Source: Candidatus Adlerbacteria bacterium | Lineage (GTDB): Bacteria; Patescibacteriota; Minisyncoccia; Phycocordibacterales; SBAW01 | Length of the DNA stretch: 64,000 nt | Direction of reading: 5' to 3' | Assembly: GCA_963749085.1 (NCBI GenBank) | Contig: CAVVLG010000003.1 | Coordinates: 219,380-283,379 of the forward strand | In this document: piece after piece, positions 1 to 64,000 of the stretch | Layout: the number at the start of each line of letters is the position of its first letter | Position numbering within the stretch: the first letter of the stretch is position 1 | Made by a program: the position numbers and the translations under genes | Notes under the pieces: model-generated | Database searches by the model: none | What the model was told of the DNA's origin: nothing | What the model saw: the letters and a program-made list of their open reading frames with translations, nothing else

Positions 1-69
1 CGGGATGGGAGAATCGAACTCCCAACTACAGTTTGGAAAACTGTCATTTTACCACTAAACTAATCCCGC
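1..69 (-). tRNA. tRNA-Gly (anticodon TCC); 3' end is cut by the window edge
   Basis: The reverse complement reads GCGGGATTAGTTTAGTGGTAAAATGACAG-TTTTCCAAA-CTGTAGTTGGGAGTTCGATTCTCCCATCCCG. This folds as a cloverleaf with a GTTCGATTC T-loop and a 7-nt anticodon loop TTTCCAA. Confidence 0.8.
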
Positions 70-88
70 CTTCGTACTCGAGTATACT

Positions 89-1237
89 TTGTATATGGGC
101 TTTTTCAATTCACTGCCGTACAAGTTACATACGCTTATAGCAAGCCTCATACTACTCGCACACGTGCTTGCCGGAATACTAACCGGAACTATTTTCTTTC
201 AGGCCCTCCCTCCCTCCCCAACGGCTACTTCCTCGCTTGTCGTTTCGACTCAATCGACAAGCTCAATGGTGAGCTCCCCTCACAAACCTTCAGCCACTCC
301 CCCGCCGATCGTGAAGACGGTTCCAATCTATGTGACAGCACCCCTGAGTACGTCTCAGACGCCGGTAACCCCCACAATTTCTCCTGAAGCTTTAAACACG
401 CAGACGCGTGCGGCGTTGGTAAATATCCTCTGTACCACTCAAGGAGGAGGTTATTTCGAACCTATAAGCGGCAGCGGCGTGTTCATCGATACCCGCGGCG
501 TTATCCTCACCAATGCGCATGTGGCGCAGTACTTTTTGTTGCAAAATTATCCGGACCCAAACGATATCAGCTGTGTTATTAGGACCGGCAGCCCGGCGCA
601 AGCGATGTATTATGCGCGCCTTATATACTTGCCGCCGGTATGGGTGAGCGCCAACGCAAGCCAAATAATATCCTCGGACCCTATGGGCACCGGGCAGAAC
701 GATTATGCGTTTCTCCTTGTTACTACATCCACCGACCCAAATGGTTCGCTTCCCTCTTCATTCCCTTCTGTTCCACTGACTGTGAATACTCCCAACCCGG
801 GAGACCAAGTACTTTTGGCGGCATACCCGGCGGCACTGGTTGGAGGTGAGGAAATTCAAACCAATTTGTATATAAGCTCGGCCTTTTCGCAGGTAGAGCA
901 ACTGTTTACCTTCAGCACTACCTCCTCCTCGCAGGTAGATTTGGTATCGCTTGCCCCTACAATCGTCTCCCAAAGTGGTTCCTCCGGCGGTGCGGTTGTG
1001 AATACTGATGGCGCATTGGTCGGCATTATCACAACCCAAACGACTGGCACTACTACAGCAGATAGAGAGTTACGAGCAATAACCATTTCACAGATAGACA
1101 GAAGTTTAGGTGTAGAAGGTCAAGGAGGTCTCGCAGGCTTGCTGTCTCAAAACCTAGTTGCTGAGGCCAATGCATTTGCGAACACAACTGCACTAAGCGA
1201 GGAACAGAGTCTTATTGATGTATTGCCAACGCAATAG
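89..1237 (+). CDS. Membrane-anchored trypsin-like (S1/HtrA-like) serine protease with an N-terminal TM segment and a Pro/Ser/Thr-rich linker
   Basis: The N-terminus is hydrophobic. The His motif TNAHV, the Asp region and the catalytic Ser motif GSSGGAVV (GDSGG-like) are present. No PDZ domain is evident. Confidence 0.7.
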   Translation: MYMGFFNSLPYKLHTLIASLILLAHVLAGILTGTIFFQALPPSPTATSSLVVSTQSTSSMVSSPHKPSATPPPIVKTVPIYVTAPLSTSQTPVTPTISPEALNTQTRAALVNILCTTQGGGYFEPISGSGVFIDTRGVILTNAHVAQYFLLQNYPDPNDISCVIRTGSPAQAMYYARLIYLPPVWVSANASQIISSDPMGTGQNDYAFLLVTTSTDPNGSLPSSFPSVPLTVNTPNPGDQVLLAAYPAALVGGEEIQTNLYISSAFSQVEQLFTFSTTSSSQVDLVSLAPTIVSQSGSSGGAVVNTDGALVGIITTQTTGTTTADRELRAITISQIDRSLGVEGQGGLAGLLSQNLVAEANAFANTTALSEEQSLIDVLPTQ

Positions 1238-2075
1238 ATTTTTCCCCTTCCCACCGCGCGAAGATACCGCAGGGCAGGAGACGCTCACTCCCCTTTTCTT
1301 CTATCGTTAAATCCCCATATTCGAGACTTCCGCCAAATTTTTTCTGGAGAAACTTCAAATTGTATGCAAACGCGAGGGGTGAATAGCCGGCGGCATAACC
1401 ATTTATCAATAAAAATAAGGGTTTTTCGGACAATAGTTGACTACATAATTTAACCAACTCAATAAAATCCTCCTCTATCTTCCATAATTCTTTCTTAGGC
1501 CCGTGACCGAATGCCGGCGGATCCATGATGATAGCGTCATATGTGCTTCCACGTTTGATTTCACGCTTCACGAACAAAAGAGTGTCTTCGACTATCCATC
1601 GAATGGGCTTATCAGACATGCCGGAGGTCATGGCATTTTCGCGGGCCCATGCTACGGCGGTTTTTGACGCATCTACATGCGTCACCGAGGCCCCTGCCTG
1701 GGCTGCTGCCAGGGTGGCCCCGCCTGTGTAGGCAAAAAGATTGAGTATTGAGGGAGCAGAAGCCCCGTGAGAGATAATCTCCCGTACCCAGTCCCAATTG
1801 GGGAGTTGTTCGGGAAAGAGCCCCGTGTGTTTAAAGGACGTGGGTTTGATAATGAACTGCAAGCCGCCGAATTTTATCTGCCATTCTTTCGGCAAATGTT
1901 TCGCCCGCCACTCCCCTTCTCTGCCTTCCCTCACATACCTTCCATCGGCCTTCTGCCACTCAGCAGGCAGTAATCTCCTCTCCCACAGAGCCTGCGGATC
2001 GGGACGAGCGAGGGTATATGTACCATACCTCTCAAGCTTTTCTTCCCCACCAGAGTCAAGAAGTTCGTAGTCCAT
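1212..2075 (-). CDS. Class I SAM-dependent methyltransferase (RlmI/YccW-like rRNA m5C methyltransferase family)
   Basis: The N-terminus MDYELLDSGGEEKLERYG, the FAYTGGATLAAAQAGA SAM-binding segment and the IIMDPPAFG catalytic motif are present. The ORF extends to 2108; the likely start is the internal Met at 2075. Confidence 0.65.
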   Translation of the reverse strand: MDYELLDSGGEEKLERYGTYTLARPDPQALWERRLLPAEWQKADGRYVREGREGEWRAKHLPKEWQIKFGGLQFIIKPTSFKHTGLFPEQLPNWDWVREIISHGASAPSILNLFAYTGGATLAAAQAGASVTHVDASKTAVAWARENAMTSGMSDKPIRWIVEDTLLFVKREIKRGSTYDAIIMDPPAFGHGPKKELWKIEEDFIELVKLCSQLLSEKPLFLLINGYAAGYSPLAFAYNLKFLQKKFGGSLEYGDLTIEEKGSERLLPCGIFARWEGEKSIALAIHQ

Positions 2076-2489
2076 AGAGGACTTGGTGCTAAGGGTAATT
2101 CTTTCCATATTATTTATTATGTTGGTCGGGCCGCCCAGAATCGGACTGGGTCATCTTGCTCCCAAAGCAAGCGTACTACCGGTATACGACGGCCCGCGAA
2201 CAAAGCCACTTTATCATGCGACCTTACTGCGTCCTATAGATACTATTGTCAGATATGTCAGATATCGCCTTCAAGGTCTACTTCTCTTGGTTCACGTGAA
2301 AACATGGCTAAAAGCTTCACGTGAAACTCTACTCATAGATAAAAAACAATGAGACAATAGACTTTCTGGCTCTTTCTACTTCAATCTGTCAGTATCTTTA
2401 ATGTCACCTTAGAAACATAAAGGACATGTCCTTTATCCACATTTCCCCAGAGTTATCCACAAAAACTGTCCTTAAAACCTCCATTTCTG

Positions 2490-2560
2490 TGCGGATAGGG
2501 GGAATCGAACCCCCACCTCGTCCTTGGCAAGGACGCGTCCTACCATTAAACAATATCCGC
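2490..2560 (-). tRNA. tRNA-Gly (anticodon GCC)
   Basis: The reverse complement reads GCGGATATTGTTTAATGGTAGGACGCGTCC-TTGCCAA-GGACGAGGTGGGGGTTCGATTCCCCCTATCCGCA. The anticodon loop is TTGCCAA and there is a T-loop. CCA is not encoded. Confidence 0.75.
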
Positions 2561-2590
2561 TTTTTAAACTTGGGCCACTATAACACAATC

Positions 2591-2665
2591 GGGTGCGCCC
2601 GGCAGGATTCGAACCCACAACAACTGCTTCGAAGGCAGTGATGATATCCATTTCACCACGGGCGC
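2591..2665 (-). tRNA. tRNA-Arg (anticodon TCG)
   Basis: The reverse complement reads GCGCCCGTGGTGAAATGGATATCATCACTGC-CTTCGAA-GCAGTTGTTGTGGGTTCGAATCCTGCCGGGCGCA. The anticodon stem-loop carries TCG. CCA is not encoded. Confidence 0.75.
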
Positions 2666-2702
2666 CTGCGCCTAGGGAGGCCGAGCATGCTAGAATTGTG
2701 CC

Positions 2703-4178
2703 ATGAATTTAAGGCCTGAACAAATTCCTCAGGAGGTCCTACATATCACCCAGATGCTTCAAAAAAAAGGTTACGAGGCATGGATAGTGGGCGGATGTGT
2801 AAGGGATCTGCTCTTAGGCCGGGTGCCCAAAGATTGGGATGTAACTACTAACGCCACGCCTGAAGAGATACAGGGTATGTTTGAAAATACCTTCTATACC
2901 AACGAATATGGAACCGTGGGAGTAGTAACTGAAGGTGCGACCGATAAGACACTTAAGGTAGTAGAGGTCACGCCGTACCGAATAGAAGGGAAGTACACTG
3001 ATGCAAGGCGTCCAGATAGCCTTATTTTTAGCCATAAAATAGAGGATGACCTTAAAAGACGCGATTTCACCATAAACGCAATGTCCTTTAATCCCGCCAA
3101 TGGTAAGCTTCTTGACCTTTATGACGGTCTAAAGGACATCAAGTCAGGCGTCATCCGCGCAGTGGGGAACCCCCAGGAGCGATTTTCAGAGGATGCACTG
3201 CGTATTTTGAGGGCAATACGCATAGCGGCGGAGCTCAATTTCTCCATAGAAGAAGAGACTAAACGGGCAATAGCTAAAAATGCGTTGCAATTGGAGAAGA
3301 TCTCCAAAGAGCGTATCCGCGATGAGTTCGTAAGGATAATTAACTCTCCCAAACCCATGAAGGCGCTCACCCTGGCGCACGAGCTTGGGCTTCTGAAGGA
3401 CATATCTTCAGAGCTTGAGCAGGGCATAGGGGTGGAACAAAATCAGGCCCACTCCTACGATGTCTTTGAGCATAATATGCGCTCCCTGCAGCATGCCGCG
3501 GACAAGGATTGGGATTTCCCTGTCCGTCTGGCGGCCCTTTTTCATGATGTAGGCAAACCAAAAGCCCGCCGGTGGTCGGAGGAGAAGAAGGATTGGACAT
3601 TTCACGGCCACGAGGTCGTGGGGGCGAAAATCACACAAAAAGTGCTTGAAAAGCTAAAATTTCCACGTGAAACGATAGACCAAGTAACCTCATTAGTCCG
3701 CTGGCACATGTTCTTTAGTGACCCAGATAAGGTCACTCTTTCTGCCGTGCGTCGCATTATCGTCAATGTAGGGAAGGAGAACATAGAGGACCTCATACGA
3801 TTGCGTATTTGCGATCGCATAGGGACGGGGAGACCGAAGGAGCAGCCGTTCCGCCTACGGAAGTATCATTCGATGATAGAACAGGCGCTCAGAGACCCTA
3901 TCTCTGTTTCAATGCTCTCCATAAATGGCAGGCGTCTGATGGACGTTACACGTGAAAGTCCCGGGCCACGCCTGGGTTGGATGCTTCATGCACTACTTGA
4001 AGAGGTTTTGGATGACCCTGCAAAAAATTCGAGCGATTATCTAGAGCAAAAATCGAAAGAACTTTCCAAATTGTCCGATGCTGAACTTAAGAAAATAGGG
4101 GAGGAGGGAAAGGAACGCAAGAGTGAAGCTGAGGAAGACAGCATAAAGGAGATACGTAAAAAACACTATGTGGAATAA
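2703..4178 (+). CDS. cca: CCA-adding tRNA nucleotidyltransferase with C-terminal HD domain
   Basis: The Pol-beta nucleotidyltransferase head motif is GGCVRDLLLG...DWD. The HD motif is LFHDVGK within HSYDVFEHN...H..D. Length is 491 aa. It sits next to tRNAs that lack an encoded CCA. Confidence 0.85.
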   Translation: MNLRPEQIPQEVLHITQMLQKKGYEAWIVGGCVRDLLLGRVPKDWDVTTNATPEEIQGMFENTFYTNEYGTVGVVTEGATDKTLKVVEVTPYRIEGKYTDARRPDSLIFSHKIEDDLKRRDFTINAMSFNPANGKLLDLYDGLKDIKSGVIRAVGNPQERFSEDALRILRAIRIAAELNFSIEEETKRAIAKNALQLEKISKERIRDEFVRIINSPKPMKALTLAHELGLLKDISSELEQGIGVEQNQAHSYDVFEHNMRSLQHAADKDWDFPVRLAALFHDVGKPKARRWSEEKKDWTFHGHEVVGAKITQKVLEKLKFPRETIDQVTSLVRWHMFFSDPDKVTLSAVRRIIVNVGKENIEDLIRLRICDRIGTGRPKEQPFRLRKYHSMIEQALRDPISVSMLSINGRRLMDVTRESPGPRLGWMLHALLEEVLDDPAKNSSDYLEQKSKELSKLSDAELKKIGEEGKERKSEAEEDSIKEIRKKHYVE

Positions 4179-4496
4179 GGATTATTTGGATTGTGTCCTT
4201 TATCCACAGTTATTGTCCTTTACAATGTCTTTTATATCCGTATAGTTACTGCAGACTAGTTGTTTACTAAATCATTCTGCCCTGTATGAATTGGTAGCAG
4301 CACCTGTTCTTTGTGTGCGCTGCAGCATTAGGGTCATATCATTAATTCATTGTCACCCGGACATTGGTGTGGAAATCTCTCAATTTGCTCTAAATTTTTG
4401 GATTAAAACACACTTAAAATATCTGGCAGAACCAAAAGGTTCCTAGTTGATGATATTCCGACCCAAACCCCGATCACTCTTGGTCGGGGTTTTGTA

Positions 4497-5306
4497 TTAC
4501 TTGAGTTCCAATACCACTGGGCAGTGGTCAGAGCCCATAACCTTTGGGAGGATCGTAGCCGATTTGAGGCGAGAAAGGAGCGTTTTGGAGACGAAAAAAT
4601 AGTCAATACGCCAGCCGACGTTTCGGGCTCTGGCATTGGCGAAGTGTGTCCACCAGGTGTAGTGACCGTTGCCCTTAGGGGTGAAGCGGCGGAAGGTGTC
4701 TATAAAGCCCGCAGCAATTATCTTATCTATACCCTCGCGTTCTTCCTTGGTAAACCCATGCTCGCCTTCGTTTTGCTTGGGGTTGGCGAGATCCTCGTAC
4801 GTATGGGCAACATTGAGGTCGCCACAAAAAATAACCGGTTTCTTCTTCTCTAGTTGTTTCATATACGCCAAAAAAGCCGGGTCCCATCTCTTATGGCGAA
4901 AGGAGAGGCGGGCCAAATCGGGTTTGGCGTTTGGGGTATAGCAATCTACCACGTAAAAATCATCGAGTTCGATCGCAAGAACACGGCCTTCGGCGTTGGC
5001 ATCGCCGAAGCTGTCGGAAAGGTCAAATTTTTTGCAAATATTCTCAGGCAAGCCTAGTAAAAGCTTGTGAACTTTAGGTTTGAGGATGGTTTTAACGAAT
5101 ATAGCTGTACCCGCATAGCCCTTTTTACGCGTTGACGAATTCCAATATTCCTCATACTCCTTCAAATCGATAACCGCTTGCCCTTTTTCGGCTTTGGTTT
5201 CCTGCAAACACAGAATATCTGGCTTGTAGTGCTGAATGAATGGCAGAAAAAGATCTTTGTTATGCACTCCCCGTATACCGTTGACGTTCCAGGAGATCAG
5301 CTTCAT
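4497..5306 (-). CDS. xth: Exodeoxyribonuclease III / AP endonuclease (Xth family)
   Basis: The N-terminus MKLISWNVNGIRG, the motif LCLQETK and the C-terminal GSDHCPVVLEL are present. The ORF extends upstream to 5447; the likely start is the Met at 5306. Confidence 0.85.
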   Translation of the reverse strand: MKLISWNVNGIRGVHNKDLFLPFIQHYKPDILCLQETKAEKGQAVIDLKEYEEYWNSSTRKKGYAGTAIFVKTILKPKVHKLLLGLPENICKKFDLSDSFGDANAEGRVLAIELDDFYVVDCYTPNAKPDLARLSFRHKRWDPAFLAYMKQLEKKKPVIFCGDLNVAHTYEDLANPKQNEGEHGFTKEEREGIDKIIAAGFIDTFRRFTPKGNGHYTWWTHFANARARNVGWRIDYFFVSKTLLSRLKSATILPKVMGSDHCPVVLELK

Positions 5307-5385
5307 TTTTTCAGGATAACATAACGCGCCAAAATGCCGATTTTTAGCGCATACTGCTATTGGGAGGGTTTTAGGAGGGACCCCT

Positions 5386-5580
5386 ATGAACAAAAAACCC
5401 GACTTGCGCCTAGTGAAGGGAGAGGAGGGGCAGCCCGGAGAGCCCACACCTGCAGCGCAGGAGGAGCCTGAGTACGGCAGCTATGCCTATTTTCTCATCC
5501 TTACGAACGGGGACCGGAAAGCGGCAGAGGAAGCCTATGCGGAGTTTCTCCAGTGGGACGTTCCACAACCCTATCAATAA
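5386..5580 (+). CDS. Small hypothetical protein (64 aa)
   Basis: An AGGAGGGA Shine-Dalgarno lies 7 nt upstream of the ATG. A GACGCG...CGCGTC hairpin plus T5 terminator (5585-5621) lies directly downstream. Confidence 0.4.
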   Translation: MNKKPDLRLVKGEEGQPGEPTPAAQEEPEYGSYAYFLILTNGDRKAAEEAYAEFLQWDVPQPYQ

Positions 5581-5616
5581 GGCTGACGCGGTTCATAGGT
5601 TGTGAATCGCGTCTTT

Positions 5617-6588
5617 TTATTTCCTTCTCTTGCCGTGGAAGTTTTTGTGAACCTCTCTCAAATGTTTGTCGGTAATGTGGGTATAGACCTGTGTGGTTGA
5701 GATATTTGAGTGTCCTAACAATGCTTGCACGGAGCGCAAATCGGCACCGTTCTCAAGCAAGTCGGTGGCGAAGGAATGACGGATAACATGTGGTGTAACT
5801 TTGCGCGTGATGCCAGCTTTGGTGGCGTAGTGCTTAACGATACGCTCGACTGAGCGGGGCGTGAGCCGCCGATCCTTAGAATTTTTTGCGTTCTTGCCCA
5901 TTTGCACGAATAACGCGTCATCGATATCACCGCGCTTATCCAAATATTCTTTTGTGGCCTTTTTGGCGGTGGGGGAGAGAAAGACGACACGAACCTTCTC
6001 GCCCTTACCGCGGATGGAAAATTCATCCCTAGAAAGGTCAATGTCACGGTCGAGCGAGCAGAGCTCGGAGACCCGTAAACCAGTACTAAATAGAAGTTCC
6101 ATAATCGCCTTGTCGCGCAACGAAGCGAGAGCGGTGTTTTTGTCTTTGCTGCTTGAAGTTGCATTTGGTCCATCCATGAGTCGCCCGAGTTCATTGCTCG
6201 AAATAAGGTCAAGATCCCGCGCGCCAACTTTGGCGAGCTCTATTCTTTCGGGGTTAAGCGACTCAATCCCTCGTTTGCGCATATATTTGAGGAATGCGCG
6301 CAGTGCAATGAGGTAATAATTCTGGGTTTTGTGCTTCATAGTGCCCGCCACACCCTCTTGGCGGTTGAGATGCAGGCGAAACTCGCGTATGAGGTTTTCC
6401 GTGAGCTTCCCCGGCGAATTTATTTTTGCGTATGCGAAAAATCGAGTGAGATAGCGGTCATAGTTCTCGACCGTCTTTACACTGCGGCCTTTTTCTATCT
6501 CCAAATATTCCAAAAACTGGGTCTTGAGTTCTTTTAGATCCACCACACTCCAAGTGTCGCACAATTTTATTTTGACCGCTATACGCAA
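5617..6588 (-). CDS. Tyrosine site-specific recombinase (XerC/XerD family)
   Basis: The C-terminal catalytic region is RHSFATDLLENGADLRSVQALLGHSNISTTQVYTHI. The N-terminal core-binding domain is FLEYLEIEKGRSVKTVENY. Confidence 0.85.
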   Translation of the reverse strand: MRIAVKIKLCDTWSVVDLKELKTQFLEYLEIEKGRSVKTVENYDRYLTRFFAYAKINSPGKLTENLIREFRLHLNRQEGVAGTMKHKTQNYYLIALRAFLKYMRKRGIESLNPERIELAKVGARDLDLISSNELGRLMDGPNATSSSKDKNTALASLRDKAIMELLFSTGLRVSELCSLDRDIDLSRDEFSIRGKGEKVRVVFLSPTAKKATKEYLDKRGDIDDALFVQMGKNAKNSKDRRLTPRSVERIVKHYATKAGITRKVTPHVIRHSFATDLLENGADLRSVQALLGHSNISTTQVYTHITDKHLREVHKNFHGKRRK

Positions 6589-6739
6589 AAAATACCGGCA
6601 GACAAAATAGGTCCTGCTTAGACACGCCGCACAAAGGAGCTCGTAATCTACTCAGGGGATTGGAAGTGACATATCGAGCTATACAGCTCTGCGGATAAGC
6701 AGGCTAATACATTTCCCTACCGAGTCTAGAACCCTACGG

Positions 6740-8341
6740 TTATTGGGAGTATACCCATTCACCCCGCTGACAGTGGAGCGCTGTTGTGCTCCCATTATCC
6801 ACAAAGTTAAGAAAACCACCGTTTGATGTAGTAGCGCCATTGCCCTGAACAACGACCCCAAATGGTAAGGTTGGCGTGGCACAACTCCCACTCCCCGTGG
6901 TAGTGGCCGAGGATGGCCAGGTGGACTGCATCGGCACTGTCATTGAAGATACCCATGACGGCATTCCTGACGGCATTCCTGACGGCATTCCTGACGGCAT
7001 TCCTGACGGCATTCCTGACGGCATTCCTGACGGCATTCCTGACGGCATTCCTGACGGCATTCCTGACGGCATTCCTGACGGCATTCCTGACGGCATTCCT
7101 GACGGCATTCCTGACGCAGGAATAGGAGTGGAAACGGTTGAAGATGCCATCTTCCACGTGCCAGCATTGCAGACAGGAGTCGGCCAGTTCGTACTCTGGG
7201 TTGTCGAGCCGTTGGTAAAGTACGGCTGGAAAGATACGCTTCCACCATTTGGTATCTGGATATTGCCCCAAGGCGTCGTGCACATATCACTCGAAGAGGG
7301 GATACTAGCGCCAGTGAACCACTGAGAAAACGAGTGACGTGTTCTGGGTCCGAAGACACCCAGACCGGTCGTGGTGGCGCTTCCACCAGAGACAATACCG
7401 TTCGCTATTTGCCAGCGGCCCACCGCAGCCGCAGTAAGCGGGCCAAAATAGCCGGTCACCAATCCCTGGGGGTATATGTTTGTGTCTTGGGAAAGCGCCT
7501 CTTGCAGACACGACACATCTGGACCAGTCGAACCTATCGACAACGAAGTCGTGAAGTCACAGGAGATAGTGGAAGTGACGGTGCTGGTAGTTATCGGAAC
7601 AGTAGTTATACCCGTCGCATTGATCGTAAGTGTCTCAGAGCCAGAGACACCACTACCGTCATTGGCGGTTGCGGTGATAGTGACCTGGCCTGCCGCAACG
7701 CCGGAAACCAGGCCATTGCTGTCGACGGTCGCCACAGAGGTGCTGCTCGAGCTCCACGTCACGGTATTGTTTGTGGCATCGTCAGGCAAAACAGTTGCTG
7801 TGAACTGATCGGTGTCGCCAACAGTAAGGGTGCCGCTGTCGGCAGCGGTGACGGTGATGCTGGTGACCGCAATGTCGGGCGCCGCAATGATGGTGGAACC
7901 GGTGGTGGAGGGCGGCTCTACGACGATGATGCCGGAGCATGAGGCAGAGCCAGCGGAATTGGTGACGCTCAGATTAACGGTGACGGTCTGGTTAGTGCTA
8001 TCGGTGTTTGTAAACGTGCCGGTGGTAGCAGTGCCAGAGGAGGAGGGGGTGAAGCTGGAGTCGTCTGGGCCTGAGCTTTCGCTCACGCCCGAAGGCAGCG
8101 TGTAGGTAAGCGCGGCGCTGGTTGGAGCATTCGTGGTGGTATAGGTGACGGTGGCCGAGGAGCCACTGGTAGTTGGCGAAGAAATGGAGGGGATGGAACA
8201 AGACGGAGAAGAAGGGGAAGTATAGTTAACCGACTGTGCTTGTACGAGTAGGGGAGCAAAACCGCACAAAAGAACGAGCACACCAATAATACTAAAGGCG
8301 ATCGAAAAATTAGTTTTCTTCATGATTTTAGTATAAAACAT
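6740..8341 (-). CDS. Secreted surface protein with Big_2 (bacterial Ig-like) domain, peptidoglycan-binding-like domain and (SGMP)14 tandem repeat
   Basis: A signal peptide [31 protein letters not shown] is present. The Big_2-like segment is [34 protein letters not shown]. The PG_binding_1-like segment is [21 protein letters not shown] 12-bp x13 DNA repeat encodes SGMP repeats. Confidence 0.7.
6957..7112. repeat. Perfect tandem repeat of the 12-bp unit GACGGCATTCCT, 13 copies, in-frame inside the CDS 6740-8341
   Basis: Read directly in the sequence. No mismatches between copies. Confidence 0.95.
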
Positions 8342-8441
8342 CCTCTTCGGGAGAAAAAGAAGTTATGCACATTTATGAAATTGGACTTGCTACCCATGCC
8401 TGCCCTTGCGGAACATATCGAGATGTGCTACCATACTGCCT

Positions 8442-8708
8442 ATGCTGACCAAGCGAAAGAAAGAAAAGATAATCAAGGCATCCGGCATCCATGAAAAGGA
8501 TACCGGCTCTCCCGAGGTTCAAATCTCCCTTTTATCGAAGCAAATAGACGAACTTGCGTCACATTTGAAGAAACATCTGAAGGATAAGCATTCGCGCCGC
8601 GGCCTTTTGCAGATGGTCGCCGATCGCCGCACGCATTTGAAATACCTCGAGGGCAAAGACAAGAAGCGCTACAACGCTATCGTCAAAAAGCTTGATTTGA
8701 AGAGATAA
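8442..8708 (+). CDS. rpsO: 30S ribosomal protein S15
   Basis: The sequence MLTKRKKEKIIKASGIHEKDTGSPEVQISLLSKQIDELASHLKKHLKDKHSRRGLLQMVADRRTHLKYL is a canonical S15 sequence. Confidence 0.9.
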   Translation: MLTKRKKEKIIKASGIHEKDTGSPEVQISLLSKQIDELASHLKKHLKDKHSRRGLLQMVADRRTHLKYLEGKDKKRYNAIVKKLDLKR

Positions 8709-8806
8709 ACGAACCTTGGTTCACTCTTTTTTCGTATATACTTAGGTAAGGTCTATTTTGTTTGCGGTCAGCAGTTCCATTTTAAAAAGTTAATTGTTCA
8801 TTTTTT

Positions 8807-9448
8807 ATGGCTATCATAAAACATAAGAGCCAGCGTGTCGGCATTTTTATAGACACGCAAAATCTCTATCACAGCGCCAAGAATCTCTACAAAGCAAAGG
8901 TAAATTTCGGCCAGGTGGTCAAAGAAGCGCTCGCCGGCCGCGTCCTTATCCGCGCGGTCGCCTACGTCATACGCACCGAGTCCGAGGAGGAGAAGGGCTT
9001 TTTTGAAGCGCTTAACAAGCTCGGGATCGAAACCAAGGTCAAAGATATCCGCATTTTCGCCGGCGGAGCAAAAAAGGCTGACTGGGACATCGGCATGGCT
9101 ATAGACGCTATCGCCATGGCGCAGAAACTCGACACTATCATACTCGCGACCGGTGATGGTGATTTTGTGCCGCTTGTCGAATACTTGCGCTACACGCATG
9201 GTGTCCAGGTGGAAGTCATCTCCTTCGGTAAATCATCCTCGGGTCAGCTCAAAGAAGTAGTGGATGACTTTATCGACATGTGTGAAAATCCCCGCAACTT
9301 CCTGCTCGGCTACCGAGGAGGCCCTGGGCGCGGTTGGATACCAGGCTTCTCTTCGTCCAATGAGCACCAGGATGAGAGCACTGACAACCAGCCACTCTAC
9401 AAAGAAGATGGCGGGGAAGATCCGGCAATTTCGATGTCAGGGGAATAA
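8807..9448 (+). CDS. NYN-domain (LabA/DUF88-like) predicted ribonuclease with disordered C-terminal tail
   Basis: The N-terminus VGIFIDTQNLYHSAKNL and the acidic motif ILATGDGDFVPLVEYLR are typical of NYN/LabA proteins. Confidence 0.7.
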   Translation: MAIIKHKSQRVGIFIDTQNLYHSAKNLYKAKVNFGQVVKEALAGRVLIRAVAYVIRTESEEEKGFFEALNKLGIETKVKDIRIFAGGAKKADWDIGMAIDAIAMAQKLDTIILATGDGDFVPLVEYLRYTHGVQVEVISFGKSSSGQLKEVVDDFIDMCENPRNFLLGYRGGPGRGWIPGFSSSNEHQDESTDNQPLYKEDGGEDPAISMSGE

Positions 9449-9466
9449 GCCAGAGTTCACATCTGC

Positions 9467-9853
9467 GTGGCAGACATAAGTCCTTTTTGCTATGCTCACT
9501 CCAGAGGTTTCAAAGAGGGAGGCGGCTATGGAGCGGAACTACTTTCAGGTTTGTGTTGGCGTGCGCCTATGAGCAAGAGGTCGTGTGACTACTGCAGCAA
9601 GACCCGCGAGGGCGGACTACACGATCCAGATAAACCGCACGACGCGTATTGTTTGAGCGCGGTACGGATCGAAGTTATCTCATTCTGGCGTGCAGGGTGG
9701 ACAGGCAGTCCTTTCTCCGGCAGTACCGAAGAGGCGCAGGACGCATGGCAGAAGGGTGTACTGGCCCAGCGAAAAAAAACGGAGCAATTCTTCGTCGACG
9801 CAAGCACGGAGCAATCCGTGAATCGTTTAATCGAAATAGCACGCGCCCCCTAG
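9467..9853 (+). CDS. Hypothetical Cys-containing ORF; may not be coding
   Basis: GTG start with no clear Shine-Dalgarno. A strong hairpin-T-run terminator lies just after its stop, at 9859-9892. Confidence 0.25.
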   Translation: MADISPFCYAHSRGFKEGGGYGAELLSGLCWRAPMSKRSCDYCSKTREGGLHDPDKPHDAYCLSAVRIEVISFWRAGWTGSPFSGSTEEAQDAWQKGVLAQRKKTEQFFVDASTEQSVNRLIEIARAP

Positions 9854-9858
9854 AGGCT

Positions 9859-9892
9859 GCCCCGTTGGTCTTACCACCGGGGCTTTTATTTT
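9859..9892 (+). terminator. Rho-independent terminator
   Basis: A GCCCCG...CGGGGC stem is followed by TTTTATTTT. Confidence 0.6.
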
Positions 9893-10003
9893 CCGAATGT
9901 TTGTCGTACAGTGGAGCTGTTCTTCATTATTAGTGACTGCCCTTGGATAGGTAGGCCTGCAAACTTTCGTTTGTGACCTAAAATCTGGGGGCACAATTCC
10001 CAC

Positions 10004-12202
10004 ATGCAAAGTAAAAAATTCTCTCTCGAGATCGGCGGCAAGACTATGACCGCGGAGTTCAGCGACTTAGCCGAGCAGGCCAACGGCTCGGTTATTTTGC
10101 ACTACGGCAACACGGCGGTCCTCGCGACTGCGGTCATTTCAAGCCGAACGCGTGACGATATCGATTATTTCCCCCTCACGGTTGATTACGAAGAGCGATT
10201 TTATGCGGCCGGCGCCATTTTGGGTAGCCGTTTCATGCGCCGAGAAGGACGTCCTTCGGATGCCGCGATACTCTCCGGCCGCATCGTCGACCGCACTATC
10301 CGCCCGCTCTTTCCGCAGCACATCCGCAATGAACTGCAGGTTGTCATCACGGTGCTCGCGCTCGACGAGGAGGATCCGGATCAAGTTGCGGTCAACGCCG
10401 CGTCGCTCGCGCTCGCTACTTCTGATATTCCCTGGGGCGGTCCCGTCGCGGCCGTCCGCATCGGTCAGAAGGGAACGGGTACATTCATTATTAACCCCAC
10501 GTACAAGGAACGCGAGGAAGGGAACCTCGACATACTCGCCTGCGGCAAAGACGGCACTATCAACATGATTGAGGTCGGAGCGCACGAAGCGAGTGAGGAT
10601 ACTATCGCCCGGGGATTCACCCAGGCTATTGAAGAGCACGATAACATTCTTGTGTGGCAGAAAAGCATCATTAAGGAGATCGGGAAGCAGAAGCGCGACG
10701 CCGAGAAACCCGAGTTGCCGGTAGTACTTACCGATCTCTATGCATCTGAATTCGCGAACCGGATCACACAGACCGTTTTCTGTGGAGTAGCCGGGAAAGA
10801 CGAGATTCATCGCTTTACTGATGAGTGGCTCGAGCGTTTTAAAGAAAAAGGGGAAGAGAGCCCCGAGTTGAAAGATATCAAAACTGGCGTCGCCAGACGC
10901 TTTATCGAAGACAAGATAGACGAGGAAATACACCGTGGCGCCGTTGAGGACAACAAGCGGGCGGACAACCGGAAGATGAACGAAATCCGTCCCCTCCTCG
11001 CACAGGCAGGGGGCATGTCGCCCATGCTTCACGGATCGGGCATTTTTTACCGCGGCGGCACACATGTCTTTACCGCGCTGACCTTGGGCGGCCCGGGTGA
11101 TAGCCAGATCGTCGACACGATGGAGGAACACGACACCAAAAAAAGATTCCTGCACCACTATAACTTTCCACCGTATTCCTCTGGCGAGGTTGGCCGCATG
11201 GGCGGCATCAACCGCCGCGCCACCGGACACGGCGCGCTTGCCGAGAAGGCGCTCGCGGCCGTCATACCACCCCCGGAAAAATTTCCCTACACCATTCGGC
11301 TGGTGTCGGAGTGCCTGGCGAGCAATGGTTCGACGTCAATGGGCTCCGCCTGCGCCTCCACGCTTGCGCTTATGGACGGCGGAGTACCCATAAAAGCACC
11401 GGTGGCTGGCATTGCTATGGGACTCATGACGCACAAAGGCAAACACAAGGTACTTACTGATATCCAAGGACCTGAGGATGAGTTCGGTGGAATGGATTTC
11501 AAGGTCGCGGGCACGCGCGAAGGCGTGACAGCCATCCAGCTTGATATCAAGCTCGACGGCATTCTGATCGAAGCCCTTACTGAAGCGCTCGCGGGCGCAA
11601 AAATGGCGCGTCTGCAGATCATCGACGTCATAGAAAAAGAAATTCCAGCACCACGCGTCACCATATCCCCGCGCGCGCCTGAAATACTCACGCTCCGAGT
11701 CAAACCTGATCAAATCGGTCTCGTCATCGGCGGGGGCGGCAAAACCATCAACGGCATCAAGGATTTCTCCGGGGTGGAGGATATCACCATTGAGGACGAC
11801 GGTTCGGTATTTATCACCGGCAAAGGTGGCACCGCAACCAAAGCCAAAGAAATGATAGAGGCGCTGGTCAAGGAATATAAGCCCGGCGAAGTGTACGAGG
11901 GCATAGTGAGCAGGCTTATGGATTTCGGCGCGTTCGTGCGCATCGGTCCCGGCAAAGACGCCGAGGGATTGGTGCACGTTTCCGAAGTGGCGCCGTTTCG
12001 CATCGATAAAATTTCAAACGCGGTTTCGATAGGCGAGAAAGTTCGCGTTATGATAAAGGAGATAGACGAGAAGGGGCGGATTAATCTCTCGATTAAAGCC
12101 GCGGACCCGGAGTTTGCCGCCCGCAAGGGCCTCCAGCCGTCATCAAACCCCAATGGACCAAGAACCGAGCGTCCCCAAAGACCTCCCCGCAGAGACTTCT
12201 AG
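10004..12202 (+). CDS. pnp: Polyribonucleotide nucleotidyltransferase (PNPase)
   Basis: Length is 732 aa. Two RNase PH-like domains, a KH domain (GLVIGGGGKTINGI) and an S1 domain (GEVYEGIVSRLMDFGAFVRI) are present. It is downstream of rpsO. Confidence 0.9.
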   Translation: MQSKKFSLEIGGKTMTAEFSDLAEQANGSVILHYGNTAVLATAVISSRTRDDIDYFPLTVDYEERFYAAGAILGSRFMRREGRPSDAAILSGRIVDRTIRPLFPQHIRNELQVVITVLALDEEDPDQVAVNAASLALATSDIPWGGPVAAVRIGQKGTGTFIINPTYKEREEGNLDILACGKDGTINMIEVGAHEASEDTIARGFTQAIEEHDNILVWQKSIIKEIGKQKRDAEKPELPVVLTDLYASEFANRITQTVFCGVAGKDEIHRFTDEWLERFKEKGEESPELKDIKTGVARRFIEDKIDEEIHRGAVEDNKRADNRKMNEIRPLLAQAGGMSPMLHGSGIFYRGGTHVFTALTLGGPGDSQIVDTMEEHDTKKRFLHHYNFPPYSSGEVGRMGGINRRATGHGALAEKALAAVIPPPEKFPYTIRLVSECLASNGSTSMGSACASTLALMDGGVPIKAPVAGIAMGLMTHKGKHKVLTDIQGPEDEFGGMDFKVAGTREGVTAIQLDIKLDGILIEALTEALAGAKMARLQIIDVIEKEIPAPRVTISPRAPEILTLRVKPDQIGLVIGGGGKTINGIKDFSGVEDITIEDDGSVFITGKGGTATKAKEMIEALVKEYKPGEVYEGIVSRLMDFGAFVRIGPGKDAEGLVHVSEVAPFRIDKISNAVSIGEKVRVMIKEIDEKGRINLSIKAADPEFAARKGLQPSSNPNGPRTERPQRPPRRDF

Positions 12203-13352
12203 AAAAGAAGTCGACATTAACAAGATCCTCCTCCCAAACAAGGAGATTCATTCGCCGGCGAGCGCGCAGCGCATAAACGCGGGGGCATTGCTCGAACAAG
12301 AACAACGGGCGGCACAAGAAGGACCGACCACGGAGGCCGCACAATCGACCGTCTCTCCTGAAGTATCTCCGCCAGCAGCTCCGGTGCTAGTCAAAAAAGA
12401 TGAGGAAGCGGTGGTCAAGCCAATTGAGACCTATAAAAGCGACATCGAGGATTTGGTAAAGGATAAAAATATCTCGGTGCTCTCGATCGCCGCCGCAGAA
12501 GCCGAGCGCCGCGCCGCCGCGGGTCCTCAGGCAAGCGCTGCGATGAGTGGCGTTGACAAGGAAGAAAAAAGACACGTTGGGATTCGTCTGCTTATGATCA
12601 TTCTTGGCGCAGTGTTAGTGATCGCGGCCGCCGGGGCGCTTCTGTACGTGTTCGGAGCTTTCACCAGTAGCCCACCGGCTCAACAAACTACTCCTCAAAC
12701 GCCATTTATACCGGTGAATGGCAGCGTAGTGGTTACCATCACCCCGGGAGAGCTCCCGAGTTCTATCCTCGCGGATTTAAACACCGCAAAAAACGGCGTC
12801 TCGTTGTCCTTGGGGCTTATGTCGCAACTCTTGGTCGAGGAATCCTCAACAACGCCAAGCGGAGGCACGGTGCTCGCACCTCTTGACGCGCCGATGTTTC
12901 TCTCGACGATCGCGCCCGATGCCCCGCAAAGTCTTCTGCTGACGCTTCAACCGCAATATTTGCTCGGCGCACACGTGTACGACGGCAACCAGGCGTTTCT
13001 CATGTTGAGCGTCGATTCCTACGAGCAGGCGTTCTCGGGGATGCTCGCATGGGAACCGACTATGCAAAGTGATCTCTCACCGCTGTTTACCTATACGCCG
13101 CCTCCTTCCATTCCTGAGCAAATCCTCACCACCTCAACGCCCACCACGCCGGAATTTTTGCAGACCGGTTTTGTCGACGATATCGTCGACAATCACGACG
13201 CGCGCGTTGTGGAGGACCGTTCCGGCACTATCGTGCTGTTGTGGACGTTCCTCGACAACGACACCATCGTCATCACCACTAATGAAGCAACCCTCAGTGA
13301 AATAATCTCCCTTCTACAGACCGCGCCCGTTAATCCCGTGCCGGGACAGTAA
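12153..13352 (+). CDS. Hypothetical single-pass membrane protein with a disordered N-terminus; start uncertain
   Basis: A TM helix IRLLMIILGAVLVIAAAGALLYVF is present. No recognisable domain. The ORF overlaps the pnp 3' end. Confidence 0.45.
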   Translation: MDQEPSVPKDLPAETSRKEVDINKILLPNKEIHSPASAQRINAGALLEQEQRAAQEGPTTEAAQSTVSPEVSPPAAPVLVKKDEEAVVKPIETYKSDIEDLVKDKNISVLSIAAAEAERRAAAGPQASAAMSGVDKEEKRHVGIRLLMIILGAVLVIAAAGALLYVFGAFTSSPPAQQTTPQTPFIPVNGSVVVTITPGELPSSILADLNTAKNGVSLSLGLMSQLLVEESSTTPSGGTVLAPLDAPMFLSTIAPDAPQSLLLTLQPQYLLGAHVYDGNQAFLMLSVDSYEQAFSGMLAWEPTMQSDLSPLFTYTPPPSIPEQILTTSTPTTPEFLQTGFVDDIVDNHDARVVEDRSGTIVLLWTFLDNDTIVITTNEATLSEIISLLQTAPVNPVPGQ

Positions 13353-13372
13353 TATACGGTATACTACCCGTC

Positions 13373-13720
13373 ATGAATATTGATCAGCATAAGAAGAAAC
13401 TGGAGGAGGAGAAAAAGCTTGTCGAGAAGGAACTTTCGGATTTGGGATGGAAGAATCCCGAGACAGGCGAATGGGACACGTCGGGTGGGGATATCGATTC
13501 CTCCGCCACCGAGCTGGATGAGCTTGCCGACCGGCAAGAAGAATATGAGGAGCGCAGTGAGGAAGTGACGCCGCTTGAGGCTCGACTGAAAGACATCAAA
13601 GACGCTCTGCAAAAAATAGAGGATGGTACGTACGGCAGGTGCGACGAATGCGGGCAGAGAATAGAAGAGAGTCGGCTTGAGATAAACCCTGCGGCGCGGA
13701 CATGCCAAAAACACCTGTAA
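13373..13720 (+). CDS. DksA/TraR-family C4-type zinc-finger protein
   Basis: A coiled-coil N-terminus and the C-terminal CDECGQRIEESRLEINPAARTC zinc finger are present. Confidence 0.7.
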   Translation: MNIDQHKKKLEEEKKLVEKELSDLGWKNPETGEWDTSGGDIDSSATELDELADRQEEYEERSEEVTPLEARLKDIKDALQKIEDGTYGRCDECGQRIEESRLEINPAARTCQKHL

Positions 13721-14334
13721 ATCCGGGTCAGTTTGATGCTTCATACCGACATCTGAAAAAGGAGAGGCGTTTAGGTCCTTTTATAAAACGGTACGGGCCC
13801 ATCGTGCACCGGCGGCGACATGCAACAGAGGCGTTCCAATCGCTTGCCGAAGCAATTATCTATCAACAGCTCTCAGGAAAAGCCGCCGCAACTATTTTGA
13901 AACGCTTCACTGCACTTTTTCCGAATAAAAAATTCCCGACGCCGGAGGAAGTGTTGAAAATCAGGGTAAAAAAATTAAGAAGCGCCGGACTCTCACATCA
14001 AAAGGCTGGCTATGTGAAGGATCTCGCACGTAAATTTAGAGACGGCAGCATACAACCAAAAAAATTCTCCTCGATGACCGATGAGGATATCATCACGCAC
14101 ATAACCGCGGTCAAAGGCATCGGCACGTGGACCGCGCACATGTTTTTGATGTTCACGCTCTCGCGCCCCGACATTTTGCCGACCGGGGACCTCGGCATAC
14201 AGAAAGGGTTCAAAAAACTGTTTAAGCTCACATCGATTCCTTCTCCCGCGCACATGGAGCGCTTAGCGTCCGCGTGGCGGGGCCACCGCACGGTCGCCTC
14301 CTTTTATCTATGGCGACTCGCGGACGAACAATAA
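13702..14334 (+). CDS. HhH-GPD base-excision DNA glycosylase (AlkA-like 3-methyladenine glycosylase II)
   Basis: The HhH-GPD region is ITAVKGIGTWTAHMFLMFTLSRPDILPTGDLGIQKGF, with the catalytic Asp in the GDLG segment. Confidence 0.7.
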   Translation: MPKTPVNPGQFDASYRHLKKERRLGPFIKRYGPIVHRRRHATEAFQSLAEAIIYQQLSGKAAATILKRFTALFPNKKFPTPEEVLKIRVKKLRSAGLSHQKAGYVKDLARKFRDGSIQPKKFSSMTDEDIITHITAVKGIGTWTAHMFLMFTLSRPDILPTGDLGIQKGFKKLFKLTSIPSPAHMERLASAWRGHRTVASFYLWRLADEQ

Positions 14335-14427
14335 GGATATTACTTTCCCGACAACCAGTTGAGCCAGTCGGGACCCACGTGGCTCGCAAACAGCTGCAGA
14401 TACGCGATAAGTTGCCAGACATTCATA

Positions 14428-15519
14428 TTAGGCATTGCACACTGGATCGCTCGTACCCAAAGGCAATTCGGCAAACGGATTTTGTGCGCCGCGGACTTCA
14501 AAGTGCACGTGCGGACCGGTCGCAAGCCCCGTCATACCCACCAAGCCTATAGTCTCTCCCTGAGACACTTGCGTGCCGGCGGATATGAGCACTCTGCTCA
14601 TATGCGCATAGAGCGTTTGGGTGTTGTTTGAATGCTGGATAACGACATAGTTGCCGTAGCCACCATTCCACGCACCGTTGTCCTTGGAAACAATGACGAT
14701 GCCGGCCGCTGCGGCATAAATGGGAGTGCCGGTGCGGGCGCCGATATCAACCGCATTCCATCCATGGAGACCCTGAGTAACCACACCAGGCCATGAGCAG
14801 CTGGTGATATTCCCCGCAAGCGGCCACTCGTAATAGTCCGCAATAGCCGGTCCGCCGCCGCCGAGATACGGCTCGGTGCTTCCTGATGCTGCTCTAAGGC
14901 CTCCAGTCGATCCGGTGGCAAGCTGAGGAGGAGGGGAGGACGCGTAACTTGGCGCAGTCGCACTCAATTCGCCATCTGGAATGATGATACTCATGCCCGG
15001 CGTGAGCGACTCATCTGGCGAGAGTCCGTTGTACTGCGCTATATCATCCGCGTTAGAGCTATAGGTGGTGGCGAGCGAGGCAAGTGTCTCGCCCTTCTGC
15101 ACCGTGTGCTCCACGCCCGTAATGGGGAGGATAATGAGGGTATCGCCCGGATGAATGACGCCGTTTGGTATGTCGTTGGCCCATATGATCGTGTTCACTG
15201 ATACCCCGAACATCTGCGCTATCTGGGAGAGCGTGTCGCCCGGGCGCACCGTATAGACGCTGACTTGTGAGGACGTCGGCCACTGCTCAATATCGGCCGA
15301 GGTACCCGAAGGTCCCTCCTGGGGCACAAGTGCCGAACCGTCAACCACCGTGATACCGCCTCCTCCAACAGGGGGGTTTGGATCCAGATTTACCGCCGCG
15401 GCAAGGAGGGGAACCGTCTGGGAGTTAAGAGTCGGGGTAGCATCTGAGGAGGTTGTCTGACCAAAAAGAGAAGAGAGAAAACTGGCTTGCGCAAAGAGAG
15501 GAAAAAGAAGGATAAGCAA
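14428..15519 (-). CDS. Secreted peptidoglycan hydrolase with two LysM domains and an M23 metallopeptidase domain
   Basis: The LysM segments are YTVRPGDTLSQIAQMFGVSVNTIIWAN and HTVQKGETLASLATTYS. The M23 segment is YAHMS...GETIGLVGMTGLATGPHVHFEVR. Confidence 0.85.
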   Translation of the reverse strand: MLILLFPLFAQASFLSSLFGQTTSSDATPTLNSQTVPLLAAAVNLDPNPPVGGGGITVVDGSALVPQEGPSGTSADIEQWPTSSQVSVYTVRPGDTLSQIAQMFGVSVNTIIWANDIPNGVIHPGDTLIILPITGVEHTVQKGETLASLATTYSSNADDIAQYNGLSPDESLTPGMSIIIPDGELSATAPSYASSPPPQLATGSTGGLRAASGSTEPYLGGGGPAIADYYEWPLAGNITSCSWPGVVTQGLHGWNAVDIGARTGTPIYAAAAGIVIVSKDNGAWNGGYGNYVVIQHSNNTQTLYAHMSRVLISAGTQVSQGETIGLVGMTGLATGPHVHFEVRGAQNPFAELPLGTSDPVCNA

Positions 15520-16336
15520 CGACGCTATCCCTGCAAAGAGATTGGAAAATAAGGTCCTTTTGAGCTTCCCCGCAAAAGATGGCTTAACCGCCGGAGAAGT
15601 GTCCGAATGATGATAGTCTATAAGCCTATTTCACCTGACAGTCACTCGTTTCTCTCAATTAATGGCCCAACAGAGCCAGTTCATTGTGCCTTCACCCTGT
15701 ACTTACCCAGTGTATCGGTTGAGGAGTGAGAGTCAACTAGACAACGGACAGGGTGTGTATAACAAAATTACTGGCGCCTAAAAACTGGCCCTATATGGCG
15801 ACCATTCCTTCTATCTATCTATTGCCTAAGGAAAGTCTTTAAATCCGAGGTCTCGCAGCGGTGGTTGGTCTGGTTTTTCTTTTGTGCTGGGAGATCCACA
15901 GTGGCCATGCTTTTCAGATGACTTCAAGGAAGGCTCGGGGTAGCCGGGGCGCCAGAAGGACGTGGCTCTGGTGGCACGTGCCACGTCAGCGTGGTGTCAG
16001 GAATTCTATTCACGACATCTTGTTGTTCCTTCTGCTTTTGGAGTTCAGTGAAGTCGCTTTGAATTTGAAGTGCGGGATCTAGGTGTGTCTCCGATGTGTG
16101 CGCCGGGATGGGAGAGCTGGCGAGTGCTATTCCAAGAGCCCCGGCAGCGAGGACTCCCGATTTCTTTTTGGAAACTTTTTCGCTGCTGGATTTTGGCGCT
16201 TCAAGTGACATACGTCGTACTACTCAGTATAAGGGGTAGCACTGTTGAGGCCATGAGTACCTGTAGATAACAGTAAAACTTCCATTGCTGCCAAGGAATT
16301 ACAACAGAACGTGAGCGAAGAAGAGGAGAACATTTT

Positions 16337-18268
16337 GTGTATCCTTCCTGGTACGCTATAGTTGCTTTCGTGCAACCTTTTGAAGGTCTCAACGCCGCGC
16401 AGCAAGAGGCCGTTCGCACAACTGAGGGACCGCTCCTAGTCTTGGCAGGCGCTGGGGCAGGAAAGACCCGCGTTATCGTCGAGCGGATACTCCAGATAGT
16501 GCGTGGCGGCGTGGCCCCTGAGCACATACTTGCCATAACGTTCACGAACAAAGCGGCCGGGGAGATGCGCGAGCGGGTGCTGAAACGCCTCTCTCCCCAG
16601 GACCGAGCACCGTTCATTTCGACCTTCCACTCGCTTGGGCTTCTCATACTCAAAGAAAATTTCCGAGCGTTGGGGCTCAAGCGCCGCCCGGCCGTATACG
16701 ATCGCGCCGATTCGCTACGCACCATAAAGGAAGTTTTAAAATCACTCGGATCCGGCGGCGAAATTGAGCCGCGTGCGGCACTCAGTGGTATATCGCGGCA
16801 AAAGGGGGAAGGGGTAACAGCTGGGCAGTTTAGCGAGAGCGCTCACACACATCGAGACCGCTTTCTAGCTTCCCTCTGGCTTGCTTATGAGCGAGCGCTT
16901 TCGGAGGATAGTGCGTTGGATTTCGATGATCTTCTGTTGCGCTCGGAGAAATTTTTGCGCGAAACACCCTCCGCGCGAGACAGGTACCAACAACGATGGC
17001 AATACATCCACATAGATGAATACCAGGATACCAACCGCATTCAGGCACGACTGGCAGAACTTTTGGTCGGAGAAGGAACCCACCTATGCGCGGTCGGTGA
17101 CATCGATCAGACGATCTACAGCTGGCGAGGCGCGGACATAGCCAATATACTGTCGTTCGAGAAAAAATACGCAGGTGCGCGCGTTATCACGCTTGAAGAA
17201 AATTACCGCTCAACCAAACATATCCTCGCTGCGGCTAATGAGGTGATAGCGAAGAATGTGCATCGGCTTGAAAAAAATCTCTATACCAACAATGCCGAGG
17301 GCGAAGCGCTGTCGCTCTATCAGGCGTTCGATGAAACGGATGAAGCGAGATTCGTTGTACGAGAGATAGCCACACGTATGGCCGAAAAAAAAGCGCGCCC
17401 GAGCGATTGCTGCGTGTTGTACCGCGTGAACTTTCAGTCGCGCGCACTCGAGGAAGCGTTGCTTGCCGCGGATATACCCTACCAGGTCGTAGGCACTCGA
17501 TTTTTTGAGCGCAAAGAAGTGAAAGATATGCTTGCGTGGGTTCGTGCAGCGCTCTTTGAGACGCCGAGTGATATAGTGCGTGCGGCAGGAGTGCCCGCGC
17601 GCGGCATCGGTAAAGTGACGCTTCTTAAAATGCTTGGCGGTCGCGAGCATGAACTCAGCGGTGCTGTACAGCACAAGGTTGCGCGTTTCCATATGCTCCT
17701 CACAGCGATACGGGAAAAGGCCACGGAGCTTTCTCCCTCTAAGCTTATGCGCTTTGTGCTTGTGGAGTCTGGTATGGACCGTATGCACAAGGAAGATAAA
17801 CTTGAGGGGGAGGAGCGGCTTGAAAATATCCGTGAACTTATCTCGCTTGCTGCCCGCTATGATGCAGAGTCGGGGGATCCTGAAGAGCGTCTCCAGGAAT
17901 TTCTTGACTCGGCCGCTCTGGCAAGCGACCAGGACGAACTTAAAGACACCAACGACGCCGTGCGGCTTATGACGGTGCACGCAAGCAAGGGGCTGGAATT
18001 CTCCTATGTATTCATCACCGGCCTTGAAGAAGGGCTTTTCCCCTACGAGCGGGAGGAAGAGGGACAAGATGCGGAGGAGGAGCGGCGGCTCATGTACGTG
18101 GCGCTCACCCGCGCCCGAAAAAAAGTGTTTCTCTCCTATGCCTCGTACCGCACGGTGTTCGGATCAAAAAACGGCACGATGCCGTCTCAGTTTCTCTCCG
18201 ATATTCCGCAGGAGCTGCTTCAGTGGGAATCGCCGGAGCGCGTGGCTAAAACTATTTATCTCGAGTAA
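16337..18268 (+). CDS. UvrD/PcrA-family ATP-dependent DNA helicase
   Basis: Walker A is LAGAGAGKTRV. The DEYQDTN motif and the C-terminal VALTRARKKVFLSY motif are present. Length is 643 aa. Confidence 0.85.
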   Translation: MYPSWYAIVAFVQPFEGLNAAQQEAVRTTEGPLLVLAGAGAGKTRVIVERILQIVRGGVAPEHILAITFTNKAAGEMRERVLKRLSPQDRAPFISTFHSLGLLILKENFRALGLKRRPAVYDRADSLRTIKEVLKSLGSGGEIEPRAALSGISRQKGEGVTAGQFSESAHTHRDRFLASLWLAYERALSEDSALDFDDLLLRSEKFLRETPSARDRYQQRWQYIHIDEYQDTNRIQARLAELLVGEGTHLCAVGDIDQTIYSWRGADIANILSFEKKYAGARVITLEENYRSTKHILAAANEVIAKNVHRLEKNLYTNNAEGEALSLYQAFDETDEARFVVREIATRMAEKKARPSDCCVLYRVNFQSRALEEALLAADIPYQVVGTRFFERKEVKDMLAWVRAALFETPSDIVRAAGVPARGIGKVTLLKMLGGREHELSGAVQHKVARFHMLLTAIREKATELSPSKLMRFVLVESGMDRMHKEDKLEGEERLENIRELISLAARYDAESGDPEERLQEFLDSAALASDQDELKDTNDAVRLMTVHASKGLEFSYVFITGLEEGLFPYEREEEGQDAEEERRLMYVALTRARKKVFLSYASYRTVFGSKNGTMPSQFLSDIPQELLQWESPERVAKTIYLE

Positions 18269-18285
18269 CGTTTCTTCTGAGCAGT

Positions 18286-19059
18286 ATGCTGCGTAAAAAA
18301 TCTCTGGGCCAACATTTTTTGCACAACCCGTATTATCTGCGTCTCATCGTTGACGCCGCGCATCTGAAAGCAGGAGAGCGGGTGCTTGAAATAGGGCCTG
18401 GAGAAGGCGCACTTACCCGCGAACTTCTGAAGCGCGACGTCAACGTTATTGCCATTGAAAAAGATGCTCGTCTCATACCGATGCTGCAAGAAAAATTCCG
18501 CATTGAAATCTCAACCGGCGCATTGCTACTCGTTGAGAGTGATGCGCTTGCCTTTGCTATATCAAAATTGAAATTAAAAAAATATATCGTGGTCGCCAAT
18601 ATTCCGTACTATATTACGGGTGCACTGTTAAAAAAATTCCTTTCGGAAAAAAACCAGCCTTCGCGCATGGTACTACTGGTGCAAAAAGAAGTCGCCGAAC
18701 GAATCGCACGAAGCACAAAAGAATCCATCCTCTCCCTTTCAATAAAAGCATACGGGACAGCGCGATATGTCAAAACGGTTCCGCGCGGCGCATTTTCGCC
18801 TGTACCAAGCGTTGATTCGGCGATAATGACGGTAGAAAATATCTCGCGAAAGAATTTTGCCAACGCTCACCATGAAAAGAGATTTTTTGAAATGGTCCGT
18901 GGGGGTTTCTCCCACAAAAGAAAGTTACTTAAGCGCAATTTGGAGCGTCTGCTTGGCAAAAATTATGTGAGTATGTTGCAAATTATCGGCATACCCGACA
19001 CTGCCCGCGCCGAGGACGTATCGTTGGGACAATGGATTGCTCTCAGCAGGGAAGTATAA
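18286..19059 (+). CDS. rsmA: 16S rRNA (adenine1518/1519-N6)-dimethyltransferase RsmA/KsgA
   Basis: The N-terminus LGQHFLHNPYYLRLIV and the SAM motif VLEIGPGEGALT are present. NIPY is at the catalytic site. Confidence 0.85.
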   Translation: MLRKKSLGQHFLHNPYYLRLIVDAAHLKAGERVLEIGPGEGALTRELLKRDVNVIAIEKDARLIPMLQEKFRIEISTGALLLVESDALAFAISKLKLKKYIVVANIPYYITGALLKKFLSEKNQPSRMVLLVQKEVAERIARSTKESILSLSIKAYGTARYVKTVPRGAFSPVPSVDSAIMTVENISRKNFANAHHEKRFFEMVRGGFSHKRKLLKRNLERLLGKNYVSMLQIIGIPDTARAEDVSLGQWIALSREV

Positions 19060-19104
19060 CCACTTTGCAACATCAAATCACAAAAAAAGGCGTTATAATT
19101 AGGA

Positions 19105-20025
19105 GTGATGAACTCCCGGTCCTATCTGCCGAGCCCACAATTTACTCTGATAGCGATCTCTGTTGCACTCTCTGCGGGATTGGTAGTGGCCGCAGAATTT
19201 TTTACCCAGTCGCCCCAGCCGCAAGCGCAAATTGCAGTCGATAATTCGCAGGCCGCAAGCGACAACTCAAATTGGCAGGCGGCACTCTATGCCATAGAAG
19301 CCGAAAATGCTTCAACCTCGCTTGCCGTGCCAAGCCCTGACGCGCTCGATCAACTGCTGCAGGCGGCGCAAAGTCCCAATCTCACCGACACTATTGGCCG
19401 CACCCTGTTAATAAACATAAGCAATGCCGAATCGCAGAGCCTTGGGGATGACATCCCCACGCAAGACCAGATCGTCGCGGAGGCGGCGGCGCAAGCAGAG
19501 AATGCGGTGGCAACAACTACGGTGTATGGCTTTTCAGATCTCAACATTGTACCGACATCCAGCGATACGCTTCACGCCTATGGCAATGCCGTTATACAGA
19601 CTCTCAGTGGATACCCCAATGCCAGCGAACAGGCGACGTTTCTCGGGTTAGATGAGATAGTCGAAGGTCACGAGACCGCAGCGTCAAAAGGTCTAGCTGG
19701 TATAGGTGCTGCATACAAAGCCGCAGCAGTGGCTCTCCTCGCCGTTCCGGTGCCACAGACGCTTGCACCGCTCCACCTGGAAGTCATAAACAACTTACTC
19801 AGTACAAGCGCAACGTATGCGGATATGGAAACCATCGGTTCTGACCCGGTGCGCGGTCTTGAGGGATTCCAAACTTACGAATCACTGATGGATAATGGGG
19901 CGAACCTGTTCACAAACATTGCGCAGGAATTGTCCAGCGACGGTATACTTTTTACTAAGGACGAGCCGGGAAGCGCGTGGAGCGTTTTCCTGAACCCGAC
20001 CGGAACGCCGACATCGCCGCAATAA
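19105..20025 (+). CDS. Hypothetical secreted/membrane-anchored protein; first gene of the T4SS-like cluster
   Basis: The N-terminal hydrophobic segment is FTLIAISVALSAGLVVAAEFF. No recognisable domain. Confidence 0.45.
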   Translation: MMNSRSYLPSPQFTLIAISVALSAGLVVAAEFFTQSPQPQAQIAVDNSQAASDNSNWQAALYAIEAENASTSLAVPSPDALDQLLQAAQSPNLTDTIGRTLLINISNAESQSLGDDIPTQDQIVAEAAAQAENAVATTTVYGFSDLNIVPTSSDTLHAYGNAVIQTLSGYPNASEQATFLGLDEIVEGHETAASKGLAGIGAAYKAAAVALLAVPVPQTLAPLHLEVINNLLSTSATYADMETIGSDPVRGLEGFQTYESLMDNGANLFTNIAQELSSDGILFTKDEPGSAWSVFLNPTGTPTSPQ

Positions 20026-20030
20026 GACAC

Positions 20031-22967
20031 ATGGGTAAAAGAATACTATATATAGTAATCGGAACTTTGCTGGTGTTTGGCATTCTCTTTTTACTGTGGT
20101 CATGGTGGTCGCAGCCTAACCACCCTTCGCAAACTACCGGCACCTTTGGCACTGCAAGCAACAGCACTACGACCAGTAGCAGTTCGGGTCCGCCAGGTAA
20201 CGGCACCATATCACTCGGACAAACAGTCGGTGCAGGAAGCTATAACGCACAAGGCGTCTATGTAGGGCAGGGCAACGGCACGTACGACGCGCAGGGGAAT
20301 TATGTCGGCTATGTCAGCACGCAGAGCAGTACCGAGACATCAAACTCAACTGGAACGGTCGGTGCAGGAAGCTATAACGCACAAGGCGTCTATGTAGGGC
20401 AGGGCAACGGCACGTACGACGCGCAGGGGAATTATGTCGGCTATGTCAGCACGCAGAGCAGTACCGAGACATCAAACTCAACTGGAACGGTCGGTGCAGG
20501 AAGCTATAACGCACAAGGCGTCTATGTAGGGCAGGGCAACGGCACGTACGACGCGCAGGGGAATTATGTAGGTTATGTCGGTACTGTGGGAAGCACGACT
20601 GTGACAAGTGTGCCGGGTGCAATTTGGCTAGGCGGTACTTCTTTTAATCCGACGGGTATAAACAGTGTCAGCAGCGGTGCAAACGGCTTCGTGCCAACGA
20701 TTACGACAACAATCAGCAATAACGGCAGCGGGGCTGTGACGCTTATAGAAGCGCTCGCAGGAACTGCGATAGCGGGAACTTTGACATGCGCAGCACCAAG
20801 CTTAGTCGCAGCAATAGCAGCAGGAGGAACCGCAGTCAGTCTCCCGACCGTGGTCGGAGCAGCTACTGGAGTTACAATAACCACTACGGGAGCAGGACCG
20901 GAGTTTCTTACTAGTGGAATAGCGTCATTTGCAGGTGCTATTCCTGTCAACGATTATATTACTCATAACCAACTAGCGGGTTTGGGCTTGATTCAAGGTG
21001 CCTCTTTTGCTCTCCAAGCAAAAAACTCCGCGCAAGACATCGCATTTACCGGCAACAAAGTCGTCGACTGTTTTCTCAATGTCATCGCCAAAGTAGCCCT
21101 CCAGCAAATAACTGTAAGCGTCGTCAACTGGATAAACTCCGGCTTTAGCGGCCAGCCCGCTTTTGTCAACGACTATCAACAGTTCTTCACCAATGTCGCC
21201 GATGCCGCGGCGGGAGCGTTTATTCAAGGGTCTCCACTCTCATTTCTGTGCAGTCCATTTCAATTACAGATAAAAATAGCCATAGCGCAGGCCTATGCCA
21301 CGCGCGCCGCACAGTCCTGTACCCTGACTAAACTCATTAGCGACATTAATGGCTTTATGAACGGCGCCTTTTCAAGCGGCGGCTGGCCTGGGTTTATTTC
21401 CTTTACCACAGTGCCGACCAACAACCCTTATGGCGCGTTTGCCTATGCCCAAGTAGGTCTCGCGACTGCACAATCGCAGGCGCTTACAAATGCGAAGAAT
21501 AATATATCGCCTACGGGCTTTCTTAACCTCCAAAAGCTCTCGGGTTGTAGCGATCCTACTCAAAACGGCATCTCTGGGTCAGCGAGTATAGGTGTAAACC
21601 CGCAGGCAGCGATAGCAGCAGGAAAGGCCGCCTTGCCGCCCGGTTGCACGGCAACAGTGGTTACACCAGGAAGCGCCATTGCAGCTTCTCTGACTTCGTT
21701 AAATAACGCTCAAATCAATCAGCTCGGAATTGGCAATGACATTGATCAGATAATCACTGCACTCACGACCCAGCTCATGACCCACATAGTTCAAAACGGC
21801 CTCTCGTCGCTCTCGCAGACGACGACACAGACGCCCGCCGATATCGCAGCGGAGTCGCAAGCGACCACGCTGCTTGGTGAAATGCAAACCGAGACGACGC
21901 TCGCACAACAGCTCGGCAGTATATATCAAGGGAGCATCGGCGACATAGAAAGCGCCCAGGAAGATCTGAATTCGCTCGCCAGTTGCTGGGGCAGCGTCGC
22001 TTCCTCAAGCCCCTCAGCCGCGCAAGCGTCTCAAAACGCTTCAAACGCCAGCGAGATACTGCAGTCCCTTAACACACAGATTGATATCCTCAACAACAAT
22101 ATTACGGAGGTGAACAACGAAATAGCGGAACTGAACCAATTCCAGGAGGATGTGTCGTCCGCACAATCAGATGCCGGTGTGGCAAATGCCACGGCCAGTT
22201 ACAACGCAGCCGCCGGCAGCTTCCCCGCGCAGACCGACGTTACTACGGCCCAGCAAAACCGCACCACGGAGCAGGCGCAGCTGGCGACGCTTGAACAGTC
22301 AGTGCAGACGAGCCTTACCCAATGCCAGGCCGGCGGCAATGAGTCTTTCAATCCACCATGGCAAGTTTCAATATTAGTAACAGGAGTCACTCTTACCGAC
22401 ATTGGAGGCCAAGCAGGCAACCTTGCAGCCGGTAACACCGACCAGCTCTCGGCAACAGTGGCACCGTCCGATGCAACTGATGCGACAGTTACCTGGTACT
22501 CCGATACCCCCTCTGTTGCCACCGTCGACGCCAATGGTCTCGTGACTGCGGTCGCTCCGGGAACCGCAAACATTACCGCTGCCTCTACCGACGGGAGCAA
22601 TATAACCTCCAATCCTATTATCGTGACAGTTCCTACTTCTGCGGGCGGTGGTCAATCAGTCCAATCGTCGATACCAGTTGCCAGTATCACTATCACTGAC
22701 ACGGGCGGCAAAGCAGGCAGTCTTCCGATCGGCAGTACCGACCAGCTTTCGGCGACGGTAGCGCCATCTGATGCGACCAACCAGACAGTCACTTGGTCCT
22801 CCGACAACACAGTAGTCGCCGCTGTTTACTCAAATGGTCTCGTCACGGGACTTTCCCCAGGAACGGCCAACATCACCGCAGTTTCTACTGACGGCAGTGA
22901 TATAACATCTAACGCCATGACCGTGACGGTCAGCAACCCGCAGCAAGAAGATGCCGCCACGCAATGA
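20031..22967 (+). CDS. Giant surface protein with an N-terminal TM anchor, 3x 44-aa perfect repeats, a coiled-coil segment and two C-terminal Big_2 domains
   Basis: The TM segment is ILYIVIGTLLVFGILFLLW. The repeat unit is TVGAGSYNAQGVYVGQGNGTYDAQGNYVGYVSTQSSTETSNSTG. The Big_2-like segment is TDQLSATVAPSDATxxTVTWxSDxxxVAxVxxNGLVTxxxPGTANITA, twice. Confidence 0.65.
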   Translation: MGKRILYIVIGTLLVFGILFLLWSWWSQPNHPSQTTGTFGTASNSTTTSSSSGPPGNGTISLGQTVGAGSYNAQGVYVGQGNGTYDAQGNYVGYVSTQSSTETSNSTGTVGAGSYNAQGVYVGQGNGTYDAQGNYVGYVSTQSSTETSNSTGTVGAGSYNAQGVYVGQGNGTYDAQGNYVGYVGTVGSTTVTSVPGAIWLGGTSFNPTGINSVSSGANGFVPTITTTISNNGSGAVTLIEALAGTAIAGTLTCAAPSLVAAIAAGGTAVSLPTVVGAATGVTITTTGAGPEFLTSGIASFAGAIPVNDYITHNQLAGLGLIQGASFALQAKNSAQDIAFTGNKVVDCFLNVIAKVALQQITVSVVNWINSGFSGQPAFVNDYQQFFTNVADAAAGAFIQGSPLSFLCSPFQLQIKIAIAQAYATRAAQSCTLTKLISDINGFMNGAFSSGGWPGFISFTTVPTNNPYGAFAYAQVGLATAQSQALTNAKNNISPTGFLNLQKLSGCSDPTQNGISGSASIGVNPQAAIAAGKAALPPGCTATVVTPGSAIAASLTSLNNAQINQLGIGNDIDQIITALTTQLMTHIVQNGLSSLSQTTTQTPADIAAESQATTLLGEMQTETTLAQQLGSIYQGSIGDIESAQEDLNSLASCWGSVASSSPSAAQASQNASNASEILQSLNTQIDILNNNITEVNNEIAELNQFQEDVSSAQSDAGVANATASYNAAAGSFPAQTDVTTAQQNRTTEQAQLATLEQSVQTSLTQCQAGGNESFNPPWQVSILVTGVTLTDIGGQAGNLAAGNTDQLSATVAPSDATDATVTWYSDTPSVATVDANGLVTAVAPGTANITAASTDGSNITSNPIIVTVPTSAGGGQSVQSSIPVASITITDTGGKAGSLPIGSTDQLSATVAPSDATNQTVTWSSDNTVVAAVYSNGLVTGLSPGTANITAVSTDGSDITSNAMTVTVSNPQQEDAATQ
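20222..20585. repeat. 132-bp tandem repeat, about 2.8 copies; copies are identical at nucleotide level
   Basis: Read directly in the sequence. The period between ACGGTCGGTGCAGGAAGCTATAACGC occurrences is 131-132 bp. Confidence 0.85.
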
Positions 22968-22991
22968 CCGTGACGGTCGTCCAATAATGAT

Positions 22992-25622
22992 ATGAAACGG
23001 ATGTTCACCAAATTTACAACGTATAGCAGCATCATTCTTGTGGTAGTGGCAATTATTTTTGGTACGTTTCAACCCTTAGTGGTGCAGGCACAAAATGCTT
23101 CTGTTAATTGCACAGGCTCCAACAGTGCGAACTGCATTCCCAGTGGGGCAGGTACCACGGCCGGAGCTTCTACCGGTTCTAGTGCGTCAAGCGCTCTTAA
23201 CTGCAATGGTACCAACAGTGCAACATGCCTAAATGGTGGAGAGACTACCGTGCCTACAGCGGCGAACACTCCTGCCATAGCGGCAGCTACACCAACCGCA
23301 GGTACCCCAAGCAGCAAAAATCCTGTAGACAACACTAGCAATATCGGTTGCAATCTATCCACTGCAATTACTTCAGGATTTGGGGGAGCGTTCGCACTGT
23401 GTCTCACTAATGTGGTTTATATTTTCACTGTCGGGATTGGCAGTGGCTTTGCATACGTTTCAGCCTACTTTTTTGACTATGCAATAAGTCTTTCGCTTAA
23501 TAGCGCGGCTTATGGACTCGGTTTTGTATCGCAAGGATGGACAACCGCGCGCGACGTTGCCAACATGGCATTTCTCTTCGTCCTTATCTACATCGCGTTC
23601 CTTATCATGTTCGAAGCCGAAACCAGTGGCACCATACCCTTGCTCACCGCCGTGATTGTGATGGCTCTGATAGTTAATTTCAGCTTTTTCTTCACGAGAC
23701 TTGCCATCGATGCGGGAAACATTCTTTCGATTCAGTTCTACAACGCCATCACTGCGCCCTCTATAGCTTCGAGCGCCCAAAACACGGGTGTCGCCGCGGC
23801 ATCTATTGTTAATACTGCAAACAATGCATTGGGTAGCGCCAGTTTGGGCAACAGCAAAGACCTTACTGCGAGCATCATGGGGATGCTTCAGTTGCAAAAT
23901 CTATTTAGCAACCCGTCATTCAATGCCTTCTTTTCAACTAGTCCAGGCTTCATGGTTACCACTATCGCACTCTCCTTCCTGTATATAGCGGCAGCCATCA
24001 TGTTCTGGCTTCTCACCGTTATGTTCGCCACGGCGGGTATGAAGTTCCTCTTTCGCATCGTGGCGCTATGGTTCCTTATTATCGCTTCGCCCTTGGCTTT
24101 CGTCGCATATGCCATACCGGGCCTAAGACAATATTTTAAGCAGTGGCTCTCGCTGCTCATTGAAAATTCGTTCTATCCGGCCGCCTTCATGTTTATTTTT
24201 CTTATTCTCACTAACTTCTCCAATCAGATGTCGGGCAACAACGGGATTATTAGCGGTATCTTCACAGGCCTGACGCCAGGCACAAACACAGCAAGCGGTG
24301 CGGTGGCACAGATAGGATATGCTGCTGCGAATGTTGGCATTCGGATGGGCTTTGTTATTGCTATCCTCTGGGTCGGGCTTGAAGCATCAAAGCGACTTGG
24401 GGTGATGGGTGGCGAAGCGGCTAATAAGTTTGGCAGTTGGGTAGGAACAGGAGTTCTTAAAGGCTACAACGTCCCGTATAAGTACGTGGGTCCGGGAGCA
24501 TTGGCTGGGTTGGCCGATCGGGGTTTGCAAAAGACTAAATTTGGCAATTCGCTCCTCGGTTATGAATTGCGCCGATATGTTACAAAACCTCTCGCCGGTA
24601 CTACCATACCCGGCAGTCATGGAGAATCGTATACGCAACTAATAGAGCGTCAGAGAAAAGAAAGTTCTGAAAAAAAGGCAAATCTGCGTGATATAGAAAC
24701 TAAGAAAATAATCCAGCCGCTTCCTGATGTGGAGAAATCATTGCAGCCGCTTGCAGAGAAAGCAGAACTTAAAAAACTGAATGAGCAGGAAGAACTTAAG
24801 AGATTGCATGCCGCAGAAGTCGCTCATGCAGCTGGCACTGGACCGGCGCTCACCAGAGCTGAGTCGGATCGAAAGACCTATCTAGAGAGCAAGGGTCTGT
24901 CCGATATCAGTGCAAGCCAGGACGCAAGGAGATTAGCTCTTGTGGGTAGAGGGGTGACACCAATAACTGCGACCGAAGAAGATAAGAAAAAAACTCTTGA
25001 TGCAAAAAAATCGAACATAGACACGCGTCTTAAGTCATTGAGCGAGCGCGAAATCGGAGAAATCGGTGCGAAAAACATCAAGCCATATGTTCATGCGTTC
25101 AGCGAAAACCAAATAAAGACAATGAAAAATATCAAGACATTCACCGATGCTCAAAAAGAAGACCTCGAAATGACCTGGCAAGAAAAAGGCGCTGCTGCAC
25201 CGCTTAAGAAAGCTGATGACATCACTGATAAATTGGCCCAAATCGATACGGACCTTAGAGTCGTCGGGAAAGGACTAAAACCTGGAGGTGGAGACCTTAA
25301 GGGTGTCGAGATCATGCAATTAAACACGGCGAACACCACCAAATCTTCGGTAACAAAATCCGGGGATCTCATTACCAAGGACAAACTTGAAGCTGCCCTT
25401 AAATCCATAGGGAACGAGACTGAGAGGGTCAGGGGGGAACGTGACTCGCTAGGGCGCGGTGTGGGTACTGCACCTGCAAGAACGTTCTACGGCCAGCAGC
25501 TGAAGGACTTGCAAGATGCAAAGAAACAGGTCGAGGATCTAAAAGATAAAATGAAAGAGATTTCACCTAAAGTAAGCAGAGCCTCCGAGGGCGCGGGCAC
25601 TTTAACAGTAAGAGATAGGTAG
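22992..25622 (+). CDS. Polytopic membrane protein (about 7 TM) with Cys-pair N-terminal repeats and a charged coiled-coil C-terminus; VirB6/TrbL-like candidate
   Basis: There are multiple long hydrophobic helices, for example VANMAFLFVLIYIAFLIMF and FMVTTIALSFLYIAAAIMFWLLTVMF. Its position is next to PrgI and VirB4 genes. The assignment rests on topology only. Confidence 0.45.
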   Translation: MKRMFTKFTTYSSIILVVVAIIFGTFQPLVVQAQNASVNCTGSNSANCIPSGAGTTAGASTGSSASSALNCNGTNSATCLNGGETTVPTAANTPAIAAATPTAGTPSSKNPVDNTSNIGCNLSTAITSGFGGAFALCLTNVVYIFTVGIGSGFAYVSAYFFDYAISLSLNSAAYGLGFVSQGWTTARDVANMAFLFVLIYIAFLIMFEAETSGTIPLLTAVIVMALIVNFSFFFTRLAIDAGNILSIQFYNAITAPSIASSAQNTGVAAASIVNTANNALGSASLGNSKDLTASIMGMLQLQNLFSNPSFNAFFSTSPGFMVTTIALSFLYIAAAIMFWLLTVMFATAGMKFLFRIVALWFLIIASPLAFVAYAIPGLRQYFKQWLSLLIENSFYPAAFMFIFLILTNFSNQMSGNNGIISGIFTGLTPGTNTASGAVAQIGYAAANVGIRMGFVIAILWVGLEASKRLGVMGGEAANKFGSWVGTGVLKGYNVPYKYVGPGALAGLADRGLQKTKFGNSLLGYELRRYVTKPLAGTTIPGSHGESYTQLIERQRKESSEKKANLRDIETKKIIQPLPDVEKSLQPLAEKAELKKLNEQEELKRLHAAEVAHAAGTGPALTRAESDRKTYLESKGLSDISASQDARRLALVGRGVTPITATEEDKKKTLDAKKSNIDTRLKSLSEREIGEIGAKNIKPYVHAFSENQIKTMKNIKTFTDAQKEDLEMTWQEKGAAAPLKKADDITDKLAQIDTDLRVVGKGLKPGGGDLKGVEIMQLNTANTTKSSVTKSGDLITKDKLEAALKSIGNETERVRGERDSLGRGVGTAPARTFYGQQLKDLQDAKKQVEDLKDKMKEISPKVSRASEGAGTLTVRDR

Positions 25623-25635
25623 TATACTACACGCT

Positions 25636-26292
25636 ATGGAGAGAAGAAACTACTCGGCAGAAGAAATACAAAAGAAATTTGATTCGCTTCCTGAGGAGAT
25701 AAAAGCGCTTCTTTACAGTCCCGAGATGATGGATGTTATTAAAAAAGTTGGGGAAAAACACCAGCTTCATATAGACCAACTCGATTTGTTGGAGAACGAT
25801 ACTGCTCAGGTGATGCTTGGATTCATTCAGACAAAGGACTACCCTGTGGCGCTGATGGACAGTCTTAATGTCACGCAGATAAAAGCCGACATGATTGCTC
25901 AAGATATGAACGATATGCTGTTCGTTAAAATTCGTGACTCAATGAAGAAAACAGATATGCCGGTCATTATGCCCTCAAATAAATCCGCCTCGACTCCACA
26001 ACCTATCAGCACAGTCCCGACGCCAACGACACATATGGTTTCAGCTGCCATGCCTATGCCAAAGCCAGCTTTTCCTGTTTCCTCTATTCCAATACAACCT
26101 CCCACTGCGGCAACGCAGATTATCTCCGTGCCCATGCAAACGGCAGATGTGATGCTCACCAAAACAACCGTGAGCATGGCGAAAAAAATTGAGGGTCCGC
26201 CCGTGCAAAATACTCCTCCTTCCGCCACCAAGATAGAGATACCCACACCGGGACCCTACAAAACCGATCCCTACCGCGAACCGCCAGAGTGA
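25636..26292 (+). CDS. Hypothetical Pro/Thr-rich protein
   Basis: ORF with a low-complexity Pro-rich C-terminal half. It lies inside the T4SS-like cluster. Confidence 0.4.
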   Translation: MERRNYSAEEIQKKFDSLPEEIKALLYSPEMMDVIKKVGEKHQLHIDQLDLLENDTAQVMLGFIQTKDYPVALMDSLNVTQIKADMIAQDMNDMLFVKIRDSMKKTDMPVIMPSNKSASTPQPISTVPTPTTHMVSAAMPMPKPAFPVSSIPIQPPTAATQIISVPMQTADVMLTKTTVSMAKKIEGPPVQNTPPSATKIEIPTPGPYKTDPYREPPE

Positions 26293-26487
26293 ACCCTCAT
26301 TGTATTACCAATGCGATTTTTTCTTCGCTTTCCTCGCGCGGACAGCTATAGAGCTAATGGGAAAATTTACATTTTGCATTCATATGCCTCGCGCTTCGGC
26401 TCAAAAAAGGCCATTTCCACATGTATGAAGGAAGCACCTCACTAAAAGTCTCAGATCTGGCGCTTTTTCGCGCTATACTATTAGGCA

Positions 26488-26937
26488 ATGGCGCGGTATC
26501 AAGTTCCTCAATTTATCGAGGTTGAAGATAAAATATTCGGACCGTTGACATTCAAGCAATTCGTCTATATTGCTGGCGGCGGAGGGCTGTGTCTTGTTTT
26601 TTTTACGCTTCTACCGCTTTACATCGCCATTATCTTCATGATCCCTGTGGCGGCCTTTGCACTGGCACTCGCGTTCTATAAGGTTAACGGTCGGCCGTTC
26701 ATTGTAGTGGTGGAGCATGCTGTTGGGTATTTTTTCGGCCATAAGCTCTATTTGTGGAAACAAAGAAGCCAACAGGCTACAAACAGCAAAAAACCCTTAC
26801 CCAATATCTCTGTAGCAAACCAGCTGGTACCAAAACTTTCGCAAAGCAAGCTCAAGGATCTCTCTTGGTCGCTCAATATAAAGGATCGCGCCAAGATGGG
26901 CCTGGTTGACTCGGAGCGCACTGGATTTGAAATTTAG
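26488..26937 (+). CDS. PrgI-family (VirB3-like) small membrane protein
   Basis: The N-terminus MARYQVPQFIEVEDKIFGPLTFKQFVYIAGGGG followed by two TM helices is typical of PrgI/VirB3-like proteins that precede VirB4 in Gram-positive T4SSs. Confidence 0.65.
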   Translation: MARYQVPQFIEVEDKIFGPLTFKQFVYIAGGGGLCLVFFTLLPLYIAIIFMIPVAAFALALAFYKVNGRPFIVVVEHAVGYFFGHKLYLWKQRSQQATNSKKPLPNISVANQLVPKLSQSKLKDLSWSLNIKDRAKMGLVDSERTGFEI

Positions 26938-26941
26938 AAGT

Positions 26942-27607
26942 ATGCCAAACACAAAAGTAAAAGCGCAGGCGACCCAGGAATTCGTGCCCATCAAAGAGGT
27001 GCGCGAGGGTATTGTGATACTCAAAGACGGAAGCCTGCGCGCACTCCTTATGGCTTCTTCCATAAATCTCGCGCTCAAAGGAGCCGACGAGCAGCAGGCG
27101 ATTATCGGACAGTTCCAGAATTTTCTCAATTCGTTGGAATTTACTACACAATTCTTCATTGAATCGCGAGATCTCGATATCCGTCCCTACATCGCCCTTC
27201 TTGAGGAGCGTTTGGCCGCCGAGCTCGACGATCTGATGAAAATTCAGATACGCGAATACATTTCATTCATCAAGGATTTTACCGAACGCGCGAACATTAT
27301 GTCGAAAAATTTCTTTATCGTCGTCCCGTACGATCCGGCCTTCATCGCACGCGGCGGAGGTATACGAGGAACAGTTACTTCATTTTTGCCTACAAAAGGC
27401 GGCGGGAATTCCGTACTTACCGATGAGCAGTTTGAGGAATATCGCACCCAGCTGGAGCAGCGCATTTCAGTTATTGAACAGGGACTGGTGCGCACCGGCG
27501 TACGCGTTGTCAACCTCGGCACGGAGGAGGTTATAGAATTATTCTACAAACTCTTCAATCCGGGCGAGCTGGAGAAGCCCCTGCAAGTCACGCAAATCGC
27601 CAAATAA
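26942..27607 (+). CDS. Stand-alone protein resembling the N-terminal (TraC/TrbE/CagE-type) domain of VirB4
   Basis: The segment FVPIKEVREGIVILKDGSLRALLMASSINLALKGADEQQAII resembles the N-terminus of the downstream VirB4 (LPEQIYKEGVLELQDVIAPSALKITPREINLGDKIARTFFV). It ends 2 nt before the VirB4 start, in a different frame. Confidence 0.5.
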   Translation: MPNTKVKAQATQEFVPIKEVREGIVILKDGSLRALLMASSINLALKGADEQQAIIGQFQNFLNSLEFTTQFFIESRDLDIRPYIALLEERLAAELDDLMKIQIREYISFIKDFTERANIMSKNFFIVVPYDPAFIARGGGIRGTVTSFLPTKGGGNSVLTDEQFEEYRTQLEQRISVIEQGLVRTGVRVVNLGTEEVIELFYKLFNPGELEKPLQVTQIAK

Positions 27608-27609
27608 CT

Positions 27610-29454
27610 ATGGCAATCCTTGATTTTTTAAAAACAAAAAAGTCCTCGCCGCTTACGCCAGTCGCACCTATTTTGCCGGAGCAAATATATAAAGAGGGGG
27701 TACTAGAACTCCAAGACGTCATCGCGCCCTCGGCTCTCAAAATAACACCACGTGAGATAAACCTCGGCGATAAAATCGCGCGCACGTTCTTCGTCATGTC
27801 TTATCCGCGTATCCTCACCGACTCGTGGTTCTCTCCCGTCATTAATCTCGACCGCGTGCTTGATGTGTCCATCTTTATCCACCCGCTAGACTCCGCCGAG
27901 GTCCTCAAAAAATTCCAAAAAAAGGTCGCCGAGGTACAGAGCCAGATTATGGTACGGGAAGAAAAAGGCCTCGTGCGCGACCCGATGCTTGATACCGCCT
28001 ATCAGGATCTCGAGCAGCTACGCGACAACCTCCAACAGGCGCAAGAGAAACTGTTCGACGTCGGCGTCTATATCACCATTTACGGCGCTTCGACGGAGGA
28101 GCTCGACAAGGCCGAGTCGGAAATAAAATCGATGCTTGAGTCGCGATTGATTTACGTCAAACCAGCGCTTTTCCAGCAGGAGCAGGGTTTCAAAAGTGTG
28201 CTCCCCATAGGGCTCGACGAACTTGCTGTCAACTCGAAGTTGAATTCCTCTCCGCTCTCTTCCATTTTCCCGTTCGTGTCCTTCGATCTGACGTCAGATA
28301 AGGGCATACTCTACGGCGTCAATCGTCATAACGCCTCACTCGTTCTCTTTGATCGTTTCAGCTTGGAAAACTACAACTCAGTTATATTCGCAAAGTCGGG
28401 TTCTGGCAAATCCTACGCCACAAAACTCGAGATCTTACGCACGCTTATGTTCGACACGGAAGTCATTGTTATCGATCCGGAGCGCGAATACGAGTTTCTG
28501 GCGCAAACCGTCGGCGGCCGTTATTTCAACATCAGCCTCAACTCTGAACACCATATCAATCCCTTCGATTTAGCCCCTCCTCGTGAGGACGAAAGTGCCT
28601 CGGACGTGCTTCGAAGTAACATTGTTGCGCTGGTTGGAATGTTCCGGATCATGCTCGGGGGACTCACCCCTGAAGAAGACGCAATAATTGATCGCGCCAT
28701 CACTGAAACCTATGCGCTCAAAGATATCACCGTCGATAGTAATTTTGCTGATATAGAACCTCCGCTGCTGTCGGACTTCGAACTAGTCTTGGCTGGCATG
28801 CAGGGCTCGGAGTCCTTGGTGCAGCGGCTCAGCAAATACACCAAGGGCACCTGGTCGGGGTTCATCAACGAGCCGACCAATGTCGATATCAACAAAAAAT
28901 TCGTGGTGTTCTCGGTGCGCGACATGGAGGACGATCTCAAACCGGTCGCGATGTACCTCATCACCCATTATATCTGGAACGCCGTTCGTAAAACGCTGAA
29001 AAAACGCCTGCTGGTCATCGATGAGGCGTGGTGGATGATGAAATCGGATGACACGGCGTCGTTTCTCTACAGCATGGCTAAGCGCGGCCGCAAATACTTC
29101 TTGGGGCTCGCGACCATCACTCAGGATGTTGATGACTTCTTGAAGTCGCCCTACGGGCTCCCGATGATAACCAACTCTTCGATTCAAATTCTGCTGAAAC
29201 AATCGCCGACCACTATTGATAATCTACAAAAAACTTTCAATCTTTCGGACGAGGAGAAATATCTTCTACTGGAGTCAGATGTGGGAGAGGGTATTTTCTT
29301 TGCTGGGCTCAAACACGTAGCTATTAAAGTCATTGCCTCCTATACCGAGGACCAGATCATCACCTCCGACCCTTCCCAAGTGCTGGCGTTGCGCAAGCAG
29401 CGCGCTGAAGCAAGCGAGACACCAGCTGCGCCTGCGGGAAGCGCGATACAATAA
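27610..29454 (+). CDS. VirB4/TraC/TrbE-family type IV secretion ATPase (DUF87/AAA-like)
   Basis: Walker A is FAKSGSGKSYAT. Walker B is LLVIDEAWWMM. Length is 614 aa. It follows the PrgI-like gene. Confidence 0.8.
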   Translation: MAILDFLKTKKSSPLTPVAPILPEQIYKEGVLELQDVIAPSALKITPREINLGDKIARTFFVMSYPRILTDSWFSPVINLDRVLDVSIFIHPLDSAEVLKKFQKKVAEVQSQIMVREEKGLVRDPMLDTAYQDLEQLRDNLQQAQEKLFDVGVYITIYGASTEELDKAESEIKSMLESRLIYVKPALFQQEQGFKSVLPIGLDELAVNSKLNSSPLSSIFPFVSFDLTSDKGILYGVNRHNASLVLFDRFSLENYNSVIFAKSGSGKSYATKLEILRTLMFDTEVIVIDPEREYEFLAQTVGGRYFNISLNSEHHINPFDLAPPREDESASDVLRSNIVALVGMFRIMLGGLTPEEDAIIDRAITETYALKDITVDSNFADIEPPLLSDFELVLAGMQGSESLVQRLSKYTKGTWSGFINEPTNVDINKKFVVFSVRDMEDDLKPVAMYLITHYIWNAVRKTLKKRLLVIDEAWWMMKSDDTASFLYSMAKRGRKYFLGLATITQDVDDFLKSPYGLPMITNSSIQILLKQSPTTIDNLQKTFNLSDEEKYLLLESDVGEGIFFAGLKHVAIKVIASYTEDQIITSDPSQVLALRKQRAEASETPAAPAGSAIQ

Positions 29455-29458
29455 CTAT

Positions 29459-30019
29459 ATGAAGTTGCACTACATTTTTTTTCTTCTGGTAGCTATTTTC
29501 ATAACTGGACTTGCCGACGGCATAACGTGGGCTCTGGCACCTATACCCGGTATTGGATTTGTACTTGGCATTGCGATAGCTTTCTGCATCAACATAACCA
29601 TGGGCGTAGGGTTTCTTATGCCTCTGCTAGCTCTCAGTGATATGTACCACCCGCGCATAAGCCCTTTCGGCATTATCGCGGGACTCATACCTGGTGTTAA
29701 CGTGTTGCCTTTCTGGGTTGGGCTCGTCATCGCGGGCATTATCTATAAAACAAACGCGGAGGGCAAATCACTCGGTGGCGTTACCGGCACGGCATTCAAA
29801 CTTCAATCCATATATCAATCAGGAGGAAATCCTATTTCTAAAATGCGTGAAGCCGGTTCAGCGACACGGAACTCTCGCCGAGATCTCGATCGACCCGAGG
29901 TTCCCCGACCGGCTGATGCCGGCGAAGAGCGGCAAAGTATACGCACACTGCAAAATCTAAAATCTCCCCGTATGAATGAAGATATACGATCACCACAAGC
30001 TCATGCACAAACTGCATAA
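29459..30019 (+). CDS. Small 4-TM membrane protein, hypothetical
   Basis: The hydrophobic helices are HYIFFLLVAIFITGL, GIGFVLGIAIAFCINITMGVGFLMPLLAL, FGIIAGLIPGV and FWVGLVIAGIIY. Confidence 0.45.
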   Translation: MKLHYIFFLLVAIFITGLADGITWALAPIPGIGFVLGIAIAFCINITMGVGFLMPLLALSDMYHPRISPFGIIAGLIPGVNVLPFWVGLVIAGIIYKTNAEGKSLGGVTGTAFKLQSIYQSGGNPISKMREAGSATRNSRRDLDRPEVPRPADAGEERQSIRTLQNLKSPRMNEDIRSPQAHAQTA

Positions 30020-31043
30020 AGAAATACTCGTTTGTGTGCTCATCGCTTTTTTTGCTTTCGCGGGCGTAACTCATGCGCAGTCGACCGACGGAGTGCCTCC
30101 TCCGGTGCAATATAACGTGGCGCCCGAAACGCCAGGACCAGATACACCGGTTACCATTACGGTTCAGGGGGTTGGCACTTTTTTGGGCAATTCAAATGTT
30201 ATCTGGTCGCAAGACGGTGCAGTCGTTTCCTCAGGTGTCGGAGACAGCAGTTATTCCTTCACTACGGGGGCGCTCGGGCAAGTAACGACCATACATGTGG
30301 AAATAGACTCCGCCACAGAAGGCACCATAACGCAGGACTTCACTATTAATCCTTCGTTGGTTGACTTAGTGTGGGAGGCCGATACCAGTGCTCCTCCTTT
30401 TTATAGAGGCAAACCGCTTTATAGCGCGGGCTCAGGACTTAAAGTAGTTGCCTTTCCAATAGTGATCTCAAATGGCACTCGGGTTGCTGCATCAAGCCTC
30501 TCGTACCAATGGACGCGAGATAGTGTACCCCAGGCGGCAGCTTCCGGACTTGGAGAAAACACGTTCTCTTTTACGGGCGACCAATTGCAAACGGGGGAAG
30601 ATGTTGAGGTTGACATTTATCTTGGCAATACGCTGGTAGGCCAGGGTGAAGTCGTGATTCCGAGTTCATCTCCTCAAGTGGTGCTCTATGATCAAGACCC
30701 TCTGCGCGGTACGTTATACGATGAAGCGTTGCCGAGTGCGATATCGCTCGACACTAAAGAGTTAACCGTGCAGGCGGTGCCGTACTATTTTTCAAACACG
30801 AGCATAAGCGACGGCGCACTCTCTTATAGCTGGACGCTTAACGGCAACACCATAACCGGCCCTGAATCCGCGCAGGGGATACTGACCCTACTGCAAACGG
30901 GAAGTGGAACGGGCGCGGCGAATCTCGCCGTATCGGTGCAGAACAATGATCCTGATAAATTGGTACAAGCGGCAAGTGCGGCGCTCCAAATTGTATTCGG
31001 GCAATCAACAGGTTCTAGCCCTTCATCATTCTTTGGACCATGA
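29976..31043 (+). CDS. Hypothetical secreted protein (signal peptide)
   Basis: The signal-like N-terminus is ILVCVLIAFFAFAGVTHAQ. No recognisable domain. Confidence 0.45.
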   Translation: MKIYDHHKLMHKLHKEILVCVLIAFFAFAGVTHAQSTDGVPPPVQYNVAPETPGPDTPVTITVQGVGTFLGNSNVIWSQDGAVVSSGVGDSSYSFTTGALGQVTTIHVEIDSATEGTITQDFTINPSLVDLVWEADTSAPPFYRGKPLYSAGSGLKVVAFPIVISNGTRVAASSLSYQWTRDSVPQAAASGLGENTFSFTGDQLQTGEDVEVDIYLGNTLVGQGEVVIPSSSPQVVLYDQDPLRGTLYDEALPSAISLDTKELTVQAVPYYFSNTSISDGALSYSWTLNGNTITGPESAQGILTLLQTGSGTGAANLAVSVQNNDPDKLVQAASAALQIVFGQSTGSSPSSFFGP

Positions 31044-31978
31044 AAAAACTGCTTTTAAATGCGGGGTTGTTCTCTCTTTTGTTTTCCATAGGTATGCTCG
31101 TTCCCGTCGTGCATGCACAGGTCGGCGGTATACCTGAATATACAGGTAGCCCTCCCTCGACATCGGCGCCAAATTATAATTGTCCTTCCGGTCAGACCTA
31201 TTCATCAACTGGTAGTAATGGGTCAGGTGGGTGTGTTGCCTTACCTACGACAGCAAACCCAGCTGGCACACCAACTAACGGTTCTAATCTCACTTATACC
31301 CCCCTTGAACCGATACCAGGTGCAACCACAAATGCAAACGGAACCGCGCTTAGTTTTCCGGCGCTGATAAATAGTATGTTTACCGTTCTCTTTACTGTAG
31401 GAGCACTGTTTGCGGTGCTTATGCTCACAATAAGTGGCATACGGTATATGCTCTCGGATGTCGTCATTAATAAAGAGAGAGCAATAAAACGTATTACAGC
31501 CTGTATCTACGGCCTACTCCTCTTAGCTGGCACGTGGCTCATACTGAACACCATAAACCCACAGCTACTTAATTTTACACTCATTCCGTGTCCACAGGGA
31601 AGTACCGGATGTACGATCACGGGTGCACCACCGACAAATACAACGCCTCCACCAAATCCTTATTCTTCTATTTCATTTCAACAGGCGGTACAAAACGAGC
31701 AGACGGTTCAAAACGCAATTACAGATAATACCGACGCGCAAAATGCACAGACATACGACCAATCTAACTGTGCTTCTATCGCCCAGCAACAAACTGCGCT
31801 CGTCCAAACGGCAAGTGCTCCCCCAGCGGGGGGTGGTCAGGGCTGTGTCATTAACGTAAGTGGGATGTTCGGGAGTGTAGGCAACACCCAATGCCTCTCT
31901 TATAGAGTACAGTATCAATCATTTTGCGACCAACTCGCAGAATGCCAGTCGGATGGGAACGGTACTTATAATTGTTGA
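31040..31978 (+). CDS. Candidate T4SS pilin-like protein (VirB2/TrbC-like topology) with a signal peptide, a Pro/Thr-rich spacer, two adjacent TM helices and a Cys-rich C-terminus
   Basis: The signal peptide is MKKLLLNAGLFSLLFSIGMLVPVVHAQ. The paired helices are FTVLFTVGALFAVLMLTISGIRYML and ITACIYGLLLLAGTWLILNTI. The assignment rests on topology and genomic context only. Confidence 0.4.
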   Translation: MKKLLLNAGLFSLLFSIGMLVPVVHAQVGGIPEYTGSPPSTSAPNYNCPSGQTYSSTGSNGSGGCVALPTTANPAGTPTNGSNLTYTPLEPIPGATTNANGTALSFPALINSMFTVLFTVGALFAVLMLTISGIRYMLSDVVINKERAIKRITACIYGLLLLAGTWLILNTINPQLLNFTLIPCPQGSTGCTITGAPPTNTTPPPNPYSSISFQQAVQNEQTVQNAITDNTDAQNAQTYDQSNCASIAQQQTALVQTASAPPAGGGQGCVINVSGMFGSVGNTQCLSYRVQYQSFCDQLAECQSDGNGTYNC

Positions 31979-31987
31979 TTTAATAAA

Positions 31988-33226
31988 ATGAAAAACACTT
32001 TTACACTACTATTTAGTGCCGTAATAATTTTACTTTTGATATTCCTTGCAATTTGGTTTTTCTTTTTCCGACCATCTGCGCCGGGGCAAACTACACCTAC
32101 CTCTTCTTTCGGCACAGCAGCAAATAATTCAACGACGGTTACGAGCAACACCTCTTCAAACTCAACCCAGTCGACCAATGTGCCGTTAACGCAATCTGCC
32201 GCACAAAAGATATTTGAAATTGCGACAGGTCCAGTGGTCGGCGCAACGCTGATACAGACGCTCGACCCTACGACCACCCTCGCGCGATACATAGATGCAG
32301 ATGATGGTCATGTGTATGACTTGCCGCTCGATGTTCCCGGTGCCATACCGCAGGTCGTCTCCGATACGACCATCCCTGGCGGTGTGGACGCTATCTGGGT
32401 AGACGACGGCAATGCGGTAGTCATGCAGTACCTCGATACTAGCGATGCGGTAAAAACGCTATATATGAACTTCCAAGTTACAACCTCGAGTTCTTCTTCA
32501 CTTGAGGCGACCAAAATACTATTTTTGCCAAACAATATCATCGGCATCGCTGCCTCTCCTGACGGCAAGGACGTCGTATATCTGCTCCAAACCGCAAGCG
32601 GCTCTGACGGCTATACCGCAAAGGCAGACGGCACCGGTGCCAAAAAACTATTTTCTCTCCCACTCTCGCAGATGATTATTTCTTGGCCTTCGAAGGGTAC
32701 CCTCTTGGCGTATACCAAATCGGCTGCAGGCGTACCCGGTATTGTGTTTGCAATCGACGTTAAAAGTGGAAACGTGACGCCGCTTGTGTATGCCGACGGT
32801 ATCACTGCGACGGCTGACCCGACATTTGCGAATGTCATTTATCAGGTGGTATTAAGTGATGGGTCTGCGCCGATTACCTACATTCACAACGTTAGCACTG
32901 GACTTAATCAGGCTGCCGATTTCAATCCTGCCCCTGAAAGATGTATCTGGAGTGAAATTGTCACCTCATTTATGTACTGCGCTATTTCGACCGTAGATAC
33001 GCAATCAAATTTCCTCGACTTGTGGCATCAAGGCGAAACTGGCGGAGGGGATGCTATCTTTTCTTTTGACGTCTCTAAGAATACTGACAATCTCGTTGCA
33101 GCTCTTTCGAACAGTATGGGGTCAAGCGATATTTCAGAAATGGCACTCTCGCCCGATGAGCACTATCTCGACTTCGTGACCAAAGGCGACCGAACGCTGT
33201 GGGGTGTGCGCCTTACACAACCGTAG
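31988..33226 (+). CDS. N-terminally anchored extracytoplasmic protein, probably a beta-propeller (TolB/WD40-like) fold
   Basis: The TM segment is FTLLFSAVIILLLIFLAIWFFFF. Repeated SPDGK/SPDE blade-like motifs are present. Confidence 0.4.
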   Translation: MKNTFTLLFSAVIILLLIFLAIWFFFFRPSAPGQTTPTSSFGTAANNSTTVTSNTSSNSTQSTNVPLTQSAAQKIFEIATGPVVGATLIQTLDPTTTLARYIDADDGHVYDLPLDVPGAIPQVVSDTTIPGGVDAIWVDDGNAVVMQYLDTSDAVKTLYMNFQVTTSSSSSLEATKILFLPNNIIGIAASPDGKDVVYLLQTASGSDGYTAKADGTGAKKLFSLPLSQMIISWPSKGTLLAYTKSAAGVPGIVFAIDVKSGNVTPLVYADGITATADPTFANVIYQVVLSDGSAPITYIHNVSTGLNQAADFNPAPERCIWSEIVTSFMYCAISTVDTQSNFLDLWHQGETGGGDAIFSFDVSKNTDNLVAALSNSMGSSDISEMALSPDEHYLDFVTKGDRTLWGVRLTQP

Positions 33227-33689
33227 TCCCTTGCGTCGAACGATACTTCAGTACGATGTGGCGAAATTTTCCTTCGCCTTCTGACACTGTCTTTATCTCC
33301 GGATCTTCAGCAAACAACTCATGCACTACTAACCGCTCGTAGGAAGAGAGCGGCTCCATCTCGACATCGTGCTTAAAAAGCCGTGCACGCTGCGCAAGCA
33401 TGCGAGCGGCCGAGCGTACGTGTTCAAGCTGATCTTCGTGGTAATTGTTAACGTCAATAAGGAAGTTCGCTACTTCCTCGCCGTGGTGGGTTTCTACGAG
33501 CCTGCGCGCGAGTGTATTGAGCGCGCGTAAATGCTCCCCATGAGGACCGATAAGGAGTTTGGAATCCTGCGAAGTAATCCGTACGACCGTGCGGTGACCA
33601 TTGTCTATCTCTACGGCCGCGTTCTCAACTCCCAACTGGGAGAGAAGGTCGGTGATATGTTGTTTGAGAAGCTCCGGGTTCATGCGCAC
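33213..33689 (-). CDS. jag: Jag/KhpB-like RNA-binding protein (KH + R3H domains)
   Basis: The segment VVRITSQDSKLLIGPHGEHLRALNTLARRLV is KH-like and FRHIVLKYR is R3H-like. It is downstream of yidC in the canonical operon. Confidence 0.7.
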   Translation of the reverse strand: MRMNPELLKQHITDLLSQLGVENAAVEIDNGHRTVVRITSQDSKLLIGPHGEHLRALNTLARRLVETHHGEEVANFLIDVNNYHEDQLEHVRSAARMLAQRARLFKHDVEMEPLSSYERLVVHELFAEDPEIKTVSEGEGKFRHIVLKYRSTQGTTVV

Positions 33690-33724
33690 ACAATACCCTA
33701 AGAGACTCCTCTATCGCAACTTGA

Positions 33725-34447
33725 CTACTTTTTTTTCCTGAGTTCGCGGCGTATGAGCCACTCCTGGCCCAAAGAAATAACGTTGCCGGTGGCAAAATAA
33801 AGGCCGGCCGCCGAAGGGAGGGTGAAGGAAATGACCGCAAAGAGGCCGGGCATGAAATACAGCATCATTTTTTGCTGCATCGCTTGCGCCTGCGCTTTTT
33901 CAGGCGAGAGTGACTTTGATTTCGGGGTGCGCATAAGCGAGAGATGGATAACCGCGTATTGGAGCAAGCCGACTACCAAGGCAAGAATGATATTGTGCGC
34001 GTTGGAAAGATTTAAAAATCCCAAGAACTGCAAATTAACGTTTACGGGATTCGAGACGAACGAATAGAGGAGCGTAGTGGCAACATGGGGAAGTCCTCCG
34101 TCTTCGCGAAAGAATGCGTAGTACAAGGCGATGAATATAGGTATCTGCACCAGAATGGCAACAAAACCGGCGAGTGGGCGGATATTGCGCTCCTTGAAAA
34201 GCGCCATGGTGTGTTTTGCCTTTTCGTCGGGGTTGTCTTTGTATTTTTTATTTATTTCATCGAGCTCACCTTGCGCCGCCGCCATGCCCATTTGGGTTCG
34301 TATGGACGCGCTGAAGGCCGGATAAAACAGAACGCGCATCACCACCGTCATGGCGATGATAGCGAGCCCCACGTCGCCGTGCGGCATGACGTCGATGAGG
34401 AAGATAAACGCGTTGTAGAGGGGTTGTATTAAGTAAGTTTGGAACAT
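33725..34447 (-). CDS. yidC: Membrane protein insertase YidC/Oxa1 (short Gram-positive type)
   Basis: The motifs LAIIAMTVVMRVLFYP and IRPLAGFVAILVQIPIFIALYY are present. Its position is after rnpA. Confidence 0.85.
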   Translation of the reverse strand: MFQTYLIQPLYNAFIFLIDVMPHGDVGLAIIAMTVVMRVLFYPAFSASIRTQMGMAAAQGELDEINKKYKDNPDEKAKHTMALFKERNIRPLAGFVAILVQIPIFIALYYAFFREDGGLPHVATTLLYSFVSNPVNVNLQFLGFLNLSNAHNIILALVVGLLQYAVIHLSLMRTPKSKSLSPEKAQAQAMQQKMMLYFMPGLFAVISFTLPSAAGLYFATGNVISLGQEWLIRRELRKKK

Positions 34448-34728
34448 AAGGTTTTAACTTCGCGTCGTATAGCTTCAAGGGATGCCGCTTTGCGGACAAA
34501 AAACACAACATGCGCGCGGGGAAGTTTCGTGAGCTCCCGGTAGACGCTGCGGCGCAATGCATTTCGTAAGATCGCCTTCTTAGCTGTCTTCTTTGATACC
34601 ACGACGGCTACTTTTCCAGTCGACGTCGCTATCCATTTTACCGCTAAAGGGCCGCTTGAGAGCGAACGGCCTTCTTTGAGAACACGGCGAACCTCAACGG
34701 CCCTTAAACGACGCGAAGCGGGAAGCAT
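34429..34728 (-). CDS. rnpA: Ribonuclease P protein component
   Basis: The motifs MLPASRRL...VVVSKKTAKKAILRNALRR are present. It lies 4 nt downstream of rpmH. Confidence 0.85.
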   Translation of the reverse strand: MLPASRRLRAVEVRRVLKEGRSLSSGPLAVKWIATSTGKVAVVVSKKTAKKAILRNALRRSVYRELTKLPRAHVVFFVRKAASLEAIRREVKTLCSKLT

Positions 34729-34732
34729 GGCG

Positions 34733-34867
34733 CTACACCGAGAGCCTCGCACGCCCCTTGCGGGCGCGCCGCTTCAATGTCGCGCGGCCTCCGGCGGTTT
34801 TTGTGCGCTTCAAATACCCGTGCGAGCGAGCGCGTTTGCGCTTTTTGGGTTGATAAGTTTGCGACAT
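34733..34867 (-). CDS. rpmH: 50S ribosomal protein L34 (44 aa; below the ORF-track length cutoff)
   Basis: The minus strand translates to [44 protein letters not shown]. Confidence 0.85.
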
Positions 34868-34910
34868 GACTAGAACCATATCACACCATATAGCCTATAT
34901 ACAACTTCCC

Positions 34911-35171
34911 CTACCCGTATAGTTCGGAGTGAGTTCCAATTTTTATAAAAAGCACGATGTCCTGTCTTATTGGTTCATAGATAGCCCGAAAATTCCCGGT
35001 TATATTGATGCTTCGATAACCTGCATACGCTCCATGCAGTGCATGGTTATCAAGAAGCGGATGAAACGGATTTTTGAGAAATAAATCTCGGCGTTCTTGG
35101 AATTGTTCTTTAATCTTCTTTGGCAACTTGTCAAATCGCTTTACAAAACGATCGTCAAGAATTATTTTCAT
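34911..35171 (-). CDS. Type II toxin, RelE/YafQ-family mRNA interferase
   Basis: Length is 86 aa. The motifs DNHALHGAYAGYRSINITGNFRAIY are present. It overlaps the upstream antitoxin ORF by 4 nt. Confidence 0.65.
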   Translation of the reverse strand: MKIILDDRFVKRFDKLPKKIKEQFQERRDLFLKNPFHPLLDNHALHGAYAGYRSINITGNFRAIYEPIRQDIVLFIKIGTHSELYG

Positions 35172-35449
35172 GCACGCCGATTAAGCCACGCGTCCATCTC
35201 TTTACCGGAAGAAAATGCTGGAGAAACGTTTTTTCCTTTCCGGAAATCTGCGCTCGCTTTGCGGAGTTCCCGTCCGGTCTTGGCATTAGGTATTTCTCTG
35301 CGCACGATGCCGATACCATACTCTCCTTCCGCAAACTTTTCCGTCGCCATTTTGAGAAAGGAAGCAAAAGGGACGCCTTCCCGCTTGGCTCGCTTCATCG
35401 CTTTAGCCTTAATCTTCGGATCGATGTTAAATACAATTTGGGTGGTCAT
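35168..35449 (-). CDS. Type II antitoxin, RelB/DinJ-like (RHH)
   Basis: Length is 93 aa. The N-terminus IVFNIDPKIKAKAMKRAKREGVPFASFLK is RHH-like. It sits immediately upstream of the RelE-like toxin. Confidence 0.6.
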   Translation of the reverse strand: MTTQIVFNIDPKIKAKAMKRAKREGVPFASFLKMATEKFAEGEYGIGIVRREIPNAKTGRELRKASADFRKGKNVSPAFSSGKEMDAWLNRRA

Positions 35450-35539
35450 ATATATAGCTTATACATAGCTCAGATATATGTCAACTTCCACCGCAGCCTG
35501 GGCAAGCCCCCCTGTACTGTGTGCAAGGTGTCCCGCTGT

Positions 35540-35779
35540 CTATAAATTTTTATAGGTACCCTCGTTGCGTAGCCCTATGTGATCAATGATAAGCACCTGG
35601 TGCTCGTAATGAAAGACTATTCTGAGACGACCCTTCCGAACGCGGAATTTTTCATGGCCAGAAAGCCTGACAACATTGAGACTGTGAAAGTTTCTCGTCA
35701 GCAATCTCTCAACCATTTCTTCCAACTGGGCGCGCTGTTTCTTATTTAACTTTCGAAGAAGTTTTTCGTGCTCGTTCAT
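35540..35779 (-). CDS. Type II toxin, RelE/ParE family
   Basis: Length is 79 aa. The segment FRVRKGRLRIVFHYEHQVLIIDHIGLR has the typical RelE/ParE C-terminal pattern. It overlaps the upstream antitoxin. Confidence 0.65.
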   Translation of the reverse strand: MNEHEKLLRKLNKKQRAQLEEMVERLLTRNFHSLNVVRLSGHEKFRVRKGRLRIVFHYEHQVLIIDHIGLRNEGTYKNL

Positions 35780-36032
35780 GCGTTTTTATTCTGCGGAGTA
35801 TGCGCAGCACCTCGCCACCCGCAATGCCCTTGCCTTTATTATCGCGGTCAGCATCAAAAATAGTGCCCCACTCTACTTCGCTTTCCCCAGCGTCCACCGG
35901 AGCCATGCGAAATACCGGTTTCGAGCGCCGCAATACCGTAAATGAAGAACCGCGCTCGACGTCCTTTATGTATTTGTCGAGATTAACGCGTAACTCCTTA
36001 AGTCCAACGAGATTATGTTTAGCCATATCCAT
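35742..36032 (-). CDS. Type II antitoxin, Phd/YefM family
   Basis: The segment LVGLKELRVNLDKYIKDVERGSSFTVLRRSKPVFRMAPVD has a Phd/YefM fold signature. The ORF extends to 36062. Confidence 0.6.
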   Translation of the reverse strand: MDMAKHNLVGLKELRVNLDKYIKDVERGSSFTVLRRSKPVFRMAPVDAGESEVEWGTIFDADRDNKGKGIAGGEVLRILRRIKTHERARKTSSKVK

Positions 36033-36169
36033 AAGTTTATCCTCAGATGAACTTTGAGTCAAATCGTCCTGTCAAATGTGGTTTATACACACGTTCTCCA
36101 CACCTTATGCACAAAACTGCAAATTTTGACTCGGGGAGAAGAGACGGGTATCCTTGGTTACGACTCGCC

Positions 36170-37513
36170 ATGACAACTACGAAGGAACTCTGGGAAAATG
36201 CACTGGTTGAGCTCGAGCTCACCATATCAAAACCGAATTTCAACACGTGGTTTAAAGATACACACATCGTGAGAGTGGAGGACGGCGCGGTCCACCTCGG
36301 CGTCCCCTCGCAATTCGCCCGCGACTGGCTCTCCACCAAGTTCCACAAGGATATTCTTCGCTCCCTGCGCGGGCTCTCCGAGAACGTGCGGGTGGTTGAG
36401 TACGTTATTTCCCGCAGCGCCAAGAAAACGAGCGAGGAAGTGGCGCTCTCAGTCCCGGCCGCCGCTCAAGAACTTCCCCTTGAGGCGGTACATCCAAAGA
36501 CCAATCTTAATCCGCGCTTCACGCTTGGCTCTTTCGTTGTGGGACCCTTCAATGAACTCGCCCATGCGGCAGCGCAGGCAGTCATACGCAAGCCCGGCAT
36601 CGCTTACAACCCGCTCTTGGTGTACGGGCCCACCGGTTTGGGCAAGACGCACCTCATACAGGCGGTGGGAAATCATTTCCGCATGAGCGCGCCGGAGCGA
36701 AAGGTCTACTACACCACCTCGGAGAAGTTCTCCATGGACTATGTGTCATCGCTTCAGAGCAACAAAACACAAAGCTTCAAGGAAAAATACCGGCAGTACG
36801 ACCTTCTCATCATGGACGACATTCAATTTCTGGCCGGCCGAGACAAAATAAAGGAGGAATTCTTCCATTTGTTCAACTTTTTGCACGACAACAACAAACA
36901 ATTGGTCTTCTCCTCCGACCAGCACCCCAACGTCATCCAAAACCTCGAGGATAGGCTCAAATCGCGCTTTGCAGCGGGCATGGTGGTCTCGGTGACACCG
37001 CCCGATCATCAATCGCGTTTGGCCATTGTGCGTTCAAAAGCGGCCGCTCACGGCGTCATGATGCCAGATGAGGTGCTCGAATACCTGGCTGCCACGGTTG
37101 AGGGCAACGTACGGGAGCTTGAAGGCGCTCTAAACACGCTTCTCATACAGTTTGAGATGCGCGGCAATCCCTTGACGTTGAGCGACGCCAAAACGCTCCT
37201 GCGCGGCGCGGGGGCTGCCACAAAAAAGGCGGTGTCGGTGCAGGAAGTGGTCAAGACTATTGCCAGTTTTTACGGAGTGGAGGAGACGAGTATTTATGAG
37301 AAGACGCGGCGCAAGGAAGTGGTGCGCCCGCGCCAGGTGATTATGTATTTATTGCGCGAGGATTTTCGCATTTCCTTCCCCACCATAGGGGAGAAACTCG
37401 GTGGACGCGATCACACCACCGTCATTCATTCCTGCGAGAAAATACGCAATGACATTCTTGGGGATAGTGTGCTTTCTCAGGAGGTACATCAGATTCGTCT
37501 GATGTTGAAATGA
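36170..37513 (+). CDS. dnaA: Chromosomal replication initiator protein DnaA
   Basis: Walker A is LLVYGPTGLGKTHL. The AAA+ sensor motifs and the C-terminal DNA-binding helix GEKLGGRDHTTVIHSCEKI are present. The ORF opens at 36047; the start is taken at MTTTKELW. Confidence 0.9.
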   Translation: MTTTKELWENALVELELTISKPNFNTWFKDTHIVRVEDGAVHLGVPSQFARDWLSTKFHKDILRSLRGLSENVRVVEYVISRSAKKTSEEVALSVPAAAQELPLEAVHPKTNLNPRFTLGSFVVGPFNELAHAAAQAVIRKPGIAYNPLLVYGPTGLGKTHLIQAVGNHFRMSAPERKVYYTTSEKFSMDYVSSLQSNKTQSFKEKYRQYDLLIMDDIQFLAGRDKIKEEFFHLFNFLHDNNKQLVFSSDQHPNVIQNLEDRLKSRFAAGMVVSVTPPDHQSRLAIVRSKAAAHGVMMPDEVLEYLAATVEGNVRELEGALNTLLIQFEMRGNPLTLSDAKTLLRGAGAATKKAVSVQEVVKTIASFYGVEETSIYEKTRRKEVVRPRQVIMYLLREDFRISFPTIGEKLGGRDHTTVIHSCEKIRNDILGDSVLSQEVHQIRLMLK

Positions 37514-37712
37514 TGGGGAGAAGTGGTAGAAATACGCGGGGATAATTGGGGATAAGAAAAGAGAAACATTCTCTGATGAAGACTTTATGAAACTTACCAC
37601 CACCTTATCAAAAAACGGAGTGTATAAAAAAGCCTTTAATAATAATGGTTTTATCGACTTCTCCCCCTATCCACAGAGCTAATAGTAATAGTAGTTTTTA
37701 TATAGATACTTT

Positions 37713-38810
37713 ATGAAATTTGAATGTACAGCTGAACAGTTATTGGGAGCAGTGGGGACAGCGGTGCGTTTTGTCGAACGACGGCCTAATTTGCCCGTGC
37801 TTCATAGTATTCTCCTTACCGCTGAGGGTGGAAGAGTTACTTTGCGGGCAACGAATCTTGAGTGTGGGGTTGAAATTATGATGCCGGCGAAAATTTCAAG
37901 TGAGGGGAGTGTGGCAGTCCCCGGTGCCGTTCTCTACGGATTTTTATCGAACAACAAAGGGAAAGGTATGTCTATTTCGGTGGTGAATGATTTGTTTAAA
38001 ATTGACGCCGAGCGCGCGTCTGCGTCAATAAAAACGGTGCCGGCGGATGATTTTCCTATTTTACCGAAAGTATCTGCTGAAAAATCATTCACTATCAAAT
38101 CGAACGACCTTATTCGTGCTATTCGGAGCGTTGCATATTGCGCATCGGTGTCGGCAATAAAACCGGAGCTTCAGAGCGTATTACTTTTTGGGGAGGCGGG
38201 GAAAGTAACTGCCGTTGCAACGGATTCATTCCGTTTGGCGGAGAAATCGGCACCACTGCGTGGGGGAGGAAGTGTGCCGCATCTGCTGGTACCCGCACGC
38301 AACGCCGCCGAGCTTATACGTATTCTCGAAGGAAATTCCGGTGACGTTGAGTTGTATTACAACGATCACCAACTCTCGACCCACATCGGCGATGTCTACT
38401 ACACCTCTCGCCTTATTGACGGCGCGTTCCCGAATTATCGCCAGATTCTTCCTAAAAAATTCTCAACTGAAGTTGTAGTATTGCGTGAAGATCTCGCAGG
38501 AGCACTTAAAGCACTTTCAGTTTTCGCTGATAAATTTGCGCAAGTTTCTTTTAGCGTTGAGCCCGCTAAAAAAGCAATTTTACTTTCATCACGTAATCCT
38601 GATGTGGGCGAACAAGTCTCAACCGTCCGCGCGACTATCCAAGGCGATGCGGTCGCGATGAATTTTAATGGTCGCTATCTTGCCGACAGCTTGCAGGCAA
38701 TCTCAGGTGAATCAGTGCGTGTTCAATCCAACGGTCCAGGTAAACCACTTCTCATCAAAGACGCGGCGGACGAATCGTTCTTCTATCTAGCAATGCCGAT
38801 GAATCGGTAG
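37713..38810 (+). CDS. dnaN: DNA polymerase III beta sliding clamp
   Basis: The N-terminus MKFECTAEQLLGAVGTAVRFV...LHSILLTAEGGRVTLRATNLE is present. Length is 365 aa. It is immediately downstream of dnaA. Confidence 0.9.
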   Translation: MKFECTAEQLLGAVGTAVRFVERRPNLPVLHSILLTAEGGRVTLRATNLECGVEIMMPAKISSEGSVAVPGAVLYGFLSNNKGKGMSISVVNDLFKIDAERASASIKTVPADDFPILPKVSAEKSFTIKSNDLIRAIRSVAYCASVSAIKPELQSVLLFGEAGKVTAVATDSFRLAEKSAPLRGGGSVPHLLVPARNAAELIRILEGNSGDVELYYNDHQLSTHIGDVYYTSRLIDGAFPNYRQILPKKFSTEVVVLREDLAGALKALSVFADKFAQVSFSVEPAKKAILLSSRNPDVGEQVSTVRATIQGDAVAMNFNGRYLADSLQAISGESVRVQSNGPGKPLLIKDAADESFFYLAMPMNR

Positions 38811-39222
38811 GGTTCGATTTCTACCCTTCCAGATCGACACGTTTATAAAAATACTGTAAATTTTCAATAGAGTCGTTTTCTTGATGGAGGATATAATGCG
38901 CGCTGTTGTATTCCAGGAGCATATACCGCTCGCTCTAAGGGGTGGGGGTATTTGGTGGGTCGGTCAGTGCATAGAACGCGATATTGCTGTGCAGGCAAAG
39001 ACTCTCCCCGGTATTAAAAAAGAATTCAAAAGAATCTTTGGTATCTATAGGTCGATCCGTTATCGACTGCATAGGCACCCCAAACCGCCAGTATACGCAG
39101 TACGAAGACCGGGACGGATCATCCATATCTAGCCGCATCGAGATTTTAAGGCGTTCGTCATCCAACGATCGCCTTTTCTTTTGTTACACTGGTTCGAATC
39201 TCGTTCCACACTCCCAGCATTT

Positions 39223-41481
39223 CTATTGCGGATTCGTCGCTGCTCCTGGAACTTGTGATTGATCTATTTCCGTTGTAGTCGGCACTTGCCCCGTGCTTCC
39301 GGAAGTCACGGTGAATTCCGGATGTTGTTGGAGCCATAGATGAAGCCCTATCTCCCACGCATTGTATTGCGGGTCGGACGCGGGATCAGTCGGTGCCGGT
39401 CCCAAGGGATTATTTTTATCCACCCAGTAGAGGATTTCGTGGAGCATCCCGTCCGCTCCAGGTATGTCCCAGTCTCCCTGCATGATGGGTTTAAGTCCGC
39501 TTTCGTTTACGGTTTCTCTGGTGAAGTACTGCGTCGGCCGGTTGGCGAGCGCGTATTGCATAAATTGATTCCACATCGGGCCCACAATGAAGCCGGAAAC
39601 CTTGCGCACCATGGGCGTATTGTTGTTGTTACCCGCCCAGATGCCAACCACAAGGTTCGGCGTATACCCGATGGTCCACGCATCGCGGAAGTCGTCCGTG
39701 GTACCGGTCTTGACCGCCACGTCATAGCCGGGGAAGTACAGATATTCATTCTCGCCCAAAGGCGCACGCGCCACGGGGTCTGAGAGTACATCATTTATCT
39801 CCTCCGCGACCTGCGGCCCCACTACCTGCGTTCCCGTGGGTTGCGTGTCGTCTTCAATGACATTTCCGTTGGCGTCCATAATTTTCAGTACAGGGGTCGT
39901 GGGATAATGCACGCCGTTGGTCGCAAATGCGCCGTAGGCGCTCGTCATCTGCAGAAGCGTTACATCGCCTCCTCCCAGCACCAACGTGAGCCCATATTGG
40001 CTTGCAGGGCCGAGGGTTGTGATACCCATGGATTTGGCGAGCTCAAGCGACTGTGGGATACCGGCGAGGTAGAGCACTTTTACCGACGGAACATTAATAG
40101 ATTGCGCGATGGCATCACGCAAGGTCATCGGTCCGCGGAATAAGCCGTCGTAGTTGACTGGCGAGTAGCAGCCATTTGCGTTGGTGAAATTAGTAGGCGA
40201 GCATGCGGTATCAAACTGGGTCGGTACGTCCCACAGCACGGTGTCGGGCGTGTAGCCTTCGGTGAACGCCTGCGCGTAGACGAAAGGCTTAAAGGCCGAC
40301 CCAGGTTGACGGTTCGCAAGCGTCACGTTATAAGCGCCGTCTATGGTCGTATCAAAGTAGTTGCGCGAGCCCACCATGACGAGAATCTGCCCGTTGGTAG
40401 GATCTATGGCTATCATGCCCGCATTGCTGGCGTTGTATTTCGTCGCGTTGCTGAGCGCCCCTGCCCCAACGATGGACTCGGCCTGCTGCTGCAGATTAGC
40501 ATCGAGGGAGGTGATGACCGTCCAACCGTCGGTCTGAAGCGCCTCCTCGCCATACTTCTGTTCAAGGTATTGCTCAACGTAGAACACAAAGTGTGGGGCC
40601 AAGAGGGCGCTGGTTTTCTGCGGTAAAAAGATCACCTGGGTTGTTTCGGCGCTTTCCTCCTGTTGCTCGGTAATATATCCGTGGGTATACATATCTTGGA
40701 GTACCAGGTTTTTGCGCGCATCAAGCGCCGCCTTATTGTTGCCGTAGGGCGAATAGTAGCTTGGGGCCTCAAGCAGTGCCGCCAAATACGCGGCTTCGGG
40801 CAAGGTAACTTGGCTTGCGTGCACGCCGAAGAACGTTTCTGATGCTTCTTCAACCCCGTACATGGGACCGCCGTAGGGAACTTGGTTGAGATAGATCTCG
40901 AGGATTTGCTGCTTGCTTACGACCCGGGTGAGTTTAAGCGCCAGAATCCACTCCTTTATCTTGCGCGCAATGCTTTTGTCGTCGGTTAAGACCGTATTCT
41001 TGATGACCTGCTGGGTTATGGTGGAACCCCCTTCCGTGGCTCCCAGATGCAATACGTCGACCACTGCTGAGCGTAGTATTGCTTTCAGATCTATGCCGTC
41101 GTTTTGGTAAAAGGTCGGATCTTCAATGGCGATAGTCGCGTCTTGGATATCGGGAGAAATTTGCGAGAGCGACACGGTAGTGCGCTCTATATTGTTGTTG
41201 GTGAGGTCATACAAGAGCACGGTGCCCGTGCGGTCGTAGAGTTTGACCGACTGGTCGACTTGAATTTGCGAGAGGGAAGCCAAGTCGGGGAGGGGCAATG
41301 TCGCGGCCCATAAAAAGAAAAGACCAAGAAGGACGAGCAGAGCTCCGACCAGACACATAACAACCGACGCAGGGTGTTTTTTGATGTATTTCCAAAACAG
41401 CTTAAGCGAGTGGTGCGAGTAGTTGACGTAGGAGCGTGCGTGCTCCTTGGAGCGGTCTATACCCGAGCGCATAAAAGGCAT
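39223..41481 (-). CDS. Class A penicillin-binding protein (PBP1A; transglycosylase + transpeptidase)
   Basis: The GT51 motifs are IAIEDPTFYQNDGID and GGSTITQQVIKN. The transpeptidase motifs are SAFKPF, SIN and KTGTT. The start is uncertain: the ORF extends to 41568. Confidence 0.85.
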   Translation of the reverse strand: MPFMRSGIDRSKEHARSYVNYSHHSLKLFWKYIKKHPASVVMCLVGALLVLLGLFFLWAATLPLPDLASLSQIQVDQSVKLYDRTGTVLLYDLTNNNIERTTVSLSQISPDIQDATIAIEDPTFYQNDGIDLKAILRSAVVDVLHLGATEGGSTITQQVIKNTVLTDDKSIARKIKEWILALKLTRVVSKQQILEIYLNQVPYGGPMYGVEEASETFFGVHASQVTLPEAAYLAALLEAPSYYSPYGNNKAALDARKNLVLQDMYTHGYITEQQEESAETTQVIFLPQKTSALLAPHFVFYVEQYLEQKYGEEALQTDGWTVITSLDANLQQQAESIVGAGALSNATKYNASNAGMIAIDPTNGQILVMVGSRNYFDTTIDGAYNVTLANRQPGSAFKPFVYAQAFTEGYTPDTVLWDVPTQFDTACSPTNFTNANGCYSPVNYDGLFRGPMTLRDAIAQSINVPSVKVLYLAGIPQSLELAKSMGITTLGPASQYGLTLVLGGGDVTLLQMTSAYGAFATNGVHYPTTPVLKIMDANGNVIEDDTQPTGTQVVGPQVAEEINDVLSDPVARAPLGENEYLYFPGYDVAVKTGTTDDFRDAWTIGYTPNLVVGIWAGNNNNTPMVRKVSGFIVGPMWNQFMQYALANRPTQYFTRETVNESGLKPIMQGDWDIPGADGMLHEILYWVDKNNPLGPAPTDPASDPQYNAWEIGLHLWLQQHPEFTVTSGSTGQVPTTTEIDQSQVPGAATNPQ

Positions 41482-41520
41482 TCTACCACTCCTCGCAGTT
41501 GTGTTACAGTGTTTCTGTAT

Positions 41521-42711
41521 ATGGGATTTTTCTCCTCCACCCCGAAGGTCTCGACCGATGAACAGCACATAGACGAGCTCCTATCGCGCGGCGTTGCCGA
41601 AGTGATAGTCAAAGAGGATCTGCGCAAAAAACTCCAGAGCGGCAAGCGCCTGCGAGTGAAACTTGGCATAGACCCGACCTCGCCTGACCTTCATATCGGC
41701 CGTGCCGTACCCCTCCTGAAGCTTCGCGATTTCCAGAAACTGGGGCATCAGATCGTGCTCATTATTGGTGACTTTACCGCGGTCATCGGCGATACGTCCG
41801 ACAAAGAGAGCGAGCGTCCCATGCTTGCGCATGAGGTTATAGAAAAAAATAAAAAGACGTATTTTGAGCAGGCAGGAAAACTGCTCGACCTCTCTCAGGT
41901 TGAGATGCGCCACAACAGCGAATGGCTTGGGCTCCTGACGTATCGGGAGATAGGTGAGCATGCAGACGCGTTCTCAGTCGCAGATTTTATCGCGCGCGAC
42001 GTCATCAAGCGACGCCTCGACGCGGGCAAACGCGTCTCTTTGCGCGAAGTACTCTATCCCCTCATGCAGGGCTTCGATAGCGTCGCCGTCAAGGCCGATG
42101 TGGAGCTCGGCGGCATGGATCAGAAATTTAATTTGCTCGCGGGACGCGTTCTGCAGGAAACATATAATCAGCCTGCGCAGAATATAGTCATGAATCCCCT
42201 TATCGACGGCCTTGATGGCACAAAGATGAGTTCCAGCCGAGGCAACGTCATCACCCTTACTGCATCTCCCAGCGATATGTATGGCAAAGTCATGAGCATG
42301 GGGGATGCACAGGTGCCGCTTTATTTTGAGATATGCACGCGAGTTCCTTTGAAAGAGATTGAGGAAATAAAAAGCGATCTGACGAGCGGCTCTGTGCATC
42401 CGAAAGACGCCAAGATGCGCCTTGCGCTCGAGATAGTCGCGCTCTATCACGGCACTGATGCTGCTCAAAAAGCGGAAGAGGACTGGCGACGAACATTTAG
42501 TGAAGGAGGCACGCCTGCTGATGCACCGCACGTACGGGGAGGTAGATTGCGAGATTTGATTACGGACATCTCAACCAGTGAATTGCGTCGCTTAGTTGAA
42601 CAAGGTGCGGTCTCCTCCGTTCTCAGCGGGAAAAAAGTTGAAAGTATCGATACTGAAATACAACATGACACCATCCGCATAGGCAAGCACCGGTTTCTTA
42701 GAGTAGAGTAA
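41521..42711 (+). CDS. tyrS: Tyrosine--tRNA ligase
   Basis: The segment GIDPTSPDLHIGRAVPLLKLRDFQKLGHQIVLIIGDFTAVIGD shows HIGH-region homology. The KMSSS (KMSKS) motif and a C-terminal S4-like domain are present. Confidence 0.85.
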   Translation: MGFFSSTPKVSTDEQHIDELLSRGVAEVIVKEDLRKKLQSGKRLRVKLGIDPTSPDLHIGRAVPLLKLRDFQKLGHQIVLIIGDFTAVIGDTSDKESERPMLAHEVIEKNKKTYFEQAGKLLDLSQVEMRHNSEWLGLLTYREIGEHADAFSVADFIARDVIKRRLDAGKRVSLREVLYPLMQGFDSVAVKADVELGGMDQKFNLLAGRVLQETYNQPAQNIVMNPLIDGLDGTKMSSSRGNVITLTASPSDMYGKVMSMGDAQVPLYFEICTRVPLKEIEEIKSDLTSGSVHPKDAKMRLALEIVALYHGTDAAQKAEEDWRRTFSEGGTPADAPHVRGGRLRDLITDISTSELRRLVEQGAVSSVLSGKKVESIDTEIQHDTIRIGKHRFLRVE

Positions 42712-42959
42712 ACCCCGGCTAAAGCCGGGGCGTACTATATACCTTCGTCTTCAGTATCGCCGGAGGCTTCCTCATCTTCATTTTCTTCGGAATCGTCAGT
42801 CTCCGAGTCGCTCTCATCCAGTGCGAATTCCTCTTTCTCAAACTCGTCGTACATACGCCACTACTATTAGCTTAATAATGCTTTGCGTACCCAATGCCCA
42901 GAGTTGTAACAAAACTAATACGCTTTGCAAATCACTTTTGGCGCATCCTTGTGGATATC

Positions 42960-43445
42960 TCAGTTTTCATGCTTGAGGCGCACTGACGCAAGGCAGGTAA
43001 GGCCTACTGCTATAGCGTCTATTTCGTCATCCAGGCGCTTTTTCGCTGGCAACTTAATAAGCCTTGCTACCATAGCGGCCACGGCGGCCTTGTCGCTTTT
43101 GCCATAGCCGGTCATGGCGACTTTGACCTCAAGGGGGGTGTATTGATAGAGCGGCAAGCCTCGCGTGGCGGCAATGTAGCTCAGCATACCCATGACAGCG
43201 GCGACCTGCATGGCGGTCTTGGCGTTTTTCTCAAAATAGATCTCCTCCAGGGCGATTGCGTCCGGTTGATATTTTTTTATAAGCTTCTCGGAAGCTTCCC
43301 CGAGCACTTTAAGCCGCTTCTCAAAGGGAAGCGAAGCCAGGGTACGTACACATTCGGAATGCACCAGGACCTCCTTGCCGTTCAGTTTTTCAACCAATGC
43401 GATACCCAACCGCTCATAGCCGGGGTCAAAGGCTAAGACTTTCAT
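42960..43445 (-). CDS. ruvC: Holliday junction resolvase RuvC
   Basis: The N-terminus MKVLAFDPGYERLGIALVE is present. Length is 161 aa. Confidence 0.85.
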   Translation of the reverse strand: MKVLAFDPGYERLGIALVEKLNGKEVLVHSECVRTLASLPFEKRLKVLGEASEKLIKKYQPDAIALEEIYFEKNAKTAMQVAAVMGMLSYIAATRGLPLYQYTPLEVKVAMTGYGKSDKAAVAAMVARLIKLPAKKRLDDEIDAIAVGLTCLASVRLKHEN

Positions 43446-43460
43446 AGCGCCATCATAGCA

Positions 43461-43991
43461 CTACGCCGCGTTCGTATATACTTCACTAACATCGTCATGT
43501 TCTTCAAGTGCGTCGGTAAGCGTCGCGAGTTTCTGCCCATCGTCATCAGAGATATCAAGAGGGGATTGTGCTTCCAGTTTTCCTTCAGTATTTTTTGCAA
43601 AGGCCCACATGGCCGCGCCGGGCGTTGCTAGTGTCCCACCATTAAGTAACAGCAGGTGCTTTATTTCTTGCGCCGTTCGATTCCGATTATCGGTATAGCC
43701 TTCGATAATGAGTGCGGTGCCGCCCGGTCCGTAAGCTTCGTATACAACTTGCTCAAGTTCTGCGCCGCCGCTCGACGCTTTGCGTAAGGCACGCTCAATA
43801 GTATCCGCTGGCATATTAGCTTCGCGCGCTTTTTCGATAGCTTGGCGAACACCAGGTGCGTTGCTATTGCCTTTTGCCTTTTTAGCTTCGACAGTAATAA
43901 AACGCACTAACTTTGAAAAAGTTTTTGCTTTTTGCGCATCCGTCTTGCCTTTCACATGTTTGAGTTTTGCCCACTTGCTATGACCTGCCAT
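43461..43991 (-). CDS. yebC: YebC/PmpR-family transcriptional regulator
   Basis: The N-terminus MAGHSKWAKLKHVKGKTDAQKAK is diagnostic. Confidence 0.85.
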   Translation of the reverse strand: MAGHSKWAKLKHVKGKTDAQKAKTFSKLVRFITVEAKKAKGNSNAPGVRQAIEKAREANMPADTIERALRKASSGGAELEQVVYEAYGPGGTALIIEGYTDNRNRTAQEIKHLLLLNGGTLATPGAAMWAFAKNTEGKLEAQSPLDISDDDGQKLATLTDALEEHDDVSEVYTNAA

Positions 43992-44015
43992 GAAGGCTAG
44001 AGTAACTCACAGGAA

Positions 44016-44276
44016 TTGTCACTGCAACCGTCGGAGGTAGCAATGCGTACCTTATGCCACGTGTTCAGCGACGAGCAGACTCTCTTGATCTCAACCTTCG
44101 TTCCCAAGCCGGAAGAGATGCTGGGGTACAACCCTGCGGTGGGGATGAAATTCACTATTGGTCCACCCCTGCACGCTACTCCGCACGTCTACGAGATAAT
44201 CGATATTTCAATGGAGAAACGTAACGGAGAGAAGGTCTGGGCGTGGCGGGTACAACAACCCCACACATTGCACTAG
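44016..44276 (+). CDS. Hypothetical small protein (86 aa)
   Basis: It lies in the yebC-ruvB gap. A perfect 18-bp palindromic hairpin GGCGACCACGTGGTCGCC plus TTT follows at about 44286-44306. Confidence 0.3.
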   Translation: MSLQPSEVAMRTLCHVFSDEQTLLISTFVPKPEEMLGYNPAVGMKFTIGPPLHATPHVYEIIDISMEKRNGEKVWAWRVQQPHTLH

Positions 44277-44308
44277 CCCTTCAAAGGCGACCACGTGGTC
44301 GCCTTTCG

Positions 44309-45310
44309 TTACAAAAGTTTTTGGTTTAAATCCATTGGGGCTACTAACCTGAGATGCTTATACGCTTTTGCGGTCGCAACACGTCCGCGCGGTGTGCGCT
44401 CAATGAGTCCGAGTTGCAACAAAAATGGTTCGTGTACTTCCGAGATGGTCGTGGGCTCCTCGGCAAGTGCCGCAGCTAGGGCTGAGACTCCGGCGGGACC
44501 TCCATTGAATCGTTCTATCAATACGGTCAGTAATTTTCTGTCCAAAGGAGTGAGACCAAGTTCATCCACCTCAAGCATGCCGAGCGCCTCGGAAACCATT
44601 TGTGCTGAGAGCGGTACGCGCTTGAGCTGTGCGTAATCGCGGGCGCGTTTTAATAAATAGTTTGCGGTGCGCGGCGTGGCGCGACTGCGCTTGGCAATTT
44701 CCTTCACTCCGGCCTCATCCACTTTCACTCCTAAGATTTTTGCCGATCGCTTGATTATCTTCGCGATATCTTCCTCGGAATAAAATTCAAGGCGAAAGGT
44801 ACCCCCTGAGAAACGCGAGCGCAGTGGAGCTGAGAGATCAGCGACGCGCGTGGTTGCGGCAACCAACGTGAACGGCGGCAGCGGCAAGTCGAGCGTGCGC
44901 GCGGAAGGTCCCTTGCCGATGATAATATTTAATACACCGCTCTCCATGGCCGGATAGAGTACTTCCTCAATCGCGCGCGAAAGGCGGTGTACTTCGTCTA
45001 TAAAAAGAATATCGCCAGGAGAGAGGTTGGTGAGGAGTGCTGCCAAGTCGCCCACGCGCTCAATAGCAGGACCCGACGTCGAACGCATATTGCCGCCGAG
45101 CTCATGCGCTATCAAATGAGCGAGCGTGGTCTTACCTAAACCCGGCGGTCCGTAGAAAAGGATGTGTTCCGGAGGAGTCGAGCGCTCTTTTGCGGCGCTG
45201 ATGAGGATGTGCAGGTTGTTTTTGATGCTTTGCTGCCCGATATATTCCTCCCAGGAGGTGGGGCGCAGCGTCTGGTCGAGAAAAGCCTCTTTTTCTGGTT
45301 TACTTGACAT
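44309..45310 (-). CDS. ruvB: Holliday junction branch-migration helicase RuvB
   Basis: The segment LRPTSWEEYIGQ...ILFYGPPGLGKTTLA (AAA+ Walker A) is present. Length is 333 aa. Confidence 0.9.
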   Translation of the reverse strand: MSSKPEKEAFLDQTLRPTSWEEYIGQQSIKNNLHILISAAKERSTPPEHILFYGPPGLGKTTLAHLIAHELGGNMRSTSGPAIERVGDLAALLTNLSPGDILFIDEVHRLSRAIEEVLYPAMESGVLNIIIGKGPSARTLDLPLPPFTLVAATTRVADLSAPLRSRFSGGTFRLEFYSEEDIAKIIKRSAKILGVKVDEAGVKEIAKRSRATPRTANYLLKRARDYAQLKRVPLSAQMVSEALGMLEVDELGLTPLDRKLLTVLIERFNGGPAGVSALAAALAEEPTTISEVHEPFLLQLGLIERTPRGRVATAKAYKHLRLVAPMDLNQKLL

Positions 45311-45604
45311 ACATTTAATACTATGCTAGGCTCTCGTCAGTTGCTCCTCCTCTACATGAGGGGCTTTTTTATTGGGCAGAGTACACCCTCAAGCAATACG
45401 GCTTCATTGCTTTGAGACCATACTAAGGACGTTCCGGCCTATGTTTTATACATCAGCTGCGGGTACTATCCTCATGAATGAATCTCGCTTCATCGCCAGT
45501 CGATGTTGTGTATTGCTTGGTGGTATACTGCGCCCAAGCACACTCTACTCCCGTGCAGGTCATTCGCAAGATTGACCCTCGAGAGTTTTGTGGTTTTAAA
45601 CCAG

Positions 45605-47287
45605 CTATTTTACCTCATCGAGATCGACCACGCGTCCAAGTTCGTCCAGCGAGGTAACCCCCTTCAGTATTTTTATAATCCCGTCTTCTTGCATGGTGGG
45701 GATGCCTTGCGGCTTGGCTGCTGCGGCTATTTCACGCTCGCTCGGGCGGCTCCGAAGGATCTCTTCTATCGCTCGATCCATAAATATGGCCTCAAAAATG
45801 CCAATACGGCCCTTGTAGCCGCGTCCTCCGCAGGCCTCACAACCCTCCGCATTCGCTTCCCATACCATATTCGTTTGCTGGGGTACCAATACGCGATCGA
45901 CGACACCCTTCATAACGCGATCAATAAGCTCTTGCTCTTGAGGATTTGCCTGGCGCTGTTTTTTGCACGTCTGGCAGAGTTTGCGCAAAAGCCGTTGTGC
46001 CATCGCGACGTTGATTGAGGAAGAAAGCACCTTCTCCGATACCCCGAGGTCTATGAGACGGGGGAAAGAACCGGCCGCGTCGTTAGTGTGGAGCGTTGAG
46101 AACACGAGGTGTCCGGTGAGCGCGGCGTTAATGGCCGTCTCGGCCACTTCCTCGTCGCGGATCTCACCAACCATGATGATGTCGGGGTCTTGCCTGAGTG
46201 CTGAGCGCAGGCCCGAGGCGAAGGTATAGGTTTTTTTATCAACCTGGGTTTGCACAATACCCTGCAGGTGGTACTCGATAGGATCTTCAATAGTAATTAT
46301 TTTGCTGCCGGGCGAATTTATCTTCCGCATGAATGCGTAGAGCGTTGTGGTTTTGCCGCTCCCCGTAGGGCCGGTCGTTAGTATCATGCCGTTTGGCCTT
46401 GTTATTTCTTTTTCAATCCGCAGCCGCAATTTTTCCTCCAACCCCAGCTCTTCAAGGGGAACAGCGATTGATTTCGGATTGAGAATACGAAGCACCACGG
46501 TCTCGGCGTAGTTGCCGGGTAAAATACTAGTACGCAACTCTATCTCATCGCCCTTTATTTTTATAGAAAACCGTCCGTCCTGTGCTTCATCGGTGACATT
46601 GAGTTTCAGCCCCGAAATTAATTTCAACCGCGACAATACAAGCTTGTAGGTTTCGTGGTCGAAGGTGAGTACGTCGACTAAGACGCCATCGAGGCGGTAG
46701 CGCAGACGCACCGCCACTTCCTCCGGTTCGAAATGTACGTCGGATGCGCCGGTTGAAAGTCCGCCGGCGAGAATAACTTCCAGTATGCGCGTAATGCGAT
46801 AGGTGCGCTTGATAGTGACCGCATCGTTGATGAGCGCTCCGATATCTTTGAGACTTTTGACTTTATCAAGCAACCCCTCGATTTCAGTCGGAGAAATTTC
46901 AAACACGCCGGCTTTAGATTCGGTGGCGTAGGAGAGGTCGGCATAGCGCTCAAACGCCCGCTTCAGCGACTCCTGCGAACACATGAAAAGCGTCACGTCG
47001 TAGCCTTGTTCGGTCAGTTTTTGTTTCAGTATCTGTACTTTCGGATTCTCCGGCGCGCGCACCGCAACTGAGAGCCGTTTTCCGACTCGGCCGAAGGCCG
47101 CAGCCTCCGTTTCGCGCGATTCTTTCTCCGGTATCACGCGTAGCGCGTCGGTATTGACCGCCACCAGGGTGAGGTCGACGTATTCGACGCCGTATTTGCG
47201 CGAAAGTACCTGGGCGAGCTCTTCTTCTTCGCGCTTACGCAGGAAGTCGAGCCGCTTCTCCTCATCGATGTCGTTAAACACAACCAT
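45605..47287 (-). CDS. GspE/PilB-family secretion ATPase (type IV pilus / type II secretion assembly ATPase)
   Basis: Walker A is GPTGSGKTTTL. The Asp-box and His-box (GxxxHxxG) are present. A tetracysteine zinc motif CQTCKK...CEACGGRG is present. Length is 560 aa. Confidence 0.85.
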   Translation of the reverse strand: MVVFNDIDEEKRLDFLRKREEEELAQVLSRKYGVEYVDLTLVAVNTDALRVIPEKESRETEAAAFGRVGKRLSVAVRAPENPKVQILKQKLTEQGYDVTLFMCSQESLKRAFERYADLSYATESKAGVFEISPTEIEGLLDKVKSLKDIGALINDAVTIKRTYRITRILEVILAGGLSTGASDVHFEPEEVAVRLRYRLDGVLVDVLTFDHETYKLVLSRLKLISGLKLNVTDEAQDGRFSIKIKGDEIELRTSILPGNYAETVVLRILNPKSIAVPLEELGLEEKLRLRIEKEITRPNGMILTTGPTGSGKTTTLYAFMRKINSPGSKIITIEDPIEYHLQGIVQTQVDKKTYTFASGLRSALRQDPDIIMVGEIRDEEVAETAINAALTGHLVFSTLHTNDAAGSFPRLIDLGVSEKVLSSSINVAMAQRLLRKLCQTCKKQRQANPQEQELIDRVMKGVVDRVLVPQQTNMVWEANAEGCEACGGRGYKGRIGIFEAIFMDRAIEEILRSRPSEREIAAAAKPQGIPTMQEDGIIKILKGVTSLDELGRVVDLDEVK

Positions 47288-47289
47288 GC

Positions 47290-47751
47290 GTGTATTATAC
47301 AGGCATGCAGAAGGTATTACGCGCCGATTTGCCGACAGTGGTGAGGGACGTACTCGATAAACTTCCTAAAGGAAAGGATCGTTCGGCATTGGTAACTCTC
47401 AGCGGCGACGTGGGAGCGGGGAAGACAACCTTCGTTCAAATGCTCGCGAAAGAACTCGCCGTCAGTGCTATCGTGCAGAGTCCGACCTATGTTTTGATGA
47501 AAAAGTACGATATATCCAAAAATAAGATACTTCCGGATTTTCATACCTTGGTGCACCTCGACCTCTACCGTTTGGGGAAACCGGATGAGTTTGCAGCCCT
47601 CAAACCCGAACAATTTTTGAATGACCCGCACACGTTAGTGTGTGTCGAATGGCCCGAGCGGGTCGGAAATGCACTTCCGAAGTCAGATGTCAGCGTACAC
47701 TTTTCCTCTGATGGCGCTGGTGAGGTCGAGCGGTATATTGGAGTGGCATGA
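47290..47751 (+). CDS. tsaE: tRNA t6A37 biosynthesis protein TsaE (YjeE)
   Basis: The segments VTLSGDVGAGKTTFVQ and HLDLYRL are present. Confidence 0.8.
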   Translation: MYYTGMQKVLRADLPTVVRDVLDKLPKGKDRSALVTLSGDVGAGKTTFVQMLAKELAVSAIVQSPTYVLMKKYDISKNKILPDFHTLVHLDLYRLGKPDEFAALKPEQFLNDPHTLVCVEWPERVGNALPKSDVSVHFSSDGAGEVERYIGVA

Positions 47752-50144
47752 AAGGGAAAACTAAAAACAGAAAGCGTCTCATCATTCTCGACACTCACTC
47801 GATACTGCATCGCGCTTATCATGCGCTTCCGGATTTCAGCTCCAGCAAGGGAGAGCCAACGGGCGCGCTCTATGGCATTGTCTCCATGCTGGTTAAAATC
47901 ATCAACGATCTGAAACCCGACTATATTGTCGCGGCGTATGATCTTCCAGGCGGCACCTTCCGCAACGAAATCTATGATAAATACAAAGCAACGCGACCAG
48001 AGGCCGAGGAGGACCTCATATCGCAGATAAAGCGTTCGCGGGATGTAATAGGAGCCTTCGGGATTCCTATGTACGATGCAAAAGAATTCGAGGCGGATGA
48101 CGTCATCGGTACCATCGTCGAGAAAATGAAGAAGCAGAAGGATGTCGACATCATCATCGTCTCCGGCGACATGGACGCGCTCCAGCTCGTCGATGGCGAG
48201 CGGGTGCGAGTCTTTACTCTGAAAAAAGGACTAAACGACAGCATCATCTACGACGAGCAAGGAGTCAATAAGCGCTACGGCTTCGGTCCAGAGCTCATTC
48301 CCGATTACAAAGGATTGCGTGGCGACCCCAGCGACAATATCCCGGGTGTAGTCGGCATAGGTGAGAAGACAGCGACAGAACTCATCACCAAGTTCGGGAC
48401 GCTTGAGAACATATACAAGGCGCTTAAGAACCCAGACAAGCTTCTCAAGGTGGGGATCAAGGAAGGGGTCATCGAGAAGCTGAAAACGCAAAAAGCGCAG
48501 GCTGAACTTAGCAAAGAACTCGCGCAAATTAATCGTAAGGTACCCATTGAGTTCTCACTGCCCAAAGAAAGATGGCACACAAGTGTCTCGCCAAGACAGC
48601 TGCTCGATATGTTAAGCGAGTTCGATTTTCGCTCCTTAATGCCGCGGGTGCGCACCCTTTTTGGGGGAGATGCCAAGAAGCCTCTAGAAGTCCCCGATAC
48701 TTCGGAAACCATGCAAGGGAATTTACTTCCGGCCCAGGATATTAATCCGGAGGAATTTCACAAAATCGCCATAGCCGTGTGGGCGCTCGACTCATCCATG
48801 ACCGAGCCCACGCTCGACGATATCTATAGAATGGGGAAAAGCGATGATTTTGCAGAGGCGAGCAGACACATTTTGAAAGACATAAAAGACCGCAAACTCA
48901 CGTTCGTCTACGAACACATAGAACTTCCGCTTGCGCCGGTACTGCGCGCGATGGAGCAGCGCGGCGTGCTCATCGATCGTATTTTTTTAGAGAAGCTCTC
49001 AAAAGAATATACAGTGAAGCTCAAAAAAATTGCTACGCGAATTTTCAAAGCTGCCGGCGGTGAGTTCAATATTAACTCACCCAAGCAGTTGGGCGACGTT
49101 CTCTTCGACAAGCTTGGGTTGGCACCTGCGAAACAAAAAAAGACTGCCGGAGGACAGCGTTCGACTCGCGAGTCAGAGCTCGAGAAAATGAAAGACCTGC
49201 ACCCTGTCATCGAGGATATTTTGGCGTATCGCGAACTGCAAAAGCTACTCTCCACTTATATAGATACGCTCCCGACACTGCTCGACAATAAAAACCGCGT
49301 CCACACCACATTTATTCAAAATGGCGCAGCGACTGGCCGTCTCGCGTCGCAAACTCCGAACCTGCAGAATATTCCCATCAAGTCTGAGCTCGGCCGTGCA
49401 ATCCGCCACGCGTTTATAGCCGATGAGGGCTATGTGCTGGTATCATTCGATTATTCGCAAATCGAGTTGCGCATCGCGGCGTTTCTTTCGCATGATAAAA
49501 ACCTCGCGGCCATTTTCAAAGATGGACGCGACGTCCATACCGAGGTCGCGGCGCGCGTCTTTCATGTCCGCGAAAGCGACGTCACCTACGAGATGCGCCG
49601 GCGCGCGAAAGTCATAAACTTCGGCATCCTCTACGGCATGGGTGTGACTTCGCTCCAGCAGGCGTTGGGTACCAAACGCGCAGAGGCCCAGGAGTTTTAT
49701 AACGAGTACTTCGCCGCGTTCCCGCGCCTCGCCGCCTATATCGAGGAGGTCAAAGGAGATGCCGCACGCCAAGGCTATACCGAAACGTTCTTCGGCCGCC
49801 GCCGATATTTCGATGGCATTAAATCCCCCATACCCTACATACGCTCCGCCGCCGAGCGTATGGCTATTAACGCGCCACTTCAAGGAACGCAAGCCGACTT
49901 GGTGAAGCTCGCGATGATTAAAATAGATGCGTTGTTTAAGAAGGAAGCGCTAAACAAAGCCTATATACTACTTCAGGTGCATGACGAGTTGGTGTTTGAG
50001 ATAGAGGAGGATATGGTCAAGAAACTCGCGCCGAAAATAAAGGAAATAATGGAGACTATCGTTTCCGAAAAAGAAAGGAATGGCATCCCATTCCTCGCTG
50101 AAGGCAAAGTTGGCAAGAATTGGGGCGAAATGAGAAAAATATAA
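47748..50144 (+). CDS. polA: DNA polymerase I (5' nuclease + polymerase domains)
   Basis: The 5'-3' exonuclease N-terminus is LIILDTHSILHRAYHA. Pol A motif A is DYSQIELRI. Motif C is QVHDELVFE. Length is 798 aa. Confidence 0.9.
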   Translation: MKGKTKNRKRLIILDTHSILHRAYHALPDFSSSKGEPTGALYGIVSMLVKIINDLKPDYIVAAYDLPGGTFRNEIYDKYKATRPEAEEDLISQIKRSRDVIGAFGIPMYDAKEFEADDVIGTIVEKMKKQKDVDIIIVSGDMDALQLVDGERVRVFTLKKGLNDSIIYDEQGVNKRYGFGPELIPDYKGLRGDPSDNIPGVVGIGEKTATELITKFGTLENIYKALKNPDKLLKVGIKEGVIEKLKTQKAQAELSKELAQINRKVPIEFSLPKERWHTSVSPRQLLDMLSEFDFRSLMPRVRTLFGGDAKKPLEVPDTSETMQGNLLPAQDINPEEFHKIAIAVWALDSSMTEPTLDDIYRMGKSDDFAEASRHILKDIKDRKLTFVYEHIELPLAPVLRAMEQRGVLIDRIFLEKLSKEYTVKLKKIATRIFKAAGGEFNINSPKQLGDVLFDKLGLAPAKQKKTAGGQRSTRESELEKMKDLHPVIEDILAYRELQKLLSTYIDTLPTLLDNKNRVHTTFIQNGAATGRLASQTPNLQNIPIKSELGRAIRHAFIADEGYVLVSFDYSQIELRIAAFLSHDKNLAAIFKDGRDVHTEVAARVFHVRESDVTYEMRRRAKVINFGILYGMGVTSLQQALGTKRAEAQEFYNEYFAAFPRLAAYIEEVKGDAARQGYTETFFGRRRYFDGIKSPIPYIRSAAERMAINAPLQGTQADLVKLAMIKIDALFKKEALNKAYILLQVHDELVFEIEEDMVKKLAPKIKEIMETIVSEKERNGIPFLAEGKVGKNWGEMRKI

Positions 50145-50146
50145 CT

Positions 50147-50701
50147 ATGTTAAAAATTTTCGTCGGTAAAAAAGGGAAAGGGGAAGAACTCACATGGGAG
50201 GGGATGAGTGGCGAGGAACTCGCAACACTCGCCTCAACGCCGGCATTGTTCGGCGGAGCCAGGACGTTCCTTCTTATCGGGGCTATAAACAGCGAACGAC
50301 AGGAAGAATTTCTTGATAGGGCCGAGGTATTTGTCGAATCTCCACACACATTTATTTTTGAAGAAGAGAAATTACTCAAAGCGCCGACCGTAGCGCTCGA
50401 AAAAGCAGGAGCAAAGATTGAAGTTGAAAAAAAATCTGCCGCGATCAAGGAACGCGGCTTCGATCAATTCGGTCTTACCTATGCACTAGGAAGTCGCGAT
50501 AAGAAAAAGCTTTGGCTCGGCCTTATACAAGCATTGCAGGCAGGAGAAAAGCCCGAAGCGATAGCTGGTCTCTTGGCGTGGAAGGCGCGCCAAATGAAAG
50601 ACGCCAATCTTTCACGCGAGCTCACTTTCATGTATCACGACTCTCACCGCGGCGCAGGCGATCTCGAGTTATTGCTTGAGCGTTTCGCGCTCACCCTCTA
50701 A
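50147..50701 (+). CDS. Hypothetical protein, possibly a short DNA polymerase III delta (HolA)-like subunit
   Basis: It is translationally coupled to polA. No decisive motif; the suggestion rests on weak resemblance and context. Confidence 0.3.
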   Translation: MLKIFVGKKGKGEELTWEGMSGEELATLASTPALFGGARTFLLIGAINSERQEEFLDRAEVFVESPHTFIFEEEKLLKAPTVALEKAGAKIEVEKKSAAIKERGFDQFGLTYALGSRDKKKLWLGLIQALQAGEKPEAIAGLLAWKARQMKDANLSRELTFMYHDSHRGAGDLELLLERFALTL

Positions 50702-50745
50702 TTTCACTAGAAAATAAGGGACATTTTTGCTATAGTGCTGTCAAT

Positions 50746-50818
50746 CCGCCCATAGCTCAGTTGGTAGAGCGGCTCCCTTTTAAGGAGAAGGTCGTAGGTT
50801 CGAATCCTACTGGGCGGA
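50746..50818 (+). tRNA. tRNA-Lys (anticodon TTT); C1:G72 acceptor end; CCA not encoded
   Basis: The sequence CCGCCCATAGCTCAGTTGGTAGAGCGGCTCC-CTTTTAA-GGAGAAGGTCGTAGGTTCGAATCCTACTGGGCGGA forms a cloverleaf. Confidence 0.75.
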
Positions 50819-50873
50819 CAGGTCAATAAAGCCTTATTTTGCAAGGTATTTTAATGATGACAATTCAGAAGCC

Positions 50874-50909
50874 TTGACTCCTTGACAAAACAATGTTTTG
50901 GGTATACGA
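50874..50909 (+). promoter_or_regulatory. Sigma70-like promoter (TTGACA-17 nt-TATACGAT)
   Basis: TTGACAaaacaatgttttgggTATACGAT lies upstream of the ORF at 50969. Confidence 0.4.
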
Positions 50910-50968
50910 TAGCAGACAAGTGAGTCCTTTGATTTGGCCATTCGGCCACAACGCCTGAGGAGGGCAAC

Positions 50969-51208
50969 ATGGAACGCGAGATGATAAAGATTCTTCTCTT
51001 CCTGCTGTGGGTTTCCACCATCGGCGACCTGCTTTTCACTTCTGCCTTCTCGTCTGACGAATTGACTATTTTCGTCAAACTCCATCCGCTTTTCGCAGGC
51101 GAAGGCCTCGTCTTCACAACCTTCTCCACGTTTGCGACCGTCGTGATGACGCTCAGAGTTATTCTGGACTTCACTCGCGGCAAAACGAACGAGATAGCGA
51201 ATGGCTGA
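50969..51208 (+). CDS. Hypothetical small membrane protein (79 aa)
   Basis: A GGAGG Shine-Dalgarno lies 7 nt upstream. The hydrophobic segment is ILLFLLWVSTIGDLLFTSAF. Confidence 0.4.
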   Translation: MEREMIKILLFLLWVSTIGDLLFTSAFSSDELTIFVKLHPLFAGEGLVFTTFSTFATVVMTLRVILDFTRGKTNEIANG

Positions 51209-51423
51209 CGCGCAAGCGCGTCCCGACGGCACGACGGTATCGTGCCACTCTATTGAGCCCACAACTTCGGTTGCGGTCTCATCGAGAAAGTTCACTAAAA
51301 GTTCTTCATAAATCTTAGGACTAAAGTCAGGTCGCGGTAACAACTTTGGTTGGCAAACTATCAAGTGAATGTCTATCCAAGAGAGGTATTACTATCCCGC
51401 AATACCAACCAAAGGAGAAAGCC

Positions 51424-51837
51424 ATGACCTGGCTCAGCGACCAACGCAACATGCAACCCGTTGTAGAAAGCGATTCATGGAGCAGAGCGGAGCAATTCGC
51501 GCTGGACTATGGATTTGCTGGCTGCATCGTCTCCTCCGCCTATGATGAGGTAGATACTCATCACAGCGGTATGCCTGGTGAATATCTCGGCTACGCCGAG
51601 CGATTCATTAAGAGCATAGGAGGAATGGTCATCGACGTTAAAGAACGTAATGACCGCATGTTGCCCTACTTGGTGGAGGAACTGGTTCGCCGGTCCTACC
51701 ATGCTTCACAAACCTGCTACAACCCCGCCATAAAAGGGCGGTGGGTGACGGGTACCGATATCTTTCGTATCTCTCGACTCATCCTCGAGGGTTTCCGAAA
51801 GTACGGTTTGAAGCTGGAGGATTTGCACACAAGCTAA
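51424..51837 (+). CDS. Hypothetical protein (137 aa)
   Basis: An AAGGAG Shine-Dalgarno lies upstream of the MTWLSD start. No recognisable domain. Confidence 0.4.
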   Translation: MTWLSDQRNMQPVVESDSWSRAEQFALDYGFAGCIVSSAYDEVDTHHSGMPGEYLGYAERFIKSIGGMVIDVKERNDRMLPYLVEELVRRSYHASQTCYNPAIKGRWVTGTDIFRISRLILEGFRKYGLKLEDLHTS

Positions 51838-52218
51838 TCCCCACCAAAAGAAGCCACGGATTCAACCCCGTGGCTTTCGATTTATGGCCTCCGACAAAGG
51901 CGAGACAACTTATCTCATGCCTCAATCAGAAGTACCTCTCTCCTCCCAAGTATTTTGAGTACGATTTAGCACCTTAATTCATTTGCCAACTCTTTACTAC
52001 AGCGACGAAAGACGGGGTCGGTGATAACATCAAAGTGGTTCTGACTTCGTCCATTAGGGCGGACATACCTATAAAGCCTTATTTTGCAATGCCGTTTTGG
52101 GCATTCCAACAGGACTAGATTTGCTCGAAAATCTTCATTTTTATATCAGGTTCATCCTTCTATCATCCAAAGCAGAAGTACGCGTAACTGGGCGTATTAT
52201 TTGTTTAATAAAAACGTT

Positions 52219-52443
52219 ATGAAGGTACTTCTATCATGCACCGAGTGCAATTATGAAGAGTGGAGTTCCTCTGAAAAAGAGCTGATGAATAAGATTATCG
52301 TGTGGAATCACGTTAAAAGGGAGCATCCGGCCACCGCCGAGCATATTATGCGCGTGTACCAACACGTGCCAATTTCGCTCTTTCATATACACACTTCACG
52401 TGCCGATGAACGAACTCGAAGATTTGTGCCCACGTTCGTTTAA
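52219..52443 (+). CDS. Hypothetical small protein (74 aa), DUF1059-like metal-binding pattern
   Basis: The MKVLLSCTECNYEE...H...H pattern is present. The assignment is weak. Confidence 0.3.
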   Translation: MKVLLSCTECNYEEWSSSEKELMNKIIVWNHVKREHPATAEHIMRVYQHVPISLFHIHTSRADERTRRFVPTFV

Positions 52444-52910
52444 GAGGTCTTACTGAGCGTGAATAGCAGCACGCCTGCTGTCACGCTCACATTAAGCGAT
52501 TCTTTTTTCCCTCGCATAGGAATTTCGAGGATGGTATCGGCTTGGGAAAGAATGCTTTTCGAGAGACCTCGCACTTCGTTGCCTAATATAAGCGCGACTT
52601 TGTCCGAGGTTGGTTTATAATCGAAAAGAGAAGTAGCATTTTTGCTTTGTTCTATCGCCAATATCTTATACCCATCTTTCTTTAATTTTTTTATAGCATC
52701 CGCAGGTGTCTGTACCTGCTTCCACGGTACTGTTTTCTCAGCCCCAAGTGATACCTTATTGAAATTCTTGCGCGCACGGCCGAAACGATCAACAGGTGTC
52801 GGCGTGTAGCCGCAGAGAATTATTTTGGATACTCCGGCCGCGTCGGCCGTGCGGAATATAGAGCCGACGTTATGGACGCTCCTGATGTTGTGGAGCATGA
52901 GCACACACAT
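52440..52910 (-). CDS. SpoU/TrmH-family RNA 2'-O-methyltransferase
   Basis: The motifs HNVGSIFRTADAAG, LILGNEVRGLS and IPMRGKKESLNVSVTAGVLLF are present. Confidence 0.8.
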   Translation of the reverse strand: MCVLMLHNIRSVHNVGSIFRTADAAGVSKIILCGYTPTPVDRFGRARKNFNKVSLGAEKTVPWKQVQTPADAIKKLKKDGYKILAIEQSKNATSLFDYKPTSDKVALILGNEVRGLSKSILSQADTILEIPMRGKKESLNVSVTAGVLLFTLSKTS

Positions 52911-52913
52911 TAT

Positions 52914-53315
52914 TTAGAGTGGCACATCAAACGCGATGCCACCTGCGCCGGTGATAAGCAGGGAGAGACAGATAATGAAGATCAGAATATAGGTGCTGCG
53001 CGCAAGCGGCATGATGTGTTGATAGCAGTGCGCAAACAGCCCGTTATTAAGCGCAATGATCATGCCCACGATTGCCGCCCATTGTGTGCCGTATCCGAAG
53101 AAAAGCGCGAGGCCGGTGAGTGTAATGATGGTGGCCGAGAGCCAACACATCCATTCAGTGGGTTTGCCGATGAGTGGCGCAGGAGTACTCGTAATCACGT
53201 CGCGTTTTTGTATAAGCGCATAGGCGACATAGAAAAACATCAACGCCGCGAAGACACGCAGAAGCGTCGGTGCAAAGAACGTGTAGTTAAGCAACTGGGG
53301 GAATGGATTCAACAT
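52914..53315 (-). CDS. DoxX-like small multi-TM membrane protein
   Basis: Four hydrophobic helices are present. Length is 133 aa. Confidence 0.45.
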   Translation of the reverse strand: MLNPFPQLLNYTFFAPTLLRVFAALMFFYVAYALIQKRDVITSTPAPLIGKPTEWMCWLSATIITLTGLALFFGYGTQWAAIVGMIIALNNGLFAHCYQHIMPLARSTYILIFIICLSLLITGAGGIAFDVPL

Positions 53316-53319
53316 ATAA

Positions 53320-53544
53320 TTATTGGGTACTAGGACCTTGCACGTACGAGGAACTAGTACCTATGGTTGGGCCGTAGGCGCCGCCGGTGCCCACCGGCTC
53401 AGGCGGGTGTATGAATATGCCTTGTAGGTTAGACTTTGCGGGGCCGCCTTCAGCAAACCATATTAAAACGAGGACGAGAATAAGACCGACAATGAACAAT
53501 AAATCTCCAACCGGTCCCGATCCTTTAGGGGCTTCATCGGCCAT
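53320..53544 (-). CDS. Hypothetical small membrane protein (74 aa)
   Basis: The TM segment is LLFIVGLILVLVLIWF. Confidence 0.35.
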   Translation of the reverse strand: MADEAPKGSGPVGDLLFIVGLILVLVLIWFAEGGPAKSNLQGIFIHPPEPVGTGGAYGPTIGTSSSYVQGPSTQ

Positions 53545-53547
53545 AGA

Positions 53548-54795
53548 TCAATGATACCCTAGTTTTTTAAGTTCCTCCTGCACAACCTTTTTATCACTCC
53601 ACTCCTCCTTGCTGCCCTTGGGTCCCATGATATAGGGATCGGTGCCTTTACCGCTTAAGAGCACCACGCCGCCGCTCTTGCATTCCTTAAGCGCTTCGCG
53701 AATGGCCGAGCGACGGTTGCGGATGATGTGCGGCCTGTTTTTGGTAAATCCCTTCGCCATCTCGTCAATTATTTTTTGAGGATCTTCGTCGTACGGATCC
53801 TCGTCGGTCAAAATGGCCAGCGAACAGAACTCATCGGCGATGGTACCCATGAGCGGCCGCTTCCAGGTATCGCGGCCGCCACCAGTTGAGCCTAAGACGC
53901 ATACCATCGGTTTACCTTTGTAGGTCTCGTAGAGCGCACGCAAAGACTCCGGCGTGTGAGCGTAGTCAACGATGACGCCAAACGGCTGCCCCATCTCAAC
54001 GCGCTCGGCACGCCCTGCAATGGGGCGCATATGTTCAAATGCTTTTTTCATAACCGACATGGGGATGTTCATCGCCTCGCCGAGCGTGAGAGCAGCCAAG
54101 ATGTTTTTTAGATTGAATACGCCCGGCAGCGGGACGGTAAAAAGTTCTCCGCGCCGCCAGACAAAACGTACACTTTTGTCGTCAGTGGAGTATGGTTCCG
54201 CATCGCGTAGTGAGAAGGATGTTCGTATCTCTACGTCGGTACCAAGAAACGCTTTGCCATAGGGATCGTCGGCATTGGCGACTATGATGCGCGGACGCTT
54301 CGACGAAGCGGCAAGCGCGTGAGCCAAGGAAAGTTTCGCCTCAAGATATTTCTCGAAGCTCCCATGGCTCTCAATATGCTCCGGGGCAAGATTGGTGAAG
54401 ACCAGCACATCAAGTGCGATGCCGACATTGCGGAATTGTTTGGCGCCCTCCGAAGTCATCTCAACTATCGCATGCGTAGCGCCTGTATTGACCGCTTGGC
54501 GCAAAAAATGCTGCAGAAAAAAACGCCCCGGCATCGTCATTTTAAAAAGGTTCGGTTCACTTTCTCGCCCAATCGCAAAACGGATAGTCGAGGCGACTGC
54601 GACGGTATATCCCGCTTCCTCTAACATTGCCGCAATCAACTCCACCGTAGTTGATTTTCCTTTAGTGCCGGTGACACCAATGACAAATAGTTTTCGCGAA
54701 GGGAAGCGATAGATAAATGCCCCCACTGCCGCAAGCGAGTAGTGGTACGCATCTAGTAGTGGTGCGGGGGTGAGTGCTTTGAGCAACTTTTTCAT
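53548..54795 (-). CDS. Mur ligase family protein (MurE/MurF-like)
   Basis: The P-loop is IGVTGTKGKSTT. The Mur ligase middle-domain motif is DYAHTPESL. Length is 415 aa, shorter than canonical MurC-F. Confidence 0.65.
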   Translation of the reverse strand: MKKLLKALTPAPLLDAYHYSLAAVGAFIYRFPSRKLFVIGVTGTKGKSTTVELIAAMLEEAGYTVAVASTIRFAIGRESEPNLFKMTMPGRFFLQHFLRQAVNTGATHAIVEMTSEGAKQFRNVGIALDVLVFTNLAPEHIESHGSFEKYLEAKLSLAHALAASSKRPRIIVANADDPYGKAFLGTDVEIRTSFSLRDAEPYSTDDKSVRFVWRRGELFTVPLPGVFNLKNILAALTLGEAMNIPMSVMKKAFEHMRPIAGRAERVEMGQPFGVIVDYAHTPESLRALYETYKGKPMVCVLGSTGGGRDTWKRPLMGTIADEFCSLAILTDEDPYDEDPQKIIDEMAKGFTKNRPHIIRNRRSAIREALKECKSGGVVLLSGKGTDPYIMGPKGSKEEWSDKKVVQEELKKLGYH

Positions 54796-55376
54796 ATGGT
54801 CTTGAGCGCTACCGCAAGACGCTCGCGAACTGAACCGATTGAGGAAGGAACGCCTTTTATCGCCTGGCGGCTTTCGTAGGCACTGTAGCCGAGCGCCATG
54901 AGTGCCTCAAGCAACTCCAGGTCGTCCGAGGATTTTGCGTCGGAAGCAGCCGAAGGGCCCGCACTTTTGCCGAGTACCACTTTATCGCGCAGCTCCACTA
55001 CAATGCGCTCAGCGCTTTTTTTGCCGATACCGAATACTTTTGTGAGCGAAACCGCGTCGCCGCGAGCGATGCCCCGCTTGAGCGTCACCACATCAGAAAC
55101 ATTGAGTATCGCGAGCGCGCTTTTTGGGCCGATGCCCGAGACGCTCATTAATTGTTTGAAAAAAGAAAGTTCTTCTTCCGTGAGAAAGCCATAAAGGTCT
55201 ATTGCGTCTTCCCGCACGGCTGTGTGGATATAAAGGGACACCTCCGTGTCACCGACCCTCATGACCTGGAGCGTTCCCTGCGGCACGCGTACACCATACC
55301 CCACGCCCGAGACCTCTATGAGTACCATTCCATCGGTCGTTGTACCTTCAAATCGTCCGGTAAGCTTGCCTATCAT
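54792..55376 (-). CDS. ruvA: Holliday junction DNA helicase RuvA
   Basis: The N-terminus MIGKLTGRF is present. The HhH motif is GIGPKSALAIL. The ORF extends to 55439. Confidence 0.85.
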   Translation of the reverse strand: MIGKLTGRFEGTTTDGMVLIEVSGVGYGVRVPQGTLQVMRVGDTEVSLYIHTAVREDAIDLYGFLTEEELSFFKQLMSVSGIGPKSALAILNVSDVVTLKRGIARGDAVSLTKVFGIGKKSAERIVVELRDKVVLGKSAGPSAASDAKSSDDLELLEALMALGYSAYESRQAIKGVPSSIGSVRERLAVALKTI

Positions 55377-55400
55377 ACCCTTATAGAGTACTGTAGCCGC

Positions 55401-55646
55401 ATGGCAATTACAAAAGGAGCCAAAAAAGCACATCGGCAAAGCCTCCGCAAGAAAGAAATGAACGATATGCGCAAAAAAGCGATGCGCGAGACGCTGAGGG
55501 GAGCACGCACAACAAAAAAGGGAGATATTAAAGCCCTTGCTGCCGCATACCAGGCGATAGACAAGGCACTCAAGCGCGGACTTATAAAAAAGAACACGGC
55601 TGCTCGCCGCAAGGCAAAAGTCGCACGGCTACTTTCGACTAAATAA
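55401..55646 (+). CDS. rpsT: 30S ribosomal protein S20
   Basis: The sequence MAITKGAKKAHRQSLRKKEMNDMRKKAMRETLR is diagnostic. The ORF opens at 55152. Confidence 0.85.
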   Translation: MAITKGAKKAHRQSLRKKEMNDMRKKAMRETLRGARTTKKGDIKALAAAYQAIDKALKRGLIKKNTAARRKAKVARLLSTK

Positions 55647-55652
55647 TCTTAT

Positions 55653-55727
55653 TGGTGCTTCCGGCAGGAATCGAACCTGCATCTCCTCCTTCGGAGGGAG
55701 GTGTTCTATCCATTGGACTACGGAAGC
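55653..55727 (-). tRNA. tRNA-Arg (anticodon CCG); CCA encoded
   Basis: The reverse complement reads GCTTCCGTAGTCCAATGGATAGAACACCTCC-CTCCGAA-GGAGGAGATGCAGGTTCGATTCCTGCCGGAAGCACCA. Confidence 0.75.
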
Positions 55728-55839
55728 AATAACGCACTCACCCTAACATATTTGTGCCCCCTCACGGTAGCGCACCAACCCAGGTGAGGCAACACAATGG
55801 TTTTCCGGCGACCGTCAGTCGTACATCACCGAGGCCTCA

Positions 55840-56285
55840 TGATCGCCTACAAAATGGGATGAATGGGACACTTTGTAGTACTTCGGGATAGTGTCCCATT
55901 TTTGGACTTCCACCAAGCCCCACAAGGACATTCGAGCGATTTTGAGAGCGGGACAGGTGTCCCGTTTGATGTCCCACGGTTGCGAACTGAAAAATGGACA
56001 AATCGGACACAAAGATCGGACGTGTGACTGTCCGATTTCTGGAGTGGAATGTTACAAATGTTACATCTTTTTGACATTTTCCGGGCTGTAACATTCGGGA
56101 AAAACCGAACAAACCGAACACGAAAACACGGATCCTGGTGTGTCCGATTTATGTTCGCAAATGAGACTAATGAGACCTTTAAAAGCACTTTTCGGAGTCT
56201 CATTATCAAATGTCCCCGGCACAAAATGATATGGAATGTAACGCCAAAAGGGCTATTTCGGGGCGTTACATTTTGAGATCAGCAT
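55840..56285. repeat. Non-coding block dense in short inverted and direct repeats (iteron-like)
   Basis: GGGACAC/GTGTCCC, GGGACAGGTGTCCC, AAATCGGACA x3 (one inverted), TGTTACA/TGTAACA x5 and CCGAACA x2 are all read directly. Only short mutually overlapping ORFs are present. Confidence 0.6.
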
Positions 56286-56289
56286 CTCA

Positions 56290-57528
56290 TTACTGCACCA
56301 CTTGCCCCTCAAGGTATTGATGGTTTTTATCCTGAGCATCGAAGGTGCAGCTTGAATCGTTGGCACATTGGCTTGGCACGGGGACAAATGTGGCGACATC
56401 GGCTCCAGGTATGACTTGTCCATCGTAATAGGCCGAATTTTTATCATGAGCATAGCCCACCACAAATCGATAGCCAGCGCCTAGCTCAGGACTATTCCAG
56501 AAAATAGGGTAGTAGGCCTCGAACGAGGTAAGATCTGCGGCAATAGGCTCTATACCGCCGGATTCACCATTTACATAACCATAATAAATGTGGTTGACGT
56601 CTTTATAATAGACAAAATTTATGGCTTCAAATGTTTTAGGATCGACCCCTTGAATTATAGTCATGGGGCTACCACCTAAATCACCCCCATACCAAACGTG
56701 TGTGCTGTCTCTAGCAACATCTGTTTGGGCATCGTAACTAAAGGTTGCAGGATCTGCGCCTGGTAATACGGAAAAGTTATCTATAACTTGATAGCCATAA
56801 GTGTAGATGTGATTTTTATCTTTTGCCAGGCCGGAATCAGGAATAACCGCAAAAGTATTGGGATCCGCGCCCGTGACTAGCTTATCCGCCAAAAACACAT
56901 GCGTTGCATCTTTAGCGAAAGGATAGATTGTCGCATCTGTCGTAAAAGTATTGGGATCCACGCCTGCTAGGATTCCTCCCCCACCAGCAGGGCCTGCACC
57001 GCCAAAGTATGAATAAGCGTTCGATTTGTCTTTTCCGTAACAATATCCGTAATCATCCGATTGGGGATTCAAAACGTCGAGAGAAACAAAGCTCGAAACA
57101 TCTGCGCCAATGCTTTCTGCGCTGCCGTCTCCGAGGTTATAATAGACATTGTTTTTGTCCTTAGAAAAACAATAACCTACCGATTCGGAGCTAGTCGCAA
57201 ATATTTCATATGTCGAAGGATCGACCGTCAGCGGATTGAATTCTCCATCCACGAAAGTCGTTGAGGTGCCTATATCAACATGGATCCACTGCTGCGAAAC
57301 ATTTTGAGCTGGGATGGCGGAAGTATTCTGAGTTGTGGTCGACGCCGTAGACGATTCGCCCGTCGTGCTTGGCATTTGATTTGTGTCGACACTTCGAATC
57401 AGTAAGGCCCAGCCTCCGGCTGCACATACAAGCAACACTGCTAAAACTGCTCCAAGTATCCACCACACTTTTTTACTTGACGGCAGTGGTTGAACCGGAG
57501 GGATTGGTTGCTCAGATGAAGGAGGCAT
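56290..57528 (-). CDS. Secreted DKNYY-repeat family protein
   Basis: An N-terminal TM/signal segment is present. Repeated DKNNVYY, DKSNAYSYF, DKNHIYTYG, DVNHIYYGY, DKNSAYYDG and DKNHQY motifs are present. Confidence 0.65.
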   Translation of the reverse strand: MPPSSEQPIPPVQPLPSSKKVWWILGAVLAVLLVCAAGGWALLIRSVDTNQMPSTTGESSTASTTTQNTSAIPAQNVSQQWIHVDIGTSTTFVDGEFNPLTVDPSTYEIFATSSESVGYCFSKDKNNVYYNLGDGSAESIGADVSSFVSLDVLNPQSDDYGYCYGKDKSNAYSYFGGAGPAGGGGILAGVDPNTFTTDATIYPFAKDATHVFLADKLVTGADPNTFAVIPDSGLAKDKNHIYTYGYQVIDNFSVLPGADPATFSYDAQTDVARDSTHVWYGGDLGGSPMTIIQGVDPKTFEAINFVYYKDVNHIYYGYVNGESGGIEPIAADLTSFEAYYPIFWNSPELGAGYRFVVGYAHDKNSAYYDGQVIPGADVATFVPVPSQCANDSSCTFDAQDKNHQYLEGQVVQ

Positions 57529-57668
57529 AGATGCCTAAAGTGTAGCAGTTTCAAGGCATTTCTGAACTCGGTTACCAACAGCTTACCAACTCGACCCTCC
57601 TGGACACCCACCCCCCTTGCGTCATCCATATACCTGTCGAATTAACAGGGCTTTAACTAGAACCAGTC

Positions 57669-58133
57669 TCAAAAATAATGTTTGAGTAATAGCATGATGC
57701 ACGCGAGCTTCACGAAGGCGGCAAAGTTCTGCAGTTTGTATTCGTAGCGAGTCACGAGCTTTCTCCAGTTGTGCATCCACGCGAACAGCCGCTCAATCTT
57801 CCACCGGCGCTTGTAGGAGCGCAGCGCCCTGCCGTCCTGTGTTGCTCTGCGCACCCGGCCTCTGCGATGCGGTGAAATGAGTTTGATGCGGTATTTGTTC
57901 AGGAGCGTTCCATCCAGCGGATCGGAATCATATGCTCGGTCAGCCGTGAGGCGAAGCGGATTCTGTCGGGTAAATCGCCGGGCAAGCGTGTCTTCAACCA
58001 ACCGGACTTCGCTCGGAGAAGCAGAGGCCACATAGACGGCGACTGGAAGAGAGCCTTCGTCCGCAATCGCCATGATCTTGGTGCCTTTCCCACGCTTCGT
58101 GGGTCCCACGCCAAGACCCCCTTTTTTGCCCCC
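57669..58133 (-). CDS. IS5-family transposase OrfB (DDE domain), expressed by a -1 frameshift from OrfA
   Basis: The DDE region is TADRAYDS...RWKIERLFAWMHNWRKL. The frame is open upstream through the A AAA AAG slippery site at + coordinates 58122-58128. Confidence 0.7.
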   Translation of the reverse strand, partial: GGKKGGLGVGPTKRGKGTKIMAIADEGSLPVAVYVASASPSEVRLVEDTLARRFTRQNPLRLTADRAYDSDPLDGTLLNKYRIKLISPHRRGRVRRATQDGRALRSYKRRWKIERLFAWMHNWRKLVTRYEYKLQNFAAFVKLACIMLLLKHYF

Positions 58134-58441
58134 GCGAAGGTGGCATCGAGAAAGCAGCTCCTGAGCTTGATGCGCCCCCGGTATTCCATGTCCATGGCCA
58201 GGGCTTCGACGATGCGGTCAAAGGCGCCGCTCTCCACCCACTGCTGGAACCTGCGATGGCAGGTCTGGTAGGGCGGGTAGTCTTTCGGCAGGTGCTTCCA
58301 CTGGGCGCCGGTCTTCAGTGCCCAGAGGATACCTTCCAGTATCTTGCGGTCGTCCTGCCGGGGACGGCCGCGGGTTTCCAAACGCTTGAGGGGTGTGACA
58401 AACGGAGCGATGACGCTCCACTGCTCGTTGGTGAGAGGCAT
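57899..58441 (-). CDS. IS5-family transposase OrfA (N-terminal DNA-binding part)
   Basis: The segments WSVIAPFV...GRPRQDDRKILEGILWALKTGAQWKHLP form an IS5/IS4 transposase N-domain. Confidence 0.75.
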   Translation of the reverse strand: MPLTNEQWSVIAPFVTPLKRLETRGRPRQDDRKILEGILWALKTGAQWKHLPKDYPPYQTCHRRFQQWVESGAFDRIVEALAMDMEYRGRIKLRSCFLDATFAGAKKGVLAWDPRSVGKAPRSWRLRTKALFQSPSMWPLLLRAKSGWLKTRLPGDLPDRIRFASRLTEHMIPIRWMERS

Positions 58442-58519
58442 GGGCAGGCAAATTACGGGTAACGCCCTGTGCCTTTAGTCTACAACGGTATTTTTGAGAT
58501 TGGTTCTAGGGTCAAATAT

Positions 58520-59851
58520 ATGGAAGCATCAATAGCAGACGGTTTAGAGCGGATGGGCGTAGCCGTTCCCCAAGAAAAATTAGCGGTGCAAATTAAATAT
58601 TGTCTCTATGCTCGCAAGAGTACCGAGGACGATGAGCATCAAGCACTCTCCATTGATAGCCAGATAAAGGAGATGGGCAGTCTGGCAATACGGGAGAAAT
58701 TAGAAGTAGTCGAAGTGCGCTCGGAGAAACATTCAGCAAAAGCCGCGGGCCAACGACCAGTATTCCAGCAGCTGCTCGCCGATGTACGCGAGGGAAAATT
58801 CAACGGCATCCTTACTTGGGCACCAGATCGTCTGAGTAGAAATGGCGGCGATCTCGGCGTACTGGTGGACTTGATGGATCAAAAATCACTGGTCGAGATA
58901 CGCACGTACACGCAGAAATTTACCAACAACCCGAACGAGAAGTTTCTGCTGATGATACTCGGTTCGCAAGCCAAGCTCGAAAATGACAACAAGAGCCTCA
59001 ACGTCAAGCGCGGATTGAAGGCGCGTGCAGAGATGGGCCTTTGGCCCGGCATTGCGCCGACTGGATACACCAACGACAAACGGTCTGACCACAAGTGCGA
59101 GATTCTAGTCGATCCAATACGTTCTTTGGTGGTTAAGCAAATATTCGAGAAAGTTGGGCGCGACAGAAGGAGCGGCCGGAAAGTATACGCGTGGTTGAAA
59201 TATGACATCAGATTTACGCACCGCTCCGGCAAACCGCTAAGTCTTAGCAATGTCTACAATGTGCTCCGGAACCCCTTCTATTGTGGCATGTTCGAGTTTC
59301 CGCGCGGCTCGGGACAGTGGTACACCGGCAAGCACACACCGCTCATCACCAAAGAGCTGTTTCAACTGGCGCAGGAGAAAATTGCTGAGGACAATCGCCC
59401 GAAAAAGAAATTCCAGGATTTTACCTTCACCAAATTGATGATCTGTGGATACTGTGGCTCAGGCGTCACGGCACAAGAAAAATCAAAAGCGCTTAAAGAC
59501 GGCAGCACAAATTGGTACATCTACTACAGCTGCGACAAATTCAAAGATCATCACTGCAAGAATCCCTATATTCGAGAGGACAATCTCACCACGCTACTGT
59601 TGGAGATAATAGAAACGGTAAGCATAGATGAAATTGGTGCGCGGCATCTCATCGAGCGCGAAGTGAACCGCTACAACAAACTCCGCGCTACGATGGGTCA
59701 CTCCGACAAAGACAAAGCCAAGGACATGGATATCCGTAAATATGCCAAATATCTATTGCAAGAAGGCACGCCGATGGAGAAGCGCGAACTGCTGCAGCAC
59801 CTTCGCAACCGGATCGTGATGAGAGACAAGAAAATATTTCTCGAGAACTAA
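58520..59851 (+). CDS. Large serine recombinase (resolvase/invertase N-domain + recombinase domain + zinc ribbon)
   Basis: The segment [19 protein letters not shown] carries the catalytic Ser region. The recombinase domain includes [11 protein letters not shown]. The zinc ribbon is CGYCGSGV...[12 protein letters not shown]. The ORF opens at 58469 inside the IS right end. Confidence 0.8.
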
Positions 59852-59857
59852 CACGTG

Positions 59858-59890
59858 AAAACGCCGAGCAATTTGCTCGGCGTTTTCGCT
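59858..59890 (+). terminator. Rho-independent terminator after the recombinase
   Basis: A CGCCGAGCA-attt-TGCTCGGCG stem is followed by TTTTCGCT. Confidence 0.6.
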
Positions 59891-60131
59891 CATCGAACCC
59901 TCTCGGTTGCGAACCGGTCTCGACGCATTTCGAGGCCTCATGGACGCATCGATGGGCCGCTGACTGCTGTGCCCCTGTTCGGAACCGACCCTGTGTGGTT
60001 GAGGCCCCACAAGCGTTTTCCGGAGGACTTCAGTGTACCAGAGCTGACCCTGTTCGGTAGGGGTCTCCAAAAGCCAATAAGACCGTTTGCGACTCCCAAA
60101 GGGCGTTTTCGACGCGTCGCAAACGCCCCCG

Positions 60132-60491
60132 CTATCGCACGCTGATACCGTGTTTCTTTTTGGGCCTCAGCTCTTTGAGCGCTAACCCGACCTTCGTCGG
60201 ATCGTTGAGGAGATAATATTTGTCCTTACTCTTGCCCGGCACTATCATTTTCCGCAGTACGCCGTAGCTGACCCCGAGGCGAAGATTTGAGGGGAGCTTG
60301 GCCTCTTTTGATTTCAACGCTTTGTATACGCGGTATCCCGCAAAGCCACTCCCGTCCGATTGCCCGTGCAGTTCGTAGCACACTTCGAGTATCGCCAGCC
60401 ATTCGGGGTACTCAAGCACCAGATGCTTGGTGCGGTGATAGATAGTCGCCTGTACTGGATGGGTCAGAATGGGTTTTTTAGCCATACTCAT
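60132..60491 (-). CDS. Hypothetical protein (119 aa) in mobile element
   Basis: ORF divergent from the methyltransferase genes. No recognisable domain. Confidence 0.4.
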   Translation of the reverse strand: MSMAKKPILTHPVQATIYHRTKHLVLEYPEWLAILEVCYELHGQSDGSGFAGYRVYKALKSKEAKLPSNLRLGVSYGVLRKMIVPGKSKDKYYLLNDPTKVGLALKELRPKKKHGISVR

Positions 60492-60704
60492 AGGATATCA
60501 TACGACCCCATAAAGAAGCATAGCAAATTGAGCAGGAGGCAGCACTAGTAGATTGCGGGGTCAGAAAATCCTTTAATCGAGCCATTAAATGAGGCTCGTT
60601 TTCGGTACGCGCGAAGCCTGCAAACGAAAATCAATTCCACTACTCAAGTCAGTACACTGAAATTAGAAGGTCAAAAAATTATTAATCACTTATACCCCTT
60701 ATAT

Positions 60705-61988
60705 ATGTCAAAGAAACAACCGCTCCAGTGGAGCACTGTGCAGCGCCGCATCGACGACCTTGTTCCCTTCAAAGGGAACCCACGCCAGCTCGACGAGCGG
60801 CAGGCCGAAGCTCTTAAAAAGAGCCTCACCCGTTTTGGCCTCGCAGAAATTCCGGCCGTGGATCAGGATAATACGATTTTGGCCGGGCACGCGAGACTCA
60901 AGACTCTTCAACTGTTGGGCAAGGGCCAAGAGATCGTCGACGTCAGGGTTCCATCAAGGCCCCTTACTACAAAAGAGCGCGAGGCATACCTGCTCACCTC
61001 CAATGCCGTGACCGGCGGCTGGGACTATGACCTCTTGCGCGGCTTCAATACCGACCTCTTGCTCGACATTGGGTTCAGCGACGAGGCGCTGGCAAATATC
61101 TTTGATGACAGTCTCGAAGTGCTCAATGATGGCTTCGACGAAAAAGAAGAGATCAAACGCGCGAAGAACACCACGATTAAACTCGGTGACCACTTCCTAC
61201 TCGGACGCCATCACCTGTTGTGTGCCGACGCGCTCGACCCGAAAACCGCGCAGACACTCATGGGTTCGGTTCGTGCCGATATGGTCAATGACGATTTGCC
61301 ATATAACATCGGACTCTCATATGACACCGGTGTTGGTGGGCGTGGGCGTTACGGCGGCACGACCAATGACAACAAGTCAGAGGCTGAGTACCGGCAGTTC
61401 GTGAAAACCGTAATGCAGAACGCCATCGCCGTTTCTAAGAAGGACTGCCATTACTTTTGGTGGTGTGACGAACGTTACGTTTTTCTTTTCCAGGAACTGT
61501 ATCGCGAGCTCGGCATCGACTCCAAGCGGCTCTGCATTTGGTTGAAGGACAACGCTTCGCCGGTACCACAAAACGCGTTCAATAAAATTATTGAATGCAT
61601 CCCGTATGGGGTTCGCGGAAAACCGTTTTTGAATAACCGCGTGCGCAACCTAAACGAGATCATCAATAAGGAACTTTCGACAGGGGGCCGGTTGCCGGAA
61701 GAATTCCTCGACATGCTGTGCGTGTGGCTGGCGAAGCGCCTGCCTAGCGGCGAGCTCCAGCACCCAACACAAAAAAATCCTACGGTCCATGAAAAATGTT
61801 TGCGTCGGTGTAGTCGGCCGGGTGATGCGGTGTTGGACTTGACGTGTGGCAGTGGCAGCCTTCTTTCAGCTTGCCACCAGCTAGGCCGCACGGCGTACTG
61901 CGCCGACTACGAGCCGGTGTTTGTTCAGGTCGTCATTAATAGATTCAAAAAATTGGCACCCCATGAAAAAATTACAAAACTCAATTAA
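60705..61988 (+). CDS. ParB-like nuclease domain fused to a beta-class N6-adenine/N4-cytosine DNA methyltransferase
   Basis: The N-terminal ParB/Srx segment is VPFKGNPRQLDERQAEALKKSLTRFGLAEIPAV. Motif IV is NDDLPYN. The C-terminal motif I is VLDLTCGSGS. Confidence 0.7.
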   Translation: MSKKQPLQWSTVQRRIDDLVPFKGNPRQLDERQAEALKKSLTRFGLAEIPAVDQDNTILAGHARLKTLQLLGKGQEIVDVRVPSRPLTTKEREAYLLTSNAVTGGWDYDLLRGFNTDLLLDIGFSDEALANIFDDSLEVLNDGFDEKEEIKRAKNTTIKLGDHFLLGRHHLLCADALDPKTAQTLMGSVRADMVNDDLPYNIGLSYDTGVGGRGRYGGTTNDNKSEAEYRQFVKTVMQNAIAVSKKDCHYFWWCDERYVFLFQELYRELGIDSKRLCIWLKDNASPVPQNAFNKIIECIPYGVRGKPFLNNRVRNLNEIINKELSTGGRLPEEFLDMLCVWLAKRLPSGELQHPTQKNPTVHEKCLRRCSRPGDAVLDLTCGSGSLLSACHQLGRTAYCADYEPVFVQVVINRFKKLAPHEKITKLN

Positions 61989-62730
61989 ATACGGAGACGT
62001 CTTCCGTCTGGGCGAACATATTCTCGCCTACGGCGATTGTCGCGATGCGAAACTCATTGCCAAGGCGATCGGCGCGCGCAAAGTAAAAACGGTCATTTGT
62101 GATGTTCCATATGGCATCGACCTGACCGCTTCCAAGGAAAACTTCAAGCCCCTCCTCAAAAACAAAAATATTGTGGGCGATCACGCGCAGAGCGACGCGG
62201 AGTATGCGACATTCACGCGCGAGTGGATCGAAGCATTGAAGCCACACCTCGCAGCAAAGAACTCCTTCTATATCTTCAACTCTGACCGCATGATCTTTGC
62301 GCTCCGGCAGGGCATGTTCGAGGCTGGATTGAAATTCAGCCAACTATTGGTCTGGGTCAAGACAAGCAGCGTGGTCGGGCGGCTCGACTACGCTCCCATG
62401 CACGAACTCATCGCGGTTGGTTGGCACGGCACGCACGAATTCCTCAAGCCCAAAGATCGCAGCGTCCTCATATATCCCAAACCTAAGCGCAGTCCTCGGC
62501 ATCCGTCGACGAAGCCGGTCGGGTTAATACGTCGCCTGGTGCTCAACACCACGAAGGTGGGCGATGTTGTGTTTGATGGATTCCTTGGTAGTGGTACTGC
62601 GCTTTGGGCTTGCCACCAGACAGGACGCGTCTGCATCGGGGTTGAAATCGATGGGGAGTATGTAGAGCAGGTCATCGAGTCATATTACAAATTAACTGGC
62701 ATTAAAGCCCAAAAAATATATGGAGCGTAA
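61963..62730 (+). CDS. DNA methyltransferase (N6-adenine/N4-cytosine, beta class)
   Basis: Motif IV is ICDVPYG. Motif I is VVFDGFLGSGTALWAC. Confidence 0.7.
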   Translation: MKKLQNSIKYGDVFRLGEHILAYGDCRDAKLIAKAIGARKVKTVICDVPYGIDLTASKENFKPLLKNKNIVGDHAQSDAEYATFTREWIEALKPHLAAKNSFYIFNSDRMIFALRQGMFEAGLKFSQLLVWVKTSSVVGRLDYAPMHELIAVGWHGTHEFLKPKDRSVLIYPKPKRSPRHPSTKPVGLIRRLVLNTTKVGDVVFDGFLGSGTALWACHQTGRVCIGVEIDGEYVEQVIESYYKLTGIKAQKIYGA

Positions 62731-63154
62731 AGAAGATAAGACCAAGCGCCAGATGCGCGAGAGGTCCAAAGAAATGATGATTGAGCAGTTAAAGCGTCTG
62801 CCTATTATTCAGTTAGCGGCGGAGAAAGTAAACATCGACCGTTCGACCCACTTCCGTTGGTGCAAGGAAGACGCTGATTACGCTCGCAGGAGCGAAGATG
62901 CAATTCTCGAAGGCGTCGGCTTCATCAACGACGGGGCCGAGGCGCAGCTTATGGCCGCCATCCGTGACCGTGATATGCGGGCGATTTCATTGTGGCTGCG
63001 CGCCAATCATCCGCGCTACAAGACCAAAGTCGAGGTATCTGGCAGCGTCACCATGAAAAAAGAGATGACGCCGGAGCAACAGGCGGATGCGGCCGAAGCG
63101 CTGGAACACTCGGCACAGCTCAGGGCCGCACTTAAAAAACATGAACCCGAGTAA
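62720..63154 (+). CDS. Phage terminase small subunit-like protein
   Basis: The HTH-like N-terminus is LKRLPIIQLAAEKVNIDRSTHFRWCKEDADYA. It is immediately upstream of, and overlapping, the terminase large subunit ORF. Confidence 0.5.
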   Translation: MERKEDKTKRQMRERSKEMMIEQLKRLPIIQLAAEKVNIDRSTHFRWCKEDADYARRSEDAILEGVGFINDGAEAQLMAAIRDRDMRAISLWLRANHPRYKTKVEVSGSVTMKKEMTPEQQADAAEALEHSAQLRAALKKHEPE

Positions 63155-64000
63155 TCTCAACAAAGAATTTCTCAAGCGGGTCATCGGTGACCCTATGGTG
63201 CGTCAGACCGTGACGCGCGAGGACCTCCTATGGTTTTGGCACGTCTACGTGATACCCAATCTTCCGAAGTTCTACGGCGTCGCGCCGTTTCAGATTGAGA
63301 TAATGGACATACTGCAGAATGCGGCGAATAAGTTCTTCGTGCTCGAAGGATTTCGCGGATCCTCCAAAAGCTCAATCGCCAACCACGCCTTCACCGTATG
63401 GTCCATCGTCGGTAAACCACAGACCAAATTTATTATTATCATCGCCGGCACGGCTGAACTGGCGCGGCAGCACCTCAACAATATAAAGGCGCTCATGGCG
63501 AGCGAGCCTCTGCGCTCGGACATGGGTCCGTTTCAAATTCCCGAAGGCGAGTGGCGGGCCAACGCGATCGACATCCCAAAATACAACGCGCGAGTCATTT
63601 CCGTGTCGGTTGAGCAAAATGTCAGAGGGTTGTTGCATAACAACATCAGGCCGCAAATCGTGATCCTCGACGACCTCGAGAACATCAACACCGCGCTCTC
63701 GGAGGACGTGCGTCATCGTACGTACCAAACTTTCAACTCCGACATCAGGCCGGTCGGCGATCTCGACACTCGCTTTATCGTCATCGGAACCAGATTGTGG
63801 GAAGAAAGTTTGATCATGCGTTTTAAAAACGACATTGAGAACGGCAGGCGCAACGGCATCTTCCGCTCCTACCCCATCATCAACGAGCGGGATGAGCCTC
63901 TGTGGCCGGATAAATTTCCAACAAAGGAGGATGTTGAACAACTGCGCAAGGACATTGGCGACGAAGCCGCGTGGGCGCGGGAGTTTATGCTCCAGATTGT
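63141..64000 (+). CDS. Phage terminase large subunit, N-terminal ATPase domain (partial; runs off the window so it is absent from the ORF track)
   Basis: The frame is open from the ATG at 63141 to the window end. The Walker A-like segment is VLEGFRGSSKSS. The Walker B-like segment is IVILDDLEN. The antisense ORF 63372-63941 is probably a shadow. Confidence 0.55.
   Translation, partial: MNPSNLNKEFLKRVIGDPMVRQTVTREDLLWFWHVYVIPNLPKFYGVAPFQIEIMDILQNAANKFFVLEGFRGSSKSSIANHAFTVWSIVGKPQTKFIIIIAGTAELARQHLNNIKALMASEPLRSDMGPFQIPEGEWRANAIDIPKYNARVISVSVEQNVRGLLHNNIRPQIVILDDLENINTALSEDVRHRTYQTFNSDIRPVGDLDTRFIVIGTRLWEESLIMRFKNDIENGRRNGIFRSYPIINERDEPLWPDKFPTKEDVEQLRKDIGDEAAWAREFMLQI

Follow-up and report, generated by a model that had tools for sequence, protein, structure and literature searches.

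A quarter of bacterial diversity lives at the expense of other cells, and the T4SS of Patescibacteria counts among the small number of machines thought to account for this. It has been described in two studies (Wang 2023, PMC10633639; Quinonero-Coronel 2025, PMC12102498). Across 2,400 Patescibacteria genomes, the same component set as reported here lies in proximity to dnaA, dnaN, ksgA, rnpA and rpmH and is accompanied by no relaxase (PMC12102498). In Southlakia epibionticum, a requirement of the T4SS for epibiotic growth is known from Tn-seq (PMC10633639), with both the T4SS and its pilins being essential and comEC dispensable (PMC10633639; PMC12857230), and a cultivated member of the Minisyncoccota that feeds on host RNA forms tubular structures towards the host (bioRxiv 10.64898/2026.06.21.733656). 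The monoderm MPF-FATA systems include the trs genes of pGO1/pSK41 (TrsC-TrsD-TrsE), the tra genes of pIP501, the prg genes of pCF10 and the Clostridioides CTn elements.

The cluster analysed here, from an ultra-small bacterium of Parcubacteria/Paceibacteria type, is the Patescibacteria T4SS already described in those two studies. Since publications of 2023-2025 already cover this system together with its gene order and location, it is a further example of a known machine, and the window (the whole 64-kb stretch of DNA that was analysed) leaves the published picture unchanged as one more instance of a known locus. Composition, distribution and origin-proximal site are in print (PMC12102498) and the system is essential in a Saccharibacterium (PMC10633639), so the preliminary description of this DNA was mistaken in calling the composition essentially uncharacterised. 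Its core reading, a chromosomal T4SS or pilus-like apparatus of a small-genome episymbiont lineage, is borne out by the HMM, fold and synteny evidence. We put at roughly 0.85 the probability that the cluster is the chromosomal, origin-proximal T4SS of Patescibacteria, of MPF-FATA descent, with DNA-processing parts lost or never had, and serving as a conduit between epibiont and host. To the published picture the analysis adds fold-level confirmation of VirB6 in a locus of Parcubacteria type, an explicit account of TrsD and VirB4 as tiles of one long VirB4, and a list of accessory families syntenic with virB4.

Layout, genomic setting and conservation

Eleven co-directional ORFs, numbered g1 to g11, fill positions 19105-33226 of the window on the forward strand (Table 1), all of them intact. 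As first described, they are tightly packed, with intergenic spacers of -17 to +24 bp and a sole exception in the 195-bp gap between g4 and g5 (26293-26487). The starts listed are the likely true ones, and a Logan contig with an identical VirB4 gave the same genes when its genes were called independently. Five genes encode T4SS core parts (g3, g5, g6, g7 and g10), while the remaining six (g1, g2, g4, g8, g9 and g11) encode surface proteins or proteins without assigned function.

Table 1 Genes of the cluster, with positions in the window
Gene	Position	Strand	Product	Basis
g1	19108..20025	+	305-aa protein, N-terminal membrane anchor and exported domain	TM segment at residues 14-32
g2	20031..22967	+	978-aa surface protein	Two C-terminal Big_2 domains
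g3	22992..25622	+	Extended VirB6-like polytopic membrane protein	Fold similarity to VirB6
g4	25636..26292	+	218-aa soluble protein	No TM segment
g5	26488..26937	+	PrgI/VirB3-like small membrane protein	PF12666
g6	26942..27607	+	TrsD/TraD-like protein	NF041427, NF045975, NF045971 profile matches
g7	27610..29454	+	VirB4 ATPase, sole ATPase of the cluster	NF045971, P-loop_TraG, 4AG5
g8	29459..30019	+	186-aa polytopic membrane protein, disordered tail	3 or more TM segments
g9	30003..31043	+	~346-aa secreted protein, tandem Ig-like beta-sandwich repeats	Signal-like segment; alternative start 29976
g10	31040..31978	+	VirB2-like T4SS pilin	PF18895
g11	31988..33226	+	Membrane-anchored TolB-like beta-propeller protein	TM segment at residues 7-25

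The cluster is flanked by pcrA-ksgA on one side and by jag-yidC-rnpA-rpmH-dnaA-dnaN on the other, and the flanking genes are housekeeping genes (UvrD/PcrA, KsgA, Jag, YidC, L34, DnaA and DnaN). The upstream neighbour ksgA lies 48 bp from the cluster, and downstream the block closes with g11, whose 3′ end overlaps that of the convergent jag. This position beside dnaA, dnaN, ksgA, rnpA and rpmH is a mark of the Patescibacteria-clade T4SS, known from Paceibacteria and Microgenomatia, and DnaA-box-like sites are clustered at 36037-36113. No break in GC content is visible over the block (0.46-0.54, compared to 0.47-0.57 across the window). A promoter and terminator scan of 18.0-36.2 kb gave a result no better than shuffled sequence, and an Rfam scan returned tRNAs only, none of them inside the cluster.

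For comparison with relatives, the best 80 of more than 583 VirB4 relatives in GTDB species genomes were used, all of which belong to Patescibacteria and share 76-93% identity with g7. The order pcrA-ksgA-g1-g2-VirB6-g4-PrgI-TrsD-VirB4-(g8)-g9-pilin-g11-jag-yidC-dnaA is kept in these 80 species genomes, so that synteny in relatives, proposed earlier as a check, was found. VirB4 identity exceeded that of DnaA in 53/53 loci, DnaN in 52/52, YidC in 63/63 and KsgA in 41/41, in loci chosen by VirB4 similarity, which inflates VirB4 identity relative to its neighbours. The variable presence expected of a mobile element was not seen, as flanks and order were constant in the 80 species genomes. Synteny in 80 other genomes speaks strongly against a chance arrangement of the cluster, and the kept order together with a VirB4 that outconserves DnaA indicates a vertically inherited chromosomal machine and not an ICE remnant.

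What marks the Patescibacteria-clade T4SS is present at this locus: an MPF-FATA VirB4 whose best 80 relatives are all patescibacterial, TrsD adjacent to virB4, and PrgI/VirB3, VirB6 and a PF18895 VirB2-like pilin near it, with no relaxase or T4CP beside virB4. The order VirB6-x-VirB3-TrsD-VirB4-x-VirB2 is identical to that of the Paceibacteria locus RAAC4_OD1_1. The locus differs from the clade in having no peptidase or lysozyme directly downstream of virB4, and from Southlakia epibionticum (SEML1_0006-0019) in having one pilin, with long Cys-rich extensions, compared to an array of six divergent pilins.

Core components and missing parts

The g7 protein matched NF045971 (CD1110 family) at 3.6e-116, with 389 bits against an NCBIfam cut-off of 325, and P-loop_TraG at 2.4e-27. 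Its best solved relative is PDB 4AG5 (9e-42), with a further match to TrwK (8e-8), and both the Walker A motif (AKSGSGKS, residue 261) and the Walker B motif (LLVIDE, residue 467) are intact. Judged from these profile matches, the VirB4 is of the monoderm MPF-FATA kind. Directly upstream of virB4, g6 was detected in 78/80 loci with a median identity of 61%. It matched NF045975 at 8e-9 and NF041427 (TrsD) at 4.9e-8, the latter under the curated cut-off, and a precomputed PF26593 TraC-like match is on record. The NF045971 profile is tiled by the two genes, g6 covering positions 2-114 and g7 positions 185-733. Since they tile separate stretches of one long VirB4 profile, the pair represents a TrsD-TrsE split of the pGO1 type, and g6 is the counterpart of the N-terminal-most stretch of long VirB4 proteins in monoderms. 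A duplicated VirB4 N-domain had also been considered for g6 and was ruled out, as g6 and g7 showed no similarity to each other in pairwise BLASTP. The earlier pairing of a full VirB4 with a stand-alone copy of its N-domain is therefore right as to the VirB4 ATPase, which NF045971 supports, and wrong as to both "full" and the N-domain copy.

The g5 protein, detected in 76/80 loci, matched PF12666 at 4.4e-11, with 43.6 bits against a Pfam gathering score of 27. In g3, a signal peptide and a Cys-rich N-terminal part are followed by ~7-8 TM helices and a charged-residue-rich tail of ~400 aa. Its VirB6 score fell under the curated HMM cut-off and its family profile gave no match to PDB sequences; the resemblance to VirB6 was revealed by fold comparison alone. 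The g10 pilin matched PF18895 (T4SS_pilin) at 1.4e-8, with 35.1 bits against a gathering score of 26.6, and weakly matched the Mbov_0395 pilin-like family. After the signal peptide and an N-terminal extension come a two-helix hairpin (residues ~107-172, TM segments at 113-131 and 152-170) and then a Cys-rich C-terminal tail of 140 aa; the protein has 11 Cys in all, and at 312 aa including this tail it is atypically large for a VirB2 pilin. The hairpin is the conserved part and was found in 50-54/80 loci. These results agree with the preliminary description, which had named a PrgI(VirB3)-like gene, a 7-TM VirB6/TrbL-like gene and a VirB2-like two-helix pilin with a Cys-rich tail; all three, examined by HMM and structure as it had proposed, resemble T4SS parts.

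Several parts of other T4SSs were looked for as well. Among the scanned ORFs of the window there was no VirD4/T4CP, relaxase or VirB11-type gene, and the only PF00437 ATPase, encoded at 45605-47287 on the reverse strand, was of PilB type (560 aa, with an MshEN domain). The absence of VirD4, relaxase and VirB11 noted earlier thus stands for the scanned ORFs, with "no VirD4" applying to these 64 kb. No Pfam or NCBIfam match to VirB7, VirB8, VirB9 (CagX) or VirB10 (TrbI) was obtained in the 11 cluster proteins, and no VirB8-like or VirB1-like part was recognised in the cluster. Compared to the minimised diderm VirB/D4 systems that serve as structural reference (R388 Trw and Agrobacterium VirB), no VirB1, VirB5, VirB7-11 or VirD4 is recognisable here, and the envelope is monoderm.

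The likeness to MPF-FATA systems lies in the CD1110-family VirB4, in a VirB3 of PrgI/TrsC type and a TrsD of its own that precede VirB4, arranged as in those systems, and in the lack of an outer-membrane core (VirB7, 9 and 10). The locus differs from them in that no relaxase, T4CP or VirB1-type hydrolase (TrsG/PrgK) was found, no VirB8-like protein (PrgL/TraM) or PrgB-type adhesin is recognisable, a VirB2-like pilin absent from Gram-positive systems is present, and the locus is not on a mobile element. The relaxase and the VirD4/TcpA-type coupling protein that mark conjugative MPF-FATA systems on ICEs or plasmids were not found in the window. With no relaxase or T4CP nearby, housekeeping flanks and synteny in 80 genomes, we concur with the earlier view that this is not a typical conjugative element.

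Accessory and surface genes

Folds were assigned through family profiles for g9 and g11. The g9 family profile matched the Ig-like domains of phage T4 Hoc (4e-5), and a subset of family members gave weak BiPBP_C, Ig_3 and PKD matches. Lying directly downstream of virB4 in 78/80 loci, g9 is the best-conserved accessory gene. The g11 family profile matched the TolB beta-propeller (3.5e-5), in accordance with the beta-propeller proposed earlier; PD40 repeats occur in 4 family members, and g11 was detected in 64-66/80 loci.

In g2, an N-terminal TM anchor is followed by G/S/T-rich 44-aa repeats (a 132-bp x2.7 tandem repeat at 20222-20579), a conserved core at ~340-600, a helical bundle or coiled coil, and the two Big_2 domains (Pfam, 3.9e-30), which matches the earlier call of a surface protein with Big_2 domains and coiled coils. 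The core is kept in 36-39/80 loci, and the more than 308 homologues are all unnamed and without Pfam domains. In an AF2 model built from a 121-sequence alignment, the helical bundle alone was confident and the most conserved segment had a pLDDT of 35-70. A Foldseek search of this model against the PDB gave only generic helical-bundle or coiled-coil matches (best E 0.18), and no fold was assigned.

In the soluble g4 protein, a P/T-rich linker follows a helical N-terminal domain, and the C-terminal part carries an invariant DPYRE motif, whose D211, Y213 and E215 do not vary in the family alignment. Pfam gave no match for g4 or its family members, nor did its family profile against PDB sequences. 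It lies between VirB6 and PrgI in 51-58/80 loci, and the same slot is filled, also without assignment, in the published RAAC4_OD1_1 locus. The first gene after ksgA, g1, was detectable at the same position in 23-27/80 relatives. It had no match in Pfam or NCBIfam and its family profile none among PDB sequences, and a VirB8-like role for it therefore stays a guess. No family match was found for g8 in Pfam or NCBIfam. Its slot is variable: in roughly half of the relatives it holds small, unrelated ORFs and in the others nothing, and the ORFs in the slot of 37 loci shared no common family and included no PF18895 pilin.

The families of g1, the g2 core, g4, the triple Ig-like g9 and g11 are conserved across Parcubacteria-type relatives and none is named in PMC12102498. 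It is possible, although we would not bet on it, that they are lineage-specific structural parts, maybe replacing VirB8, VirB1 or adhesin functions, and that with the disulfide-rich-tailed pilin g10 they make up a T4SS architecture unseen elsewhere, importing host nucleic acids or other macromolecules. The accessory families keep their synteny with virB4 no less strictly than the core parts do. Structural or genetic work could reasonably be aimed at them.

Proposed working and alternative readings

By analogy with the R388 T4SS structure, VirB4 would be the single motor, lengthened by g6 (TrsD-like) and held at the membrane by PrgI/VirB3, with the VirB6-like g3 as a likely membrane platform. 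The VirB2-like pilin, presumably Sec-exported, would be pulled out of the membrane to polymerise as a pilus or tube. To our knowledge, there is no monoderm T4SS with demonstrated pilus formation, and we infer pilus assembly here, as we do the accessory-protein roles and the cargo with its direction. The g1, g2, g9 and g11 proteins could belong to the envelope or the cell surface, crossing the wall or attaching to the host cell. The apparatus as a whole would form a contact or conduit between epibiont and host cell, needed for host-dependent growth and not for conjugation. Cargo would most likely move inwards, in the form of host macromolecules, for instance nucleic acids; the chief alternative is effector export.

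An effector translocator of this latter kind, injecting proteins or toxins into the host bacterium to subvert or permeabilise it, on the pattern of the T4CP-less Brucella VirB and Bordetella Ptl systems, is unlikely but deserves serious attention. Protein-exporting T4SSs without a T4CP are known, both the authors of the Southlakia study (PMC10633639) and a PNAS perspective (PMC11665869) deem such a role plausible, and the soluble, conserved g4 with its invariant C-terminal motif offers a possible secretion or docking signal. However, none of the domains in the cluster is a candidate for an effector or toxin, and a monoderm cell does not have a periplasmic loading step of the Ptl kind.

The preliminary description had favoured a ComB-type DNA-uptake or cell-cell contact apparatus, and a ComB/Ced-like DNA import machine for natural transformation appears improbable to us. 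Like Helicobacter pylori ComB, the locus is a chromosomal T4SS without T4CP, relaxase or VirB11 and may have an import role; its VirB4 weakly matches the archaeal DNA importer CedB (5.7e-10), and Patescibacteria, being without nucleotide synthesis, must import precursors. ComB, however, is a diderm system of MPF-T type in which ComB7-10 are present and DNA is passed to ComEC. None of those parts is found here, the VirB7-VirB10 (ComB7-ComB10) core having no counterpart in the 11 proteins, and the ancestry points to monoderm MPF-FATA systems. In Southlakia, moreover, deletion of comEC abolishes transformation and leaves viability intact, while the T4SS is essential independently of ComEC (PMC10633639; PMC12857230), indicating that the T4SS is neither sufficient for transformation nor acting through ComEC. 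The ComB-type label is therefore not retained. A possible uptake of nucleic acids as nutrients is a separate matter from transformation and belongs to the best explanation.

Still more doubtful is a working T4SS for conjugation or DNA export that draws on a relaxase and a coupling protein from other parts of the genome, or on divergent ones that escape recognition. T4CP genes are often distant from virB4, T4CP-like genes are present far from virB4 in related Paceibacteria genomes, and the 64 kb inspected leave room for a T4CP or relaxase outside them. Relaxases, however, occur in only 103/3,035 Patescibacteria genomes and near virB4 in 15 cases (PMC12102498), the T4CP homologue of Southlakia is non-essential whereas its T4SS genes are essential, and a chromosomal, origin-adjacent, universally conserved locus is unlike the behaviour of conjugative elements.

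Least credible of all and largely refuted is a decayed ICE or plasmid remnant that has lost relaxase, coupling protein and hydrolase and is otherwise pseudogenising. In its favour, the VirB4 family takes its name from a protein of a Clostridioides conjugative transposon, pGO1 and pIP501 share the order PrgI-TrsD-VirB4, and recombinases of the tyrosine (5617-6588) and serine (58469-59851) types lie in the window, but the intact ORFs and Walker motifs, the constant order between housekeeping genes, the conservation of VirB4 above DnaA and the even GC content all speak against it, and both recombinases lie outside the syntenic block, 13 and 25 kb away.

The gene block and its core components

Eleven long ORFs, all on the + strand, fill positions 19105-33226 of the window (see table), as the preliminary description of co-directional, packed genes had it. 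With gene starts chosen to come after the preceding gene's stop codon, neighbouring genes are separated by -17 to +24 bp, the sole exception being the 195 bp between g4 and g5. Genes called independently on a public contig with an identical VirB4 are the same ones, and the GC content of the block is no different from that of the remainder of the window.

Judged from its sequence, g7 is a VirB4 ATPase, matching NCBIfam NF045971 (CD1110 family) at 3.6e-116 and 389 bits (curated cut-off 325) and Pfam P-loop_TraG at 2.4e-27, with the monoderm VirB4 domain 4AG5 as its closest solved structure (9e-42), followed by R388 TrwK, and with both Walker motifs intact (A, AKSGSGKS at residue 261; B, LLVIDE at residue 467). 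The PrgI/VirB3-like g5 matched PF12666 at 4.4e-11 and the VirB2-like pilin g10 matched PF18895 at 1.4e-8, each exceeding the gathering score. g10 carries a signal peptide and, at about residues 107-172, a two-helix hairpin; of its 11 cysteines, the majority lie within the 140-aa C-terminal tail. These VirB4, PrgI and pilin matches above cut-offs support the earlier reading of a type IV secretion system (T4SS) or pilus-like apparatus. g6, which matched the TrsD/TraD family at 4.9e-8, had been taken for a stand-alone copy of the VirB4 N-domain beside a full VirB4. Instead, g6 aligns to the CD1110 VirB4 profile over its first 114 positions and g7 over positions 185-733, and no pairwise similarity was found between the two, which rules out a second copy and indicates that each corresponds to a different stretch of one long monoderm VirB4, the arrangement of TrsD-TrsE in pGO1. 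For the set of VirB2, VirB3, VirB4 (with TrsD) and VirB6, both identity and integrity are established.

Positions of the cluster genes and other features in the window
Feature	Position	Strand	Remarks
g1	19108-20025	+	
g2	20031-22967	+	
g2 132-bp tandem array	20222-20579		2.7 copies, 98% identity
g3	22992-25622	+	VirB6 position in gene order
g4	25636-26292	+	
g4 DPYRE motif	26266-26280		residues 211-215
g5	26488-26937	+	PrgI/VirB3-like
g6	26942-27607	+	TrsD/TraD-like
g7	27610-29454	+	VirB4 ATPase
g8	29459-30019	+	
g9	30003-31043	+	Ig-like repeats
g10	31040-31978	+	VirB2-like pilin
g11	31988-33226	+	TolB-like beta-propeller
Second Big_2 surface protein	6740-8341	-	PG_binding_1 domain; outside cluster
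PNPase	10004-12202	+	
LysM-LysM-Peptidase_M23 protein	14428-15519	-	3.6 kb upstream of cluster
YafQ/ParE toxin	34911-35171	-	partner ORF 35168-35449
Weak Phd/YefM-like match	35742-36062	-	partner ORF 35540-35779
DnaA-box-like 9-mers (four)	36037-36113		
dnaA	36047-37513		
PilB-type ATPase	45605-47287	-	560 aa; PF00437 (T2SSE), MshEN
IS4/5 transposase fragments	57669-58441	-	
Large serine recombinase	58469-59851		
Two N6/N4 DNA methyltransferases	60705-62730		
HTH transposase-like ORF	62720-63154		

Conservation and chromosomal setting

The locus is chromosomal and adjoins the replication origin, with UvrD/PcrA helicase and KsgA genes upstream and, downstream, jag, yidC, rnpA, rpmH, two toxin-antitoxin-like pairs, DnaA-box-like sites, dnaA and dnaN. 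The two pairs lie on the - strand between rpmH and dnaA (34911-36113 region), and, given where the DnaA-box-like 9-mers lie, the Met at 36170, rather than 36047, is the probable start of dnaA. A patch that looks mobile occupies 57669-63154 at the 3' end of the window.

More than 583 VirB4 relatives were found in GTDB species genomes, the best 80 of which, 76-93% identical, are all from Patescibacteria (with labels such as Nomura-, Adler-, Kaiser-, Campbell- or Taylorbacteria and Paceibacterota). The order pcrA-ksgA-g1-g2-VirB6-g4-PrgI-TrsD-VirB4-(g8)-g9-pilin-g11-jag-yidC-dnaA-dnaN recurs in these 80 loci, with TrsD and g9 each present in 78, PrgI in 76, g11 in 66 and VirB6 in 59, counts held down by contig ends and divergence. 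In every locus where both were comparable, VirB4 identity exceeded that of DnaA, DnaN, YidC and KsgA (median of 79% for VirB4; DnaA 54-55%, DnaN about 40%, YidC 36%, KsgA 49%), with the caveat that the loci were themselves selected by VirB4 similarity. TrsD (about 61%) and PrgI (51%) are also high, while the envelope parts VirB6, g9 and g11 reach only 25-31%. These data show strong purifying selection and a non-mobile context. A recently acquired or decaying integrated conjugative element is excluded by the housekeeping flanks, the 80-locus synteny and the VirB4 conservation.

Relation to described systems and proposed working

The cluster, earlier regarded as essentially uncharacterised, belongs to a system that has been described before. 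An unusual T4SS, Gram-positive-like, with predicted pilins and without recognisable coupling or relaxase proteins, was reported from the Saccharibacterium Southlakia epibionticum by Wang et al. 2023 (PMC10633639). In their 2025 survey of 3,035 Patescibacteria genomes (PMC12102498), Quinonero-Coronel et al. placed the VirB4 proteins as a Patescibacteria clade nested within MPF-FATA, accompanied by TrsD, PrgI/VirB3, VirB6 and PF18895 pilins, and located the locus in Paceibacteria and Microgenomatia near dnaA, dnaN, ksgA, rnpA and rpmH. The order in the Paceibacteria genome RAAC4_OD1_1, VirB6(531)-x-VirB3(533)-TrsD(534)-VirB4(535)-x-VirB2(537) (PMC12102498, Table S3), exactly matches that of the window cluster. 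According to a 2025 review, the Patescibacteria systems are the latest addition to the T4SS superfamily.

Among the window ORFs scanned, no VirD4/TcpA-type coupling protein, relaxase, VirB11 or VirB1 homologue was found. The reported lack of VirD4 holds for these 64 kb and is no proof that the genome lacks it, since RAAC4_OD1_1 has distant T4CP-like (coupling protein) genes elsewhere (PMC12102498, Table S3). Relaxases are rare across the surveyed Patescibacteria (PMC12102498), and conjugation is an unlikely function of the cluster. The single PF00437 ATPase, 12 kb off, points by its PilB type and MshEN domain to type IV pili. The suggested analogy to ComB requires correction, as no VirB8, VirB9 or VirB10 homologue was found among the window ORFs scanned. 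Epibiotic growth of Southlakia requires the T4SS and comEC is dispensable (PMC10633639); ComEC-linked transformation is likewise improbable as the function here. Since some Patescibacteria VirB1 homologues bear Peptidase_M23 and LysM domains (PMC12102498), the LysM-LysM-Peptidase_M23 protein on the opposite strand may be the wall hydrolase that the cluster itself lacks.

On the model of the R388 structure, VirB4, docked by VirB3 onto a VirB6 platform, would build a filament or tube from polymerised pilin, with g1, g2, g9 and g11 perhaps crossing the wall or binding to the host. The apparatus may take up host macromolecules or export effectors; the function of these systems is called 'completely unknown' in PMC11665869. 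A 2026 preprint describes a cultivated Minisyncoccota that feeds on host RNA, with tubular structures at the contact interface that may be T4SS pili, and proposes that PNPase, also encoded in the window, converts host RNA to nucleotides in this lineage.

Accessory families

The unnamed conserved accessory families are the sole part going beyond published work. g2 consists of an N-terminal anchor, 44-aa repeats specified by the 132-bp tandem array, a conserved core, a helical bundle confidently modelled in the predicted structure, and two Big_2 domains. Relatives keep the core and bundle and no other part, and the repeats and Big_2 pair are lineage-specific add-ons. Homologues of the core number more than 308, all unnamed and with no Pfam domain, and no fold could be assigned from the predicted model or structure comparison. 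The repeat units are G/Y/Q/S-rich and lie in the surface-exposed N-terminal region.

The g9 family profile matched phage T4 Hoc (4e-5), some members giving weak Ig, PKD or BiPBP_C matches, and g9 is a secreted protein built of tandem Ig-like repeats. g11, whose family profile matched TolB at 3.5e-5, is anchored in the membrane. Family and profile searches detected no relatives with known function for g1, g4 or g8. The soluble g4 ends C-terminally in an invariant DPYRE motif, possibly a signal for docking or secretion; the motif follows a P/T-rich linker and stands out in a family that otherwise evolves fast. About half of the related loci have no ORF in the g8 slot between virB4 and g9. Where filled, the slot holds unrelated small membrane ORFs, and relatives of the window's own g8 were detected in only 5-7 of the 80 loci.

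Follow-up and report, generated by a model that had tools for sequence, protein, structure and literature searches.

The 64,000-nucleotide window analysed here carries a type IV secretion system (T4SS) gene cluster in which a gene for a VirB4-type ATPase (ORF B) directly follows a short gene of 221 codons (ORF A), raising the question of what the short gene encodes and how it relates to its neighbor. The preliminary description of this locus read ORF A as a second copy of the N-terminal domain of a full-length VirB4 or, alternatively, as left over from the fusion or fission of genes. The genes and the junction concerned are arranged as follows.

22992..25622 (+): VirB6/TrbL-like polytopic membrane protein of the same cluster, 876 aa; weak match to Pfam TrbL (E 1.4e-4), below the curated cut-off
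26488..26937 (+): PrgI family protein (VirB3-like membrane protein), 149 aa; Pfam PF12666, E 4.4e-11, above the curated cut-off
26942..27607 (+): ORF A, 221 aa, ATG start, TAA stop at 27605-27607
27605..27612 (+): A/B junction, read from the sequence as TAA, a 2-nt spacer (CT) and ATG
27610..29454 (+): ORF B, 614 aa, ATG at 27610
31040..31978 (+): T4SS pilin (VirB2-like) domain protein of the same cluster; Pfam PF18895 T4SS_pilin, E 1.4e-8, above the curated cut-off

Re-reading of coordinates and frames agrees with the earlier placement of ORF A at 26942-27607, ending 2 nt before the VirB4 start and in a different frame. The ATG at 26942 is the correct start of ORF A, as a 100%-identical 221-aa protein and thousands of homologues of 219-227 aa start there, and the PrgI stop codon lies 4 nt ahead of it. 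The frame of ORF B is closed on its 5' side by a TGA at 27475-27477, 45 codons upstream, and the argument against a simple frameshift previously drawn from this stop codon holds. Read by eye, the sequence before the ORF B ATG contains no obvious Shine-Dalgarno motif, which leaves the mode of coupling between the two genes uncertain.

Matches to consecutive parts of VirB4 models

ORF B matches the NCBIfam model conju_CD1110 (NF045971) with 389.2 bits (E 3.6e-116), above the curated cut-off of 325, but its alignment covers only positions 185-733 of 752, leaving the first 184 positions uncovered. The same late beginning is seen with VirB4_plasma, where the alignment runs from position 287 to 893 of 894, with TIGR00929, where it begins at position 269 of 792, and with Pfam TraC_F_IV, where positions 299-374 are matched. 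Residues 230-586 correspond to 4ag5, the C-terminal domain of Thermoanaerobacter pseudethanolicus VirB4 (E 9e-42), and residues 255-552 align with residues 445-735 of TrwK. Residue 255, just ahead of the Walker A motif (GSGKS, ~263-267; a VIDEAW motif is also seen in the alignment), is aligned with TrwK residue 445, placing Walker A ~190 residues earlier than in TrwK. The gene previously called a full-length VirB4 is thus, by alignments that start only at model position ~185-290 and by this displaced Walker A, not full length but a VirB4 ATPase short of ~185-190 N-terminal positions, organized as follows.

ORF B, about residues 30-230: second half of the VirB4 N-terminal domain
ORF B, about residues 230-590: ATPase domain

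ORF A matches the region that ORF B does not cover. It aligns to positions 99-233 of 894 in VirB4_plasma (E 8e-9) and to positions 2-114 of 752 in CD1110 (E 1e-3), and an orthologue 87% identical to it (P0004) matches positions 18-173 of Pfam TraC_F_IV. ORF A also aligns to positions 11-142 of 201 in the NCBIfam TrsD/TraD model (NF041427; E 4.9e-8), and, as is described for TrsD/TraD, its gene directly precedes, at 2 nt, that of a VirB4-type ATPase within a T4SS cluster. Its score of 33 bits, against a curated cut-off of 200, marks it by sequence as a distant TrsD relative only, and not as a formal member of that family. Homologues of ORF A form more than 7590 clusters, the best 120 of which are all 219-227 aa long, and the closest are found in the Paceibacterota and the Patescibacteria group. 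All of these 120, including the 100%-identical P0001, carry the precomputed annotation PF26593 ("TraC-like"), on which the assignment of this label to ORF A rests; Pfam scans of ORF A and of P0004, with a library that apparently lacks the model, did not give a PF26593 match.

Structural prediction points in the same direction. The AlphaFold2 (AF2) model of ORF A (pLDDT 88, pTM 0.78), a comparison proposed in the preliminary description, matches TrwK/VirB4 only: in a Foldseek search of the PDB the top 14 matches were all TrwK/VirB4, with probability 1.0 and query-normalized TM-scores of 0.5-0.55 for the TrwK chains and no other significant matches. These matches are given per chain, without aligned residue ranges, and the placement of ORF A in the first half of the domain derives from its collinearity with the sequence models. 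Taken together, ORF A can be described as a soluble TrsD-like or "TraC-like" (PF26593) protein that appears to be a free-standing first half, of ~190 residues, of the VirB4 N-terminal domain.

The relationship between the two proteins is made explicit by a fused homologue of 797 aa (P0214), in which residues 1-214 correspond to ORF A (38% identity, E 3e-47) and residues 226-794 to ORF B (56% identity). Residues 17-750 of this protein align to positions 18-725 of 792 in TIGR00929 VirB4_CagE, and its match to Pfam TraC_F_IV (133-371) spans the A/B junction. Similarly, the VirB4_plasma score increases from 263 bits to 301 when ORF A and ORF B are joined end to end, and the best stretch of the concatenate (168-805, aligned to model positions 238-893) crosses the junction. 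P0214 lies in the PrgI ... jag-yidC-rnpA-dnaA context that is also seen here, and a PrgI gene comes first at the fused-VirB4 locus (L085) as well. Since family models and fused homologue alike place ORF A first and ORF B second, the two map to different stretches of the canonical VirB4 N-terminal domain that follow one another, and ORF A is predicted to supply what ORF B is missing.

Conservation of the split and competing explanations

A cut through one VirB4 gene in this genome, by recent frameshift, sequencing indel or pseudogenisation, would fit the placement of the two ORFs in different frames with 2 nt between them, and the existence of the 797-aa fused relative, but it is hardly credible in view of the related loci, retrieved with a 12-sequence alignment as query. 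ORF A is present in 80 of 80 related species loci, and ORF B directly follows it, always behind a stop codon, in 79 of the 79 loci (of 80) with downstream sequence; the comparison of fused and split orthologous loci suggested earlier thus returns a split in every one of these, each gene with its own stop and start. The gap length modulo 3 is 0, 1, and 2 in 10, 34, and 23 of 67 related loci, so that all relative frames occur, and the spacer ranges from -4 to +25 nt in 56 of the 67. In four species a 23S_rRNA_IVP gene is inserted between A and B, indicating that B is translated independently. The ORF B frame closed at 27475 and the abundance of stand-alone ORF A homologue clusters, the listed ones of about 220 aa, also speak against a recent event, as does the rarity of the fused form, with one fused full-length VirB4 among the best 150 representative proteins and about 5 of 120 clusters spanning the junction. 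The comparative data rule out a recent frameshift, indel or pseudogene; in the Patescibacteria, the split is of ancient origin and under selection. The view of the locus as the remnant of a fusion or fission event, offered at the outset as an alternative, is essentially right.

The headline of the preliminary description, by which the VirB4 N-terminal domain is encoded twice and ORF A is a duplicated copy of the domain retained by ORF B, acting as an accessory subunit, is contradicted by the evidence and very unlikely. On the one hand, the AF2 models of ORF A and of the ORF B N-terminal region show ten elements in the same order (strand, strand, helix, strand, helix, helix, strand, helix, strand, helix), and both match TrwK/VirB4 chains, the ORF B model being poor (pLDDT 57) and derived from a low-diversity alignment. 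On the other hand, similarity between the two was not found in sequence or in profiles. BLASTP of ORF A against ORF B gave a best E of 3, and 5.6 for the segment with the motif originally quoted. In Smith-Waterman comparisons against 2000 shuffles, p was 0.13 for residues 1-80 of both proteins and 0.38 for ORF A against residues 1-240 of ORF B, while the hand-picked segments on which the parallel had been based reached 0.046, a value that loses significance once their selection is taken into account. Alignment of an 83-sequence ORF A family to a 51-sequence ORF B N-terminal family with hhalign (local, global, and low-MAC modes) yielded a probability of 0.2% (E 0.37), and 0.1% when AF2-derived secondary structure was added; when profiles were scored with secondary-structure elements as anchors, the diagonal ranked 50 of 120 and 82 of 120, a null outcome. 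Profile searches of PDB sequences with ORF A and with the ORF B N-terminal region did not reach TrwK in either case. The N-terminal parallel is therefore at chance level by all four approaches, and an absence of detectable similarity on pairwise alignment, the outcome named beforehand as counting against duplication, is what was obtained. Furthermore, ORF A and ORF B take different, consecutive positions in every full-length VirB4 model and in the fused homologue, and ORF B is without the ~185-190 N-terminal positions. A fold shared by both halves, if present, would characterize VirB4 proteins as a whole rather than point to a duplication here.

Such a shared fold might in turn mean that the N-terminal domain of every VirB4 arose long ago from one alpha/beta module repeated in tandem, a tentative and on balance doubtful proposal. 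From the element order, its unit would be ferredoxin-like (beta-alpha-beta / beta-alpha-beta) and interrupted by a helical hairpin. The support consists of the matching ten-element order in two AF2 models, one of low confidence, and no residue-level signal for a repeat was detected. If the proposal were true, the TrsD/VirB4 split would fall exactly at the repeat boundary, and the parallel noted at first would be a faint echo of a repeat older than the divergence of T4SS classes.

ORF A might also be an independent T4SS accessory protein derived from a VirB4 N-terminal piece, such as an assembly chaperone or regulator acting non-stoichiometrically. Consistent with this, TrsD of pGO1 is a protein without an assigned function (PMC12102498), ORF A is less conserved than ORF B (about 54-85% against 71-93% identity across the same species), and many ORF A homologues carry long low-complexity extensions, reaching total lengths of 300-440 aa. 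An accessory role is nevertheless improbable, as the segment missing from ORF B is exactly what ORF A supplies, fused forms occur in the same genomic context, and the adjacency of the two genes is very tight in most species.

In all likelihood, ORF A and ORF B together constitute one VirB4 ATPase in two polypeptides, with ORF A providing approximately the first 190 residues of the N-terminal domain and ORF B its second half and the P-loop ATPase. The PrgI, A, and B genes, 4 nt and 2 nt apart, would then most likely be co-translated in matched amounts. By analogy with R388, in whose structure the VirB4 N-terminal domain is wrapped by VirB3 and mediates dimerisation (PMC9259494), the most likely partners for a non-covalent docking of ORF A are PrgI and the N-terminal region of ORF B. 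Such docking would rebuild the membrane-proximal module that in R388 binds VirB3 and mediates VirB4 dimerisation.

Relation to known T4SS loci

The association of TrsD with VirB4 in this phylum is already published, and the arrangement is a known one. Quinonero-Coronel et al. (2025, Microb Genom; PMC12102498) found that no T4SS component is more abundant in Patescibacteria than TrsD, with 2272 homologues, of which 1664 adjoin virB4, most clusters being without a relaxase; in Ca. S. epibionticum ML1 the TrsD homologue is reported as essential. The present locus shares with those loci the phylum, the adjacency, in order, of PrgI/VirB3, a TrsD-like gene and VirB4, and a chromosomal setting near dnaA. 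TrsD is likewise likened there to the N-terminal portion of VirB4, as a remote homologue, whereas that the Patescibacteria VirB4 itself is without this portion is not stated in the part of the article considered. For this homology the article cites Guglielmini et al. (2014), in whose main text the word TrsD is absent. Beyond that part of the 2025 article, the present analysis shows that the two proteins are complementary and collinear, that fused relatives exist, and that the ORF A model matches TrwK in structure.

Nothing fundamental is altered by these results, since the TrsD-VirB4 association was published and epibiotic growth in Saccharimonadia was already known to require the T4SS. The correction lies at the level of annotation: in Patescibacteria, VirB4 genes with products of about 610 aa are incomplete alone, the upstream "hypothetical" protein of ~220 aa being the missing N-terminal piece, and pipelines that label ORF A-type proteins "hypothetical" or "KAP-like P-loop ATPase" are affected. 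For modelling, expression or deletion of the Patescibacteria T4SS ATPase, PrgI, A, and B belong together and should be co-expressed and co-folded.

The split is common to Patescibacteria, pGO1-type and other Firmicutes T4SS loci. TrsD/TraD-TrsE/TraE (VirB4) systems of the pGO1/pSK41/pIP501 type likewise have a small soluble protein encoded just ahead of a short VirB4-type ATPase, differing from the locus described here in the distance of ORF A from the TrsD model and in the chromosomal location of the Patescibacteria system. On a Halobacillus plasmid, a gene annotated as TrsD (345 aa) lies ahead of one for a DUF87 ATPase of 622 aa, as in the A-B order, and on plasmids of Clostridium botulinum and Geobacillus a PrgI gene is followed in turn by an A-like gene of 257 or 318 aa and by a short VirB4 of 620 or 636 aa. 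A 2026 paper on pELF plasmids also describes TraD together with VirB4, but that TraD is VirD4-type and irrelevant to ORF A. Compared with full-length Gram-positive VirB4 proteins (conju_CD1110, NF045971; Mbov_0397, NF045975) and with canonical VirB4/TrwK/TraC, ORF A plus ORF B cover equal positions in equal order, the difference being that they do so here as two polypeptides, with a break at ~180-185 of the CD1110 model and ~190 of TrwK.

The same order of modules recurs with other fusion boundaries in actinobacterial proteins. In Embleya, a "PrgI family protein" of 349 aa is a fusion of PrgI and an A-like domain and is followed by a 643-aa ATPase, and the SCO6880 profile (NF042935), which contains no ATPase domain, comprises PrgI (12-80), A-like (~132-297), and B-N-terminal-like (344-477) segments. 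A match of ORF B to this profile (363-477) was considered as cross-homology to the A-like domain and rejected, as the A-like and B-like proteins of Geobacillus match positions 132-297 and 344-477, respectively, in collinear order.

The ORF A and ORF B gene pair

The two genes under study lie within a cluster of type IV secretion system (T4SS) genes and are arranged as follows.

26942-27607, + strand: ORF A (A), a TrsD-like gene; start ATG, stop TAA, 221 aa
27610-29454: ORF B (B), a short VirB4 ATPase; start ATG, 614 aa

A 2-nt spacer (CT) separates the two ORFs, which are in different frames, and 4 nt lie between A and the end of the PrgI-family (VirB3-like) gene upstream of it. The preliminary description had read this arrangement as a VirB4 N-terminal domain encoded twice, the first residues of A paralleling those of a full-length VirB4 or, failing that, as the remnant of a gene fusion or fission event. 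Its coordinates and gene geometry are correct, and the claimed similarity is at chance level. BLASTP of A against B yields a best E-value of 3, and 5.6 for the segment pairing REGIVILKD with KEGVLELQD. Local alignment of residues 1-80 of both proteins falls within the shuffle distribution (p=0.13), A against B residues 1-240 gives p=0.38, and the strings originally chosen reach p=0.046, a value that loses its significance once their selection is taken into account. Profile-profile comparison of the A family alignment (83 members) with that of B residues 1-240 (51 members) returns a probability of 0.2%, and of 0.1% with AlphaFold2-derived secondary structure added. The headline reading is hence wrong, and it is the fallback that is right: A and B are very probably complementary, collinear pieces of a single, split VirB4.

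Complementarity of A and B

B is a VirB4-type ATPase, passing the cut-off of the NCBIfam CD1110 family (389 bits, cut-off 325), and it is not full length as had been described. Its alignments begin at position 185 of 752 in CD1110, 287 of 894 in the Mbov_0397 family and 269 of 792 in TIGR00929, and its residue 255, just ahead of the Walker A motif, aligns to TrwK residue 445, about 190 positions further along. Judged by sequence matches, the portion absent from B is the portion matched by A, which aligns to positions 2-114 of CD1110, 99-233 of Mbov_0397 and 11-142 of 201 in the TrsD/TraD family. The picture agrees with that from TraC_F_IV, the Pfam model of the TraC N-terminal region (375 positions), in which 18-173 are matched by an 87%-identical A orthologue, 41-179 by a Clostridium A-like protein and 299-374 by B. 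Furthermore, with A and B joined end to end the VirB4_plasma model scores 301 bits in place of 263, and the highest-scoring stretch crosses the junction (residues 168-805 of the concatenate on positions 238-893 of the model). Precomputed annotation places A in Pfam PF26593 (TraC-like); at 33 bits against the NCBIfam TrsD cut-off of 200, it is not a formal TrsD-family member.

The AlphaFold2 model of A, built on the 83-member family alignment, is confident (pLDDT 88, pTM 0.78), and among solved structures it significantly matches nothing but 14 TrwK/VirB4 chains of the R388 T4SS (probability 1.0, about 220 aligned columns, query-normalised TM-score 0.5-0.55). Residues 1-240 of B are poorly modelled (pLDDT 57), with TrwK chains as the only top matches. 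Collinearity at the sequence level points to A as the opening half of the N-terminal domain of VirB4. The predicted secondary structures of A and of the N-terminal region of B, the latter from an unreliable model, share an identical ten-element order (strand, strand, helix, strand, helix, helix, strand, helix, strand, helix). Conceivably, every VirB4 N-terminal domain consists of two halves that form an ancient repeat, in which case the feature would belong to VirB4 proteins in general instead of being peculiar to this locus; no residue-level signal supports such a repeat, and we consider it unlikely. The profile of B residues 1-240 (27610-28329) finds no match to TrwK; it weakly matches subunit B of the Nanoarchaeum A-type ATPase (NEQ263, 5bn3_B 131-233, E 0.006), probably by chance.

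Split and fused forms across genomes

A scan with one genome per species identified 80 loci, all in Patescibacteria (Paceibacteria, Adlerbacteria, Kaiserbacteria and others). An A orthologue is present in 80/80 (54-85% identity), and in the 79 loci with downstream sequence a B orthologue follows directly (71-93% identity), in every case after a stop codon. The spacer measures -4 to +25 nt in 56 of the 67 loci with both boundaries defined, and every relative frame occurs, gap length modulo 3 being 0, 1 and 2 in 10, 34 and 23 loci, respectively. Four related species have, between A and B, a gene of about 120-135 aa annotated as PF05635 (23S rRNA intervening sequence protein), a family of bAvd-like four-helix bundles:

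Genes inserted between A and B (within-locus coordinates; PF05635 confirmed in 3/4)
L017:4315-4756
L059:6613-7062
L067:6643-7138 (ORF appears disrupted)
L076:2975-3419

The conserved split, the use of all three frames and the inserted genes exclude sequencing error, a frameshift and programmed recoding as its cause. The earlier case against a simple frameshift thus holds, the TGA at 27475 that closes the frame of B upstream being confirmed.

The comparison of orthologous loci returned the split form in 79/79, and a fused relative was found separately. In an exhaustive HMMER search with A (2117 representative proteins, E<=1e-3), P0214 (797 aa) is the sole full-length fused VirB4 among the best 150; the remaining longer matches inspected there bear low-complexity extensions only. 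Residues 1-214 of P0214 match A (38% identity, E 3e-47) and 226-794 match B residues 30-597 (56% identity), with no second match for A in the B-like part, and residues 17-750 align unbroken to positions 18-725 of the canonical VirB4 model VirB4_CagE. It lies on a Patescibacteria contig in the order PrgI, fused VirB4, jag, yidC, rnpA, dnaA, the same setting as in the window. With a junction-spanning query, about 5 of the 120 clusters listed bridge A and B, indicating that fused forms are real yet rare. B residues 19-27 (27664-27690) carry a P-[IV]-L-P-x-E-I-Y motif, strongly conserved among B orthologues and preceding DVIAP, in place of which P0214 has a short Gly-rich linker; the motif may be an interface element particular to the split form. 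Many stand-alone A homologues (P0162, P0192, P0266, P0211) have long Gln/Pro/Ala/Thr-rich N- or C-terminal extensions (300-440 aa in total), of which the window's A is free.

The same order recurs outside the phylum. On Clostridium botulinum pCBG and on a Geobacillus plasmid, PrgI is followed by an A-like gene of 257 or 318 aa and then by a VirB4 that is likewise short (620 or 636 aa), and on a Halobacillus plasmid a gene annotated as TrsD precedes that of a 622-aa DUF87 ATPase. The PrgI of Embleya is fused to an A-like domain, followed by a small XF1762-family gene and a 643-aa ATPase, and the SCO6880 family profile runs from PrgI through an A-like region to one resembling the B N-terminus, without the ATPase. 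Actinobacterial proteins such as L003:3596-4645 (PrgI family) and NF042935 (SCO6880 family) appear to consist of a VirB3-like membrane anchor joined to some or all of the N-terminal domain of VirB4 and to lack the ATPase, which is another partitioning of the same modules. The PrgI-A-B order is fixed and any neighbouring pair can fuse, a classic pattern of physically interacting parts.

Proposed assembly and genomic setting

[quoted passage not shown] By analogy, A, the N-terminal half of B and PrgI would assemble non-covalently to rebuild the VirB3-bound module, and close gene spacing would favour matched synthesis of the products. Quinonero-Coronel et al. (2025, PMC12102498) report TrsD as a remote homologue of the VirB4 N-terminal portion and as the commonest T4SS component in Patescibacteria (2272 homologues, 1664 adjoining virB4), essential in Ca. 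Southlakia epibionticum ML1 and encoded in T4SS clusters often near dnaA. The window is an ordinary example of this published arrangement; what is added here is that the segment supplied by TrsD is precisely the one missing from the Patescibacteria VirB4, that rare fused forms exist and that A structurally matches TrwK.

A and B, both strongly conserved, adjoin tightly in a cluster that resembles an operon and also encodes PrgI, a VirB6-like protein and a VirB2-like pilin protein; this cluster adjoins a replication-origin gene set (33213-38810).

19977-22967, + strand: 996-aa protein encoded at the start of the cluster, with three near-identical tandem repeats of about 45 residues (GTVGAGSYNAQGVYVGQGNGTYDAQGNYVGYV...) and, at its C-terminus, two Big_2 Ig-like domains
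31040-31978, + strand: 312-aa protein, T4SS_pilin (PF18895, VirB2-like) at residues 107-172, with long Thr/Pro/Asn-rich flanks
33213-33689, - strand: jag/R3H
33725-34447, - strand: yidC
34429-34752, - strand: 107-aa ORF at the rnpA position, no Pfam match
36047-37513, + strand: dnaA
37713-38810, + strand: dnaN

The neighbours of the pilin-domain protein (29462-30019, 29976-31043 and 31988-33226) have no family match, and the 996-aa product is probably a T4SS-associated protein that is either secreted or located at the surface. The position of the cluster agrees with reports that Patescibacteria T4SS clusters lie near the origin.

Follow-up and report, generated by a model that had tools for sequence, protein, structure and literature searches.

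Introduction

The described systems closest to the two gene pairs considered here are HP0894-HP0895 of Helicobacter pylori and DinJ-YafQ of E. coli, the archaeal-type RelBE systems together with E. coli RelE, and, on the antitoxin side, YefM-YoeB and Phd-Doc. The catalytic residues of the RelE superfamily differ widely among active members, and those of E. coli YafQ are taken here to be H50, H63, D67, and H87. It is already known that toxin and antitoxin families can be combined in mixed pairs.

[quoted passage not shown] A search of the literature for toxin-antitoxin modules in the rpmH-dnaA interval gave no relevant result. An earlier note on this DNA had described two type II modules at that position and thought two of them at the origin striking for a small genome; the surprise is weak, as such modules are not rare in Parcubacteria. 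The analysis reported here leads to the conclusion that the rpmH-dnaA spacer of an Adlerbacteria-like member of the Patescibacteria has very probably received, in tandem, two type II toxin-antitoxin mini-operons that were acquired horizontally and independently of each other, the location serving as a permissive landing pad.

Two gene pairs between rpmH and dnaA

Within the window, the whole 64-kb stretch of DNA analyzed, four minus-strand ORFs were found to form two antitoxin-then-toxin pairs between rpmH and dnaA. The left edge of the insertion is rpmH, encoding ribosomal protein L34 (34733-34867, minus strand; PF00468, 63.9 bits), with its start at 34867 and not at the in-frame upstream ATG at 34879, matching the GACAT start context of 15 relatives. 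The right edge is dnaA (36170-37513, plus strand; PF00308, 213 bits, plus PF08299 and PF11638), which starts at 36170 and not at 36047, and its product shares 80-88% identity with the DnaA proteins of many Adlerbacteria/Paceibacterota MAGs. In cassette 1, antitoxin 1 (35168-35449, minus strand; 93 aa) overlaps toxin 1 (34911-35171, minus strand; 86 aa) by 4 nt (ATGA, 35168-35171). In cassette 2, antitoxin 2 (35742-36026, minus strand; 94 aa) overlaps toxin 2 (35540-35779, minus strand; 79 aa) by 38 nt (35742-35779), an overlap kept in homologous pairs elsewhere. The ATG at 36026 is the more likely start of antitoxin 2, because its homologues begin MAK; initiation at 36032 would give 96 aa.

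All four proteins have homologues, and dN/dS against these was no more than 0.09, with dS saturated. Since each has homologues and dN/dS lies below 0.1, these are not chance ORFs, and the genes are under purifying selection. The genes are small, adjacent, and co-directional, with the antitoxin first, overlapping its toxin, and with promoter-like elements of their own, as in type II toxin-antitoxin operons. The two minus-strand pairs of the earlier note were therefore borne out in coordinates and overlaps, and their families and folds were assigned by HMM searches and at family and structure level as described below.

The toxins and antitoxins and their families

Toxin 1, a predicted mRNA interferase of the RelE/StbE-YafQ-HP0894 type, scored above the curated cutoffs of TIGR02385 (RelE/StbE; 40.7 bits against 27.9), PF15738 (YafQ; 35.4 against 30), and PF05016 (28.9 against 23), so that the HMM check upheld its description as RelE/YafQ-like. 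It aligned end to end with HP0894 in the PDB (4ls4; E = 1.6e-5), and BLASTP aligned it with E. coli YafQ over the last 52 residues of the latter (E = 7e-9). In the YafQ alignment three positions are retained (H43, H81, and Y85 of toxin 1 at H50, H87, and F91), and N56 and N60 stand at H63 and D67, two of the four catalytic positions being Asn.

Antitoxin 1 had no match in Pfam, NCBIfam, or PDB sequences, a single-sequence PDB search giving coiled-coil or chance matches only, and searching the PDB with a profile of its family also found nothing. Its 102 homologues come mostly from CPR genomes and some are named RelB/DinJ antitoxin by JGI. Weak RelB matches were obtained for 4 of 40 relatives (best E = 0.0029), and hhalign gave E = 0.0026 at 11% probability for RelB and E = 0.075 for DinJ. 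The AlphaFold model (pLDDT 82) has an extended N-terminal segment followed by helices at residues 11-24, 28-41, 56-70, and 82-92, and the Foldseek list consisted almost entirely of ribbon-helix-helix proteins (DinJ, CopG, Arc, RelB, and AtaR), every one at E > 0.1. What stands of the proposed RelB/DinJ likeness is the architecture, a predicted ribbon-helix-helix domain with C-terminal helices; the RelB HMM PF04221 was unmatched and no sequence or structure match was significant.

Toxin 2 alone had no match in Pfam or NCBIfam, and single-sequence PDB searches with toxin 2 and antitoxin 2 returned coiled-coil or chance matches only, save for an alignment of antitoxin 2 with VapB46. At the level of the family, PF05016 (ParE_toxin) was matched by 38 of the 53 members (best E = 4.5e-7) and Gp49 by 12, and the family profile matched RelE chains in the PDB with E-values from 8e-7 to 6e-3, including archaeal 1wmi (8e-7), 3bpq (5.8e-6), and E. 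coli RelE (3e-3). The AlphaFold model of toxin 2 (pLDDT 85, pTM 0.71) shows the RelE fold, with helices at residues 3-10 and 13-27 and four strands. Its top nine Foldseek matches were RelE/HigB toxins at probabilities of 0.98-1.0, the best being M. jannaschii RelE (3bpq_B; probability 1.0, TM 0.69, E = 5.7e-3). By hhalign, R46, R53, and R71 fall at K52, R61, and R81 of E. coli RelE, so that the basic active-site residues are present; near-invariant in the family are R46, R48, R53, R71, and Y76, the last of which, from its spacing only, may be the equivalent of RelE Y87. Family profile and predicted structure together support placing toxin 2 in the RelE/ParE superfamily, as had been proposed, its own Pfam match being absent.

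Antitoxin 2 itself scored below the curated cutoffs of PF02604 (24.0 bits against 29.8; E = 3.2e-5) and TIGR01552 (15.5 against 20.8). PF02604 was matched by 12 of 13 members of its family (best E = 9.2e-7), and three homologues carry precomputed PF02604 matches. The Phd/YefM likeness claimed for antitoxin 2 thus holds at family level, and the profile matches support its membership of a Phd/YefM-related family.

It could be that the cassettes are decaying remnants, with one or both toxins attenuated or inactive and the pair persisting as a harmless addiction relic or an orphan repressor. Toxin 1 is without equivalents of YafQ H63 and D67, and in the closest copy of cassette 1, found in another genome (L089), a stop codon interrupts the toxin reading frame beside an intact antitoxin gene, so the family does decay. 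In the locus studied here, however, all four ORFs are intact with dN/dS no higher than 0.09, toxin 1 retains the equivalents of H50, H87, and F91, and toxin 2 has Arg at the positions of RelE K52, R61, and R81, with R71 and Y76 near-invariant in its family. Decay is regarded as unlikely, and both cassettes look real and intact, as unexceptional members of known families.

Insertion into a normally short spacer

The rpmH-dnaA spacer is 1302 bp here. Among 71 related genomes its median is 106 bp, among 71 metagenome loci it is 111 bp, and about 90% of the 147 related loci have a spacer of ~100 bp. No homologues of the four proteins were found near dnaA among these approximately 147 loci. In 15 relatives the ~100-bp spacer aligns collinearly with the segment at 36066-36169 (plus strand), at a score reached in 0 of 300 shuffles; this segment represents the ancestral spacer, retained intact beside dnaA. 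The earlier description of an insertion into a normally short spacer is confirmed by these comparisons. The similarity of the 43-nt left remnant to the ancestral spacer was marginal (reached by 10 of 300 shuffles).

A 19-nt direct repeat (34888/35452) was considered as a target-site duplication and was rejected, being explained by similar AT-rich promoter sequence. Duplication of the spacer was likewise rejected, the similarity of the left to the right flank being insignificant (reached by 250 of 1000 shuffles).

The DNA comes from a metagenome-assembled genome, in which assembly or binning could wrongly have joined toxin-antitoxin DNA of another organism to the rpmH/dnaA contig. A Logan assembly (run ERR12036785) was 100% identical over 32540-36208 (3669 bp), with both junctions included. 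The Logan contig ends a short way into dnaA, at 36208, possibly because strains differ near the insertion. Against an artefact, this separate assembly spans both junctions, the collinearity with relatives extends on both flanks as far as the cassette ends, and the contig is 306 kb long; such a misjoin is considered exceedingly improbable.

Cassette copies at other sites and other cargo at this site

In other genomes, the site between rny and hup is occupied by homologues of cassette 2 (73-76% identity), and the DNA homology to these copies starts exactly at TTGACT. The homologue of cassette 1 in L089 (87%) lies after fusA, and here the DNA homology runs from TTGACA to the toxin stop codon. Homologous cassettes, with their promoters, are therefore found in other contexts in other Parcubacteria, and the cassettes are mobile. 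Nothing that would explain their movement was found, whether integrase, transposase, target-site duplication, or terminal repeat.

The four genes might instead belong to a larger mobile element or to a defence island covering the neighbourhood. The GC content of the cassettes (0.45; toxins 0.38-0.43) is below that of the window (0.51), a difference that also counts in favor of two acquired mini-operons, and a T4SS-pilin-domain protein is encoded about 3 kb upstream. The adjoining genes, however, are the conserved jag-yidC-rnpA-rpmH and dnaA-dnaN-PBP genes, PADLOC gave no match for any of the four proteins, neither an integrase or transposase nor paralogues of the four families were found elsewhere in the window, and homology to the other cassette copies stops at the cassette borders. 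A larger element is accordingly judged very improbable, and the evidence favors two small, separately mobile cassettes.

In about 10% of relatives the rpmH-dnaA spacer holds other cargo. One MAG (L052; JAUSIO010000067.1) carries HicA (PF07927, 55 bits) with a HicB-like partner, a 23S-rRNA-IVS protein was found in L009, L016, L104, L106, and L109, and small or membrane proteins of unknown function were found in L101, L113, L114, and L116. A Pfam search of the spacer ORFs of L101 and L113 gave no match.

Promoters and the replication origin

A core promoter-like element of rpmH was recognized at 34868-34904 on the minus strand (TTGTAT, 18 nt, TG-extended TATGGT, and 7 nt to the ATG), a geometry suggestive of a leaderless transcript. 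In relatives the corresponding geometry is TTGTGG-17-TATATT with 6 nt to the ATG (12 of 15 cases). The promoter-like region of cassette 1 (35450-35484, minus strand) has a -35 element TTGACA at 35484-35479 and a weak -10 element TAAGCT 6 nt before the ATG, and was missed by a consensus promoter scan. The cassette-2 promoter (36033-36062, minus strand) comprises TTGACT (36062-36057), 17 nt, and TAAACT (36039-36034), with a scan score of 9/12; its -10 element lies 7 nt ahead of the ATG at 36026. It is conserved in the copies at the rny-hup site of other genomes and contains, at 36033-36054, an inverted repeat, AAGTTTATC-CTCA-GATGAACTT, which reads as a candidate operator. The ancestral rpmH-type promoter region is also present as an orphan copy, which points into cassette 2. 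No minus-strand terminator-like sites were found between the cassettes and rpmH.

The retained ancestral spacer carries DnaA-box-like sites at 36083, 36094, and 36105, in 11-bp phase, beside the dnaA promoter TTGACT-17-TATCCT (36126-36154), which this three-box cluster also serves. Three or four boxes, each with one mismatch, can be counted over 36037-36113, and the spacer is not AT-rich (GC 0.44). The box-like site at 36037 probably lies outside the array, as it falls inside the cassette-2 promoter/operator and the cassette homologues have no box at the corresponding position. Perfect boxes lie far from this array, at 2433/2453. The dnaA-dnaN spacer (37514-37712, plus strand) has a GC content of 0.35 and two DnaA-box-like sites; in 71 relatives its median length is 203 bp, with GC 0.34 and 2-3 boxes. 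From base composition and box content, this AT-rich dnaA-dnaN spacer is more likely to be the unwinding region of oriC than is the rpmH-dnaA spacer. GC skew and gene orientation gave no clear switch or usable origin signal. The earlier note had placed the modules exactly at the origin; by synteny they do adjoin the three-box DnaA cluster, which suggests an origin-proximal position, whereas the likelier unwinding site is on the far side of dnaA, and skew and orientation were uninformative.

One alternative interpretation of these data is that the position is itself functional, cassette expression being coupled to DnaA occupancy or replication initiation, or read-through from the cassettes feeding rpmH-rnpA-yidC-jag, so that translation arrest would be tied to an origin-proximal operon. 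The cassette-2 -35 element (36062-36057) is 20 nt from the first DnaA box (36083), the orphan promoter region is aimed into cassette 2, both cassettes are co-oriented with rpmH with no minus-strand terminator-like site between, and HicAB occupies the same site in another relative. Note, however, that rpmH retains its own promoter-like element in the ancestral geometry, that homologous cassettes sit at unrelated sites (rny-hup and after fusA), that the other cargo found here is mostly not toxin-antitoxin genes, and that the spacer is empty in about 90% of relatives. A functional position is thought to be distinctly improbable. A similarly slim chance is given to the proposal that, in this Patescibacteria clade, self-promoted leaderless mini-cassettes (RelE-type and HicAB pairs among them) integrate preferentially in this spacer, where a position between the DnaA boxes and the rpmH promoter, itself leaderless, would bring the pairs under DnaA control or let read-through from them drive rpmH-rnpA-yidC; if true, this would couple translation arrest to replication initiation.

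Discussion

The reading preferred here remains that of two acquired mini-operons on a permissive landing pad. Both cassettes would have inserted just upstream of the rpmH core promoter, leaving the block of DnaA boxes and dnaA promoter undisturbed. Each cassette of ~0.55 kb has its own sigma-70-like promoter, an antitoxin gene, and an overlapping toxin gene, the antitoxin mRNA probably being leaderless or nearly so. From what is known of the families, the N-terminal DNA-binding domain of each antitoxin (of the ribbon-helix-helix type in the first module, with the Phd/YefM fold in the second) would repress its own promoter, and the C-terminal part would wrap and neutralize the toxin. Should the labile antitoxin not be replenished, the RelE-superfamily toxin would be expected to enter the ribosomal A site and cleave mRNA, leading to translation arrest. 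In this gene-dense genome the spacer lies between divergent promoters, it receives varied small cargo in about 10% of relatives, and a replication-specific function need not be invoked to account for the location, which may well be neutral.

These observations document intact RelE-superfamily toxin-antitoxin cassettes moving between intergenic sites of streamlined CPR genomes, and they show that an otherwise rigid rpmH-dnaA spacer of ~100 bp tolerates small cargo and has received it repeatedly. Antitoxin 1 and toxin 2 represent sizeable families and these sequences are missed by Pfam, which makes them useful for annotation. The understanding of toxin-antitoxin systems and of replication origins is unchanged by the finding.

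Among known systems, cassette 1 resembles HP0894-HP0895 and DinJ-YafQ in having a RelE-superfamily toxin with the antitoxin gene upstream, here with a 4-nt overlap, and in the toxin motifs D-x-H-x-L-x-G and G-T/S-H-x-x-L-F/Y, but it differs in the Asn residues of toxin 1 where YafQ has H63 and D67. Antitoxin 1 is predicted to be laid out like DinJ and RelB, with a ribbon-helix-helix domain ahead of C-terminal helices; it has no significant sequence match to either and belongs to a mainly CPR family that Pfam does not cover. The best matches of the toxin-2 profile and model are archaeal-type RelBE (M. jannaschii RelE3, 3bpq; P. horikoshii aRelE, 1wmi) and E. coli RelE, and toxin 2 has basic residues at the K52, R61, and R81 positions of the last. 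Toxin 2 is nevertheless just 79 aa long, falls below any Pfam model alone, and is partnered by a Phd/YefM-type antitoxin and not a RelB-type one. As in YefM-YoeB and Phd-Doc, the antitoxin gene of cassette 2 precedes the toxin gene, and antitoxin 2 aligns over its first 45 residues with PF02604 and VapB46 (6jqy); in contrast to those antitoxins, it scores under the curated cutoff, its C-terminal half is unmatched, and its partner is a toxin of the RelE type and not YoeB or Doc. The HicAB pair of the L052 MAG, whose DnaA is 81% identical, is likewise a small type II pair in the same spacer on the rpmH strand, but it belongs to an unrelated toxin-antitoxin family and comes with an additional ORF of 229 aa whose function is unknown.

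Two overlapping gene pairs between rpmH and dnaA

The stretch between rpmH and dnaA carries two intact, mobile type II toxin-antitoxin cassettes of the RelE superfamily, which form a tandem insertion next to the dnaA promoter, and the earlier note, which had proposed two such pairs in this spacer, was essentially right. Both pairs lie on the minus strand and overlap as claimed. Cassette 1 consists of antitoxin 1 (35168-35449, 93 aa) and toxin 1 (34911-35171, 86 aa), with the antitoxin gene upstream and a 4-nt overlap (ATGA), and cassette 2, in the same order, consists of antitoxin 2 (35742-36032, 96 aa) and toxin 2 (35540-35779, 79 aa), which share 38 nt. Antitoxin 2 most likely starts at the ATG at 36026, because its homologues begin MAK. 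The pairs are flanked on the left by rpmH (start 34867; PF00468, 63.9 bits) and on the right by dnaA (start 36170; three DnaA domains), and these starts, set by comparison with relatives, give a spacer of 1302 bp. Further confirmed flanking genes are yidC (60KD_IMP), jag (R3H domain) and dnaN; the ORF at the rnpA position gave no match in a Pfam search at E <= 1e-5 and takes its label from synteny only.

The window is part of a 306-kb contig, and its DnaA shares 80-88% identity with the DnaA of numerous MAGs that go under the names Adlerbacteria, Paceibacterota or Patescibacteria; the homologues of toxin 2 carry the source label 'Parcubacteria group bacterium'. A Logan assembly of run ERR12036785 was 100% identical to window positions 32540-36208, covering both insertion junctions. 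The independently assembled Logan contig ends at 36208, which is 39 nt inside dnaA and near the insertion, and this end point could be a strain-level branch of the assembly graph, that is, population heterogeneity for the insertion.

Identity of the toxins and antitoxins

Toxin 1 had been described as RelE/YafQ-like, and HMM searches placed it above the curated cutoffs of TIGR02385 RelE/StbE (40.7 bits, cutoff 27.9), PF15738 YafQ (35.4 bits, cutoff 30) and PF05016 (28.9 bits, cutoff 23). It aligned with E. coli YafQ (E=7e-9) and, over its full length, with H. pylori HP0894 (E=1.6e-5). Equivalents of YafQ H50, H87 and F91 are present, and Asn replaces H63 and D67.

For toxin 2 the RelE/ParE-like reading was upheld by family and model, but the sequence alone had no match in Pfam and NCBIfam HMM searches. 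An exhaustive profile search gave a family of more than 1000 cluster representatives, proteins of ~80 aa, and 38 of 53 aligned members matched PF05016 ParE_toxin. The family profile matched the archaeal RelE structures 1wmi (8e-7) and 3bpq (5.8e-6) and E. coli RelE (3e-3). The structures nearest to the AlphaFold model (pLDDT 85, pTM 0.71) were M. jannaschii RelE, M. tuberculosis RelE1/2, HigB and T. thermophilus RelE (probability 0.98-1.0). Alignment to RelE by hhalign paired R46 with K52, R53 with R61 and R71 with R81, and these three arginines, together with Y76, are almost invariant across the family.

Antitoxin 2 scored 24 bits against PF02604, under the cutoff of 29.8, but 12 of 13 members of its family match this Phd/YefM model. 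Antitoxin 1 had no match in HMM searches or a PDB sequence search. Its 102 homologues are for the most part from CPR, some being named RelB/DinJ antitoxin by JGI. The predicted structure (pLDDT 82) has an N-terminal strand-helix-helix followed by two C-terminal helices, and Foldseek returned nearly exclusively ribbon-helix-helix proteins, headed by DinJ of the DinJ-YafQ complex, none with E<0.1; hhalign to RelB and to DinJ was weak. On its modelled architecture and gene context antitoxin 1 is therefore called a ribbon-helix-helix-type antitoxin, and the proposed RelB/DinJ likeness extends to the architecture but not to demonstrated family membership. The antitoxin-1 family alignment (columns ~55-99) combines one conserved ribbon-helix-helix N-terminus with a C-terminus that comes in two different forms, '...NAKT..E.R...D..KGKNLSP.FSS' and '...RPEK...WERESR..D.GKG.R', which suggest a toxin-binding module swapped between partner toxins. 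Across all four ORFs dN/dS against homologues was <=0.09, a qualitative indication only, as dS was saturated.

The cassettes as self-contained units

Other Parcubacteria carry homologues of the cassette 2 pair (73-76% identity), again overlapping by 38 nt, in the rny-hup interval, and DNA homology to these copies runs exactly from the TTGACT -35 element (36062) to the toxin stop codon. Similarly, an antitoxin 1 homologue (87% identity) lies downstream of fusA in another genome (L089), with DNA homology from TTGACA (35484) to the toxin stop codon. Since homology is bounded by promoter and toxin stop codon, each cassette is a self-contained unit of ~0.55 kb comprising promoter, antitoxin and toxin. 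In this closest homologue of cassette 1 (L089:5279-5539) the toxin gene has an in-frame stop codon and the antitoxin is intact; the copy looks like a decaying module or orphan antitoxin. The cassettes have a GC content of 0.45 vs 0.51 for the window, and a search around them for a recombinase gene, terminal repeats and a significant duplication of the target found none of these.

The promoter-like elements of the two cassettes are not equally strong. The -10 of cassette 2 stands 7 nt ahead of the antitoxin ATG. Its counterpart in cassette 1 is a weak TAAGCT, 6 nt ahead of the ATG, which was recognised in the sequence itself and picked up by neither promoter scan. These positions suggest leaderless mRNAs. 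An inverted repeat, AAGTTTATC-CTCA-GATGAACTT (36033-36054), overlaps the cassette 2 -10 and is a candidate operator.

Parcubacteria contigs with cassette 2 homologues have up to three additional small toxin-antitoxin-like pairs inside 10 kb (L085:7532-8085, L086:559-1102 and 5533-6086, L081:1071-1699). These combine a protein of 93 aa and a YafQ-like one of 87 aa, RelB and YafQ, or a 79-aa protein and a Fic protein, and they are squeezed in among housekeeping genes (clpP, rny, hup, htrA).

Insertion into a normally short spacer

That this spacer is normally short was borne out by comparison. Related genomes had a median rpmH-dnaA distance of 106 bp, the two genes being ~100 bp apart in 70 of the 76 whose locus includes both, and 71 metagenome loci had a median of 111 bp, against 1302 bp here. 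Homologues of the four proteins were absent within 4-6 kb of dnaA at all 76 genome and 71 metagenome loci.

In relatives, the ancestral spacer is conserved in its arrangement: the rpmH ATG is immediately followed by GTGTCAAAT, after which come three DnaA-box-like sites in 11-bp phase and a dnaA promoter with the pattern TTGAC-17-TATGCT. The window retains the complete block in collinear order at 36066-36169, with an alignment score reached by none of 300 shuffles, and the cassettes therefore sit between rpmH and an intact DnaA-box/dnaA-promoter block. The 43 nt from the toxin 1 stop codon to rpmH include a promoter-like element (34868-34904) of TTGTAT, 18 nt, a TG-extended TATGGT and 7 nt to the ATG, an unusual geometry shared with the TTGTGG-17-TATATT, 6 nt to ATG, of relatives (12 of 15 cases). 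This suggests that the rpmH promoter is retained here and that its transcripts are leaderless. In 12 of 15 relatives (regions L001-L068) the -10 hexamer TATATT ends exactly 6 nt before the ATG, where a Shine-Dalgarno sequence cannot fit, and the -35, TTGTGG, is reverse-complementary to the second DnaA box; the rpmH promoter would thus overlap a DnaA-box array that it shares with the divergent dnaA promoter, again with a leaderless mRNA.

Spacers longer than about 180 bp, filled with other small genes, were found at 6 of 76 genome and 9 of 71 metagenome loci. L052 (842-2308), from a MAG with DnaA 81% identical to that of the window, carries HicA (PF07927, 55 bits) together with a HicB-like protein and an ORF of 229 aa with no Pfam match. 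Another dnaA contig of this MAG (JAUSIO01), L001, has a spacer of 112 bp, and the bin may therefore be a mixture of two strains. Five loci (L009:5441-5815, L016:5457-5822, L104:3450-3827, L106:3014-3391, L109:3427-3801) encode a 23S-rRNA-intervening-sequence/four-helix-bundle protein of 121-125 aa, an assignment based on a PF05635 match (88 bits) for the L009 copy, to which the scan was confined, and on sequence similarity for the others; in some, a 154-172-aa ORF without known function lies beside it. At L101, L113, L114 and L116 the spacer holds unknown or membrane proteins. Acquisition of cargo is thus recurrent in this spacer, with toxin-antitoxin genes only a part of it, and the location of the cassettes, unusual among relatives, is best accounted for by a permissive intergenic landing site.

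Position relative to the replication origin

The pairs had been placed exactly at the origin. GC skew and gene orientation across the window gave no origin signal, and the retained rpmH-dnaA spacer (GC 0.44) is far less AT-rich than the spacer between dnaA and dnaN (GC 0.35; relatives median 0.34, with 2-3 boxes). An origin-proximal location is therefore plausible by synteny, not proven. The DnaA boxes ahead of dnaA are compatible with autoregulation of dnaA, with an oriC sub-region, or with both.

Elsewhere, two perfect DnaA boxes (TTATCCACA; 2433-2441 and 2453-2461) lie in the same orientation, 20 nt apart, within a ~290-nt noncoding spacer (2197-2488) between tRNA-Pro (2123-2196) and tRNA-Gly (2489-2560); this spacer also contains GTCAGATAT twice and TTCACGTGAAA twice. 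Positions 4200 and 6795 have perfect boxes as well, and boxes with <=1 mismatch are enriched across the window (24 observed vs 11 expected). The long plus-strand gene run (~10000-33226), which includes a protein with a T4SS_pilin domain (31040-31978; PF18895, 35 bits), reads towards the rpmH-dnaA locus, the opposite of the orientation expected left of an origin.

Comparison with known systems

A literature search for toxin-antitoxin modules between rpmH and dnaA found no paper describing them. The hypothesis that toxin-antitoxin systems are mostly absent from reduced genomes has been repeated (PMC12455944). Modules in Patescibacteria were already on record before these two cassettes, namely HigAB, AbiE and YafQ in Strigamonas (PMC13059738) and those reported in Nealsonbacteria (bioRxiv 10.1101/2022.04.20.488981), and the toxin-antitoxin kinds that both cassettes represent are already known.
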